From the NCBI GenBank assembly GCA_002269645.1, contig NIVC01002943.1, positions 65,345 through 129,344 of the forward strand: a DNA stretch of 64,000 bases, given 5' to 3'. The notes below the pieces were generated by a model. That model saw only the letters and a list, made by a program, of their open reading frames with translations, was not told where the DNA came from and ran no database searches. Position numbers and translations under genes: made by a program. Position 1 is the stretch's first letter, and each line of letters starts with the position of its first letter. This document shows, one piece after another, positions 1 through 64,000 of the stretch. Source of the DNA: Macrostomum lignano (taxonomy: Eukaryota).

Positions 1-2410
1 TCTTACCAGTTATGCACTCATTTACTAAAAAACGAATCCTCCCGACCCCACATTTTCAAGCAAATTCGGCACAGTTTTGAAAATGTATGAAAATGTACAC
101 GATCTTTGACAGTCTGTATCTTTGTAATCGTATGTCCTAAACATGTTAACTATATGTCGTTTAAAAGATCTGTTTGCCTTCTTTTCAATGAATATAAGAA
201 CATTGTCATATCTTAAATATTTAAAAAGTTATAGCCATTTAAAGAAGACCACTTTTTTACTGTTTTTCGGTTTTGCACACGCTAAAAATAGGCTCACTGG
301 ACACCCTACTAAATATAAGCCTTATCTTACTTAACCCTATATTTAAAATAGGGCTATAATTTTCCCTATATAGGTTTAATAGTGAGTGACATTATAATTA
401 GCCAAATTATAGAATATAGATAAGATATATTTCACAAAATATAGACTTTTACAATTTTAATAACATTAAACATTGGCTTTGTGAATGCTATATAAATGAT
501 TAGACCCTATGGGTAGGCCTATACTAAAAAGAAATCTTAGTTCTCACTGCAAAAATACAATAAAAAGCCTTTTTTATTGAGTTTTTATTTTTAGGTATCT
601 AAGTTTTCATTTTTAGTATATCTGATGTATTTATATTTCGAAGATCTCAGAGATTTAGTATATTGTGATTAAGTCACTAGATTTAAGAATATTTTATTAC
701 CTGTATCTCCAATAATAATGTACTTAAACAAGTAAGCGTAAGACATTATTACTTTAGAATATAAAATTGAGATGCGATTTGTTAATTGAAAACACAATCG
801 ATTAACACAAACTAACACAAGGCAAACTTAGTATAGTAACTTATACTTTTAATTGCGGGGAATAAACGTCAGGTGATAAACACACATATTTAATTTTTTT
901 CTTTCTTGGTACTTAGACGTATAAATTAAAAAAACACTGTAATTAGTTAAAAATCGGTTTTCTAAATATTTTTATGACGTTGGCAACAAACGTTTCAAAT
1001 TAAAGTCAATCTTTGTTTTAACTGATGAGCTTTTTGCGGAGTGCTTATAGAATTAAGTATATACTCCTGTAGCCATGCAGTTTTCTGATATCATGCCATT
1101 CTCGAATTAATCAGCAATGATATCAACATTACGATATTATACTATTTAAGCACCATTTTACGAAAATTAAAGGCTTTTTACGTTAAATGCATTAATATTT
1201 TATGCATGACATTTTAATCAGTCATCCGTAATTTCCATGTGGATGTACGTAAATTGTATGTATACTATTGTATATATCGTATGCATGCTTCCTACATATA
1301 GAGTATCTGAGACTAATTTAATTACATACAGTATTGTATGGATCGTCTAAGTACATAGTAATACACAGAACATGTGGAACCAGAATAATTGATTTGTGGC
1401 AAAAATTAGGCGAAATATGTTTTTTTATATACAAGTGCATCTATACAGTTGTATTGGATAATGCACAAATGCTTTTGGTATACATTATGCGCACATTATA
1501 TATCGCCATGTACATACCATATCTGCTTGTTAAATATTGTTTGGTGCTTTAGTACTGCCTAATTCGTGGTCTTTTTATTGTTGCGCATGCGTGTATTATT
1601 GATACACAGTAAATTTACATGCAAAGTATTGATTGATTTATGTATTTACAGTATTTTCAATACGAAAAAGATGTATACGAATGAATTAAGTTATATACTT
1701 TCATGTAATGGGTGGTATATCAGAAGAATCATTATTTCATTAAAAAGCTGTAAACTTAATGATATAACTCATTAACCAGCATTGCGTTTGCATTGTGCCG
1801 CGCCATTATTGCACTTCAACAAGGAAATGCAGCAAGATACAGTATATGTGAGGGCAAACAATTAAAAAGCCTATTAAATTCGGTCATGCCAGCCCAGACG
1901 AACTTTTCTAGAAATCACACCACTCAGAATAAAGCCGGCGTTAATTGAGCTGCAGGTGGTGGATCGTTAGCGGGGCCCGAGGAAGAGTCGTATAAGTCTC
2001 AGCGAAACACCGTCAAAGGCGGAGGCTCGGGACCGGCTGATAAGCCAAGCCGACGGGACAGCCCTGTGATCTCTCAGGTGTTGTAAATGACCATAAAATT
2101 ATTTTTAATGAGCAACAGAATTATTAAACTCGCAGGCAGAGCAGACCTGCGCAGTTTTATGATCGCCAATTCAACCTTGAGCTGTCGGTATTTAATAAAA
2201 GCATTCACTTCTTTCCCGAAGGGCCAGAAAAATGCAGATAAAATTATACTTCAATTGCCATAAAACATAAACAATCAGGGCAGACGGAAACAACAACCCT
2301 GTGCACCTTCGGAGTTCATAAAAGCTGAAACGATAAGTGGAGATTAGCAGTTTTTATTGATATTTGGAAGCACCTACGCCGATGCAGTGCGTATGCACCA
2401 ATGCTCAGCC

Positions 2411-4925
2411 CCCTGACACTCGATTCGGACCCGGCCCTGACACTCGATTAGGAGCCCTGACACTCGATTCGGACCCGGCCCTGACACTCGATTAGGAGCC
2501 CTGACACTCGATTCGGACCCGGCCCTGACACTCGATTAGGAGCCCTGACACTCGATTCGGACCCCTGACACTCGATTAGGACACTCCTGACACTCGATTA
2601 GGACACTCCTGACACTCGATTCGGAGACCTGACACTCGATTCAGACACTCTTGACACTCGATTCGAATCCCTGACACTCGATTTGGAGCCATGAGACTCG
2701 ATTTGGAGCCCTGACACTCGATTCGGAGCCCTGACACTCGATTTGGACCATTGACACTCGATTAGGACACTCTTGACACTCGATTCTGACCCCTGACACT
2801 CGATTCGGAGCCCTGACACTCGATTCGGACCCCTGACACTCGATTAGGACACTCCTGACACTCGATTAGGACACTCCTGACACTCGATTAGGACACTCCT
2901 GACACTCGATTCGGAGACCTGACACTCAATTCAGACACTCTTGACACTCGATTCGGACCCCTGACACTCGATTCGGACACTCCTGACACTCGATTTTGAG
3001 CCCTGACACTCGATTCGGAGCCTTGACACTCGATTCGGAGCCCTGACACTCGATTTGGACCATTGACACTCGATTAGGACACTCCTGACACTCGATTAGG
3101 ACACTCCTGACACTCGATTCGGAGACCTGACACTCGATTCAGACACTCTTGACACTCGATTCGGATCCCTGACACTCGATTTGGAGCCCTGAGACTCGAT
3201 TTGGAGCCCTGACACTCGATTCGGAGCCCTGACACTCGATTTGGACCATTGACACTCGATTAGGACACTCTTGACACTCGATTCGGACCCCTGACACTCG
3301 ATTCGGAGCCCTGACACTCGATTCGGACCCCTGACACTCGATTAGGACACTCCTGACACTCGATTAGGACACTCCTGACACTCGATTAGGACACTCCTGA
3401 CACTCGATTAGGACACTCCTGACACTCGATTCGGAGACCTGACACTCAATTCAGACACTCTTGACACTCGATTCGGACCATTGACACTCGATTCGGATCC
3501 CTGACACTCGATTTGGAGCCCTGAGACTCGATTTGGAGCCCTGACACTCGATTCGGACCCCTGACACTCGATTCGGAGCCCTGACACTCGATTCGGACCC
3601 CTGACACTCGATTAGGACACTCCTGACACTCGATTCGGAGCCCTGACACTCGATTCGGAGCCCTGACACTCGATTCGGAGCCCTGACACTCGATTCGGAC
3701 CCCTGACACTCGATTCGGACCATTGACACTCGATTTGGACCCCTGACACTCGATTTGGACCATTGACATTCGATTAGGACAGTCCTGACACTCGATTCGG
3801 ACCCCTGACACTCGATTCGGACACTCCTGACACTCGATTTTGAGCCCTGACACTCGATTCGGAGCCTTGACACTCGATTCGGAGCCCTGACACTCGATTT
3901 GGACCATTGACACTCGATTAGGACACTCCTGACACTCGATTAGGACACTCCTGACACTCGATTCGGAGACCTGACACTCGATTCAGACACTCTTGACACT
4001 CGATTCGGATCCCTGACACTCGATTTGGAGCCCTGAGACTCGATTTGGAGCCCTGACACTCGATTCGGAGCCCTGACACTCGATTTGGACCATTGACACT
4101 CGATTAGGACACTCTTGACACTCGATTCGGACCCCTGACACTCGATTTGGAGCCCTGAGACTCGATTTGGAGCCCTGACACTCGATTCGGACCCCTGACA
4201 CTCGATTCGGAGCCCTGACACTCGATTCGGACCCCTGACACTCGATTAGGACACTCCTGACACTCGATTCGGAGCCCTGACACTCGATTCGGACACTCTT
4301 GACACTCGATTCGGACCATTGACACTCGATTTGGACCCCTGACACTCGATTCGGACCCCTGGCACTCGATTCGGACACTCCTGACACTCGATTTTGAGCC
4401 CTGACACTCGATTCGGACACTCTTGACACTCGATTCGGACCATTGACACTCGATTTGGACCCCTGACACTCGATTCGGACCCCTGACACTCGATTCGGAC
4501 ACTCCTGACGCTCGATTTTGAGCCCTGACACTCGATTCGGAGCCTTGACACTCGATTCGGACCCCTGACACTCGATTCGGACCCCTGACACTCGATTCGG
4601 ACCCCTGACACTCGATTCGGACACTCCTGACACTCGATTTTGAGCCCTGACACTCGATTCGGACACTCTTAACACTCGATTCGGACCCCTGACACTCGAT
4701 TCGGACCCCTGACACTCGATTCGGACCCCTGACACTCGATTTGGAGCCCTGACACTCGATTTGGACCATTGACACTCGATTAGGACACTCTTGACACTCG
4801 ATTCGGACCCCTGACACTCGATTCGGACCCCTGACACTCGATACGGAGCCCTGACACTCGATACGGAGCCCTGACACTCGATACTAGATTCGGAGACCCG
4901 AAACTCGATTAAGAGCCCTGACACC
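2411..4925. repeat. Minisatellite array of 20-22 bp variant units around a near-invariant core TGACACTCGATT, with higher-order blocks
   Basis: Core recurs throughout, joined by a small set of linkers (e.g. cggacccc, cggagccc, aggacactcc, tggaccat). The rare variant tcggagacct recurs at 2621, 2911, 3119, 3431 and 3963 (2621 to 3119 = 498 bp). Confidence 0.97.
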
Positions 4926-5447
4926 CTCCGCTTTATTTGACTCCCCGACACCCAATTTGACTCCCTTGACACCTAGTTTAACTCCCTAACCTGAAACTCC
5001 TCCCTCTAAAGCATTAATAGCTACCCTCCAAATACCCTAACTAGAACCCCGTACAGAATCATCTCAGCAGTTGCCAGCAGGATTGCTCAATTGGAGAAAG
5101 CGATATTCGAGGATACACCCTCAAGTGTTGAGAGTTCAGCTGCACCTCAGGCTCAGCCTCAGGTTGCACTGACCAGCTCAGGCAGCCGCGGGGCGGTCAC
5201 ATTCCAGCGTATCTTATCAACCTTCAAGCGAAACCAGCAAGGCTCGGAGGTGCAGACAGGGGAAACGTATAAACTTGATCTACAGATAAGTTTAGACTAT
5301 CGAAAAAACACTGCACCTACTACACTATAAAATGGCTGACTGCCTATTGAGTTTTCGCTAGCAGACAAACGTAGTTTCTTAGCATAATTGATTTCTGTTT
5401 GAATTTTTACGCTGCAATCAGGCTATCCGATTTTCGAGTTGTAACCA

Positions 5448-6448
5448 ATGGCAACCAGCTGTTTCTTCGGTTCTTGCAACTGTTGGCAGTGCCGCCGGTG
5501 CTATGGCAGCAATGGGGTTGTCGGCAACACGGGCGGCTGGGCTCCCAGCGGCTGCCAGACGGCGCCTCCGCCGATGTCCCTGTGGCCGCCGCCGCCGCCA
5601 CCCCAGCCGCCCGCGCTGGCGCCGCCGAATCCTCAGCCCCGAAGGCGAAAGAGAAACCACGTGCCCCGGCCGATGAACCCTTTCATGGTGTGGGCCAAGG
5701 TTGAGCGCAAGCGGATGTCCAGGGCGCACCCGGATGTGCACAATGTGCAGTTGAGCCGGCTGCTCGGTGAGCTTACAATTACATCCACCCGTGTGAAGAG
5801 GGCCAGTCCCGAAGCCTCCGAGAGTGTACATGCCTGATGATGATGATGAGAAAGTCTGGGTCGCTGTACACCCCGTGTGAGCGTGTGCCTGCGCACGTAT
5901 CCGTGTGTGCGCTCTGAAGTCAGCGAAATGAGCATGACTGCTTGAGTTCCACTTTCAAGTAAACTAGCTAACTAACTGGACTCTGTCCGTCTTCAGGTGA
6001 CAGATGGAGGTCGATGCCCTACCAGGAGAAGCTGCCCTACATCCTGGAGGCCGACCGGCTCAAGCAGCAGCACCTGCTGGACCATCCGGGCTACAAGTAC
6101 CAGCCGAGGCGGAGGCGGAAGCAGCAGCAGCAGCAGCAGCAGCAGCAGAGCCAGGAGCTCATGAGCTGCCTCCATCCAGATCCTCGATGCAGCTGCCCCA
6201 GTTGCTGCTTATCACATCCAAACTCGGACAATCCAGCGGAGAACAAACACCAGCTCCACCACCAGCTGCAGCACCAGCTTCAATACCAGTCTCAGTCCCA
6301 GCTGATGGCCATCAGTGACAGCGCCAGCACGAGCCGCAGCATCAGCAGCGTCAGCAGCGTCAGCAGCAGCAGCAGCGAATTCGACTGCTTCGATGCGCAG
6401 TCATTCGCTGAATTTCTGGGAGGCCTGGACGTTACGCAGCTCTTATAG
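5448..6448 (+). CDS. Sox-family HMG-box transcription factor (SoxF/SoxE-like), 2 exons (5448-5766, 5997-6448), 256 aa
   Basis: Spliced HMG box reads HVPRPMNPFMVWAKVERKRMSRAHPDVHNVQLSRLLG|DRWRSMPYQEKLPYILEADRLKQQHLLDHPGYKYQPRRRRK. Phase-1 GT(5767)-AG(5996) intron; Pro-rich N-terminus; poly-Q (CAG run) and Ser-rich C-terminus; stop TAG at 6446-6448. Confidence 0.93.
5798..5891 (+). other. Intronic hairpin element, copy A (family shared with OXA1L intron 3)
   Basis: Shares AGAGTGTACATGCCTGATGA (20 nt exact) and CGCTGTACACCCC with 17198-17245, and GTGTGAGCGTGTGC with the reverse complement of 16975-16988. GTGTACA/TGTACAC arms can pair. Confidence 0.8.
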
Positions 6449-7670
6449 AGTCGGATCTTTGAGCTTTTTGTTGAGAACTGATAAGAGAAAAGCTGACAGC
6501 CTCTTGCCAATTAACGCAGAGAAAATTGGAAAGTTTAAAGTTTGTAAAAGTTGGTCAGGTACAAGTGAGTTTAGCGAAGTGTCAATGAGTTGCATGTTGC
6601 ATGCACTGAATCCAGTCTCCGATGAAGCCTAGAAAGTGTCCGGCAGTCAGGCTCCGTTTTCGCATAGCAACAGTCAGCTAATTTTATCAGTGGACTGCAC
6701 TCAGCTACCCTAATCCTGTAGATCAGGTGACCCTGTTTACCCGTTAATAAGAAAGATTTTAAATGTACGTCTTCCTTGTTTTGAAATTTTTGAGCACCCC
6801 AAGCAGCTGTCAATCTGTTGAAACCTCTTATTAAAAGGACGTCATGAACTTTTTGTACAATTGATTCTTCATCAAGTTTCACTTCCGATTCGACAAATAA
6901 AATAAACTGATGGTAAAAACGCGAGTTTTGCAAGCGCGCCAAGTTAATTCCCTGCAATTAGCAGGGCTCATCCATCATTTAATTGCACAGGCATCAGGAA
7001 GGCCCAATTGCAATAAGAATTTGTGGCTTCACTAAATAAGAAAGCTTTGAGATCGGCCTGAGAACAGTGCCAAGACCAGCTCAACCCTCGATCCCCCAGG
7101 CCAATGCAAAGCTGCATGGTTTCTGTTATGCAAACAAAGGAGCCTCTCCGAAGCCCGCGAGCGGTGCCGCCCCACGAGCGGTCTCTGCTGCTAGACTGCT
7201 GCAATCTGGCTGAGGGCGGGGGTGGCGATCGGCCTTCCCAAGGTGCGAATTGCCTCTGGAGCATATCAGTCTATCAGCGAGGGGTCGCCTCCACCCCCTT
7301 TCCACTCGGACAGGTGCTCGGGTCAATTACCGATAGTAAATAAAACTATTTTAACGCGGTGTAAAAACATGCAGGTGCCCAGCCCGAGCCGAGAACTCTC
7401 AACATGAATCAAAAAAATCTCAAGGGGTCAATATGGGCCTAGCAAAATATTAAACTGTTATAAAATCCTCTGACTGACAGGTGCTGATAAAATCTGGAGC
7501 TCCAAAGTTAATTAAATTGATATTTAATGCGTGGCAGAGTTGCCAAAACCAGATTTGCTCACGTGGCTGACCACTTAGTTGACCTTTTATGTACCCCTGA
7601 ATGCACTGCAGTCAGAATGGAAATTGCCCGTGCATTACAATATTTAGAACCAGAATGGGATACTCAAGAA

Positions 7671-8588
7671 TGCTCAGAGCTGACATTTTCACTCATGCTC
7701 AAAGCTGACATTGTCCTACATGCTCAAAGCTGACATTGTCATACATTCTCAGAGCTGACATTGTCCTACATGCTCAAAGCTGACATTGTCCTACATGCTC
7801 AAAGCTGACATTGTCCTACATGCTCAAAGCTGACATTGTCCTACATGCTCAAAGCTGACATTGTCATACATTCTCAGAGCTGACATTGTCATACATGCTC
7901 AAAGCTGACATTGTCCTACATGCTCAAAGCTGACATTGTCATACATTCTCAGAGCTGACATTGTCATACATTCTCAAAGCTGACATTGTCATACATTCTC
8001 AAAGCTGACATTGTCCTACATGCTCAAAGCTGACATTGTCCTACATGCTCAAAGCTGACATTGTCCTACATGCTCAAAGCTGACATTGTCATACATTCTC
8101 AGAGCTGACATTGTCATACATTCTCAGAGCTGACATTGTCCTACATGCTCAAAGCTGACATTGTCCTACATGCTCAAAGCTGACATTGTCCTACATGCTC
8201 AAAGCTGACATTGTCATACATTCTCAGAGCTGACATTGTCATACATGCTCAAAGCTGACATTGTCCTACATGCTCAAAGCTGACATTGTCATGCATGCTC
8301 AAAGCTGACATTGTCATACATTCTCAGAGCTGACATTGTCATACATTCTCAGAGCTGACATTGTCATACATGCTCAAAGCTGACATTGTCCTACATGCTC
8401 AAAGCTGACATTGTCATACATTCTCAGAGCTGACATTGTCATACATGCTCAAAGCTAACATTGTCATACATTCTCAGAGCTGACATTGTCATGCATGCTC
8501 AAAGCTGACATTGTCCTACATGCTCAAAGCTGACATTGCCATACATGCTCAGAGCTGACATTGTCCTACATTCTCAGAGCTGACATTT
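7671..8588. repeat. 25-bp minisatellite (AGCTGACATTGTCCTACATGCTCAA and variant ...GTCATACATTCTCAG)
   Basis: Period 25 (GCTGACA at 7754, 7779, ...); two interspersed unit variants. Confidence 0.97.
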
Positions 8589-9203
8589 TCCCTAAAGCTT
8601 GCCGTTTTGCACAGCCAGTCAGCGGACTGCAGTTTCTGCTACGAGTAGAAAGTTAAAATGCAGCCAAAGTTGCACGGAGGAAGCCCCCATTGTCTCCCCG
8701 CTCTCCTCGCTCTTAAGCAAAAATTTACACAAGCGGCATTCAGCAGAGCTTAACAATCAGCTATTCTAAGGATAAAAATCCTCAGAGCTCCGTGCAGTTT
8801 CCTCTCCAATTCAGAAGCCATTGCAACTTCCGTAGCCAGGCTGCTGCTGCTGCTGCTGCCTTCTCGCAACAAATTTCTTTGAGTTTCTTCAACGGGCCTC
8901 CTGAGTGCAGTGTTCAGTCCGCCGCAGTGTACCCGCGGCTTCATTCACCTGCTCCATTTCTCCCCTCCGCTGGGCGCCCCCGCCCGCACTCCCATTGTGT
9001 CAGTCAATCAATCAATCCTGACCCCACTGCAGAAAGTGGCGGAGGGGGGCAGCGTCGCCACCGCTGCCCAGAATCTGGCCAGGGCTTGAAGCGGTGGCTG
9101 TACTTAACCTCCGCCACTTTCACTCATTAGCGGCTGAGCATAGCACTTTTCCCTACTCATAACAGCCTTACTGGGAACTTCGTAGCGCAACGCACGCGGG
9201 AGA

Positions 9204-11156
<1,953 letters not shown>

Positions 11157-11384
11157 GCATCGGGACGTTGCCTGGAGCAACTGAAGGATGCAGTTTATGA
11201 ACAGACCCAGGATTCTCAAGTAGAGCTGCTCATTAATATATGTATGTAGCAATACAAAATACTTTCAATAAAACAGATTGAAATCAATGTATGCATATAC
11301 AGTTATCAATGTATGGTCTGCACATGTGCAAACCTCCATTCTCATGTAACCGCGCTGAAGTAACTGAAGGAAGTCACATCCCAG

Positions 11385-11700
11385 GCTTCTGTTCACAATC
11401 ACAGCCTGAAGGTACTCACACCTCAGGCTTCCGTTCACAATCACAACCTGAAGGTTACCCTCACCACGGGCTTCTGTTCACAATCACAACCTGAAGGTTA
11501 CCCTCACCACGGGCTTCTGTTCACAATCACAACCTGAAGGTTACCCTCACCACGGGCTTCTGTTCACAATCACAACCTGAAGGTTACCCTCACCACGGGC
11601 TTCTGTTCACAATCACAACCTGAAGGTTACCCTCACCACGGGCTTCTGTTCAAAATCACAACCTGAAGGTTACTACTCTCATCACAGGCTTTCGTTCACA
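11385..11700. repeat. 43-bp minisatellite (CTGAAGGTTACCCTCACCACGGGCTTCTGTTCACAATCACAAC), ~6-7 copies
   Basis: TCACCAC at 11461 and 11504 gives period 43. Lies downstream of the EF-hand gene poly(A) signal. Confidence 0.95.
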
Positions 11701-12380
11701 ACATTTCCTGTTAAAAAAAGCAGTAACTCAAAGCGGCAGAGCAGACTGATATCGACGGTCACAGAGATTTTAGTTTCAGTTTCAACTTTGTTGTTGGGCT
11801 GTTATTCTTCGAAACTTCTTAAGAGAATCGACCGGTTCTAGCGAAGAGGGAACTCGGTTTATTTGTGTTACTAATAGTAGTATTGGGAGCTGATCAAACT
11901 ATGTATCAGAATGGAAAGGCCGCAGCCGCACAAAACCAGCGTGTTGTTGAAGCGGGCAGTGAAACACAAGAAAAATACAGGACTGTGAAGTACATAGGGA
12001 CTACCGAGGGAATTTCAAACTAAGATGATGAAGATTAGGAGACTGCGCCTAAGACTAACCTCAACAAAACAGGGTTAAATAACAATTGAGATAGCGTTCC
12101 TATTTGCTCAATAAGATATTGAAATTTTTTAGAAACTACAAACAGTGTAATTCTGAACTTACTCGCGAAGTGTCTACTTATTATTGTAAGTAGTCACTAT
12201 AGTAATTTTAATATTAATAATAAATAGTTTTAATATGCTACCAATGAAATTGAAGATAGATATTTATCCGTACAAACTAAAAAAGTCCCAGCAAAGGCCC
12301 AGCACAGCTCAGTCAGTCTGCACTCAGTCAGTCAGGTCTCAGTCAAGCCTCTCAAAGCCGGTCTCAACCGGACGTCTAAT

Positions 12381-15711
<3,331 letters not shown>

Positions 15712-15760
15712 TGTTGCGGCTTTGAGAGAATTGAAGCTAAAGAGCTGCGGGATGGCCGGC

Positions 15761-15809
15761 ATTGGGGTCACGTGACGCTTGCGCTCGAGTGCAGGTAAAC
15801 ATGGATTGG
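15761..15809 (-). promoter_or_regulatory. Candidate ATP5F1A proximal promoter: palindromic E-box GTCACGTGAC (15767-15776) between two CCAAT boxes
   Basis: Perfect 10-bp palindrome ~56 nt upstream of the ATG; ATTGG on + at 15761-15765 and 15805-15809 (CCAAT on the sense strand). Function is inferred from motif shape only. Confidence 0.4.
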
Positions 15810-16296
15810 CTGGGCCTTTTATCTGTCTACCTGATCGTGTGTACCTATGACAGTGCCTGTGTGTACCTATGACAGAGCTCTCATGTCTACTTTCAAAATG
15901 GCCTATATTTCGCCATACTTCTAGATCCTGTTGCTAGAAAAATGAACAAAGAAAAGAAGCATAAAAGTCAACAAACTTAGATCTGTGCAGCGCAATTCAA
16001 AATGTATTTCGCGACAACACGCGAGAGCAACACCTCAATGAATTAATAAATGACCTTCTCGCATAACAGGTGCTACAAAACTAGCTAACAGTTGCACAGC
16101 TTGCAAGAAGACAAAATTATGAAAGCTGAGTAAAAATGCGACTTTAGAACAGACAATCTTAGTGTTTTAAGCTAATTGAAACTGAATTTATGACAGCATA
16201 GAAGTCAGGCCTGACAGCTTCAGATGAGTACGAGACACGAAATATTGATTTAGGATTTGTGCCGTTTTTACTTATAAATTAACAGCTATTGTGGCC

Positions 16297-19200
16297 TCAA
16301 ATGATCCTGCCACTCTGTCTGAGAGGCTGCTGCTGCTGCTGCGGCTGCTTCCGCCGAATCCGGTAAGTCTTGGGCACCTGAGCATCCCCGGTCTGGTCGG
16401 GCATCCTGGTGGCCTGGTACTCGCGATTCTCAATAGCCGGCATAATCTGATTGCGGATCCGATCGATGGAGCTGCTAGTCTCCAGGCTGGGTGGCGGCAG
16501 GTCCTCAACGCGGGGCAGGCCGATTCTGGACTTCCAGAACGCTTTGGCCGCCTCTGTCCGGTTGATGAGGTGCAGCAGCTGGGCGGTGGCGCCGGTGGCA
16601 AAGAAATAAAACAGATTGGCGCCCGGGAAATTCACCATACAGGTGAACACGAAGGCTGGCAGCAGGGTGTAGGCCAGCGGCTTCACCATGGACATCTGGG
16701 AAGGAGGGTTGGTCGGTGGGGGAAGTGTTGGAGGCGAATCTAAATGTCCTGGAAGTCTGGTGTGAAAGGATCTCAAATAATTAAAGGTTAAGCGTCAGAA
16801 ATGGCAGCTTTGGCCATAGACAAAACACAGCTGATTAATGTCTATATAAACCATGCCAGATGCCTAAATAAAAGTACATAGTGTCAGTCGATTAGGGAAA
16901 GGCCCATGCAATCCTGTGGTAGCTGCAATTTAGTCGCTCAGACTTAGCCGCAAATTAGAGACAGTCAATCCCCAAGCACACGCTCACACAGGGTGTACAG
17001 GGCCCTGAATTTCTTATCGACAAGCAGTGTACACTCTTGGGTTAATTAGGGTAGAGCAGCTTAGCAATAAACGCGTCTGGCTCGGCCCATGGTTCGATTC
17101 TGTGCGCGGCCACTTCCATTTGGGGCCTGTGTGCATGAAAATTGGACTCAGGGTTGTCGGGCGTCGGGTCCATGAGGGCCAGCCCCCCAAAGCGCACAGA
17201 GTGTACATGCCTGATGATTAGAATGTCAGGGCCGCTGTACACCCCTGTGTGAGTGCTCAGGAGCCAGCGGAAAGGGTAGAACTCAAACTCACTTTCTGGT
17301 GAGTGCCAGACGGCTGAGCTGCGTAGAACAGGTGCACATTCAGCATCAGCAGGCCGGTGACGGTGGCAGGCAGCAGGAAGTACGGGTCTACGCAGGTGAG
17401 GTCGGTCAGCCAGAGCACGCCGCCCTGTTGAAAGCTTTCCACAGGCAGGGCGGTGGCCATGTAGATGGCGCGGATGCTGGCCAGCTGAACAAAGGTCAGG
17501 GTGAAGCAGAAGCTGCCCAACACCATCATGTTGCGGCGCATCAGTTTCCGCATTCCAGACGGCGCCAAGAACTGGGGGAACCGTTCGAATGCCTGGAGTA
17601 CAACGAATGTGCAGATTAGTGGGGAACGCCGAGCTGCCCTACTGAGACCTCAGCTACTCTCCCTGTGCTTCAGGGACCTCAGCTACTCCCTCTCTGTGCT
17701 TCAGGGACCTCAGCTACTCTCCCTGTGCTTCAGGGACCTCAGCTACTCCCTCTCTGTGCTTCAGGGACCTCAGCTACTCCCTCTCTGTGCTTCAGGGACC
17801 TCAGCTACTCCCTCTCTGTGCTTCAGGGACCTCAGCTACTCCCTCTCTGTGCTTCAGGGACCTCAGCTACTCTCCCTGTGCTTCAGGGACCTCAGCTACT
17901 CTCCCTGTGCTTCAGGGACCTCAGCTACTCCCTCTCTGTGCTTCAGGGACCTCAGCTACTCTCCCTGTGCTTCAGGGACCTCAGCTACTCTCCCTGTGCT
18001 TCAGGGACCTCAGCTACTCTCCCTGTGCTTCAGGGACCTCAGCTACTCTCCCTGTGCTTCAGGGACCTCAGCTACTCCCTCTCTGTGCTTCAGGGACCTC
18101 AGCTACTCTCCCTGTGCTTCAGGGACCTCAGCTACTCTCCCTGTGCTTCAGGGACCTCAGCTACTCTCCCTGTGCTTCAGGGACCTCAGCTACTCCCTCT
18201 CTGTGCTTCAGGGACCTCAGCTACTCTCCCTGTGCTTCAGGGACCTCAGCTACTCTCCCTGTGCTTCAGGGACCTCAGCTACTCCCTCTCTGTGCTTCAG
18301 GGACCTCAGCTACTCTCCCTGTGCTTCAGGGACCTCAGCTACTCCCTCTCTGTGCTTCAGGGACCTCAGCTACTCCCTCTCTGTGCTTCAGGGACCTCAG
18401 CTACTCCCTCTCTGTGCTTCAGGGACCTCAGCTACTCCCTCTCTGTGCTTCAGGGACCTCAGCTACTCTCCCTGTGCTTCAGGGACCTCAGCTACTCTCC
18501 CTGTGCTTCAGGGACCTCAGCTACTCCCTCTCTGTGCTTCAGGGACCTCAGCTACTCTCCCTGTGCTTCAGGGACCTCAGCTACTCTCCCTGTGCTTCAG
18601 GGACCTCAGCTACTCTCCCTGTGCTTCAGGGACCTCAGCTACTCTCCCTGTGCTTCAGGGACCTCAGCTACTCTCCCTGTGCTTCAGGGACCTCAGCTAC
18701 TCTCCCTGTGCTTCAGGGACCTCAGCTACTCTCCCTGTGCTTCAGGGACCTCAGCTACTCTCCCCGTGCTTCAGGGACCTCAGCTACTCCCTCCCTGTGC
18801 TTCAGGGACCTCAGCTACTCTCCCTGTGCTTCAGGGATCTCAGCCTGAATTAGAAACCTCTGCCTGAATTAGGGACCTCACAGCCAGTGCCAGTGCCTAT
18901 AGGCATAGGCAGGTACTCATATGCCTACTCACCTCTTGCTGCATCCGCATGCTAGCCTGCATGTTGCCGGATCTCTCGTAGAATTTTTGCTGCTCCATAA
19001 ACTTCTGTAAATTAACAAAACTGGGCATGTCAACCCGCATCATACGCTGCAGGTACATATTGGGCAGCAGTAGCATGAGGCGAACGCCGATGCCCATCAG
19101 AACGGCGCACAACCACCAAGGCATGTCCAAGGTGACGTGCAGAGTCTCCAGCCACTTCAGCTGCAGACTGGACGGCCACAGGCCGGTGCCGAGGCCCAGA

Positions 19201-19782
19201 CTGGCGAATGACGGCTGCGCCAGCGAGGAGGCGGCATCGGCGAGGGCGTCTGTTGAAGAGCCTTCGACGAGCTCCTGGACAAAAGGCGTAAAGTGAATTG
19301 ATTTTCGAAACCCCTGTCTGTTTATTGTGTACAGTCCTGGGTGTCCAGGGCATTGGGATTCTAAATATCCTCCAGACTGGGATCTAAAATCAGACTCCAA
19401 TTTTCACCTGGATGGCGGCGGGCGCATCCTCCACAAAGAAAGAAGAGCTGTCAGCTGACGGCGGGTTGGCAGCCGCGCCTTGTCGCAGCGCCTCGTCTAC
19501 CGGCGGTGCCGCCGACATCGGCGGCGTCGGCGGGTCGGCAGCTTCGGGGCCGTCAATGAACCAGGCTCGCAGGTTGTCCACCGTGACAAAGCTGCGAGCT
19601 GTCGGCGTCAGCATAGCCGACTGTCTCGGATGCAGCTGGAGTAGCAGGGCGCGCTGCCGTTGCCATGGCAACCCGGCCGCCTGAGACAGACACCGCCTGC
19701 ACACAACAAAGGCTGTGAAGCGAGTGAGACTGCCGGCTGGCGGCCGTGTGGAGGCCGCGATTTTCAAAATGCGGCGATGCAT
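16297..19782 (-). CDS. OXA1L: Mitochondrial inner-membrane insertase OXA1L (YidC/Oxa1 family), 4 exons (19782-19408, 19274-18933, 17592-17293, 16695-16297), 471 aa
   Basis: Arg-rich transit peptide MHRRILKIAASTRPP; family motifs SFASLGLG...LETLHVTLDMPWW...GVRLMLL and GGVLWLTDLTCVDPYFLLP; TM segments; basic C-terminal tail typical of OXA1 rather than COX18. All introns phase 0, GT-AG. Confidence 0.87.
16971..17037 (-). other. Intronic hairpin element, copy C (inverted relative to copy B)
   Basis: Reverse complement reads AGAGTGTACACTGCTTGTCGATAAGAAATTCAGGGCCCTGTACACCCTGTGTGAGCGTGTGCTTGGG, which aligns with copies A and B. Confidence 0.75.
17174..17256 (+). other. Intronic hairpin element, copy B
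   Basis: GAGGGCCAG...AGAGTGTACATGCCTGATGATTAGAATGTCAGGGCCGCTGTACACCCCTGTGTGAG. Stems CACAG/CTGTG, GTGTACA/TGTACAC and CCTGA/TCAGG. Confidence 0.8.
17645..18845. repeat. 29/31-bp minisatellite (CAGGGACCTCAGCTACTC[T/CCT]CCCTGTGCTT) in OXA1L intron 2
   Basis: About 40 near-identical units in two length variants; intron spans 17593-18932. Confidence 0.97.
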
Positions 19783-19864
19783 GAATGAACGAGGAATCCA
19801 AGTTAATAGAGTGCATACTGGGCTGAGGCCCGCTACTGACAGTAGCTGACTGGGATAATTTTAC

Positions 19865-20090
19865 TGGGATAAACTGGCTCATTGTGCTGCTGCAGGTCCC
19901 ATGGGATAAACTGGCTCATTGTGCTGCTGCAGGTCCCATGGGATAAACTGACTCATTGTGCTGCTGCAGGTCCCATGGGATAAACTGGCTCATTGTGCTG
20001 CTGCAGGTCCCATGGGATAAACTGGCTCATTGTGCTGCTGCTGCAGGTCCCATGGGATAAACTGGCTAATTGTGCTGCTGCTGCAGGTCC
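19865..20090. repeat. 37-bp minisatellite, 6 copies, between the PEX1 stop and the OXA1L start
   Basis: GGGATAAA at 19866, 19903, 19940, 19977, 20014 and 20054. Confidence 0.95.
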
Positions 20091-20333
20091 CGCGTCTTAT
20101 GAGATGATAAACTTGCAGGTGGAACGGATATCTAGATAAAATGACACAAATGCCGTAGGATATGAATCAATCAATCAAGAATTACTAAAAAATCATGCAA
20201 TAAAAATCCTTAACTAGAACAAATATATTAAAACTCTTTTTACAGACTACTAATAAGAAATGGCGCATTAGTGCATGTTATCATCAGCGACAGCACTACT
20301 CATAGTAGCACAATGTCAATCAAATTCAAGCAA

Positions 20334-23300
20334 TCAGGCAAACATCACTCTTCGGCCGGGTTGCAGTGCAGTTGGCGAAGCAGCAGATTCGCCGCCTACT
20401 ACTGACAGTAGCGAAGGCCGCACCCTGTCCAGAGCGGCCAGCAGCTCGGACTGTCCATAGCAGCAGCTGTCAGCGCTGGCCTCGGCAGCGGCTGCCAGCA
20501 GCAGGGCGTTAAAATCGGCCGAGCAGAAGCCCTCAGTAGAATCGGCGATGCGGTCAAGCAGCTGCTCCTTGTCGGCGAGTTCAGCGAAGCCGTCGGCAGT
20601 CAGCAGCGAGTCGATGATGCTCCGACGATCTTCGCGTCCGGGCAGCTGGCAGACGGCGCGCAGGCCGATGCGGCCGGGACGGAGCAGGGCGGGGTCGACG
20701 AGGTCCGGCCGGTTGGTGGCGGCCAGGAGGGCCACCCCGGCCAGGCCGTCCGAGTCCAGGCCGTCCAGCTCGGTGAGCAGCTGATTGACAACTTGGTCGG
20801 TGACGCCGGTGCTGTCGTTGCCGCGTCTGGGCGCCAGGGCGTCCACCTGGGGGGTTGAGGATTGGAAAGAGTGAACAGGCGTTGGGCTGTTCAAAGACTT
20901 CAATGTTCACTACATGACCCGTACAGCCTTTGGTGTACACTACTTGACCAGTACAGCCTTTGGTGTACACTAATGACTCGTACAGCCTTTGGTGTACACT
21001 ACAAGACCAAAGACCCGTACAGCCTTTGGTGTGCACTACATGACCCGAACAGCCTTTGGTGTGCACTACATGACCCGAACAGCCTTTGGTGTGCACTACA
21101 TGACCCGAACAGCCTTTGGTGTGCACTACATGACCCGTACAGCCTTTGGTGTGCACTACATGACCCGTACAGCCTTTGGTGTGCACTACATGACCTGTAC
21201 AGCCTTTGGTGTGCACTACATGACCCGTACAGCCTTTGGTGTGCACTACACGACCAGTACAGCCTTTGGTGTACACTAATGACCCGTACAGCCTTTGGTG
21301 TACACTACAAGACCAAAGACCCGTACAGCCTTTGGTGTGCACTACATGACCCGAACAGCCTTTGGTGTGCACTACATGACCCGTACAGCCTTTGGTGTGC
21401 ACTACATGACCCGAACAGCCTTTGGTGTGCACTACATGACCCGTACAGCCTTTGGTGTGCACTACATGACCCGTACAGCCTTTGGTGTGCACTACATGAC
21501 CTGTACAGCCTTTGGTGTGCACTACATGACCCGTACAGCCTTTGGTGTGCACTACACGACCAGTACAGCCTTTGGTGTACACTAATGACCCGTACAGCCT
21601 TTGGTGTACACTACAAGACCAAAGACCCGTACAGCCTTTGGTGTGCACTACATGACCCGAACAGCCTTTGATGTGCACTACATGACCCGTACAGACTTTG
21701 GTGTGCACTACATGACCCGTACAGCCTTTGGTGTGCACTACATGACCCGTACAGCCTTTGGTGTGCACTACATGACCTGTACAGCCTTTGGTGTGCACTA
21801 CATGACCCGTACAGCCTTTGGTGTGCACTACATGACCCGTACAGCCTTTGGTGTGCACTACATGACCCGTACAGCCTTTGGTGTACACTAATGACCCGTA
21901 CAGCCTTTGGTGTACACTACAAGACCAAAGACCCGTACAGCCTTTGGTGTGCACTACATGACTCGTACAGCCTTTGGTGTGCACTACATCACCCGTACAG
22001 CCTTTGGTGTACACTACACGACCAGTACAGCCTTTGGTGTACACTAATGACCCCACAGCCTTTGGTGTGCACTACATGACCCGTACAGCCTTTGGTGTGC
22101 ACTACATGACCCGTACAGCCTTTGGTGTGCACTACATGACCCGTACAGCCTTTGGTGTGCACTACATGACACGTACAGCCTTTGGTGTACACTACATGAC
22201 CCGTACAGCTTTTGGTGTACACTACATGACTCGCACAAAGAATTTAAGGTACACTACATGACCCACACAAAGACTTTGATCTACACTGCATGCCCCGCAT
22301 AAAGACTTTGACGTACAATTACATGACCAGCACAAAGTCTTTAATGTACTCTAAATGACCCGTAAAGGCCATGATATGCAGACCCGTACAAAGACTTTGA
22401 GGTCCATCTACTTCTTGACGCGTAACAGACTTTGATCTATCCCCTATCAAACAGGCGCAGACAATCATACACACCTCGTCCAGAAACACCAGACACGGCT
22501 GCAGGCGTCGAGCTTTAGCGAACAGATCGCGCACCGCTCGCTCGCTGGCGCCAACAAATTTGCTGAGCAGCTCCGGTCCGCGCACGGCCAGCAGACGGAG
22601 ACGGAGGTGGCGGGCCAGCGCCATGACCAGCATGGATTTGCCGCAGCCAGACGGTCCAGTCAGCAACACGCCAGCGGTGGCAGCGGCGCCGCCGCGTACG
22701 CGCTGGACTAAGCGCGGGAATCGCAGCGGCCAGATGATGGCGCGCTCCAACACAGCTTTGGCCGAATCCAGGCCGCAGATCTGAGCGCGATCATTTTGAC
22801 AGATTTTTGTAGATGACAAGACTGGCTTTTAGTGGGTGTTTATAGCTACTCTTAGAGGGTGTTTATAGCTACCGTTAGTGGGTGTTTATAGTTAATTTTA
22901 AGTGGGTGCCTATAATAGATATGTGTTTTAAGAGCAGAGTTTCAGTGGGTGTTTATAGCTACCCTTATTAGGTGTTTATAGCTACTCTTAGTAGGTGTTT
23001 ATAGCTGCTCTTTGTAAGTTTATAGTCACCTTTAGTGGGTGTTTGGAGTTACTTTTAGTGGGTGTTTATAGCTACTCTCAGTAGGTTTTTACGCTCGTTT
23101 AAGCTACTTTTAGTGGGTTTTTAAATCGGATGCTAGGTGTTCAGAACAGACTTTCAGTGGGTGTTTATAGCTTACCATCATTGGGTGTTAATGGCGATTG
23201 TTACATGGTTTATAGCGCATATTAAAGCTTGTAGCTTGTAGCGGAGTTATGTAGCTCCTAGCTCCTTACCTGGTCATACTCAAGCGGCAGCTGAGCCCTA

Positions 23301-26300
23301 GCCGGATTGCACTCATCCCTGGCCTGCCTGACAGCGCCCAGAGCCACTTCCAACTGAAGCCTGGCGGCAGTGTCCGGGCTGCAGTATTCCAGAATCCGCT
23401 TGCACCTGGCGAACTCGCCCAGCGTCAGCTGCCGGCTAGCGGAGTCGGCGCCATCAGCGGAGAGCGTCAGCAGCCGGCGCATGTCACCGGTGGGCGACAG
23501 GCGGATGTCCAACTGGCTGTCCGTGTCAAAGAGGCACTGACCGGCTGCCGAATCAATCAGCTGAGAATTTATAGGGCCGCCTGCAGTGGCCAGCAGCATT
23601 AAGCCGGGCTGGTGGCGAGCCCATTTCAATAGGCTGCGAATCAGGTGGCACAGGCGAACCAGCTGGACCTGATGGGCGGTTGCCAGGGGAGTAGGCAGCA
23701 TAGCTTGAATCTATCACAGGCAATTGTCGGTGCGCATAGGCCTGCTGCTTTCAAAATTGAGCAATGGGCCAGACTGGCATGCAGTGAAGCGAATCGTCAG
23801 GCCCTCACAAACACACGCGCCTGCTAGGCTCAGACTGTACATTTGGTGCCCCGCTAGCTACTAGAAAAATGTGCAGAGTGCGCGCTTATCTATTAAAGCA
23901 GGCATAATTACAGACAGTGTACGCAGCTGCCAGGGGCAGGTAAACAGTGAAGACATTTAGCGAGTAGCTTACTACTGCCTCAGGGGTCACACACTGCAAC
24001 GATAACAGATTCCGACAGGCGGCATTCGGGTTTGATTTGACCGCCGGCTTTAACACTTAGCAGTATATCTAGACTTTTATTCATAAAGCTGAGTCGATCA
24101 AAAACTTTTTTCACGGCAGTGGGGAAGCATTTTATCACATTTTTATAAACCTAATTTACTAAACGAAAATCTTTCTAAATATCAATAGAGCTATAGGAAT
24201 GGCACAACATATCAAAAGATGAACACTGGGTCTGCCTCCTATCGAAAGCAATAACAATTTTTGTGCTGAAAAAATGAGGACTTCCAATCTCCGTAGTGTC
24301 TTTTTCGGCGAGAACCAGCCTCATAAACATCTAAGAAACGTAGGAAACGTCATCTACTTGAGGAGTCCTTGATTTTTTTAATATTGGAGTTCTTGTAGAG
24401 GACTATGGCAACTGAAAAAAAGCTCAGACTGCAGGCTACCGAATTACACGAATCGAGTCCGGGACCCAGACAAAAAATCTCCGAATGCTATTGCTACCTC
24501 TGCGCCGGTGCCGACTTGGCCGTCTTCAACTGGCGCGCAGGCAGCGTCCAGGTTGTCCAGCAGCAGGCCAGCGGGCGCCCGGGCCGCGGCAAGGCGGGCC
24601 GACCGCCACAGCCGCCTGCGCGCCGATGCGAACTCCAGCCGGGCCAGCCGACGGCAGTCCACGGCGTCGCCGGCGTGGAAGCCGTTGCGACGCAGCCGCG
24701 ACGCGAACCGACACAGTAGCGCCGTTTTGCCTGAGCCGCCGCCGCCACCGCTGCTGTCATCTCGAAACAGAGTCAGGCAGCTCAGCCTGCTGGGACCGGC
24801 CACGGCCGCGGTGAACTGGCGAAACAGCTGACTGACCAGCGGCTCCAGGGCGTCAGCCAGCCAGTCTGGCAGCTGTTCGTTGTCGCCACCATCGCCATCT
24901 TGATCATTGACAGCGGCTGACTCAACTGTCGAGATGCCCAGCCGGGGTCCCAATTCGCGGCATAGGAGAGCGAATGGCAACTGAGGCGGCTGCTGCTGTT
25001 TGGCACTGCTCGGGTGGAAAATCAGCTCGGTCAGGCAGGCGTGATGGACACCGCTGTCTTCTGAAGCCAGTTTTTGTTTTCTTCTACTTTTTATGATCAT
25101 ACACTGGCTGCCGCTACCCTCCTGTGGGTCATACACTGGCTGCCGCTACCCTCCTGTGGGTCATTTAGTGGCTGCCGCTACCCTCCTGTGGGTCATTTAG
25201 TGGCTGCCGCTACCCTCCGGTGGGTCATTTAGTGGCTGCCGCTACCCTCCTGTGGGTCATACACTGGCTGCCGCTACCCTCCTGTGGGTCATACACTGGC
25301 TGCCGCTACCCTCCTGTGGGTCATTTAGTGGCTGCCACTACCCTCCTGTGGGTCATTTAGTGGCTGCCACTACCCTCCTGTGGGTCATTTAGTGGCTGCC
25401 ACTACCCTCCTGTGGGTCATTTAGTGGCTGCCGCTACCCTCCTGTGGGTCATTTAGTGGCTGCCGCTACCCTCCTGTGGGTCATTTAGTGGCTGCCGCTA
25501 CCCTCCTGTGGGTCATTTAGTGGCTGCCGCTACCCTCCTGTGGGTCATTTAGTGGCTGCCGCTACCCTCCTGTGGGTCATTTAGTGGCTGCCGCTACCCT
25601 CCTGTGGGGCATACACTGACTGCTGCTACCCTCCTGTGGGTCATTCAGTGGCTGCCGCTACCATCCTGTGGGTTATTCAGTGGCTGCCGCTACCATCCTG
25701 TGGGTCATTCAGTGGCTGCCGCTACCATCCTGTGGGTCATTCAGTGGCTGCCGCTACCCTGCTGTGGGTCATACACTGGCTGCCGCTACCATCCTGTGGG
25801 TTATTCAGTGGCTGCCGCTACCATCCTGTGGGTTATTCAGTGGCTGCCGCTACCATTCTGTGGGTTATTCAGTGGCTGCCGCTACCATCCTGTGGGTTAT
25901 TCAGTGGCTGTCGCTACCCTGCTGTGGGTCATACACTGGCTGCCGCTACCATCCTGTGGGTCATTCAGTGGCTGCCGCTACCCTGCTGTGGGTCATACAC
26001 TGGCTGCCGCTACCATCATGTGGGTTATTCAGTGGCTGCCGCTACCATCCTGTGGGTTATTCAGTGGCTGCCGCTACCATTCTGTGGGTTATTCAGTGGC
26101 TGCCGCTACCATCCTGTGGGTTATTCAGTGGCTGCCGCTACCCTCCTGTGGGGCATACACTGACTGCTGCTACCCTCCTGTGGGTCATTCAGTGGCTGCC
26201 GCTACTATCCTGTGGGTCATTCAGTGGCTGCCGCTACCATCCTGTGGGTCATTCAGTGGCTGCCGCTACCCTGCTGTGGGTCATACACTGGCTGCCGCTA

Positions 26301-29300
26301 CCATCCTGTGGGTCATTCAGTGGCTGCCGCTACCCTGCTGTGGGTCATACACTGGCTGCCGCTACCCTCCTGTGGGTCATTCAGTGGCTGTCAAGCAATA
26401 TAAAATCCAAATTAAAGACACAACTATAACAAATAATATTAATAGACTCACCGGTAAAGGCGAGCTTTCTATTGCCCAAAATCAAGGCCGGATTATCAGC
26501 TGTTCTTGTCCTGATAAATCCCTCCAGCGCCTGTTTGGCAGCCTGATAAAGGAAACGAGAATTGAAACACGGTCTGGATTATAAACAGAAGCATTTGACG
26601 GGAATTATATAAATGGCAGTCAGTCTCGCAAGTCTAACAAGCACACAATCTCTCATACAAAAACACACATGTGAGCACAGCACTAACATGCAATTTGTCG
26701 GCTTTGCCAGACAATCGAAGCTCTTTTAAACGAATGCAGCCTTTGATTAAATCTGAGGTGACATCGGAGCCGGCGGTCTCGGCCTGAAGGACACGAGGCT
26801 TGACCAGCCGCAGCCAGGAGCCGCAGGCGATGCCAAGGGCAGCGGCGCAGGCTGGGGTCAACTGGAGACAGTCCGCAGGCACGGAGTCGCAGGGCAGCAG
26901 CTTCAACAGCAGAGGGCCGCCAGCTTTGGCTGATGACTCATCCATCACGGCTGACTCTTGCGGTCCTAACAGCTGGACTTCGACCAGGCACCAGCTGGCA
27001 CTGCGGCTGCCGCCGGCTGACCGCAGGTGGCGCGGACTGACGAGGCCGCAGTTTGGCTCGGCGATGCGGTCGGAGGCTTCGGGAACTGCGCGAGCCTGCG
27101 GTTTTGAGTTTGAGACGTGCAGGCTTGATCATAATTTAAGGACTTTTGAATAGCAAAAAGCATGGTTTCGTGTTTTGTGTTACAGTGTGTCAGTGACGCA
27201 TCAGCTTTCTTTTTGTGTCATAGCGTGTGTCAGTGACGCATCAGCTTTCTTTTTGTGTCATAGCCTGTGTCAGTGACGCATCAGCTTTCTTTTTGTGTCA
27301 TAGCGTGTGTCAGTGATGCATCAGCTTTCATTTTGTGTCATAGCGTGTGTCAGTGACGCATCAGCTTTCATTTTGTGTCACAGCGTGTGTCAGTGACGCA
27401 TCAGCTTTCTTTTTGTGTCATAGCGTGTGTCAGTGACGCATCAGCTTTCTTTTTGTGTCATAGCGTGTGTCAGTGATGCATCAGCTTTCATTTTGTGTCA
27501 TAGCGTGTGTCAGTGACGCATCAGCTTTCATTTTGTGTCACAGCGTGTCAGTGACGCATCAGCTTTCATTTTGTGTCACAGCGTGTGTCAGTGACACATC
27601 AGCTTTCATTTTGTCACAGCGTGTGTCAGTGACACATCAGCTTTCATTTTGTGTCACAGCGTGTGTCAGTGACACATCAGCTTTCATTTTGTGTCACAGC
27701 GTGTGTCAGTGACGCATCAGCTTTCATTTTGTGTCACAGCGTGTCAGTGACGCATCAGCTTTCATTTTGTGTCACAGCGTGTGTCAGTGACACATCAGCT
27801 TTCATTTTGTCACAGCGTGTGTCAGTGACACATCAGCTTTCATTTTGTGTCACAGCGTGTGTCAGTGACACATCAGCTTTCATTTTGTGTCACAGCGTGT
27901 GTCAGTGACACATCAGCTTTCATTTTGTGTCACAGCGTGTGTCAGTGACACATCAGCTTTCATTTTGTGTCACAGCGTGTGTCAGTGACGCATCAGCTTT
28001 CATTTTGTGTCACAGCGTGTGTCATGACACACCAGCTTTTATTTTGTGTCATAGCGTGTAATGACACCAGTTTTCATTTTGCGTCATAGTGAGTGTCATG
28101 ACAAACTGTAAACATGGAGTCTGCAGACTTGTGCAGCTTCTCTGGGTCAGAGGCTCAGCAGTGTAAAAGGTCCGGTAGCGATGTTGGTATTTGAACTGAC
28201 GCCAGCTGGCATCCTGAGTTTGGCATTCCCGTGGAATATCAAGACAGTTTATTTAGCTTTCACAAGCTCGAAATGTCCATCAACTCACCTGTAGCAGCAG
28301 CGGGCGATGGTAACTCGGCCTTGAGCTGCTCGCAGGCGACACTCCAGCCGGTCCGTTCGTCAGCTGGCCGACGCAACGTCTGCAGGCGGCCCGCAGCCGC
28401 AGCAGCTGGCCGATGCCCAGGCCGTGGCCAATCAGCCAGCGGCAGACAAAATCCGCCAGCTTCCACAGAATGCCGGGCAACCAAGCTGGCCGGACTGCGG
28501 AGTCTTCATCACCAGCAACTGGCAATGCGGCCTCTTCTGCTGCAGGCTCTGCTTCTGTTGGCGAATTTCCTGGCGTTGCCAACCCGTTGCCAAGGCCAAC
28601 AGCTCGTCCGCCGCTGAATTGACCATGCTGACGGCAGTTCAAATGCAGCGTAGTGCTGATGCCCAGCCGGCCGAATTTGTTCTCAATGCTGATTGGATGA
28701 AAGTTTTCCACTGTGCAGTACACCAGCTGGCCGCCGCACCACACTGGCAGCTGCATGCCGAGGTACACGAATGAGCACTGCAGCAGGAAGCCCTGCTCAA
28801 GCTCTGCCTCGCATTTGCGCTGCAATGCAGGGTTTGTGAGGATTTTTTATCTTTGAACCTCACAGGTACTTCAGTGTGTTTCTATCCCTGATGCTCACAG
28901 GTACTTCAGTGTGTTTCTATCCCTGATGCTCACAGGTACTTCAGTGTGTTTCTATCCCTGATGCTCACAGGTACTTCAGTGTGCTTCTATCCCTGATGCT
29001 CACATGTACATGTGGTTGCTAAAACTTGAACCCGGAGAATTTAGACTTTGGCATATAACTTACCAAAACATCCAAATCGAATGATGTCGCATCTAATGAC
29101 ACTGAGGATAGCAATGGAACAGTGCTAGGATCAATAACAGTCAGGGTTACCTGAAGTATCGATAAAAAATATATACTTAGTATAAACAGAAGGCTAATGT
29201 AATTTAGACAAGAAAATAGCTGTTTAATTAATCTTACAAAGTCATCAGCGTTTAAGTGAAGTTTCTTGAACAAATAGTTAGGGATGCTTAGAACTGAAGA

Positions 29301-29375
29301 TGGCACAGTGCCAACACAGGCTACAGAGCATGCCACGAATGCTGGCACTTTAGCATCAATGGATGCATACACAAT
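20334..29375 (-). CDS. PEX1: Peroxisomal AAA ATPase PEX1; exons 29375-29238, 29150-29064, 28819-28289, 27095-26688, 26542-26452, 25060-24498, 23668-23270, 22780-22475, 20846-20334; first exon uncertain (candidate 34361-34221)
   Basis: N-domain similarity ([34 protein letters not shown]); degenerate D1 ([15 protein letters not shown]); intact D2 ([34 protein letters not shown]|[47 protein letters not shown]); PEX1-type C-terminus PGRRVMFA*. All junctions in phase. Confidence 0.9.
20905..22400. repeat. 30-bp minisatellite (TACAGCCTTTGGTGTGCACTACATGACCCG) with a 306-bp higher-order repeat, in the last PEX1 intron
   Basis: Near-identical repeat-derived ORFs start at 20989, 21295 and 21601 (spacing 306); the array decays toward 22400. 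Confidence 0.96.
22825..23175. repeat. Degenerate ~21-bp array (TTAGTGGGTGTTTATAGCTAC) in a PEX1 intron
   Basis: Recurrent GTGGGTGTTTATAGCTAC with many substitutions. Confidence 0.8.
25100..26395. repeat. 32-bp minisatellite (TGCCGCTACCCTCCTGTGGGTCATTTAGTGGC) in a PEX1 intron
   Basis: Period 32 (25141, 25173). Variant composition changes along the array (tttag-type on the left, ttcag/catcc-type on the right). Confidence 0.97.
27184..28090. repeat. 40-bp minisatellite (GTGTGTCAGTGACGCATCAGCTTTCATTTTGTGTCACAGC) in a PEX1 intron
   Basis: Period 40 (27185, 27225), with occasional GT-dinucleotide deletions. Confidence 0.97.
28859..29003. repeat. 35-bp unit x4 in a short PEX1 intron
   Basis: CACAGGTACTTCAG at 28861, 28896, ... 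Confidence 0.93.
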
Positions 29376-30754
29376 CTGCAGTGTTAATATTTAATTGATG
29401 TAGTAAAAAATCAATGACTTGATAAGTGCATACAATATTGTTTCAAAACTCACCCCATTTTTAACAAGACTGGCTGAAATATGTTGACTAGAACTGAGCT
29501 TGCATGTACATGTTTTTTCATAGTTAGTAGATACTTTGACATTGCTAATTATCATAATCATGCAATATAGACCATGAGTTAAAAATATATTTGTTTGGCT
29601 TTTATTGTAATCATTAGTGTTTAATATGTACTTAAATTTTTATATCACATTAGAGACATAAAAAAATGGAAAATCACTAGACAACAAATAAGATAGCTAT
29701 CTTGACTTTGTTTTTGTCTTTGCAAAATCTTAATAACTTTTGTTTTGATCCTAATAAAAAGATGGCAACAATATTTTGAGACTAGATTTGAGAAAATTCT
29801 TTTTCATAGTAATTTAGATATCCATTTATTTAAATATTGAATAAACATTTTGGTTAAAAAATATTAAAATAAATCATAAAACAAATTTCATTTTAATACA
29901 GTACAAGAATTATAGATAACCATTAACATAGCAATAATAAAATATTTAAATAAATTATTGTTATCTAAAAAATACCTTGTTCAATGCCTCGAAAAAATAC
30001 ATTTAAAAGCACTAATAATTTCAACTTTGTCCAAATACTAATAGCTTAGTTAGGGACTGAATAAATTATTATGTATATAGCATTTTCATAGAAAATAGTA
30101 TACCATATTTAGTTTTCATGGCTACTTTTGTGACACAAAATTTGGTTTGTTTATTCATTGCAAGGTGGGTCTAAGATCTATTTCATTAAGTTCATTAGTC
30201 TCAATAGTAGATTAATTTTGCATTTGTTTTTTATGAGATATTATAATTAACCTTTTATCTAGTTAAATTAGATATTAATTAATAAAAATATTTTGTTACT
30301 AATTTTTACAAAGTCACTCAAAGTCAAATAGCCTTTTTGTTAAAATTTTGGTATAAATTTTTAGGAAACTTTATTTTAAGATAAAGCTTTTATTCTAGTA
30401 TGCAATACTACATTATCTTGATTCTAGCTTGTGGACCTTAGATAGAAAAGAACAAATGAAAAATGGACTAAGAAAAAAGTATAGACTAGAAAGTTAAAAA
30501 ATTCTTTGAAAGACTCTAATATTAATAAGATTTTGAAAGTTATTTTTTATTAATATTTTATTCTAATTGGTATCTTATTTGCTTAAAGTTAAATAAAGAT
30601 ATCTCAATATTGAAAATTGGTAAAATTAAATAAGTTACAAAAAATTTTGTATCTTGAAATTCATTTAGTTAAGAAAAGATTTTTGTTGCAACATATAAAT
30701 ATATTATTAACTTTACAAGCTGGCTAGACCCTGGGAAAGAATATGGCTTAACCT

Positions 30755-31494
30755 CCATAGTCAGGAAGGTGGCATGTGTACACCGGAATGAAATTTGGGC
30801 AGGGCTACCTATATACGCCAAATGTAACCATATGTATGCCAAATATACTATAATGCACACTGAATATACTGTAATGTACCCATGCATGCCAATTAGTTAA
30901 TTGTTTATCAGCTTATTAAGGCACTGAATGGACACTGATTTTCTGCTTTTTATAGTATATATATGTACATTTACCATACATGTACATGCATTATCATTTA
31001 CACGATCTCAGTTATTGCTAGTCATGCAGTGATACATGTACATTTTAACTATACATTTTATACATGTACAACTCAATATGTAGTTTTCGCGTCGATAAAA
31101 AATTTTGCATTTAAAAATGGCAATGAGGGATTCTACTTATTTAGTGGCTGAAAATAAACAAACTTCTACTAAAAATACATGTATTTTGTTTTGCATGAGC
31201 AGTAAATTGAAAGTAGAAAAGTGAGTATCACTTGTATTAAACTTTGTTTTTCTAAATTTCAATTTCAGAAAATTTTGATTTCAATTTTGATTTGGAAAGT
31301 AGCAAATTTCAATTTTGATAGAAAATTTGCTTTTGGAACATCTTTATACATCATGCCACATATTTGCGGCGTACATGGCATATGTTAAATGTACGCCAAC
31401 TGTTGCAAGGCAGACCAAATGTATGTCAAATATCTTTGGCTATGCAGATGCATGTTGGAATTTTCGACGAAAAAGGCCACCTTCCTGATTATGG
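30755..31494. mobile_element. Candidate non-autonomous DNA transposon (MITE), 740 bp
   Basis: Terminal inverted repeats CCATAGTCAGGAAGGTGGC (30755-30773) and GCCACCTTCCTGATTATGG (31476-31494) match 18/19. Both ends are flanked by CCT (30752-30754, 31495-31497). AT-rich non-coding interior. Confidence 0.55.
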
Positions 31495-34400
31495 CCTAAC
31501 CTAGTCTTAAATCTTTGCCTTTGCAACAATGCCTAAATAATTGTTGCTTTACCCTTTAAAAGAATATAAAAACACATTTCCGTGCTATTTTTATACTAAA
31601 TTTATAAAATAAGGCCAAAAATATAAAAATAGGAAAAACATATGCTTTTAGAAAATGGAAAACCATTGCAAAATTAAAGGAATATAACAAAGGTTAGTAA
31701 ACACAATAGAATATAAACATATTTGACCACAAAAAATAAAGAAAAAAATTAAGATAGATAAATTTTTTCATATACCCCAATAAGAGGCCAGAAAAAATTG
31801 TTTTTAAGTTTTTGTCCTTTGAAAAACATAGATAGAACTTTTATATGATACTTTCCATTAGACCTATACTAGCCACATTGTTTCTAATGTAAAAAATTAC
31901 TTGTTCATTTACACAATGGTCAATATTGATTCAAAGTTGGAACAAATATATATGTAAATTTCTATTTAATAGAAATTTTGTGCAATTTCTTTTTCAAATA
32001 TACATTGATATTTTTCTTCTGTTGTATTATCCAAAATGGCATATAATATAGGCCTAAACAAGAAAAAACAATGATCTCATTGCCAGCTCTTCTTACAATT
32101 CTAATAATGCTAATGGCACCAATGTCATTAGATAAATGGTAAGGTAACTATTACCACTGCTTTATAGGAGTGACTTGTCATCTTAAAAGTCAAAGTTGAT
32201 TTTAATTTTACTTCAAGCTTCATTGCATTGAACATTTATATTTGCATGTAAGCATGCATATATGTGCTCTTTAGTCATGAATACACTAGCCATACAACTT
32301 ACTTTTTGATCAAGAAAGCAACTTAACTATGAAAGAAGCATAGGTAAAGTTAATGTAATGTTCTTGTACGATTATGTAAATAGATTATGTAAATACGATT
32401 ATGGGTAAATAGTAGGAATAACTGTAACTATCTGTATTATAATGGCTAAATGCCTTGTCAGCTAATTAGTACTTAGGCCTACTATGTCTGTGTACTAATG
32501 TAAAATCACTTTTTTTGTTGAATTGAATTTATCACAGCGACATATATAAATTTTATATAGTACTTTAAAGTTAAAAGGTAAGTTACATTTCGAAACCACC
32601 ATTAATGCATGACTATAATATAAAATTTTTAAAGCAGAGAGGAACACATAAAAAACGTTTTAAAACAAAGCCTTATGACTGTTATGAGCTTTCTAAAACA
32701 AACCCAGACGCTCAACTAAACGCACTAGACGCATCAGTTAAAAGGTATTGTGTCATTTATTATTCTATAACAAAGCTTAAAATAGCTTTTGTTTTAATAT
32801 CTATGTCTAAAGTAATTGCCGGTAAAGTTCAAAGATTTTGTTATGAAAGTTTTAGAACATTTTTGTTACCTCAGTTTAGTTTTGTGTCGGTCTAATGTGG
32901 CGATTCTGTCTTCCAAACTTTTAATGGGGAATGAACAAGATAAATCTTGTAGCCTTCTATGGCGTACAAAGAAAGGACCACTGTCTATATACAGTGGTCC
33001 TTGGTACAAAGTATGTAGCATGTGATTTGATTTTACATGTTTCACTGCTGATTTTGTGGTCTGTACAGACGAGACCGTTATTGTCCTAATCATCATAATC
33101 AACTGACTAAAGCGAGAAGAAATCTAAAAAAACATCTTGTCAAGAACCACGAAAAATTCGCGATATAATACTGTAATTTTAAGCACACTAAAGTCTCAGC
33201 TCTCAGCTTCTTATACCGGTATAAGTTGTCTGAAAAAAGTAACATAATCGTACAAGAATCAGAGCTACAAGTGCCCAAGGACTACTCAAGTAACATATAC
33301 TCAAGTTGTCCTTGCAATTTCCATGCATACTTCCATCGCTGCATCATGAGCTCGATACAGTGCTGCACTTGCATAACTTATTGGCTTACATGTATTTAGT
33401 CTACATTACATGTATATTATGCTTACTACTACTATTTGCATGTACAGTATAGAATAACAATATTATTATACAGTAAGGTATACAGCGTATTACAGAATTC
33501 AGAAGTTGGGCAACAACTGGGGTTCATATGATGGCTCGCATTTTTTTACAAAAAGACGAACTACATGTACTATATGCTACTAGACGTGCTTACAAACGCA
33601 CGGCGAGTTTCCATAAACTTAATTAACGACATGATTAATATACATGTAAGTCACACATGCATATTTGTGTAAAAGCTGTGTAAAAACCGCGACACAGGTG
33701 TCGATGTCGGCGCCCTTTTGACACTGCTTTTAAAACCTGATAGGGAATTTTTTCTTTTGCAAGTTTTTTATAAATAGCAATCAAAGTACGCGTATTACAT
33801 GTACATGTATAGCATGTGTAATCGAAGCCCCGCGCTTGCTTGTAAACAATCACGAAAACAAATTAACAAACGAAATCTCTCTGCATACACATAAAAATTC
33901 CCAGAAGTTTTTGCTACCGTGAAATTTGTCTCGGCCAGCACGCAGCTGTTGTGGAACCTATCTAGATTATGTCATTGATTTGTGCACACAGCATTGGATG
34001 ACCACACATGGCTGATTCATGCATCCAGCCTGTCCTTTGCATGCATGGTGCGCTCCTACATGTAGGTGGTCAAAAATGTCATCTGTTATGCGACTGTTCG
34101 CTCGCTTGACCGGTGGCCTCTGTGACTTTTTTATTCCTCGCCTTTGCATGTTTTTTTGAGGCTAATACTCTTGCGCGTCTGTTTTTCACAAATCAATAGC
34201 GGCAAGGAGAGGCAACACACGCAGCTTTGCACAGCGGGAGGGCTTGGACAATTCATCCAGTATAGCCCAGCTACCGCACGCTGCCGCTGCCGTGTCGGCT
34301 CTTTCGTCGGGTGTAGCTCGTACTGTAAAGGATCGGATACATGCAGGGGAAGGTTTGACATTAAGAAAAAAACCTGCAGGGCCCGGGTCCAAAACACAGC

Positions 34401-34605
34401 GTTTCAATCTTCCTTCACCCCGTTGGTGGCTGAAGCCGATTTCTGCCAACCACCCGCTGCTTTTACTGGCGGACCTACAGTAGCTCCCCCTCGCACCGAG
34501 GCTGTGCAGTATTTGTTGGCAAACAATTCATCCTGTGCCTGCAAATTCGGGCAAGTCGGGACAATCAAAGTCACAAACTAACCAGTGTGTTGCAGCAGCG
34601 CCAGC

Positions 34606-37296
34606 ATGACGCCAGCACCGTCCACCAAGACCGAGCAGGACTTTGCCGACTGTGCATTCGGCGACTTCTGGCTGCGCAAGATGCGGACGCTCTACAAGCA
34701 GCTGGACGCTGTTGGCAACGGCTACCTGTGCCTCGACGACATGATCGAGCTGCCCACCTTGCTGCTGGACGCGTTCCCCAAGATGGCGACGGAGTCGGGA
34801 GACACGCTGGTCAAGTCAATGATTGACCTCTGGTACGGTTTTCTGTGCACCTCGGTTGACGAGGACGATCGCTGCCATCACCAGCTGCTGGAGAACGATC
34901 TCATCGAGAGCCTGAAACGGACCTTGAACACCGGTTTCAAGGAGCACCTGTACGAGGGCCTGGTGAAGCCGCTGTTTCAAGCAGCCGATTGCGACGCTGA
35001 CGGCCTCATCAGCATGCTGGAGTACAAGACTATGATGCGAGCTTTCAAGGTGCCGGACCGGGACTCTGAGCTCATCTTCAAGCTGCAGGACACCGAGCAC
35101 AAGGGCAAGATTGGCTTGGAAACTTTTCGGGCCATCTTGGCGAACTACTTCTACAGCGAAGACGAAAAGACAGGTAGGAGGTTTGGCCTCACTCCGGTCA
35201 TTAGCTCGGCCTCACTCTGGTCATTAGCTCGGCCTCACTCCGGTCATTAGCTCGGCCTCACTCCGGTCATTAGCTTGTTGCACCTCACTCTGGTCATTAG
35301 CTTGGCCTCACTCCGGTCATTAGCTCGGCCTCACTCCGGTCATTAGCTTGTTGCACCTCACTCTGGTCATTAGCTTGGCCTCACTCCGGTCATTAGCTTG
35401 TTGCACCTCACTCTGGTCATTAGCTCGGCCTCACTCCGGTCATTAGCTCGGCCTCACTCCGGTCATTAGCTTGTTGCACCTCACTCTGGTCATTAGCTCG
35501 GCCTCACTCCGGTCATTAGCTTGGCCTCACTCCGGTCATTAGCTTGTTGCACCTCACTCTGGTCATTAGCTTGGCCTCACTCTGGTCATTAGCTTGTTGC
35601 ACCTCACTCTGGTCATTAGCTTGTTGCACCTCACTCTGGTCATTAGCTTGGCCTCACTCCGGTCATTAGCTTGGCCTCACTCCGGTCATTAGCTTGTTGC
35701 ACCTCACTCTGGTCATTAGCTTGGCCTCACTCCGGTCATTAGCTCGGCCTCACTCTGGTCATTAGCTTGTTGCACCTCACTCTCTGGTCATTAGCTCGGC
35801 CTCACTCTGGTCATTAGCTTGTTGCACCTCACTCTGGTCATTAGCTTGGCCTCACTCCGGTCATTAGCTCGGCCTCACTCTGGTCATTAGCTTGTTGCAC
35901 CTCACTCCGGTCATTAGCTCGGCCTCACTCTGGTCATTAGCTTGTTGCACCTCACTCCGGTCATTAGCTCGGCCTCACTCTGGTCATTAGCTTGTTGCAC
36001 CTCACTCTGGTCATTAGCTCGGCCTCACTCCGGTCATTAGCTCGGCCTCACTCCGGTCATTAGTTCGGCCTCACTCCGGTCATTAGCTTGGCCCCCAAAC
36101 GAACGCCTCCCCAACCAAAGGCCTCCGTGTATTCGGGCCGCTCATCAACTACAAGCGACCGGAGGACTTCGGCGAGGTGGCGTGCGGCCCCTGCTGGGAG
36201 GGCAAAATGCGCTGCATGTTTCGCCGACTGGACATCGCTAATGAAGGCAAAATCAGCTGCAAGGATTTCATCCAGATAGCCAGGACTTTGTCCGTGCGCA
36301 GCCACCTGGACAAGCAGCGGAGCAACGCCGTTATGAGAGCGATTTTATCGTTGTGGATCAAGTTTATTGCCGTGGACAAGGACGGTGAGACTTACGATAG
36401 TGCATGCTTACACCTGCAACAGGTGTGACTATCAGTGCATCCTCATGATGAACCAACGCAACAGGTGTGACTACTATTAGTGCATTCTCATGGTCACCAA
36501 TGCAACAGGTGTGACTATTAGTGCATTCTCATGGTCACCAATGCAACAAGTGTGACTATCAGTGCATTCTTATGGTCACCAATGCAACAGGTGTGACTAT
36601 CAGTGCATTCTCATGGTCACCAATGCAACAGGTGTGACTATCAGTGCATTCTCATGCACTTCCTACGCCAAACCCGCCTCCGACAACGCCGCCCACAGGA
36701 AAGCACTTCGCCTCCATCACGGAGAAGGAGTTCATCAAGAACATGCGCACGCTCATCAATGGGAAATTCCGTCACGAGATCGACCAATTCGGCTGGACTT
36801 TCTTCAAGGCCGTGGAAACTTCCGGTGACGGCTACATTCAGCTGCAGGAGTACCGCAACATCCAGGAGGCCTGGGGCGTCACCAGGGAGGAGGCCGACGG
36901 GTTCTTCAAGGTGCTCGACTTGGACAAGGTGCGCTAGGGATATTGGGGAGATGGTATTTTGGTATGAAGGCTTGCAGAAAGTAGATAGAGTGGATATTTG
37001 GTAGAGCGGATATTGGGTAGAGTGGATATTTGGTAGAGTGGATATTGGGTAGAGGGGATATCAAGTTAATGGGCATCGGAAGGAAGGCATCTTGAGCAAA
37101 TGATGCATTAATGGAGATTAAGCCTGTAGGATTTGCGGAAGAGAACTGTGGAACCCCGCCTGCTCACTCCCAGGACAACCGCATCTCGTCAGACGAGTAC
37201 CTGACGGCCTGGTGCGACTACTTCCTTGGCGAGGACCCGCACAGCAAGTACAAGGCCCTGTTCGGCCCCGTCATCGCCAAGCCGGCGGCGCCTTGA
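34606..37296 (+). CDS. Double-domain sarcoplasmic Ca-binding protein / calexcitin-like EF-hand protein, 4 exons (34606-35173, 36121-36384, 36699-36928, 37174-37296), 394 aa
   Basis: Two homologous halves, each beginning FW/CW.xKMR..[Y/F]..LD and ending YF..ED...FGP. EF loops DAVGNGYLCLDD, DCDADGLISMLE, DIANEGKISCKD, ETSGDGYIQLQE, DLDKDNRISSDE. Splice phases consistent. Confidence 0.88.
35184..36092. repeat. 23/27-bp two-variant minisatellite (GCTCGGCCTCACTCCGGTCATTA / GCTTGTTGCACCTCACTCTGGTCATTA) filling intron 1 of the SCP-like gene
   Basis: Starts ~10 nt after the donor (35174) and ends ~30 nt before the acceptor (36120). Confidence 0.97.
36412..36657. repeat. 41-bp unit x6 (CAACAGGTGTGACTATCAGTGCATTCTCATGGTCACCAATG) in intron 2 of the SCP-like gene
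   Basis: TGCATTCTC at 36481 and 36522. Confidence 0.94.
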
Positions 37297-37454
37297 CGCG
37301 AAACTGAAAGGGTTTTTGAGATAACAACAGCTCGTCAGTTTGATAGCCTCCAAACAAAATATGCCGCGATAAAAGTACACTCGCTACTTTCTTTATCCTG
37401 CCTTTCCTGCCTCTGATTTATTCAATTACTCCTAGCTTTACTCTCGAACTATTT

Positions 37455-37915
37455 GCAGGTAGATACCCGTTGCTATGCAGGTGGGTATCCGTTGCTATGC
37501 TAGTGGATACCTGTTGCTATGCCAGCTGTGTACCCGTTGCTATGCCAGCTGTGTAGCCGTTGCTATGCAGGTGGGTATCCGTTGCTATGCTAGTGGATAC
37601 CTGTTGCTATGCCAGCTGTGTACCCGTTGCTATGCCAGCTGTGTAGCCGTTGCTATGCTAGTGGATACCTGTTGCTATGCCAGCTGTGTACCCGTTGCTA
37701 TGCCAGCTGTGTAGCCGTTGCTATGCAGGTGGGTATCCGTTGCTATGCTAGTGGATACCTGTTGCTATGCCAGCTGTGTACCCGTTGCCATGCCAGCTGT
37801 GTAGCCGTTGCTATGCTGTCGGATACCAGTTGCTGCTGTCGGATACCCGCTGCTATGCTGTCGGATACCCGTTGCTATGCAGGTAGATTCCCGTTGCTAT
37901 GCCGGGTAGATACCC
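37455..37915. repeat. Composite array built on CCGTTGCTATG, with repeated multi-unit blocks
   Basis: Blocks gcaggtgggtat / gctagtggatac / gccagctgtgta recur in the same order. Lies downstream of the SCP-like stop. Confidence 0.9.
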
Positions 37916-38452
37916 TACAACCTTCAAAGCAGGTATATTAAAGTAGTGCCTGTCGAGCTTCCCAGCTTCACGTGAGGAAATCCATAAAAGATTCCCTGCT
38001 CCCAACGCAATGATTCAATAAATAATTCAGCTTTTTCCAAATGCATATTCCAATTTTCAACCATCCCCTGCTATTTTACATGTACATAGTAATTTAAGCT
38101 GCCAATTGACGTAATTTATCCCCTAGAGCAACGCATTCAACACCTTACTTTAAGTAGCATATAATATTTCACCATGCGATATCGGACTTAAAATATATGA
38201 TTGCTTTCTTAAAAGCCAATTCGTTAGAAATTATTTAAAGAATCTTAGTAGCTATCATAATTTATGGCAGTAAATCCTGCAGTATTGTCGCAGGTGTTGA
38301 TTGACTTTGTGAGTTGTTTCGCGTACGTACGGCCAGCTGCAATGCAAATCTATCGCTGCTTGACAGATGAGACCTTCGCCCAGCTGAATTGACTGCTGAG
38401 TTGCAGCAAATGTCAATCATTTTAGAATTGGCATCCCGGTGTCCCCATCTAC

Positions 38453-38861
38453 TGGCGCCCCTCTCCGCAATTTGGCGTCCCTCTATTTAGCGTGGCGTCC
38501 CTCTTCTCAATGTGGCGCCTAGCTCTTTCCTTGACGTGGCGCCCCTCTCCTTGATGTGACTCCCCTCTCTTCAATGTGGCGCCCCTTTCCTTGACGTGGC
38601 GACCATCTCCTTGACGTGGCGCCCCTCTCCTTGACGTGGCGCCCCTCCTCCTTGACGTGGCGCCCCTCTCTTCAATGTGGCGCCCCTTTCCTTGACGTGG
38701 CGACCCTCTCCTTGACGTGGCGCCCCTCTTTTTAATGTGGAGCCCCTTTCCTTGACGTGGCGCCCCTCTATTTAATAAGACAACCCACTCTTTAATGTGG
38801 CGCCCCTCTGGCACCCCTATTCTCAGCGTGGCGCCCCTATCTTTAATATGGCGCTTCTTTC
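38453..38861. repeat. 20-bp minisatellite (CTTGACGTGGCGCCCCTCTC), interrupted at its end by the solo LTR
   Basis: About 20 units; the last unit resumes at 39671-39689 (TTTCCTTAGCGTGGCGCCC). Confidence 0.93.
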
Positions 38862-39670
38862 TGTAGTGACTTGGCTGCTAACTGGCTATTCAGCAGCATT
38901 TACTAGCTATCTCTACGGGCTCTGTGATCCGCTGCACAGCAGCTCAGTCCCCTGTGCTGGGCCTAAGTGTTTACTACCCGATGACTCATCACCTGCCCTC
39001 GCGCGCGCGGAGTGTAATGGCTGCCTAGAGGGAGTAAACAGGATGACTCATCCGCCCAAGTTATATTTTTAGCACAGAATAAGCACGTGACTGTGCACGC
39101 ATGCTATGCGTGGCCTCTGACCTTAAATTACGCCACTGCTGCGTGACAGGGTTACCTTATTTGGAAGTTGGCCTTGGATCACGCATCGCTCGCATGATTC
39201 TAAGGACCAAATAAGGGAGTTTCACGCGCTCACCGCATGAAACTCACGTGACTTTTGGGGGTCCGCTCGGCTATAAATACAGAGCATCTGGGAGCCGTTT
39301 TTTCCCCAGAGCGTCTCGTCGCGGAGCAGGAGCTGCCTCTCTGCCTCCGAGCTCTCCTCTCTCATTTCAGGATTTTCAGGTTTTCAGGTTCGAGCAGCAA
39401 TTTTAGGAACGATCAACTGTCGAGACATTTTTCAGATTTGCCTTGCTCCGAGCGACTTCGTTATTTTATTTCAGGTGACGGATAGACAACTCTGTCGACG
39501 CGTCGAGTCTGCACACCAAGGTGGCAGCAACCCTACCAAGTCTAAGGCTAACGTTTTAGGTTCTTTTTCAGGCAAATCGATAGGTAGTACAACAGTACTA
39601 TCTAGCTACTTCCGGAGCAGCGAGTTCTATTTCTAGGAACCTCTTCAAGAACTCGGGAAGGAGCGTAACA
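38862..39670 (+). mobile_element. Solo LTR of an LTR retrotransposon (Gypsy-like termini), 809 bp
   Basis: Starts TGTAGTG and ends GTAACA; 4-bp direct repeat TTTC on both flanks (38858-38861, 39671-39674); removing it restores a minisatellite unit. Internal TGACTCA x2 (38982, 39044), CACGTG x2 (39084, 39245), TATAAATA (39272-39279). No internal gag/pol and no canonical AATAAA seen. Confidence 0.72.
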
Positions 39671-40666
39671 TTTCCTTAGCGTGGCGCCCATGTTTCAAGT
39701 TGGACGCGAATCTAGCAGCGCCTCAGATAATAAAACTCAAAATATGAGCAGCTCAGAAAGTGAAAGTGCATTATTGCATGTAGCTCGCACTGTTGAAGAA
39801 AAAAGGAATCCATTTAACATTTTTTCTCCATGGAAATATGACTAATTTTCCTAGTAAGCAAAAAAAGATTCCTGGAGCATATGGTATGCTGGCTGTTGAG
39901 ACCGAGCCCGCCCAGGGGCATTCAATGTTGAGCGGCTCCCAGATCCCGGCTGAGCCACAGCCAGTCATAAGCTGCTTCAGACAGACCCCGACAGGAGATC
40001 GCAGAGACAGAAAGACAGAGAACTCAGACTTTCCTCACAATTTTTACTCAGTTCCGAAAGCCAGAAAAATCTAAGCGAGCCAAGCAGCTCAGCCCAGCGC
40101 AGAGATAAAGTCGGGTGCAGGGGGGGGGGAGTCCTCTCTTGGGGCTTAGCGAGCCCAGTCGGAGGTGCCTGCAATGCAAAGGTAAATCCGCAGCTTGGTG
40201 GGTGGGAGAGAGCTGAGCAGGCAAGGGTAAGCGGGCAGCAGCTACTCAGTACTCGCTCACCTATAAGCCGATTCTGAGAGCTTGTCTCTGCTGAGCCCGC
40301 CAGCTTGTGCCTCTCCCTTCCCTCGTTGCGGCACTGCGCTGTACATTGCGCACCCGCGCGGGACTGCCGCTTTGCCGGCCCAAGAAAATAAAGGAAGAAA
40401 GGCCTTTGGGACACGCAGTCAGTAAGCCAAAGCCTTCCGTGTGTCTGTGTGGGACTCTCGGCAGCTCGCTCGGGGCAGAGGCGTCACCCCTGCTTCCCCA
40501 ACCGCCCCCTCGGCTGCTTCTACGCGCGCAGAAATTGCCAAGCTGAGCCCCCAAAACTGCTCAGCTCAGCCTTGGAATAACAGATTATTTTATTGAATTC
40601 CTCCCATTCCCTGACGCCTCTCCCGATTCTGATTTCGTCAGCTCAAGGCAGCAGCGACGCGCAAAA

Positions 40667-41728
40667 ATGAAGCGCAGGCCAAACTTCAGCCCCGCCGAGA
40701 TGGAAGCGCTGATCGACGGCGTGGCGGCCAGCCGGGCGGTGGTGGCCGGCGCCAGCTCCGGCCGGGTGTCCAAGGCCAGCAAGGAGCGGGCCTGGCTGGC
40801 CATCACCGGCGGGGTGAACGCCGTTAGCCAGCTGCACCGCACCGTCGGCGAGGTCAGGAAGAAGTGGAAGAATCTCCGCATGGTGACGAAGGCCAAGAAG
40901 GAGGCGCTGCTGTCCGAGCTGGTCCAGGCGTGCCGCAGCCCCGATGGCCACGGTGGCGGCGCGGTGGACGCGGCAGCCGCCGCGCTGAAGCAGCTGAGCC
41001 CGACAGAGTGCCGCGTCATGGAGATCCTGGAGGGCGGAGCCGCCACCGCCGCTGTCGACGCCGCCATAGACGATCTGGATGACGGCCACCAGCTCGGCGA
41101 CGACGGCAACTGGTCGACAGACGGCCACGCCGCCGACGCCGTGCAGGAGCGGCCGCTGCCGATCGACAGGTCGGAGATCATCCTCACCCGCCGCCTGCCG
41201 CGCCCGGCCTCACCGCTGCCGCTGCCTCCGGCACCGCCGACGCTGACTCTGATGCCGGCCGCGGCCCAGGCAGCGGTGGCGGCAGCTCCGCCCGCCCTGT
41301 TGAAGCCGTCGATCCTGACGGTCGTCGAGTCGCTTCAGCGACGCCTGCTGGCAGACGCCGAGGCTGCAGCGGCGACCGCGGCAAGCCCGACCGCGCCTCC
41401 GTCACCAACGGCCAAAAGCCGCGACCGGCACTGCAGCCGGCCCTGCCAGCGCTGCCGCTGCTGCCACTGCCGCCCCTCCCCGTCGGCAGGCAGCGGCGAG
41501 CAGCACCCGGCCGAGTCCATCGAGCGCCGCCTGCTGCGAGTCGAAGAGCGCCGGCTGCGGCTCGAGCGCGAGAAGCTTGCCGCCCTGCGCGGCATAGGCG
41601 CCAGTCTGCGCCACATCGCCGGCGCCCTGACGATCGGCAACGGAGCGCCGGCTGCGCTTAGCGACGCCTGCCAGGTTGTTAAGGACGCCGATGAGGAGAG
41701 TCAAGAAGCTTCTCAGCAGGATTACTAG
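40667..41728 (+). CDS. Intronless Myb/SANT-like DNA-binding protein (Myb_DNA-bind_5 / MSANTD-NAIF1-like, Harbinger-related), 353 aa
   Basis: KRRPNFSPAEMEALIDGV...KERAWLAITGGVNAVSQLHRTVGEVRKKWKNLR trihelix pattern; Pro/Ala linker; C-terminal coiled coil IERRLLRVEERRLRLEREKL; candidate acceptor TTCGTCAG ~26 nt upstream of the ATG. Confidence 0.85.
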   Translation: MKRRPNFSPAEMEALIDGVAASRAVVAGASSGRVSKASKERAWLAITGGVNAVSQLHRTVGEVRKKWKNLRMVTKAKKEALLSELVQACRSPDGHGGGAVDAAAAALKQLSPTECRVMEILEGGAATAAVDAAIDDLDDGHQLGDDGNWSTDGHAADAVQERPLPIDRSEIILTRRLPRPASPLPLPPAPPTLTLMPAAAQAAVAAAPPALLKPSILTVVESLQRRLLADAEAAAATAASPTAPPSPTAKSRDRHCSRPCQRCRCCHCRPSPSAGSGEQHPAESIERRLLRVEERRLRLEREKLAALRGIGASLRHIAGALTIGNGAPAALSDACQVVKDADEESQEASQQDY

Positions 41729-41863
41729 AGACTGTTGTGACCAGATACTCAAATTTGAGTTCCCTTTTATTGATGATGGCTGAGCATTTCTCAACTCAGA
41801 ACTTTGAGCCACAGGTAGTGGCAGCCTCTGCTGCTTCCGATGCCTGAGCTTCTCCTTGTGCCA

Positions 41864-42552
41864 GACTGACTGACTGACTGACTGACTGACTGACTGACTG
41901 ACTGACTGACTGACTGACTGACTGACTGACTGACTGACTGACTGACTGACTGACTGACTGACTGACTGACTGACTGACTGACTGACTGACTGACTGACTG
42001 ACTGACTGACTGACTGACTGACTGACTGACTGACTGACTGACTGACTGACTGACTGACTGACTGACTGACTGACTGACTGACTGACTGACTGACTGACTG
42101 ACTGACTGACTGACTGACTGACTGACTGACTGACTGACTGACTGACTGACTGACTGACTGACTGACTGACTGACTGACTGACTGACTGACTGACTGACTG
42201 ACTGACTGACTGACTGACTGACTGACTGACTGACTGACTGACTGACTGACTGACTGACTGACTGACTGACTGACTGACTGACTGACTGACTGACTGACTG
42301 ACTGACTGACTGACTGACTGACTGACTGACTGACTGACTGACTGACTGACTGACTGACTGACTGACTGACTGACTGACTGACTGACTGACTGACTGACTG
42401 ACTGACTGACTGACTGACTGACTGACTGACTGACTGACTGACTGACTGACTGACTGACTGACTGACTGACTGACTGACTGACTGACTGACTGACTGACTG
42501 ACTGACTGACTGACTGACTGACTGACTGACTGACTGACTGACTGACTGACTG
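41864..42552. repeat. Pure (TGAC)n microsatellite, ~170 units
   Basis: Uninterrupted tetranucleotide run. Confidence 0.99.
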
Positions 42553-43119
42553 AATGGGTCAGGAATGACTATTTCAGTTTTCAATCGGCTTATTTTAAGT
42601 GGCCTAATTTGTTAAAAATATGCATCCTATTTCAGCCAAAATCGCAAGCCGCACCTGGTGTTTGATTGACGCTATTCTCCTACAGCCAACTAAATGCCAT
42701 TGATTATAAAAACCATAACAGTTTACAACTCATTGCTTTCAACAAACATGACTTCTTAATAATGAATGACTTTTCAAGGTATTAAATTGAAAGTAAAACA
42801 TTTTGTATAAAAAATTAATTAAGTAAACTTTTCTTATAATTAAAAAGTACTAAGCAAAATATGCGCATAGGTAATGATTGAAACATAGCCGAAAATATAT
42901 AGCTATTTCGAGCGAGACAGTAAAGAGCACAAATACTTGCATGCCAGGGAATGAAAATGTATGTGCAACCCGCTGCAAAACAAAATATGGAGCTTATTAA
43001 GCACGGATAAAGTAATTGCTGAGCCGTAACAACTACAAATAACAGAAGTTAGGGGTCATTTGAATACGCTACAGTTATCGAGTTATGTACATAAGGACAG
43101 ATGTACATGTAGTTACTTT

Positions 43120-44410
43120 TGGGGTCATTTCAAGACAGAACAGGTTTGGGGTCATCTGAGGCTGCAACGGACTTGGGGTCATCTGAGGACATAACGGACT
43201 TGGGGTCATTTGAGGACATAACGGACTTGGGGTCATTTGAGGACATAACGGACTTGGGGTCATTTGAGGACATAATGGACTTGGGGTCATTTGAGGACAT
43301 AACGGACTTGGGGTCATTTGAGGACATAACGGACTTGGGGTCATTTGAGGACATAATGGACTTGGGGTCATTTGAGGACATAACGGACTTGGGGTCATTT
43401 GAGGACATAACGGACTTGGGGTCATTTGAGGACATAATGGACTTGGGGTCATTTGAGGACATAATGGACTTGGGGTCATTTGAGGACATAATGGACTTGG
43501 GGTCATTTGAGGACATAATGGACTTGGGGTCATTTGAGGACATAACGGACTTGGGGTCATTTGAGGACATAACGGACTTGGGGTCATTTGAGGACATAAC
43601 GGACTTGGGGTCATCTGAGGACATAACGGACTTGGGGTCATTTGAGGACATAACGGACTTGGGGTCATTTGAGGACATAATGGACTTGGGATCATTTGAG
43701 GACATAACGGACTTGGGGTCATTTGAGGACATAACGGACTTGGGGTCATTTGAGGACATAATGGACTTGGGGTCATTTGAGGACATAATGGACTTGGGGT
43801 CATTTGAGGACATAATGGACTTGGGGTCATTTGAGGACATAATGGACTTGGGGTCATTTGAGGACATAATGGACTTGGAGTCATTTGAGGACATAACGGA
43901 CTTGGGGTCATTTGAGGACATAACGGACTTGGGGTCATTTGAGGACATAATGGACTTGGGGTCATTTGAGGACATAATGGACTTGGGGTCATTTGAGGAA
44001 ATAATGGACTTGGGGTCATTTGAGGACATAATGGACTTGGGGTCATTTGAGGACATAATGGACTTGGGGTCATTTGAGGACATAACGGACTTGGGTTCAT
44101 TTGAGGACATAATGGACTTGGGGTCATTTGAGGACATAATGGACTTGGGGTCATTTGAGGACATAACGGACTTGGGGTCATCTGAGGACATAACGGACTT
44201 GGGGTCATTTGAGGACATAACGGACTTGGGGTCATCTGAGGACATAACGGACTTGGGGTCATTTGAGGACATAACGGACTTGGGGTCATTTGAGGACATA
44301 ACGGACTTGGGGTCATTTGAGGACATAACGGACTTGGGGTCATTTGAGGACATACATGTAAAGGACTTAGGGTCATTTGAGGACATAATGGACTTGGGGT
44401 CATCTGGGAT
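43120..44410. repeat. 27-bp minisatellite (GGACTTGGGGTCATTTGAGGACATAA[C/T])
   Basis: 9-aa periodicity in the spurious ORFs; ~47 units. Confidence 0.98.
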
Positions 44411-45039
44411 CATTTGAATGCAATGCCAAGCCAAACTGAATCTCAAGCGTACAAAAACTGATGGAAAGTCAGCCCGCACATTCCAGAGCATAGCTACTCT
44501 AAAAAACTTACAAAAAATCCTGACAAGGCAGATAAAAACGGAGCACACGGACAAGAAGACCCAGTTCAAAGTCGTATTGCACGGAGACACAACCTTTGTT
44601 CCCGGCCGTACCTGGCACTGTCAATCAAAAATTAAAAAACGACGCTCCGCACGCGCACTTAAAATTGTCGAAGGCGGTGACACAACAGAAGGCACGAAAA
44701 TATGACAGCACTGCGCCTTGGCAGACAAATAATGAGGCAAATTTGACAAATGGCCACAAAAGAAGAATAATACAAGACATAAGTACTCTGCTCTGGGTAA
44801 TTTTATTGAGCATACCAGTTGGTCAATGCAATAGTGGAGGACTTCAGGCACATGGTACGCACACGACAGGGGTAAGCTCTTTGCTTGATTAAATGTCGTT
44901 TTCATTTATCTATAAAGCATAGGATACTGCTCCTAAGAAAGCGTGGACTATCTTAGAGAAGATTGCCTGCCGATAGCGGAAAGTGTCGACAAATCTTCGG
45001 CAGAATGTACGGCCGTCTAGGGAAACTATTTTTTGAAAT

Positions 45040-45510
45040 TGTCTTTGACCGAATGTGTAGGTTGTCCACGGCGGAATGTGTAGGTGTTGCCTATGCTCAA
45101 ATGTGTGGGTTGTCCATGGCAGAATGTGTAGGCTGTCTATGGTAATATGTGTAGTTTGTCTATGGCAGAATGTGTAGTTTGTCTATGGCAGAATGTGTAG
45201 GTTGTCCACGGCGGAATGTGTAGGTGTTGCCTATGCTCAAATGTGTGGGTTGTCCATGGCAGAATGTGTAGGCTGTCTATGGTAATATGTGTAGTTTGTC
45301 TATGGCAGAATGTGTAGTTTGTCTATGGCAGAATGTGTAGGTTGTCTATGGCAGAATGTGTAGTTTTTCTATGGCAGAATGTGTAGGTTGTCTATTGTAA
45401 AATATGTGGTTTGTCTATAACAAAATGTCTCGTCTATGGTAAAATGTGTGGGTTCTCTACAATAAAATGTGCGAGTTGTCTATGGTAAATACGTGGGTTA
45501 TCTATGGCAG
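45040..45510. repeat. Degenerate ~23-bp array containing a 140-bp direct duplication
   Basis: GAATGTGTAGGTTGTCCACG at 45051 and 45191. Confidence 0.85.
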
Positions 45511-45674
45511 AATGGAGTTTATGCATAGCCGATTTGGGATTTTTTGGCCGATTTTTTCGTTACCGAAGACATTTGCAGCTCGCACAATTAAAGAAACGCT
45601 AATTGAAGTGAAGGACAGAAACCAAGGATTACCAAGAAGACCAACTAAAGCCTGAAGTCCAACTGAGATGTCAA

Positions 45675-48600
45675 TCAAATCTTTGAGTGCCGCAGTTGGA
45701 ACCCGTTGTTGTTGCTATGCAAAATTCTGTCGCCATCATCCAGCCTGAGATTCGCCGCCGCGTCGTCCTCGCCTTCGTCTCGCCGAAGATTCGCCAGTCT
45801 CTGAAGATTTTCGCCGGACTTTGCCCGACGAATACGACGGGCCGCTTGGCCGAAAACTTGGCCGAGGAAGCCCAGGCCGATGCCGAACATGGTGACGGCT
45901 CCAAGCCGGCCGAGAAAGTCTGTGGCCGGGTTGGCCAGGTAGGACACGGTGAGGCAGCCGCCCACGCACAGCCGCATCAGGCAGAATGACACCAGGAAGG
46001 TCAGCTCTACGACTAGCAGCAGCTGGGACCTGCGAATGAGCAGTTCATGACCACAGCTAATCAGAATGAGCAGTCAATGACCACAGCTAATCAGAATAAG
46101 CAGTCAATGACCACAGCTAATCAGAATGAGCAGTCAATGACCACAGCTAATCAGAATAGCAGTCAATGACCACAGCTAATCAGAATGAGCAGTTCATGAC
46201 CACAGCTAATCAGAATGAGCAGTTCATGACCACAGCTAATCAGAATGAGCAGTTCATGACCACAGCTAATCAGAATGAGCAGTTCATGACCACAGCTAAT
46301 CAGAATGAGCAGTTCATGACCACAGCTAATCAGAATGAGCAGTTCATGACCACAGCTAATCAGAATGAGCAGTTCATGACCACAGCTAATCAGAATGAGC
46401 AGTTCATGACCACAGCTAATCAGAATGAGCAGTTCATGACCACAGCTAATCAGAATGAGCAGTTCATGACCACAGCTAATCAGAATGAGCAGTTCATGAC
46501 CACAGCTAATCAGAATGAGCAGTCCATGACCACAGCTAATCAGAATGAGCAGTTCATGACCACAGCTAATCAGAATGAGCAGTTCATGACCACAGCTAAT
46601 CAGAATGAGCAGTTCATGACCACAGCTAATCAGAATGAGCAGTTCATGACCACAGCTAATCAGAATGAGCAGTTCATGACCACAGCTAATCAGAATGAGC
46701 AGTTCATGACCACAGCTAATCAGAATGAGCAGTTCATGACCACAGCTAATCAGAATGAGCAGTTCATGACCACAGCTAATCAGAATGAGCAGTTCATGAC
46801 CACAGCTAATCAGAATGAGCAGTTCATGACCACAGCTAATCAGAATGAGCAGTTCATGACCACAGCTAATCAGAATGAGCAGTCCATGACCACAGCTAAT
46901 CAGAATGAGCAGTCCATGACCACAGCTAATCAGAATGAGCAGTTCATGACCACAGCTAATCAGAATGAGCAGTTCATGACCACAGCTAATCAGAATGAGC
47001 AGTTCATGACCACAGCTAATCAGAATGAGCAGTTCATGACCACAGCTAATCAGAATGAGCAGTTCATGACCACAGCTAATCAGAATGAGCAGTTCATGAC
47101 CACAGCTAATCAGAATGAGCAGTTCATGACCACAGCTAATCAGAATGAGCAGTTCATGACCACAGCTAATCAGAATGAGCAGTTCATGACCACAGCTAAT
47201 CAGAATGAGCAGTTCATGACCACAGCTAATCAGAATGAGCAGTTCATGACCACAGCTAATCAGAATGAGCAGTTCATGACCACAGCTAATCAGAATGAGC
47301 AGCCCATGACCACAGATAACCAGAATGAGCAGTCCATGACCACAGATAACCAGAATGAGCAGTCCATGACCACAGATAACCAGAATGAACAGTCCATGAC
47401 CACGGCTAACCAGAATGAGCAGTCCATGAAAAGATAACCAGAATGAGCAGTCCATGACAAGATAACCAGAATGAGCAGTCCATGACCACAGATAACCAGA
47501 ATGAGCAGTCCATGACCACAGATAACCAGAATGAGCAGTCCATGACCACAGATAACCAGAATGAGCAGTTCATGACCACAGATAACCAGAATGAACAGTC
47601 CATGACCACGGCTAACCAGAATGAGCAGTCCATGAAAAGATAACCAGAATGAGCAGTCCATGACCACAGTTATTCAGAATGAGCAGTAAAATGACCAACA
47701 GCAGCTCAAACCAACCTGAGCGGACTGTTCCCGCCGCCGGAATTTCTTAGAAACCAGCGCAACTGCAGCAGCGGGTTGGTGCACTCGCTACCGCCAATGG
47801 TGATGGTGAGCTCCGGTGCCCATCGGCAGCCGAAGAGCGACATGGCCAGGCCGAACACGCTGGCGCAGTGGTGCAGCAGCATCAGGGGTCCTTCGGTGCG
47901 GTGCAGCAGGCACCAGGCCAGGTCAAAAAGAAAATAGCCCAAGCACACGGTGAACAGGAGCCGCTCCAGGCAGTTGTAGGGCTGGCCTGGACAGTAGGGG
48001 TGAACACAGGTGCGTTATGCGTAGGTGCATTAAAGCGATTCTCACGGGTGGATTAGGGCCATTCTCACGGGTGGATTAGGGCCATTCTCACGGGTGGATT
48101 AGGGCCTCTCACGGGGGGATTAGGGTGATCTCACAGGTGGATTAGTGATGATTCTAAAAGGTGGATTTGGGTGATTCTCACAGGTGGATTTGGGTGATTC
48201 TCACAGGTGGATTAGGGCGATTCTCAGGGTGGATTAGGGCCATTCTCACGGGTGGATTAGTGATGATTCTAAAAGGTGAATTTGGGTGATTTTCATGGAT
48301 GGATTAGGGTGATTTACCCGAATGGATTAGTGATGATTCTAAAAGGTGAATTTGGGTGATTTTCACGGATGGATTAGGGTGATTTACCCGAATGGATTAG
48401 TGATAATTCTAAAAGGTGGATTTGGGTGATTTTCACGGATGGATTAGGGTGATTTACCCGAATGGATTAGTGATAATTCTAAAAGGTGGATTTGGGTGAT
48501 TTTCACGGATGGATTAGGGTGATTTACCCGAATGGATTAGTGATAATTCTAAAAGGTGGATTAGGGTGATTTACCCGAATGGATTAGTGATAATTCTAAA

Positions 48601-51576
48601 AGGTGGATTTGGGTGATTTTCACGGATGGATTAGGGTGATTTTCCCGAATGGATTAGGGCGATTCTCACAGGTAGATTAGGGGCGGTTCTCACTGGTGGA
48701 TTAGAGTGATCTCACAGGTGGATTAGTGATGATTATCACAGGTGGATTAGTGATAATTCTCACAGGTAGATTAGGGTGATCTCACGGGTGGATTAGGGCG
48801 ATTCTCACAGGTGGATTAGTCGATGTCCAAGGGTGAATTAGGGCGATTCTCACAGGTGGATAAGGGTGATTCTCACAAGTGGCTTAGGGTGATTTTCACG
48901 GGTGGATTTGGGTGATTTTCACGGATGGATTAGGGTGATTTTTCCGAATAGATTAGGGCGATTCTCACAGGTGGATTAGGGACGATTCTCACAGGTGGAT
49001 TAGGGACGATTCTCACAGGTGGATTAGGGGCGGTTCTCACTGGTGGATTAGAGTGATTTTCACGGGTGGATTAGGGTGATTTTCCTGGATTGATCAGTGG
49101 TGATTCTCACGCGGGGATTAGTGGCGACTCTCACCTGCGGATTAGGGCGCCGCTAAAAATAAAGCCTATCGAATATAAAATCTGAAGGCATTAATTAAGC
49201 CTGTATTTACAGCCAGTAAAATTGATAGAATCGCAAAATTTCTGAGGGAGCAGCTGAGACGTGCAGTAGATCCATAGACATAATCGAATTGTCGCGGGTG
49301 CCAGAAACAAAGGAAAACAAGAAGTTAGAGGAAGATTAGAAAACAACATAAGAGAAATCGAATTAGAAACAATGGCTACGCGCACTCGTGTTTGGCCATT
49401 ATTTCAGCCCCTTACCTACTACGCAACGTCATTGTCTATAAGACACAGCCTGGCCATTATTTCAGCGTGCCGGAAGCGGTCATTATTTCAGGGTAAGAGT
49501 CTGCGTGCGTGCGACTGCGTAAAGAGGGCGGTGGTTGGCGATGGTTGGACTAAAAATAAAAAAGCTGTTGGGCAATAGACTATAAATGAATAAGCTGATG
49601 ATAGGCTTGAGCTGACGAGAAGTAGAGATAGTCGAGATCGAGGATTAACAGAGCTGTCTTTTCTTTTTTCGGCTATGGCGCTTATCAATTGGTCGCATCT
49701 TCCCGTGGACAGCCTTAACGGAGTAACTAGATATGAGAACTACTATCCGAGCTAAGTGCAAAGGAGCTTCAGTGGAGGTGAGACAGGAGACGCGGATGAA
49801 GCATGGTTAGTACATGTACATTAAGTTGTAAGTAAATTAGCGGCTATACTATTGGTTATATAGAAACTGTGAATTTTTTACAATACCCATTAAGCTGCAG
49901 GTCGGATGGATTCGGAAAGTGCAGTTCGGTTTTTCGAGAATTGCCACTTCAAGGATTGCACGTTTCATTTTTAATGAGCAACTTCTGATGAACAGACTAC
50001 GACTACTATGTTGTTTTTGTGTTAGGCGCGTTTTCTGCTAAATAGTTTTGTGGCTAAATAGTTTTGACTATCATTTTCTTCTCACTAATATTACTATTGT
50101 TATGATTATCATTACTGTGAACATTATTCCCTTATGCCAGTTAATATATGAATACTTTAACTAATCGTCTATGGTTCAAACGTCTGTTAAAGCTGAAATA
50201 ATGGCCAGTTGAGTTTGTCATTACGCCAGGCTGTGTCTTCTGGACAATGTACCCTTCGTGGAGGTCATGGAGGTCCAAAACAAAGTGGCCCTAAAATTAA
50301 AATGATGCTGGCCATCCAAGTTGCCAAAATAATATTAGCTGTATTGAAAGCTGGATGCTTGACAGCGTTTAAATAATAAGTATTGAATATTTATTAACTA
50401 TTATTATTTAAATGCATGACGAACGCTTTTGAAAAAATACCATCGGATACCATGCACCCCTGGAATTTAAAAACTCATATAGACACCTGGGATAAAATCC
50501 CATTGAATCCTGTCGACACCTGGGAAAAATCCCTAAAATCCCCACCGAATTCCATAGACACCTGGGATAAAAATCCCCCATTGAGTCCCATAGAAACCTG
50601 GGAAAAAATCCCCAGAGTCCTATAGGCACCTGGGATAAAAATCCCCACTGAGTCCCACAGACAACTGGGATAAAAATCCCCATTGAATCCAATAGAAACC
50701 TGGGATAAAAATCCCCACTGAATCCCATAGACACCTGAGATAAAAATCCCCACTGAATCCCATAGACGCCTGAGATAAAAATCCCCACTGAATCCCATAG
50801 ACACCTGAGATAAAAATCCCCATTGAATCCCATAGACACCTGGGATAAAAATCACCGCTGAATCCCATAGACACCTGGGATAAAAATCCCCATTGAATCC
50901 CATAGACACCTGGGATAAAAATCACCGCTGAATCCCATAGACACCTGGGATAAAAATCACCGCTGAATCCTATAGACACCTGGGATAAAAATCCCATTAA
51001 ATTTCCATAGACACCTGGGATAAAAATCCCATTAAATTTCCATAGACACCTGGGATAAAAATCCCATTAAATTTCCATAGACACCTGGGATAAAAATCCC
51101 ATTAAATTTCCATAGACACCTGGGATAAAAATCCCATTAAATTTCCATAGACACCTGGGATAAAAATCTCATTAAATCCCATAGACACCTGGGATAAAAA
51201 TCCCATTAAATCCCATAGACACCTGGGATAAAAATCCCATTAAATCCCATAGACACCTGGGACAAAAATCCACACTGAATACGAGCTAACAACAGACAAA
51301 TGAGACAAAAATCCCCATTAAATTCCATCGATGCTCACCCTGCATTTCCCAGTAGACGGCGTTGCGCCCAAAGCTCGCCAAATCCCAGCCGGCCAGCGCC
51401 GTGACCAAGCAGGCGTGCGCCACCGTCACCATGCGGCAGCGCCATTCGCGCGAAAAATGGCGCGTGGCGCCAAACACGGCCAGAAATTTGTAGGCGCCGG
51501 TCCAGCAGGCGAAAGCGAAGGCCACTTCGGCTGCCAAGCGGCCGGTGCTGGCTGAGCAGCCAAGGTCAGCGGGCAT
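45675..51576 (-). CDS. TLCD5: TLC-domain membrane protein TLCD5/TMEM136, 3 exons (51576-51339, 47986-47716, 46029-45675), 287 aa
   Basis: SREWRCRMVTVAHACL, LGYFLFDLAWCLLHRTEGPLMLLHHC and GGSECTNPLLQLRWFLR match the TMEM136 pattern. Intron phases 1 and 2 are consistent. Confidence 0.88.
46033..47695. repeat. 30-bp highly homogeneous minisatellite (GACCACAGCTAATCAGAATGAGCAGTTCAT), ~55 units, filling TLCD5 intron 2
   Basis: 10-aa periodicity; runs to within a few nt of the acceptor (46030) and ~20 nt of the donor (47715). Confidence 0.98.
48048..49150. repeat. Degenerate ~21-22 bp array (GGATTAGGGTGATTCTCACAGGT) in TLCD5 intron 1
   Basis: Recurrent GGATTAG(G/T)G; some multi-unit blocks are repeated (~48290-48650). 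Confidence 0.9.
50490..51275. repeat. ~35-bp minisatellite (CCATAGACACCTGGGATAAAAATCCCATTAAAT) in TLCD5 intron 1, next to the donor
   Basis: CCATAG at 51005 and 51040. Confidence 0.95.
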
Positions 51577-51704
51577 GCTGGGATTTCAATACTTGGCTTC
51601 ACTTGGGCTGCAATAAACTGCGGTTTCTACTGCCAGTAGCAGATCTGGGAAATTCTCTGCCGATCTGAAATAAAAAGCAGTGTTTAAAATGAAGCTGGAA
51701 CTTT

Positions 51705-52640
51705 AGGGGTGATTTTGGGGTGGCTTACGGATGCTTATGGGGTGGCTTCGGGATGATTTTGTGAGTGGCTTAGGGATGATTTTGGGGTGGCTTGGGATGA
51801 TTATGGAGTGGTTTAGGGATGATTTTGTAAGTGGGTTAGGGATGACTTTGTGGGGCTTTGGGATGATTTTGTGAGTGGGTTAGGGATGATTGTGGAGTGG
51901 CTTAGGGGTGATTATGGAGTGGCTTAGGGATGATTTTGTGAGTGGGTTAGGGATGATTGTGGAGTGGCTTAGGGATGATTATGGAGTGGCTTAGGGATGA
52001 TTTTTTGGGGGCTTGGGGATGATTTTGTGAGTGGCTTAGGGATGATTTTGTGAGTGGGTTAGGGATGATTTTGTGGGGGCTTAGGGATGATTTTGTGGGG
52101 CTTAGGGATGATTTTGTGAGTGGGTTAGGGATGATTTTGTGAGTGGGTTAGGGATGATTTTGGGGTGGCTTAGGGATGATTATGGAGTGGCTTAGGGATG
52201 ATTTTGGGGTGGCTTAGGGATGATTATGGAGTGGCTTAGGGATGATTTTGGGGTGGCTTAGGGATGATTATGGAGTGGCTTAGGGATGATTTTGGGGTGG
52301 CTTAGAGATGATTTTGTGGGGGCTTAGGGATGATTTTGTGAGTGGCTTAGAGATGATTTTGTGGGGGCTTAGGGATGATTTTGTGGGGGCTTAGGGATGA
52401 TTTTGTGAGTGCCTTAGGGATGATTTTCTGGGGGCTTAGGGATGATTTTGGGGTGGCTTAGGGATGATTTTGGGGTGGCTTAGCGATGACTTTGGGTGTC
52501 TTAGGAATGATTTTGCGAGTGGCTTCGGGATGATTTTGTGAGTGGCTTAGGGATGATTATGGGGTGGCTTGGGGATGATTTTGGGGTGGCTTAGGGATGA
52601 TTTTGGAGTGGCTTATGGATAATTTTAGGGTGACTTAGGA
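51705..52640. repeat. ~22-23 bp G-rich array (GGCTTAGGGATGATTTTGTGAGT) upstream of TLCD5
   Basis: TTAGGGATGATT recurs in most units. Confidence 0.93.
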
Positions 52641-53143
52641 ATGATTTTGATGCCTAGTATGGAGAACTCGAGGTAAAATAAGAAACTAGGAAAAGTCTCT
52701 AGCAAATAACAGGACACCCAAACTGAATAAAATGCGCCGTGACTACTAACAGTAAAATATAATAACCGAATATATTTAGCAACGAGACTTGCACTAAAAT
52801 TCAAATCTTGACTTATTTCGCATGCAGTGGCAATGTAGCGAGCAAACGCTTCAGTGCAATTACTATAAACCATGCAATAGAATTGAAGCAAAGGTTATTA
52901 AATATCATCCTGGAAGCAAATCATAAGTTATCTTATCACCAATTAAGACAGAGAAGGATAACGGCAGTAAAACAAAGAAGCTACCAAGAAAACGCCAATA
53001 GCAGAAATTTCAATAGCCAGAACAAATTCCGAAATAGCAACTGTGGAACTTTTTTGAGTTCTGGAGCAATTCTCTGTCTCGGAAAGTTTTTGGCCCCAGC
53101 TGGAGATTGGCGATTAGAAAGAGATCCGGCTGACTGATGGCAA

Positions 53144-56100
53144 TTAAGCATCTCCGGCTGATGCTGGTCTCTCAGTTGCCGCAGGCTGCTGGTCCTCGCC
53201 GGCCCCTCCGTTGCACCGGCCGGGAGCCGCGGCGCTCGCGTCCTCATCGCCATCGACCTCCTCGTCGAGTCCCCAGGCGTCGCCGTCGTCGCTCCAGCCG
53301 TCCGCAGCGTCCGCTTCGCCGCCTTCGCCCTCCGCCATCGCCAAGGCCAGCGCGGCAGACGGCGTCGTCTGCTGCTGCTGCTGCTCTTTGGTTGCCATGG
53401 AAACCGACGCCGAAGATGACGCACCGCGGATGCTGGGCTCCAGTTCGGCCAGAAATTCGTCGATCTGCCGGCCGGCGGCGGTCACCACCGGCTTGATGGT
53501 CAGCGCCTCGGCCGTTAGGCCGCCCGTTTGTGATGACGAAGGCGGAGGCTGCTTGGACGGTGCGGGCGCCGGCTGGCTGTCCGACGCAGCAATTTCGACG
53601 TCCCCAGCGTTGCCGGCATCGCTACCGCCGCCCCCCGCCATCCCGTCGCTCTCCCATTCGTTGCCCCAGTCTGCATCGTCGTCATCCGGGTCGGAGAGCG
53701 CCGCCACTGGCGGCGGCTCCTCAGCAACGGTTGCCAGGCGGGAGTTGTCGTCCTGGGCAGCCGATTTTCTGGGAGGATTGCGGCGGTGAAACCATGAAAC
53801 CCTGCACCCAAACCCATACCCAATCCGGAAACCCACACCCAAACCCATACCCAATCCGGAATCCCACACCCAAACCCATACCCAATCCGGAATCCCACAC
53901 CCAAACCCATACCCAATCCGGAATCCCACACCCAAACCCATACCCAATCCGGAATCCCACACCCAAACCCATACCCAATCCGGAATCCCACACCCAAACC
54001 CATACCCAATCCGGAATCCCACACCCAAACCCATACCCAATCCGGAATCCCACACCCAAATCCATACCCAACCCCACACTCAACACCACACTCAACCCCA
54101 CACCCAACCCCACACCCAACCCCACACCTAATCCCACACCAAGCCCCTCGCTCTCCGGCGGCTCACAGTCGGTGCCGGTCAGCCAGAATCCTGGCCGACT
54201 CGGCCTCCACCATCGCCGCCTGCCGACGGGCCTCGGACGCCGCGGCCTCCTCCGGCCCCCTGTAGCGGTCGCTGAGAGCGGCGAGGTCTCTCAGCGGCAG
54301 CGGGGCGGAGCCGGCGCCGCAGCTGCTGCTGCTGTTGAAGCCGCTGTCGCCAACGCCCCCCGCCGTCCCCAGCTGATCGGCCGGGTCGCCAGGCGCGGCG
54401 CCGAGGAGTCGCCGACGCGGCTGGGCATCGGTGAACAGCGACTGCCTGGCGGCGTCGGCCTTGTCGCCGAACAAAGCGGCGTAGCCGGCCAGCGGCAGGA
54501 GGGCGGCGACGGCCAGGTGGGTCCGCGCCACCAGCCGGTCGTGTCGGTCGCGAAGGCCCAGCAGCAGCTCGGGAATCAGCGAGCGCTGCGCGCTGCGGGA
54601 TGGACGGACGAGTTGCTTTTTCATCCGAATTTTGTCACTGTTCCTCTGGCTAAATCCTCATTCTTGTAGAGGAATCGCCATTTCCATACCTAAATCTTTA
54701 TTCCCGATTCAAAAATCCTTCCTAAATCCTAAATCGATTTCCCATTCCTAAAACCTCATTTTCCATTCCTAAAACCTCATTTCCCATTCCTAAATTCTCA
54801 TTTCCCATTCCTAAATCCTCATTTCCCATTCCTAAATTCTCATTTCCCATTCCTAAATTCTCATTTCCCATTCCAAAATCCTCATTTCCCATTCCTAAAT
54901 TCTCATTTCCCATTCCAAAATCCTCATTTCCCATTCCTAAATCCTCATTTCCCATTCCTAAAACCTCATTTCCCATTCCTAAAACCTCATTTCCCATTCC
55001 TAAATTCTCATTTCCCATTCCTAAATTCTCATTTCCCATTCCTAAATCCTCATTTCCCATTCCTAAATCCTCATTTCCAATTCCTAAATCCTCATTTCCC
55101 ATTCCTAAATCCTCATTTCCAATTCCTAAATCCTCATTTCCCATTCCTAAATTCTCATTTCCCATTCCTAAATTCTCATTTCCCATTCCTAAATTCTCAT
55201 TTCCCATTCCTAAATCCTCATTTCCCATTCCTAAATCCTCATTTCCAATTCCTAAATCCTCATTTCCCATTCCTAAATCCTCATTTCCCATTCCTAAATC
55301 CTCATTTCCAATTCCTAAATCCTCATTTCCCATTCCTAAATCCTCATTTCCCATTCCTAAATCCTTATTTCCCATTCCTAAATCATCATTTCTCATTCCT
55401 AAATCATCATTTCCCATTCCTAAATCCTCATTTCCCATTCCTAAATCCTCATTTCCCATTCCTAAATCCTCATTTCCCATTCCTAAATCCTTAGTTCCCA
55501 TTCCTAAATCATCATTTCTCATTCCTAAATCATCATTTCCCATTCCTAAATCATCATTTCCCATTCCTAAATCCTCATTTCCCATTCCTAAATCCTCATT
55601 TCCCATTCCTAAATCCTCATTTCCCATTCCTAAATCCTCATTCCCATTCCTAAATCCTCATTTCTCCAGAGCGGCTCACCCGGCCCAGTCCAGCAGGTGG
55701 CAGTAGGCCGGGAAATGCTCCAGCAGTGCGCAGCGCACCGGCAGATCCCGGATGCGCAGCACCATGGCCAGGTACGGCACGAGTTCGCGCTGAAAATTGG
55801 CCTCGCTTAGTAGGCAGTCGCCGTCTGGGGGCCTGGCGGCGCCCCGGTAGGGACGCAACAGGTATGGCAACAGGTAGGTGGCTGCCATGGGGTGCGTGAG
55901 CGGCAGGCGGCCAAGAAGCAGCCGGCCGAGGCGCCTGTGGGCGGTTCGGTTGAGGAAATTAGTGGAGGGGCGGATTTAGGACTCCCAAGGACGGATGTAG
56001 GCGCCTTAAGGGTGGATTAAGGATCCTCAAGGGCGGATTAAGGATCCTCAAGGGCGGATTAAGGATCCTCAAGGGCGGATTAAGGATCCTCAAGGGCGGA

Positions 56101-59100
56101 TTAAGGATCCTCAAGGGCGGATTAAGGATCATCAAGGGCGGATTAAGGATCCTCAAGGGCGGATTAAGGATCCTCAAGGGCGGATTAAGGATCCTCAAGG
56201 GCGGATTAAGGATCCTCAAGGGCGGATTAAGGATCCTCAAGGGCGGATGTAGGATTCTAAAAGGCGGATTTAGGATTTTAAGGGGCGGATTCAGGATTTC
56301 CAAGAGCGGATGTAGGCCCCTTAAGGGCGGATGTAGGATTCTTAGAGGCGGTTTTATGATTCCCAAGGGCGGAAACCCTCACCTGGCAACCAGGCCCTCC
56401 GGCAGCTCGAACAAACGACTCTTCAACGCCACGTAGAACTGCCTCAGTTCGTCTTCGCTTTTCAACGAGAAGTCGGCCAGAAAGCCGGACAGCTGAGTGA
56501 AGCAGTTGGCCGAAAATGCCACGTGACGCTGCAGCCGTTTGGCCGGGGTTCGCTCGGTTGGCGAGGCCGAGCACAGACAGTTCTTGGCCAGGTTGCGCAG
56601 CTGGTCTAGGTGCTGCCGCCGCCGCTGCTGCTGAGGCTGCGGATCCGGCAGCTTCGAGCATCTGACGGCGTCGATGGCGTCGCAGATGTCGAGGGCGGTG
56701 CGGCCCAGGCAGTACAGATCGAAGGAGTCGCGTCTGTCGGCGCTGAACACGTAGGCCTGCATGGCGGGGGATGGAGATCAGTGTGTTTTTCAAGTCCTCG
56801 CTGCGCTACTGCTAGTAGGATGGTACAGAATTTAACTGTAGTTTTTTGTTATAGACAACAGATACTACATGTAAGTGTTACAATAACTAGATCGGCCACT
56901 CGGCACGTGTGCGTGTAAGCTACTTGCAGTTCAGTAGTAAGTTAAACAGAAGCATGTTGATGTATTTTTAAAGCCAAGGCTCATTTTATTGGCTCTTACC
57001 CTTTCCACACTACCCCCGCGCCCCGTCCCAATTTTATTGCCTTTCTCGGAATTCCAGCCTAAAGCTGCCATGTACATTTCAGTTGATTGGCTAATGTACA
57101 TTATGGCTGAACCAATTAGCAAGTTGCCTACGCCTGCAAGCTTGGGCTTCTTATTAAAAATCATTTCAGCTGACTTTATTTTTGTAAAATAGTTTATGTA
57201 TTCTTTTTTGCTACTGAACTGAAAGTAGGCTGTTTAGCATATATATGCGTAGCGTAGATTATAAAGTAGCAGCAGCGCTATCATACGATGTTGTTGCCAC
57301 AGGCTTTAACATGTTGTTCAGGTCAGGGGTAATTTTTGTCAGGTGTCGCGTTTTGGTCAGGAATAATTTTGATCAGGGGTGGAACATCAGTTTTTCTCGA
57401 ATAGTTCTCGAGCATGAAGCTTTGAGTTCAGTTTGAGTTATGAATTTTAGCTAAATTTTACTCTTGCTGAATAAAAAACAAGCAGTTTTCGCATAATTTT
57501 TGTTAATAATTAGCGAAAAGTCAAACCCGGAAATAACGCGATAAAAAATGTTGTGTTTTACACTATAATAGCCTATTGACACTTAAAACGAGCCACCAAC
57601 CTCGTCCCTATCGATTGCGCAATCGCCCAGTCGAGTTCGCACTGTCTTCAGCGCATCAGCTGACATCTGGTCGAATGGTCGGCATAGCTCGAAACCGCCC
57701 AGCTTCCACTGGCCCTGGCTGGTGCAGAACAGACTGCGCTGGCACACATTATTGTGGGACAGCTGCGCCTGCGGCAGGGGTGGATTGGAGCGGATTCTAC
57801 ATTTTCCTGTTTGGGGGCGATTCTTGTGGCCATTTTATGGCAATTTTAGAGCGATTCTTGTGAAAAGTTTGTGGCGATTTTGGGGCGATTTTTGTGACCA
57901 GTTTTGTGCGTTTCTTGCGACCACTTTGGGGTGATTTATAATTTTTGTGATGAGTTTGGGGCGATTATTGTGACCAGTTTGTGACAAGTTTCAGGCGATT
58001 CTCGTGACGAGTTTGGGGCGATTTTTGTGACCAGTTTGGGGCGATTCTTGTGACCAGTTTGGTGCGTTTCTTGTGACCAATTTGGGGCGATTCTTGTGAC
58101 GAGTTTGGGGAAATTTTTGTGACCAGTTTGTGACAAGTTTCAGGCGATTCTCGTGACGAGTTTGGGGCGATTTTTGTGACCAGTTTGGGATGGTTCTTGG
58201 GACCAATTTGAGGCGATTCTTGTGACCAATTTGGGGCAATTCTTGTGACCAATTTGGGGCGATTCTTGTGACCAATTTGGGGCAATTCTTGTGACCAATT
58301 TGGGGCGATTCTTGTGACCAGTTTGGGGCGATTCTTGTGACCAGTTTGGGGCGATTCTTGTGACCAGTTTGGGGCGATTCTTGTGACCAGTTTGGGGCGA
58401 TTCTTGTGACCAGTTTGGGGCGATTCTTGTGACTAATTTGGGGCGATTCTTGTGACCAGTTTGAGGCGATTCTTGTGACCAGTTTGAGGCGATTCTTGTG
58501 ACCAGTTTGGGGCGATTCTTGTGACCAGTTTGGGGCGATTCTTGTGACCAGTTTGGGGCGATTCTTGTGACCAGTTTGGGGCGATTCTTGTGACCAGTTT
58601 GGGGAAATTTTTGTGACCAGTTTGTGACAAGTTTCAGGCGATTCTCGTGACGAGTTTGGGGCGATTTTTGTGACCAGTTTGGGATGGTTCTTGGGACCAA
58701 TTTGAGGCGATTCTTGTGACCAATTTGGGGCAATTCTTGTGACCAATTTGGGGCGATTCTTGTGACCAATTTGGGGCAATTCTTGTGACCAATTTGGGGC
58801 GATTCTTGTGACCAGTTTGGGGCGATTCTTGTGACCAGTTTGGGGCGATTCTTGTGACCAGTTTGGGGCGATTCTTGTGACCAGTTTGGGGCGATTCTTG
58901 TGACCAGTTTGGGGCGATTCTTGTGACCAGTTTGAGGCGATTCTTGTGACCAGTTTGAGGCGATTCTTGTGACCAGTTTGAGGCGATTCTTGTGACCAGT
59001 TTGGGGCGATTCTTGTGACCAGTTTGGGGCGATTCTTGTGACCAGTTTGGGGCGATTCTTGTGACCAATTTGGGGCGATTCTTGTGACGAGTTTGGGCGA

Positions 59101-60411
59101 TTTTCGCAAATTTAGGACGATTCTTAAGGCGATTCTTGTGAAAAGTTCTTAAACAATTAACTGGTTCTTAGAAGTTTCTGGGACAATCCTTCCTGAGGGA
59201 TTTCAATTCATGAGGGTGAGGTCAGTTTTCACAGCAAGCTGGTGGAACCAACTGTAGCATGCAGGAAGGCCAGAGCAGAGCAGATGCTGTGGACGCCCTG
59301 AACTGCTTCATCTGGGTAGAGGTCAGGCAGGTAATCCTCCAATGGTGACACCAGCTCGGTGACGATTCCCGTTAGCCAGGACTGCCGTATTGAGTCCAGG
59401 AACTTCACTATAGAAGGGTGGCGCACCGATTTGAGTACCTGCGGTTTTTCAATGGAAAAAATTTAGTCATTAGACTATGACTGAGCTGGGCTAAGCAAGG
59501 TTCACTGACTCCAAATTGAAATACTTGTCTAAATTTTAAACTCTTATTAGTTGCTACTTATTAATAAAAATATTTAATCTTATTAGTTAGGTAGTATATA
59601 AAATTTAATATAATTTGATTCTCCAATGGCTTATGAACAAGTAAAGTCTAAGTCAAATGTATTTCAATTTTCAAATTTAAATAAGATAATAATTACTAAA
59701 TTTTTTCATAAAAATATGTTCTAATTATATAATATATATTATATATTTTTAATTTTTTTAATCTCAATATAATAAAAAGTATATTTAATAATATTTTTAT
59801 AAATATTAACTGATATGGCTAACTTACCTAACTAGCTACATTTTATAGATATTTTCATCAGTCTACTATTGAAACTAGTAAGTATACATCACAAGCCTAT
59901 ATCTTAGATTATATAAAATTCAATATATCTAAGCTAAGTGGGTTGATCTATTGGTTTAATGTGTATCTCCTCCTAGATGGCTGGCAACTCAAAATCTCAA
60001 ATGTGAAACTTATATGTATCAAAGCAAAATTTTCCTCTGTAACAAAATTTTTATGTTGAAAATTTCAAAATTTATTTCATATAAATGTAACAAACCTTCT
60101 TTATTTCATAATAAATCACACTTTATTTTGATTTTTCTTTTATATTAATAACAATGATCAATATAACAATATTGATAGAATTTAAAATAACTTACAAGGG
60201 CATTACTGAAGCACTCATTTGCAATTGCTTCTTCGTTGCTTTTATATATGAAGCATGTCAAAGATGAGTTTATATGGGAAGACTTAACAAATTTATGATT
60301 AGCTTCAGTAACATGGAATGTTGAATACTCAATGCTGTAGCTTCCAAACTTGTGAGTCTGCATATCATTAAAAGCAAACTCTGAGGCACTAACTGAAACA
60401 TCGTTACCCAT
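53144..60411 (-). CDS. SCYL3: SCY1-like pseudokinase 3 (PACE-1), 7 exons (60411-60196, 59438-59253, 57768-57601, 56756-56383, 55934-55680, 54592-54167, 53801-53144), 760 aa
   Basis: N-terminal MG (myristoylation-type); LKSVRHPSIVKFL; LAFLHAT|AQLSHNNVCQRSLFCTSQGQWKLGGFE; HEAT region LLEHFPAY...LIPELLLGLRD; acidic C-terminus DEFLAELEP...DGWSDDGDAWG. Summed exon length 2283 nt, in frame. Confidence 0.92.
53805..54140 (-). repeat. 31-bp G-tract array (sense unit TGTGGGATTCCGGATTGGGTATGGGTTTGGG) x~8 plus a degenerate 12-bp tail, filling SCYL3 intron 6
   Basis: 93-nt (31 aa) periodicity in the read-through ORF; four GGG tracts per unit. Confidence 0.95.
54690..55665. repeat. 21-bp minisatellite (TTCCCATTCCTAAATCCTCAT) in SCYL3 intron 5
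   Basis: 7-aa periodicity (MGNEDLG). Confidence 0.97.
55960..56372. repeat. 21-bp minisatellite (GGCGGATTAAGGATCCTCAAG) in SCYL3 intron 4
   Basis: 7-aa periodicity (ILNPPLR); homogeneous core with degenerate edges. Confidence 0.95.
57810..59150. repeat. 23-bp minisatellite (GTGACCAGTTTGGGGCGATTCTT) with a 494-bp higher-order duplication, in SCYL3 intron 2
   Basis: Rare variant GTGACAAGTTTCAGG at 57981, 58130 and 58624. Confidence 0.96.
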
Positions 60412-61031
60412 ATCTTTAAAACGTATGCTTTATCTGCGTACTTTTGTAAAAATTAGTTTAAATAATTACGGTGGTGTTACTTCATAAGTTCATCCATCAT
60501 GTCATACCAGAAAAAAGACAATAAAAAGATATACTGTGCTAGTTTATGCACATGATACACAAAACATGCCTATAAATAGTAAGCTATCGCGTTCGCCCCA
60601 ACTACAAGCTATGAATGAATATACTGCTTAGCATTAAACATGCCATACAGAGAAGTAACTGCCTATAACTGGAGTGCTTTGCAATAAAAACTTATTTGCT
60701 AATCAAATAGTGAAGTCAGTTCATGAAATTCGTTTCTTAGACATTTTTCTTTTTATTTTCGTAGGTAAAATATTAGTTAACATAACAAAAGCAACACAAC
60801 TAGAATCAACTTTAAGAACTGTGTTTAAGTTTTCTAATCATGGGCTAAGTGTTTTATAAATTACTAAATGCGCCACGTTAAGTAATTATTTTGTTGTAAA
60901 TTGAAGTTGCTTACATTATCGTAGCAACAAAGCTTTAATTTTAAAATTCTTATCGCAAAAAATTTAATATTTTTTGTCACTTTGTGGTATACACTTTTTC
61001 AGGATATCAGCAACTTTTTTCTGTAGAGATC

Positions 61032-62505
61032 ATGGATCAGACCGCAAAACCTCTTCAGATTCCGCCAACCTTTGCTCTTTATGCAGAGAAGCACAACTTG
61101 TTCGACTTGTACCATGTAAGTCGCTATCTAATGGGCATACCGTTTCATCAGTCTGTTGGCAAAGACAAAACTATACAAAAGTTAGTGAAACATTGTCCTT
61201 GCCAAATCTCTGCTAGGAAAAAATAAAACAAAAATGGCTTAAAAGAAGTAGAAAACTTTGTTGTTAACGGGAAGCTAATAAGCGTTATATAATACGCGAA
61301 ATAGAACTTAGCATTAGCAATTGTATGATTTTATCATGTGTGTGTCATCACAGTATTACTTAGCTCGTAGTCTTTCTAGCTGGGCGAGTGAGTGACTGAG
61401 CATTCCATTCTCGTTTCAGCCTCGGTTTCAAGGCACATTCAGACCTCCTGAACTATTTTTCTCACTATGGTTTTTTCCAGGATCTGATTTCGCAGCTGCT
61501 GATTCATAAGCCGGCAGATCCACTGCAGTTTTTAATTGAATCCCTGGAGAAGGACAATGCTCGTGTGAGCACCGTCATGGTACTTGGACCTCCAGCCTCT
61601 GGCAAGCACACCATCGGCAAGATGCTGGCCGGTCGGCTGCGCTGCCCGCACCTAACTATGCAGAATATGATCCCGGAGGTGGACCGCAAACTGAGACAGA
61701 AGGCTGAGTTCTACCTGGCGGAGAAGCAGGTAGGGCCTTCACATTGAAATGAACGGGTTTCCGGAGCCAATAAATTAGAATTCTGAGCCAATCAATTAGA
61801 ACTCAGAGTCAATCCATTAGAATTCGGAGCCAATCCACTAAAATTCGGAGCCAATCAATTAGAACTCAGAGTCAATCCATTAGAATTCGGAGACAATCAA
61901 TTAGAATTCGGAAACAATCAATTAGAATTCGTAGCCAATCAGTTAGAATTCGGAGACAATCAATTAGAATTCGGAGCCAATCAATTATATTTCGGAGCCA
62001 ATCAATTAGAATTCGAAGCCAATCAGTTAGAACTCAAAGTCAATCAATTAGAACTCAGAGTCAATTAATTAGAACTCAGAGTCAATCAATTAGAATTCGA
62101 CGCCCCCGCCCGCCATTCCAGCCGATACCCACCGAGCTGTGGACGAGCATCGTGAAGAACCGGCTGAGCATCCAGGACTGCAACCGCAAGGGCTGGGTGA
62201 TGTCCGGCTTCCCGCAAACTCGCGACCAAGCCGTCGCCCTGCAGACGGCCGGCGTGATCCCGGATCACGTGATCTTCCTGGAGGCCAAGCCGACGGTGCT
62301 GGCGGAGCGAGCGATCGGCAAGCGCTGGGACCCGGAGACTGGCGACATCTACCACCTGGTGTTCGACCAGCCAACTGACGACGACGTGCTGGAGCGACTG
62401 GTTGAGTGCCCCGGCAACTCGGATTCAGAGATCAACGAGAGAATCCGCGAGTTTGAGGGCCGCATTATTGAGCTGGCACCGTGCTATTCGAACGTCGGGC
62501 TGAAG
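61032..62505 (+). CDS. AK8: Adenylate kinase 8, 5' part: exons 61032-61115, 61481-61729, 62122-62505; continues beyond the window (next exon probably starts near 63946-63986)
   Basis: MDQTAKPLQIPPTFALYAEKHNLFDLYH|DLISQLLIHKPADPLQFLI (Dpy-30/RIIa-like N-terminus of AK8); P-loop VLGPPASGKHT; KGWVMSGFPQTRDQA; GKRWDPETGDIYH lid; VNADQ at the window end. Confidence 0.9.
61762..62100. repeat. 21-bp minisatellite (GAGCCAATCAATTAGAATTCG) filling AK8 intron 2
   Basis: GAGCC at 61764 and 61785; ~16 units. Confidence 0.94.
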
Positions 62506-62579
62506 GTAAGAGCTGAAAAATTGTAGAATCTTATGATTAAGTCATAAATAGACTTGGCATTTCGATTCCGAACTCCAAG

Positions 62580-63947
<1,368 letters not shown>

Positions 63948-64000
63948 GGTTCTCATTATCAACCTTCGATGCCGGCCGCCTGCAGTGAACGCCGACCAGC

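Follow-up and report, generated by a model that had tools for sequence, protein, structure and literature searches.

What is the short sequence that occurs three times, in introns of two unrelated genes, within a 64-kb stretch of the Macrostomum lignano genome (the window, whose numbering we use throughout), and does the resemblance of one copy to a hammerhead ribozyme say anything about its origin? The initial annotation of the window had described three related copies of a hairpin with a conserved stem and had read them as a possible hammerhead of the Penelope type, either degenerate or in need of dimerisation, with a SINE/MITE-type fragment as a fallback. We therefore asked how the copies are related, where they lie, what they could derive from and whether they hold the parts of a ribozyme.

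Three related copies in two introns

The copies, their host introns and the foldback formed by two of them are as follows.

5798-5896, + strand: copy A, about 99 nt with GC 0.60, found by BLAST, pattern, profile and covariance model
17174-17271, + strand: copy B, about 98 nt, the best folder of the three, found by the same searches
16963-17043, - strand: copy C, about 81 nt, diverged or truncated in its 5' part
5767-5996, + strand: 230-nt phase-1 intron within the HMG box of a Sox-like gene, host of copy A
16696-17292, - strand: 597-nt phase-0 intron of an OXA1L/YidC-like insertase gene, host of copies B and C
16982-17253, no strand assigned: B/C foldback with inverted arms at 16982-17037 and 17198-17253, 57 columns

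All three copies lie where the initial annotation had placed them, and their similarity is far beyond chance. In a self-BLAST of the window, A matched B at 78% over 86 columns (E 1.7e-12) and C, on the minus strand, at 78% over 74 columns (E 6.6e-10); pairwise identity across the three was 73-83%, corresponding to 17-27% divergence with indels. The strict pattern AGAGTGTACA-N20-45-CTGTACACCC-N0-2-GTGTGAG matched A, B and C alone, with 0 matches expected from 100 shuffles. Neither an nhmmer profile nor a covariance model run with its filters off found a fourth copy in the 64 kb. The three copies fall within 11.5 kb, leaving the other 52 kb empty of them, and they are the sole non-tandem dispersed repeat of the window. 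Their ends are defined and largely common, with the same 5' end in A and B and common 3' ends that carry a short repeated motif (GTGTGAGC GTGTGC) in A and C; beyond the refined ends, the flanks held no significant homology. Two scans of JGI metagenome contigs with the repeat pattern gave 0 matches, a chimeric six-frame peptide of the repeat had no match at E<=10 among 5.8 billion proteins, and a search of literature text for the literal sequence gave no match.

Copy A begins 31 nt past the donor of its intron. The spliced Sox-like product contains the complete HMG box (2-69/69) and matches a UniRef protein of M. lignano at 99% identity. The outer end of B lies about 20-36 nt from the donor of the OXA1L-like intron, according to where the end of B is set. 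A search of PDB sequences settled the identity of this second gene, with the spliced product aligning across the junction to residues 235-325 of human OXA1L (E 2.4e-6); a separate homologue search with the OXA1L-like protein returned no match. The alignments of spliced products thus bear out, at both sites, the intronic setting first proposed. Copies B and C are indeed an inverted pair, as had been suggested, arranged head-to-head with 57-column arms, and the two fold together into a long duplex (z -7.7, -6.4 and -5.5). The 160-nt spacer between them is not complementary at the DNA level, and we rejected a foldback reaching into it at that level.

The hairpin is built from the self-complementary GTGTACAC, which occurs twice at a spacing of about 36-41 nt, and from an inner CCUGA/UCAGG stem.

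5824-5830 and 5865-5871, + strand: stem arms of copy A, GTGTACA and TGTACAC
5875-5881, + strand: GTGTGAG tail of copy A
5835-5849, + strand: (TGA)5 microsatellite in the loop of copy A, from TRF and the alignment
17201-17207 and 17237-17243, + strand: stem arms of copy B
17011-17022, - strand: 12-mer TGTCGATAAGAA in the loop of copy C

Element class and origin

The three copies are probably old, decayed members of a palindromic interspersed repeat of M. lignano, about 85-100 nt long and most likely a non-autonomous transposable-element fragment residing in introns. The fallback of the initial annotation is thus the reading that the evidence favours. The data directly show the homology, the extents of the copies, their hairpin potential, their intronic position and the lack of hammerhead features; that the repeat was mobile, and to which class it belonged, we infer. 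Copies with defined ends, on both strands, in the introns of genes unrelated to each other favour transposable-element debris, and the divergence, the indels and the lack of compensatory changes fit neutral decay. Published work describes the M. lignano genome as highly repetitive and dominated by unclassified and tandem repeats. What speaks against an interspersed family is that the window has just three copies, confined to 11.5 kb.

On this transposable-element reading, a fragment would have landed in introns, where such debris is tolerated, and the hairpin would be the element's own internal inverted repeat, with no catalytic fold. The loop would have changed by slippage, giving (TGA)5 in A and the 12-mer that is found elsewhere as an array. 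Copies B and C may stem from two nearby insertions in opposite orientation or from one inverted duplication; as a pair they would form, in the intron of the OXA1L-like pre-mRNA, a foldback with 57-bp arms that is spliced out along with it.

As to class, the odds are roughly even between a MITE-like DNA element and a retroposon of LINE/SINE type represented by its 3' stem-loop tail. Like MITE or foldback remnants, the repeat is short and intronic, has a strong internal inverted repeat and hairpin potential, and occurs in both orientations, with an inverted pair building a longer foldback. Unlike a MITE, it has no demonstrable target-site duplication, and its inverted repeat lies inside the 98-nt unit, whose extreme ends showed no terminal inverted repeats. 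Candidate target-site duplications did not rise above background (a 7-mer at A, P 0.02; C, P 0.06; none at B), the window-wide null being inflated by tandem repeats. We know of no partner transposase for the repeat.

Stringent-type LINEs and their SINE partners (CR1/L2-like) have a 3' stem-loop tail with a conserved stem and a variable loop, followed by a short repeated 3' motif. Judged against this general picture, the repeat is similar in its conserved stem, variable loop, 3' motif and shared 3' end, and in a copy C that may be 5'-truncated. It differs in that A and B have the same 5' end, so that there is no clear truncation series, in that no LINE ORF lies nearby, and in that the B/C spacer, read as a tRNA-Ala-like head (GGTAGAGC, CTTAGCA, GGTTCGAT), was not significant and was rejected: alignment of an approximate tRNA-Ala query to the spacer gave P = 0.04, with 47/2610 window tiles scoring as well. 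ARAGORN found no tRNA at default settings; at relaxed thresholds it called 197 'tRNAs' in the window. The copies showed neither a poly(A) tail nor a supported pol III or tRNA-like head, and similarity of the repeat to the V-SINE conserved domain, again with an approximate query, was not significant. Among the ORFs of the window, the sole one with a transposon flavour is Myb/SANT-like (40667-41728) and had no link to the repeat.

Local duplication and intronic function

Two further features near the copies bear on other possible origins.

14306-14481, + strand: array of the 12-mer TGTCGATRAGAA, tandem and interspersed, in an ATP synthase alpha intron (14170-14501, - strand)
5780-5796, + strand: tail-like fragment TACATCCACCCGTGTGA, directly upstream of copy A, resembling the 3' end of the unit, TACACCCCGTGTGA

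The TGTCGATRAGAA unit matches the 12-mer in copy C's loop exactly and closely resembles the loops of A and B; its array lies about 2.6 kb from copy C and starts about 20 nt from the donor of the ATP synthase alpha intron. Amplification of a loop 12-mer as an array in a neighbouring intron is an odd detail in its own right.

Inverted duplication, gene conversion or minisatellite-associated rearrangement might instead have copied a segment of about 90 nt locally, at low copy number, within the 11.5-kb neighbourhood, and the segment may be related to the neighbouring arrays. The confinement of every copy of the window's only non-tandem dispersed repeat to this neighbourhood, the adjacent and inverted positions of B and C and the amplified 12-mer all agree with such an event, as does an array of a 30-mer at 20.9-22.2 kb that contains paired GTGTACAC motifs and gave weak covariance-model matches (E 0.2-0.3); on the TGTCGATRAGAA array, the matches of the same model were sub-threshold (E 0.9). 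The likeness to the arrays is short and below significance, however, and the copies have diverged by 17-27%, sit in different genes and orientations and have flanks without homology. We consider a local duplication unlikely.

A tail repeat before copy A had also been taken to hint at a tandem origin. The 11-mer concerned, CACCCGTGTGA at 5786-5796, is there and is unique in the window, but it supports a tandem origin weakly: as a tail repeat it reached P ~0.02 against unit A and ~0.05-0.06 against B and C, over several tests. A head-like stretch downstream of B gave P ~0.46, leaving the tail-to-head tandem model weak, and TRF found no tandem array of the unit itself in the window.

Could the hairpin be functional? 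The outer stem, GTGTACA/TGTACAC, is identical in A, B and C, at 14/14 columns vs 29/48 in the rest of the core (Fisher p = 0.003, post hoc), and this higher conservation could reflect constraint instead of chance or ascertainment. The conserved stem and variable loop of the initial annotation therefore stand, but without covariation, since the three copies held compensatory changes at 0/22 pairs. Copy B is an imperfect 22-bp hairpin that folds better than shuffled sequence (z -2.8), and A (z +0.75) and C (z -0.1) fold no better than shuffled; thus, the hairpin is not maintained in every copy.

A functional structured intronic element, either a hairpin or long-hairpin source of small RNAs (miRNA-like or endo-siRNA) or a protein-binding splicing element near the 5' splice site, would accommodate the invariant stem, the folding of B and of the B/C duplex, and the position of both sites, which begin roughly 30 nt from a 5' splice site, as well as that of the 12-mer array next to another donor. 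Closeness to the donor is expected, however, because the introns are short, and two or three introns permit no inference. The absence of covariation also speaks against such an element, no Rfam miRNA or other family matched, and a miRNA-like reading of the hairpin fails because of the poor folding of A and C. Reading UGAUGA/CUGA as the boxes of a C/D snoRNA gave only chance-level Rfam matches, which (GAUGA)n produced against archaeal sR34 and sR43, and was rejected. Overall, we regard a functional element as quite improbable. Very improbable, in our judgement, is a cis-acting intronic module in which TGTCGATRAGAA, as a binding site for protein or RNA, would sit in the loop of a hairpin that GTGTACAC clamps, some 20-50 nt past 5' splice sites; sometimes amplified to arrays, it would act in splicing or small-RNA biogenesis instead of being inert transposon debris.

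Hammerhead-like boxes in copy A

The boxes that suggested a ribozyme are the following.

5834-5840, + strand: CTGATGA of copy A
5850-5853, + strand: GAAA of copy A
5854-5856 and 5860-5862, + strand: GTC of copy A, twice

Flatworms carry hammerheads by the thousand (PMC4209133), and the type-I box order reported for copy A is present and rare by chance, with 1 CUGAUGA-GAAA-GUC order observed vs 0.03 expected per 64-kb window. In copy A only, a helix I can be drawn beside GUC 5860-5862 (C5833-G5863 and G5832-C5864, a U bulge, then 7 bp), although it fails the rule of 3 contiguous bp. The head-to-head B/C pair and the weak tail repeat upstream of A would also suit a minimal hammerhead that has degenerated or needs dimerisation and that descends from a Penelope-like element or from a retrozyme.

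The core boxes, however, differ between copies. A core of C3-U4-G5-A6-N7-G8-A9 and G12-A13-A14, with an A15.1-U16.1 pair and H17, was not common to the family: CUGAUGA, GAAA and a usable GUC occur together in copy A only, with B having GAAU (15.1 = U) for GAAA and GCC where A has GUC, and C having CUUGUCGA in place of CUGAUGA. CUGA and GUCAG are opposite strands of the inner hairpin stem. Helix II of a canonical hammerhead has about 4 bp. It is missing in copy A, where the segment UGAUGAUGA, part of (TGA)5, is 9 unpaired nt (fold 0.0 kcal/mol), and in copy B, where the segment is only 3 nt, vs an enlarged helix II of 7-8 bp in Penelope minimal hammerheads (PMC4209133). What had been read as the helix II region of copy A is supplied by (TGA)5, which the alignment shows to be missing from B and C. 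In helix III of copy A, A5853-U5861 closes over a G-G mismatch, and the strand AGUCUGGGU is not palindromic, pairing in trans at -3.0 kcal/mol vs -8.9 for a made-up palindromic control.

Model searches agreed. A formal type-I/minimal-hammerhead descriptor gave 0 matches even with a helix II of at least 1 bp allowed. The Rfam models Hammerhead_1, _3, _II, HH9 and HH10 had no match at gathering score in the window, and no Rfam ribozyme model matched at E<=10 on stretches of 221 and 431 nt, a scan whose E-values are scaled by 4227 families such that only a per-family E below ~0.002 would show. The list of 46 ORFs of at least 150 aa in the window consists mostly of read-throughs of tandem arrays; the 20 non-repetitive ones, scanned with Pfam, contained neither an RT nor a GIY-YIG domain, which counts against the proposed link to Penelope.

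The repeat resembles the Penelope minimal hammerheads (PMC4209133) in the box order of copy A, an almost absent helix III, the flatworm host and the inverted pair, but differs from them in its missing helix II, a core that varies by copy, a non-palindromic junction, no Penelope ORF or terminal-repeat context in the window and no covariance-model match. Non-LTR retrozymes form tandem units of 150-450 bp with low GC and canonical type I hammerheads, and vertebrate retrozymes are depleted from introns (PMC7229834; bioRxiv 10.64898/2026.07.22.740005). A possible 1.2-unit tandem trace at copy A recalls them; unlike them, the repeat is about 90 nt long with GC 0.6, solitary, intronic and without a ribozyme. 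We conclude that the hammerhead likeness is a coincidence confined to copy A, and that descent from a Penelope-type or retrozyme hammerhead is extremely improbable.

Had the hammerhead idea been upheld, it would have meant a new minimal ribozyme class without helix II in a model flatworm. Its failure carries a caution, namely that a plain hairpin and a (TGA)n microsatellite can together yield CUGAUGA...GAAA...GUC. The object that remains, otherwise ordinary, is an unclassified short hairpin repeat that is useful for repeat annotation.

Three related copies in two host introns

Self-BLAST matched copy A of the hairpin repeat to copy B (78% over 86 columns, E 1.7e-12) and to copy C (78% over 74 columns, E 6.6e-10), and a strict three-block pattern matched exactly these three units and nothing in 100 shuffles, bearing out the initial annotation's claim of three related copies. 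Over a 72-column core alignment, identities were 83% (A-B), 78.5% (A-C) and 73% (B-C); the flanks had no significant sequence in common. Neither an nhmmer profile nor a covariance model of the hairpin, run with filters off, found a fourth copy in the 64 kb, and metagenome scans, a six-frame peptide search and a literal sequence search of the literature returned no matches outside the window. Tandem arrays aside, this is the window's sole dispersed repeat.

Homology limits of the copies, and their host introns
~5798 to ~5896, plus strand: copy A
~17174 to ~17271, plus strand: copy B
~16963 to ~17043, minus strand: copy C
end at 5766: Sox-like exon 1
5767-5996: Sox-like intron, host of copy A (230 nt, phase 1)
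5997-6448: Sox-like exon 2
17292 down to 16696, minus strand: intron of an OXA1L/YidC-like insertase gene, host of B and C (597 nt)

The proposed intronic setting held up in both genes. The spliced Sox-like protein is 99% identical to M. lignano UniRef A0A1I8HSC7 and its HMG box is complete, matching profile positions 2-69 of 69; therefore copy A, which starts 31 nt past the donor, sits in a real 230-nt intron. The spliced OXA1L-like product aligned with human OXA1L residues 235-325 across the junction (E 2.4e-6). The repeat sites start ~20-36 nt 3' of the 5' splice sites (5798 versus the donor at 5767; 17262-17271 versus the donor at 17292); the Sox-like intron has its copy in sense orientation, the OXA1L-like intron antisense-first. 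This nearness to donors may be coincidence, there being two introns only, both short.

Within the Sox-like gene (5448-6448), the phase-1 intron splits the HMG-box coding sequence at the glycine of LSRLLG/DRW; the encoded protein is rich in proline at its N-terminus and includes runs of glutamine and of serine. Three almost identical M. lignano paralogues (158-160 aa) are listed in UniRef, consistent with the recent genome duplication known in this species. Nearby genes encode ATP synthase alpha and a PEX1-like AAA ATPase (both minus strand), an EF-hand protein and a Myb/SANT-like protein. The last is a 353-aa ORF without introns (40667-41728, plus strand) with DNA-binding domain PF13873 (E 1e-17). 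Domains of this type are often of PIF/Harbinger transposon origin; we found no connection between this ORF and the hairpin repeat.

Hairpin, loop and surrounding arrays

Every unit carries GTGTACA and TGTACAC, spaced 36-41 nt, which form a direct and an inverted repeat at once because GTGTACAC is self-palindromic. Within them lies an inner stem, CCUGA with UCAGG; copy B alone adds an outer one, CACAG with CUGUG, and so reaches a 22-bp imperfect hairpin. B folded better than shuffled sequence (z -2.8), whereas A (z +0.75) and C (z -0.1) did not. Taken over the three copies, 81% of cells are paired. The outer stem is conserved, as had been claimed: 14/14 stem columns against 29/48 others (p = 0.003, post hoc, on motifs used to recognise the copies). 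A check for covariation, which had been suggested, found no pair changed on both sides among the three copies, and the seven outer pairs, being invariant, are uninformative either way.

B and C do form an inverted pair. Their arms lie head to head, 16982-17037 pairing with 17198-17253 over 57 columns, and the 311-nt region as a whole folds into one extended hairpin, whichever strand is taken (z -7.7 and -5.5 as RNA, -6.4 as DNA); the 160-nt spacer shows no complementarity at the DNA level.

In copy C the loop includes the exact 12-mer TGTCGATAAGAA (17011-17022, minus strand). The A loop, TGATGATGAGAA, is two substitutions from this 12-mer and the B loop, TGATGATTAGAA, three. An ATP synthase alpha intron consists mostly of an array of the same 12-mer, which starts ~20 nt from the splice donor. 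Either the loop seeded the array or the unit captured the array's motif.

14306-14481: array of the 12-mer (TGTCGATRAGAA), tandem and interspersed
14170-14501, minus strand: ATP synthase alpha intron

A large share of the non-coding sequence, intergenic as well as intragenic, consists of minisatellite or microsatellite arrays, and these account for most of the window's long spurious ORFs. In the 5-30 kb part run through TRF, units are distinct per array, with periods of 4, 12, 23, 25, 29, 30, 32, 33, 37, 40 and 43 nt. The region of the PEX1-like gene holds a 30-mer minisatellite at 20904-22237 (44 copies, higher-order period 306 nt), in which GTGTACAC recurs every 29-30 nt (13 of the window's 15 occurrences, against 0.7 expected) and which gave covariance-model matches to the hairpin below threshold (E 0.2-0.3). 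A short-period repeat forms two long arrays on opposite strands, 20 kb apart, at 41864-42556 and 62578-63950, with up to 99% identity over ~700 nt. Segments 1-2000 and 29000-34000 are AT-rich (GC 0.27-0.34 versus the usual 0.48-0.56).

Stretches occupied by arrays
2000-5000
7670-8587
9439-9851
10229-10550
11384-11701
12671-13733
17646-18844
19865-20081
25097-26390
27173-28059
41800-44600
46160-47460
53500-55630
57990-59110
62578-63950

Comparison with hammerhead ribozymes

The initial annotation raised the possibility of a degenerate or dimer-dependent hammerhead, with the boxes of copy A in type-I order. That order is present in copy A; it is absent from B, which has GAAU and, in place of the cleavage triplet, GCC, and from C, which has CUUGUCGA instead of CUGAUGA.

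Elements of copy A, corrected positions
5824-5830: GTGTACA
5831-5833: TGC
5834-5840: CTGATGA
5841-5849: TGATGATGA
5850-5853: GAAA
5854-5856: GTC (first)
5857-5859: TGG
5860-5862: GTC (second)
5863-5864: GC
5865-5871: TGTACAC

Stem I can be drawn in A with GUC 5860-5862 as cleavage triplet (C5833-G5863, G5832-C5864, a U bulge and 7 bp). The helix II position holds nine unpaired nucleotides (fold energy 0.0 kcal/mol), part of a (TGA)5 microsatellite that B and C lack; in B it spans three nucleotides only. In helix III of A, a G-G mismatch would lie under the closing pair A5853-U5861, and the strand paired with itself, as in a dimer, reached -3.0 kcal/mol versus -8.9 for a made-up palindromic control. 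A formal type-I/minimal hammerhead descriptor found no match in the copies or on the window's plus strand, even with helix II at 1 bp, and the suggested Rfam scan gave none at gathering score, nor at E<=10 on two short stretches (E-value scaled by 4227 families). With helix II missing, the boxes differing in B and C, and both searches negative, the hammerhead proposal was not borne out.

The loose order CTGATGA..GAAA..GTC is uncommon, observed once against 0.03 expected per window, yet this rate would still yield hundreds of occurrences by chance in a genome of several hundred megabases. It arises in A because CUGA and UCAG are the two inner-stem strands, the additional GA-rich stretch being microsatellite sequence. 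The loops of all three copies are related to the 12-mer, and CUGAUGA is therefore not a conserved box; judged from these sequences, the hammerhead boxes are not characters of the repeat family.

In Penelope elements, minimal hammerheads lack helix III and combine an enlarged helix II of 7-8 bp with a short helix I of 4-5 bp (Cervera and de la Pena, PMC4209133), whereas copy A lacks the very helix II on which that family depends. Nor did any of the 20 non-repetitive ORFs scanned contain an RT or GIY-YIG domain. Metazoan retrozyme units are tandem, low in GC and 150-450 bp long, and vertebrate retrozymes are depleted from introns (PMC7229834; bioRxiv 10.64898/2026.07.22.740005); the M. lignano repeat, in contrast, is ~90 nt, of GC 0.6, solitary and intronic. 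We conclude that a ribozyme reading of the repeat is not supported.

Class of the repeat

Copies A, B and C are most likely transposable-element debris left in introns: decayed units of a short, palindromic interspersed repeat that may be either a retroposon tail or a MITE-like element. A retroposon tail would match the conserved stem-loop, the short motif repeated behind it (GTGTGAGC GTGTGC in A and C) and the 3' ends common to the copies, with C perhaps 5'-truncated. A MITE-like element would match the ends, both of which are common to A and B, the strongly palindromic unit and the occurrence of copies in both orientations. Against either class, we found no target-site duplication above background, no significance in the resemblance of the B/C spacer to a tRNA and no similarity to the V-SINE domain. 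For the suggested tandem origin, the 17-nt tail-like fragment upstream of A was weakly significant (P ~0.02) and the head-like stretch downstream of B was not significant (P ~0.46). Since the three copies are confined to 11.5 kb, duplication at low copy number within this neighbourhood, instead of a mobile family, stays a live rival, albeit an unlikely one. Overall, the feature counts as an ordinary repeat.
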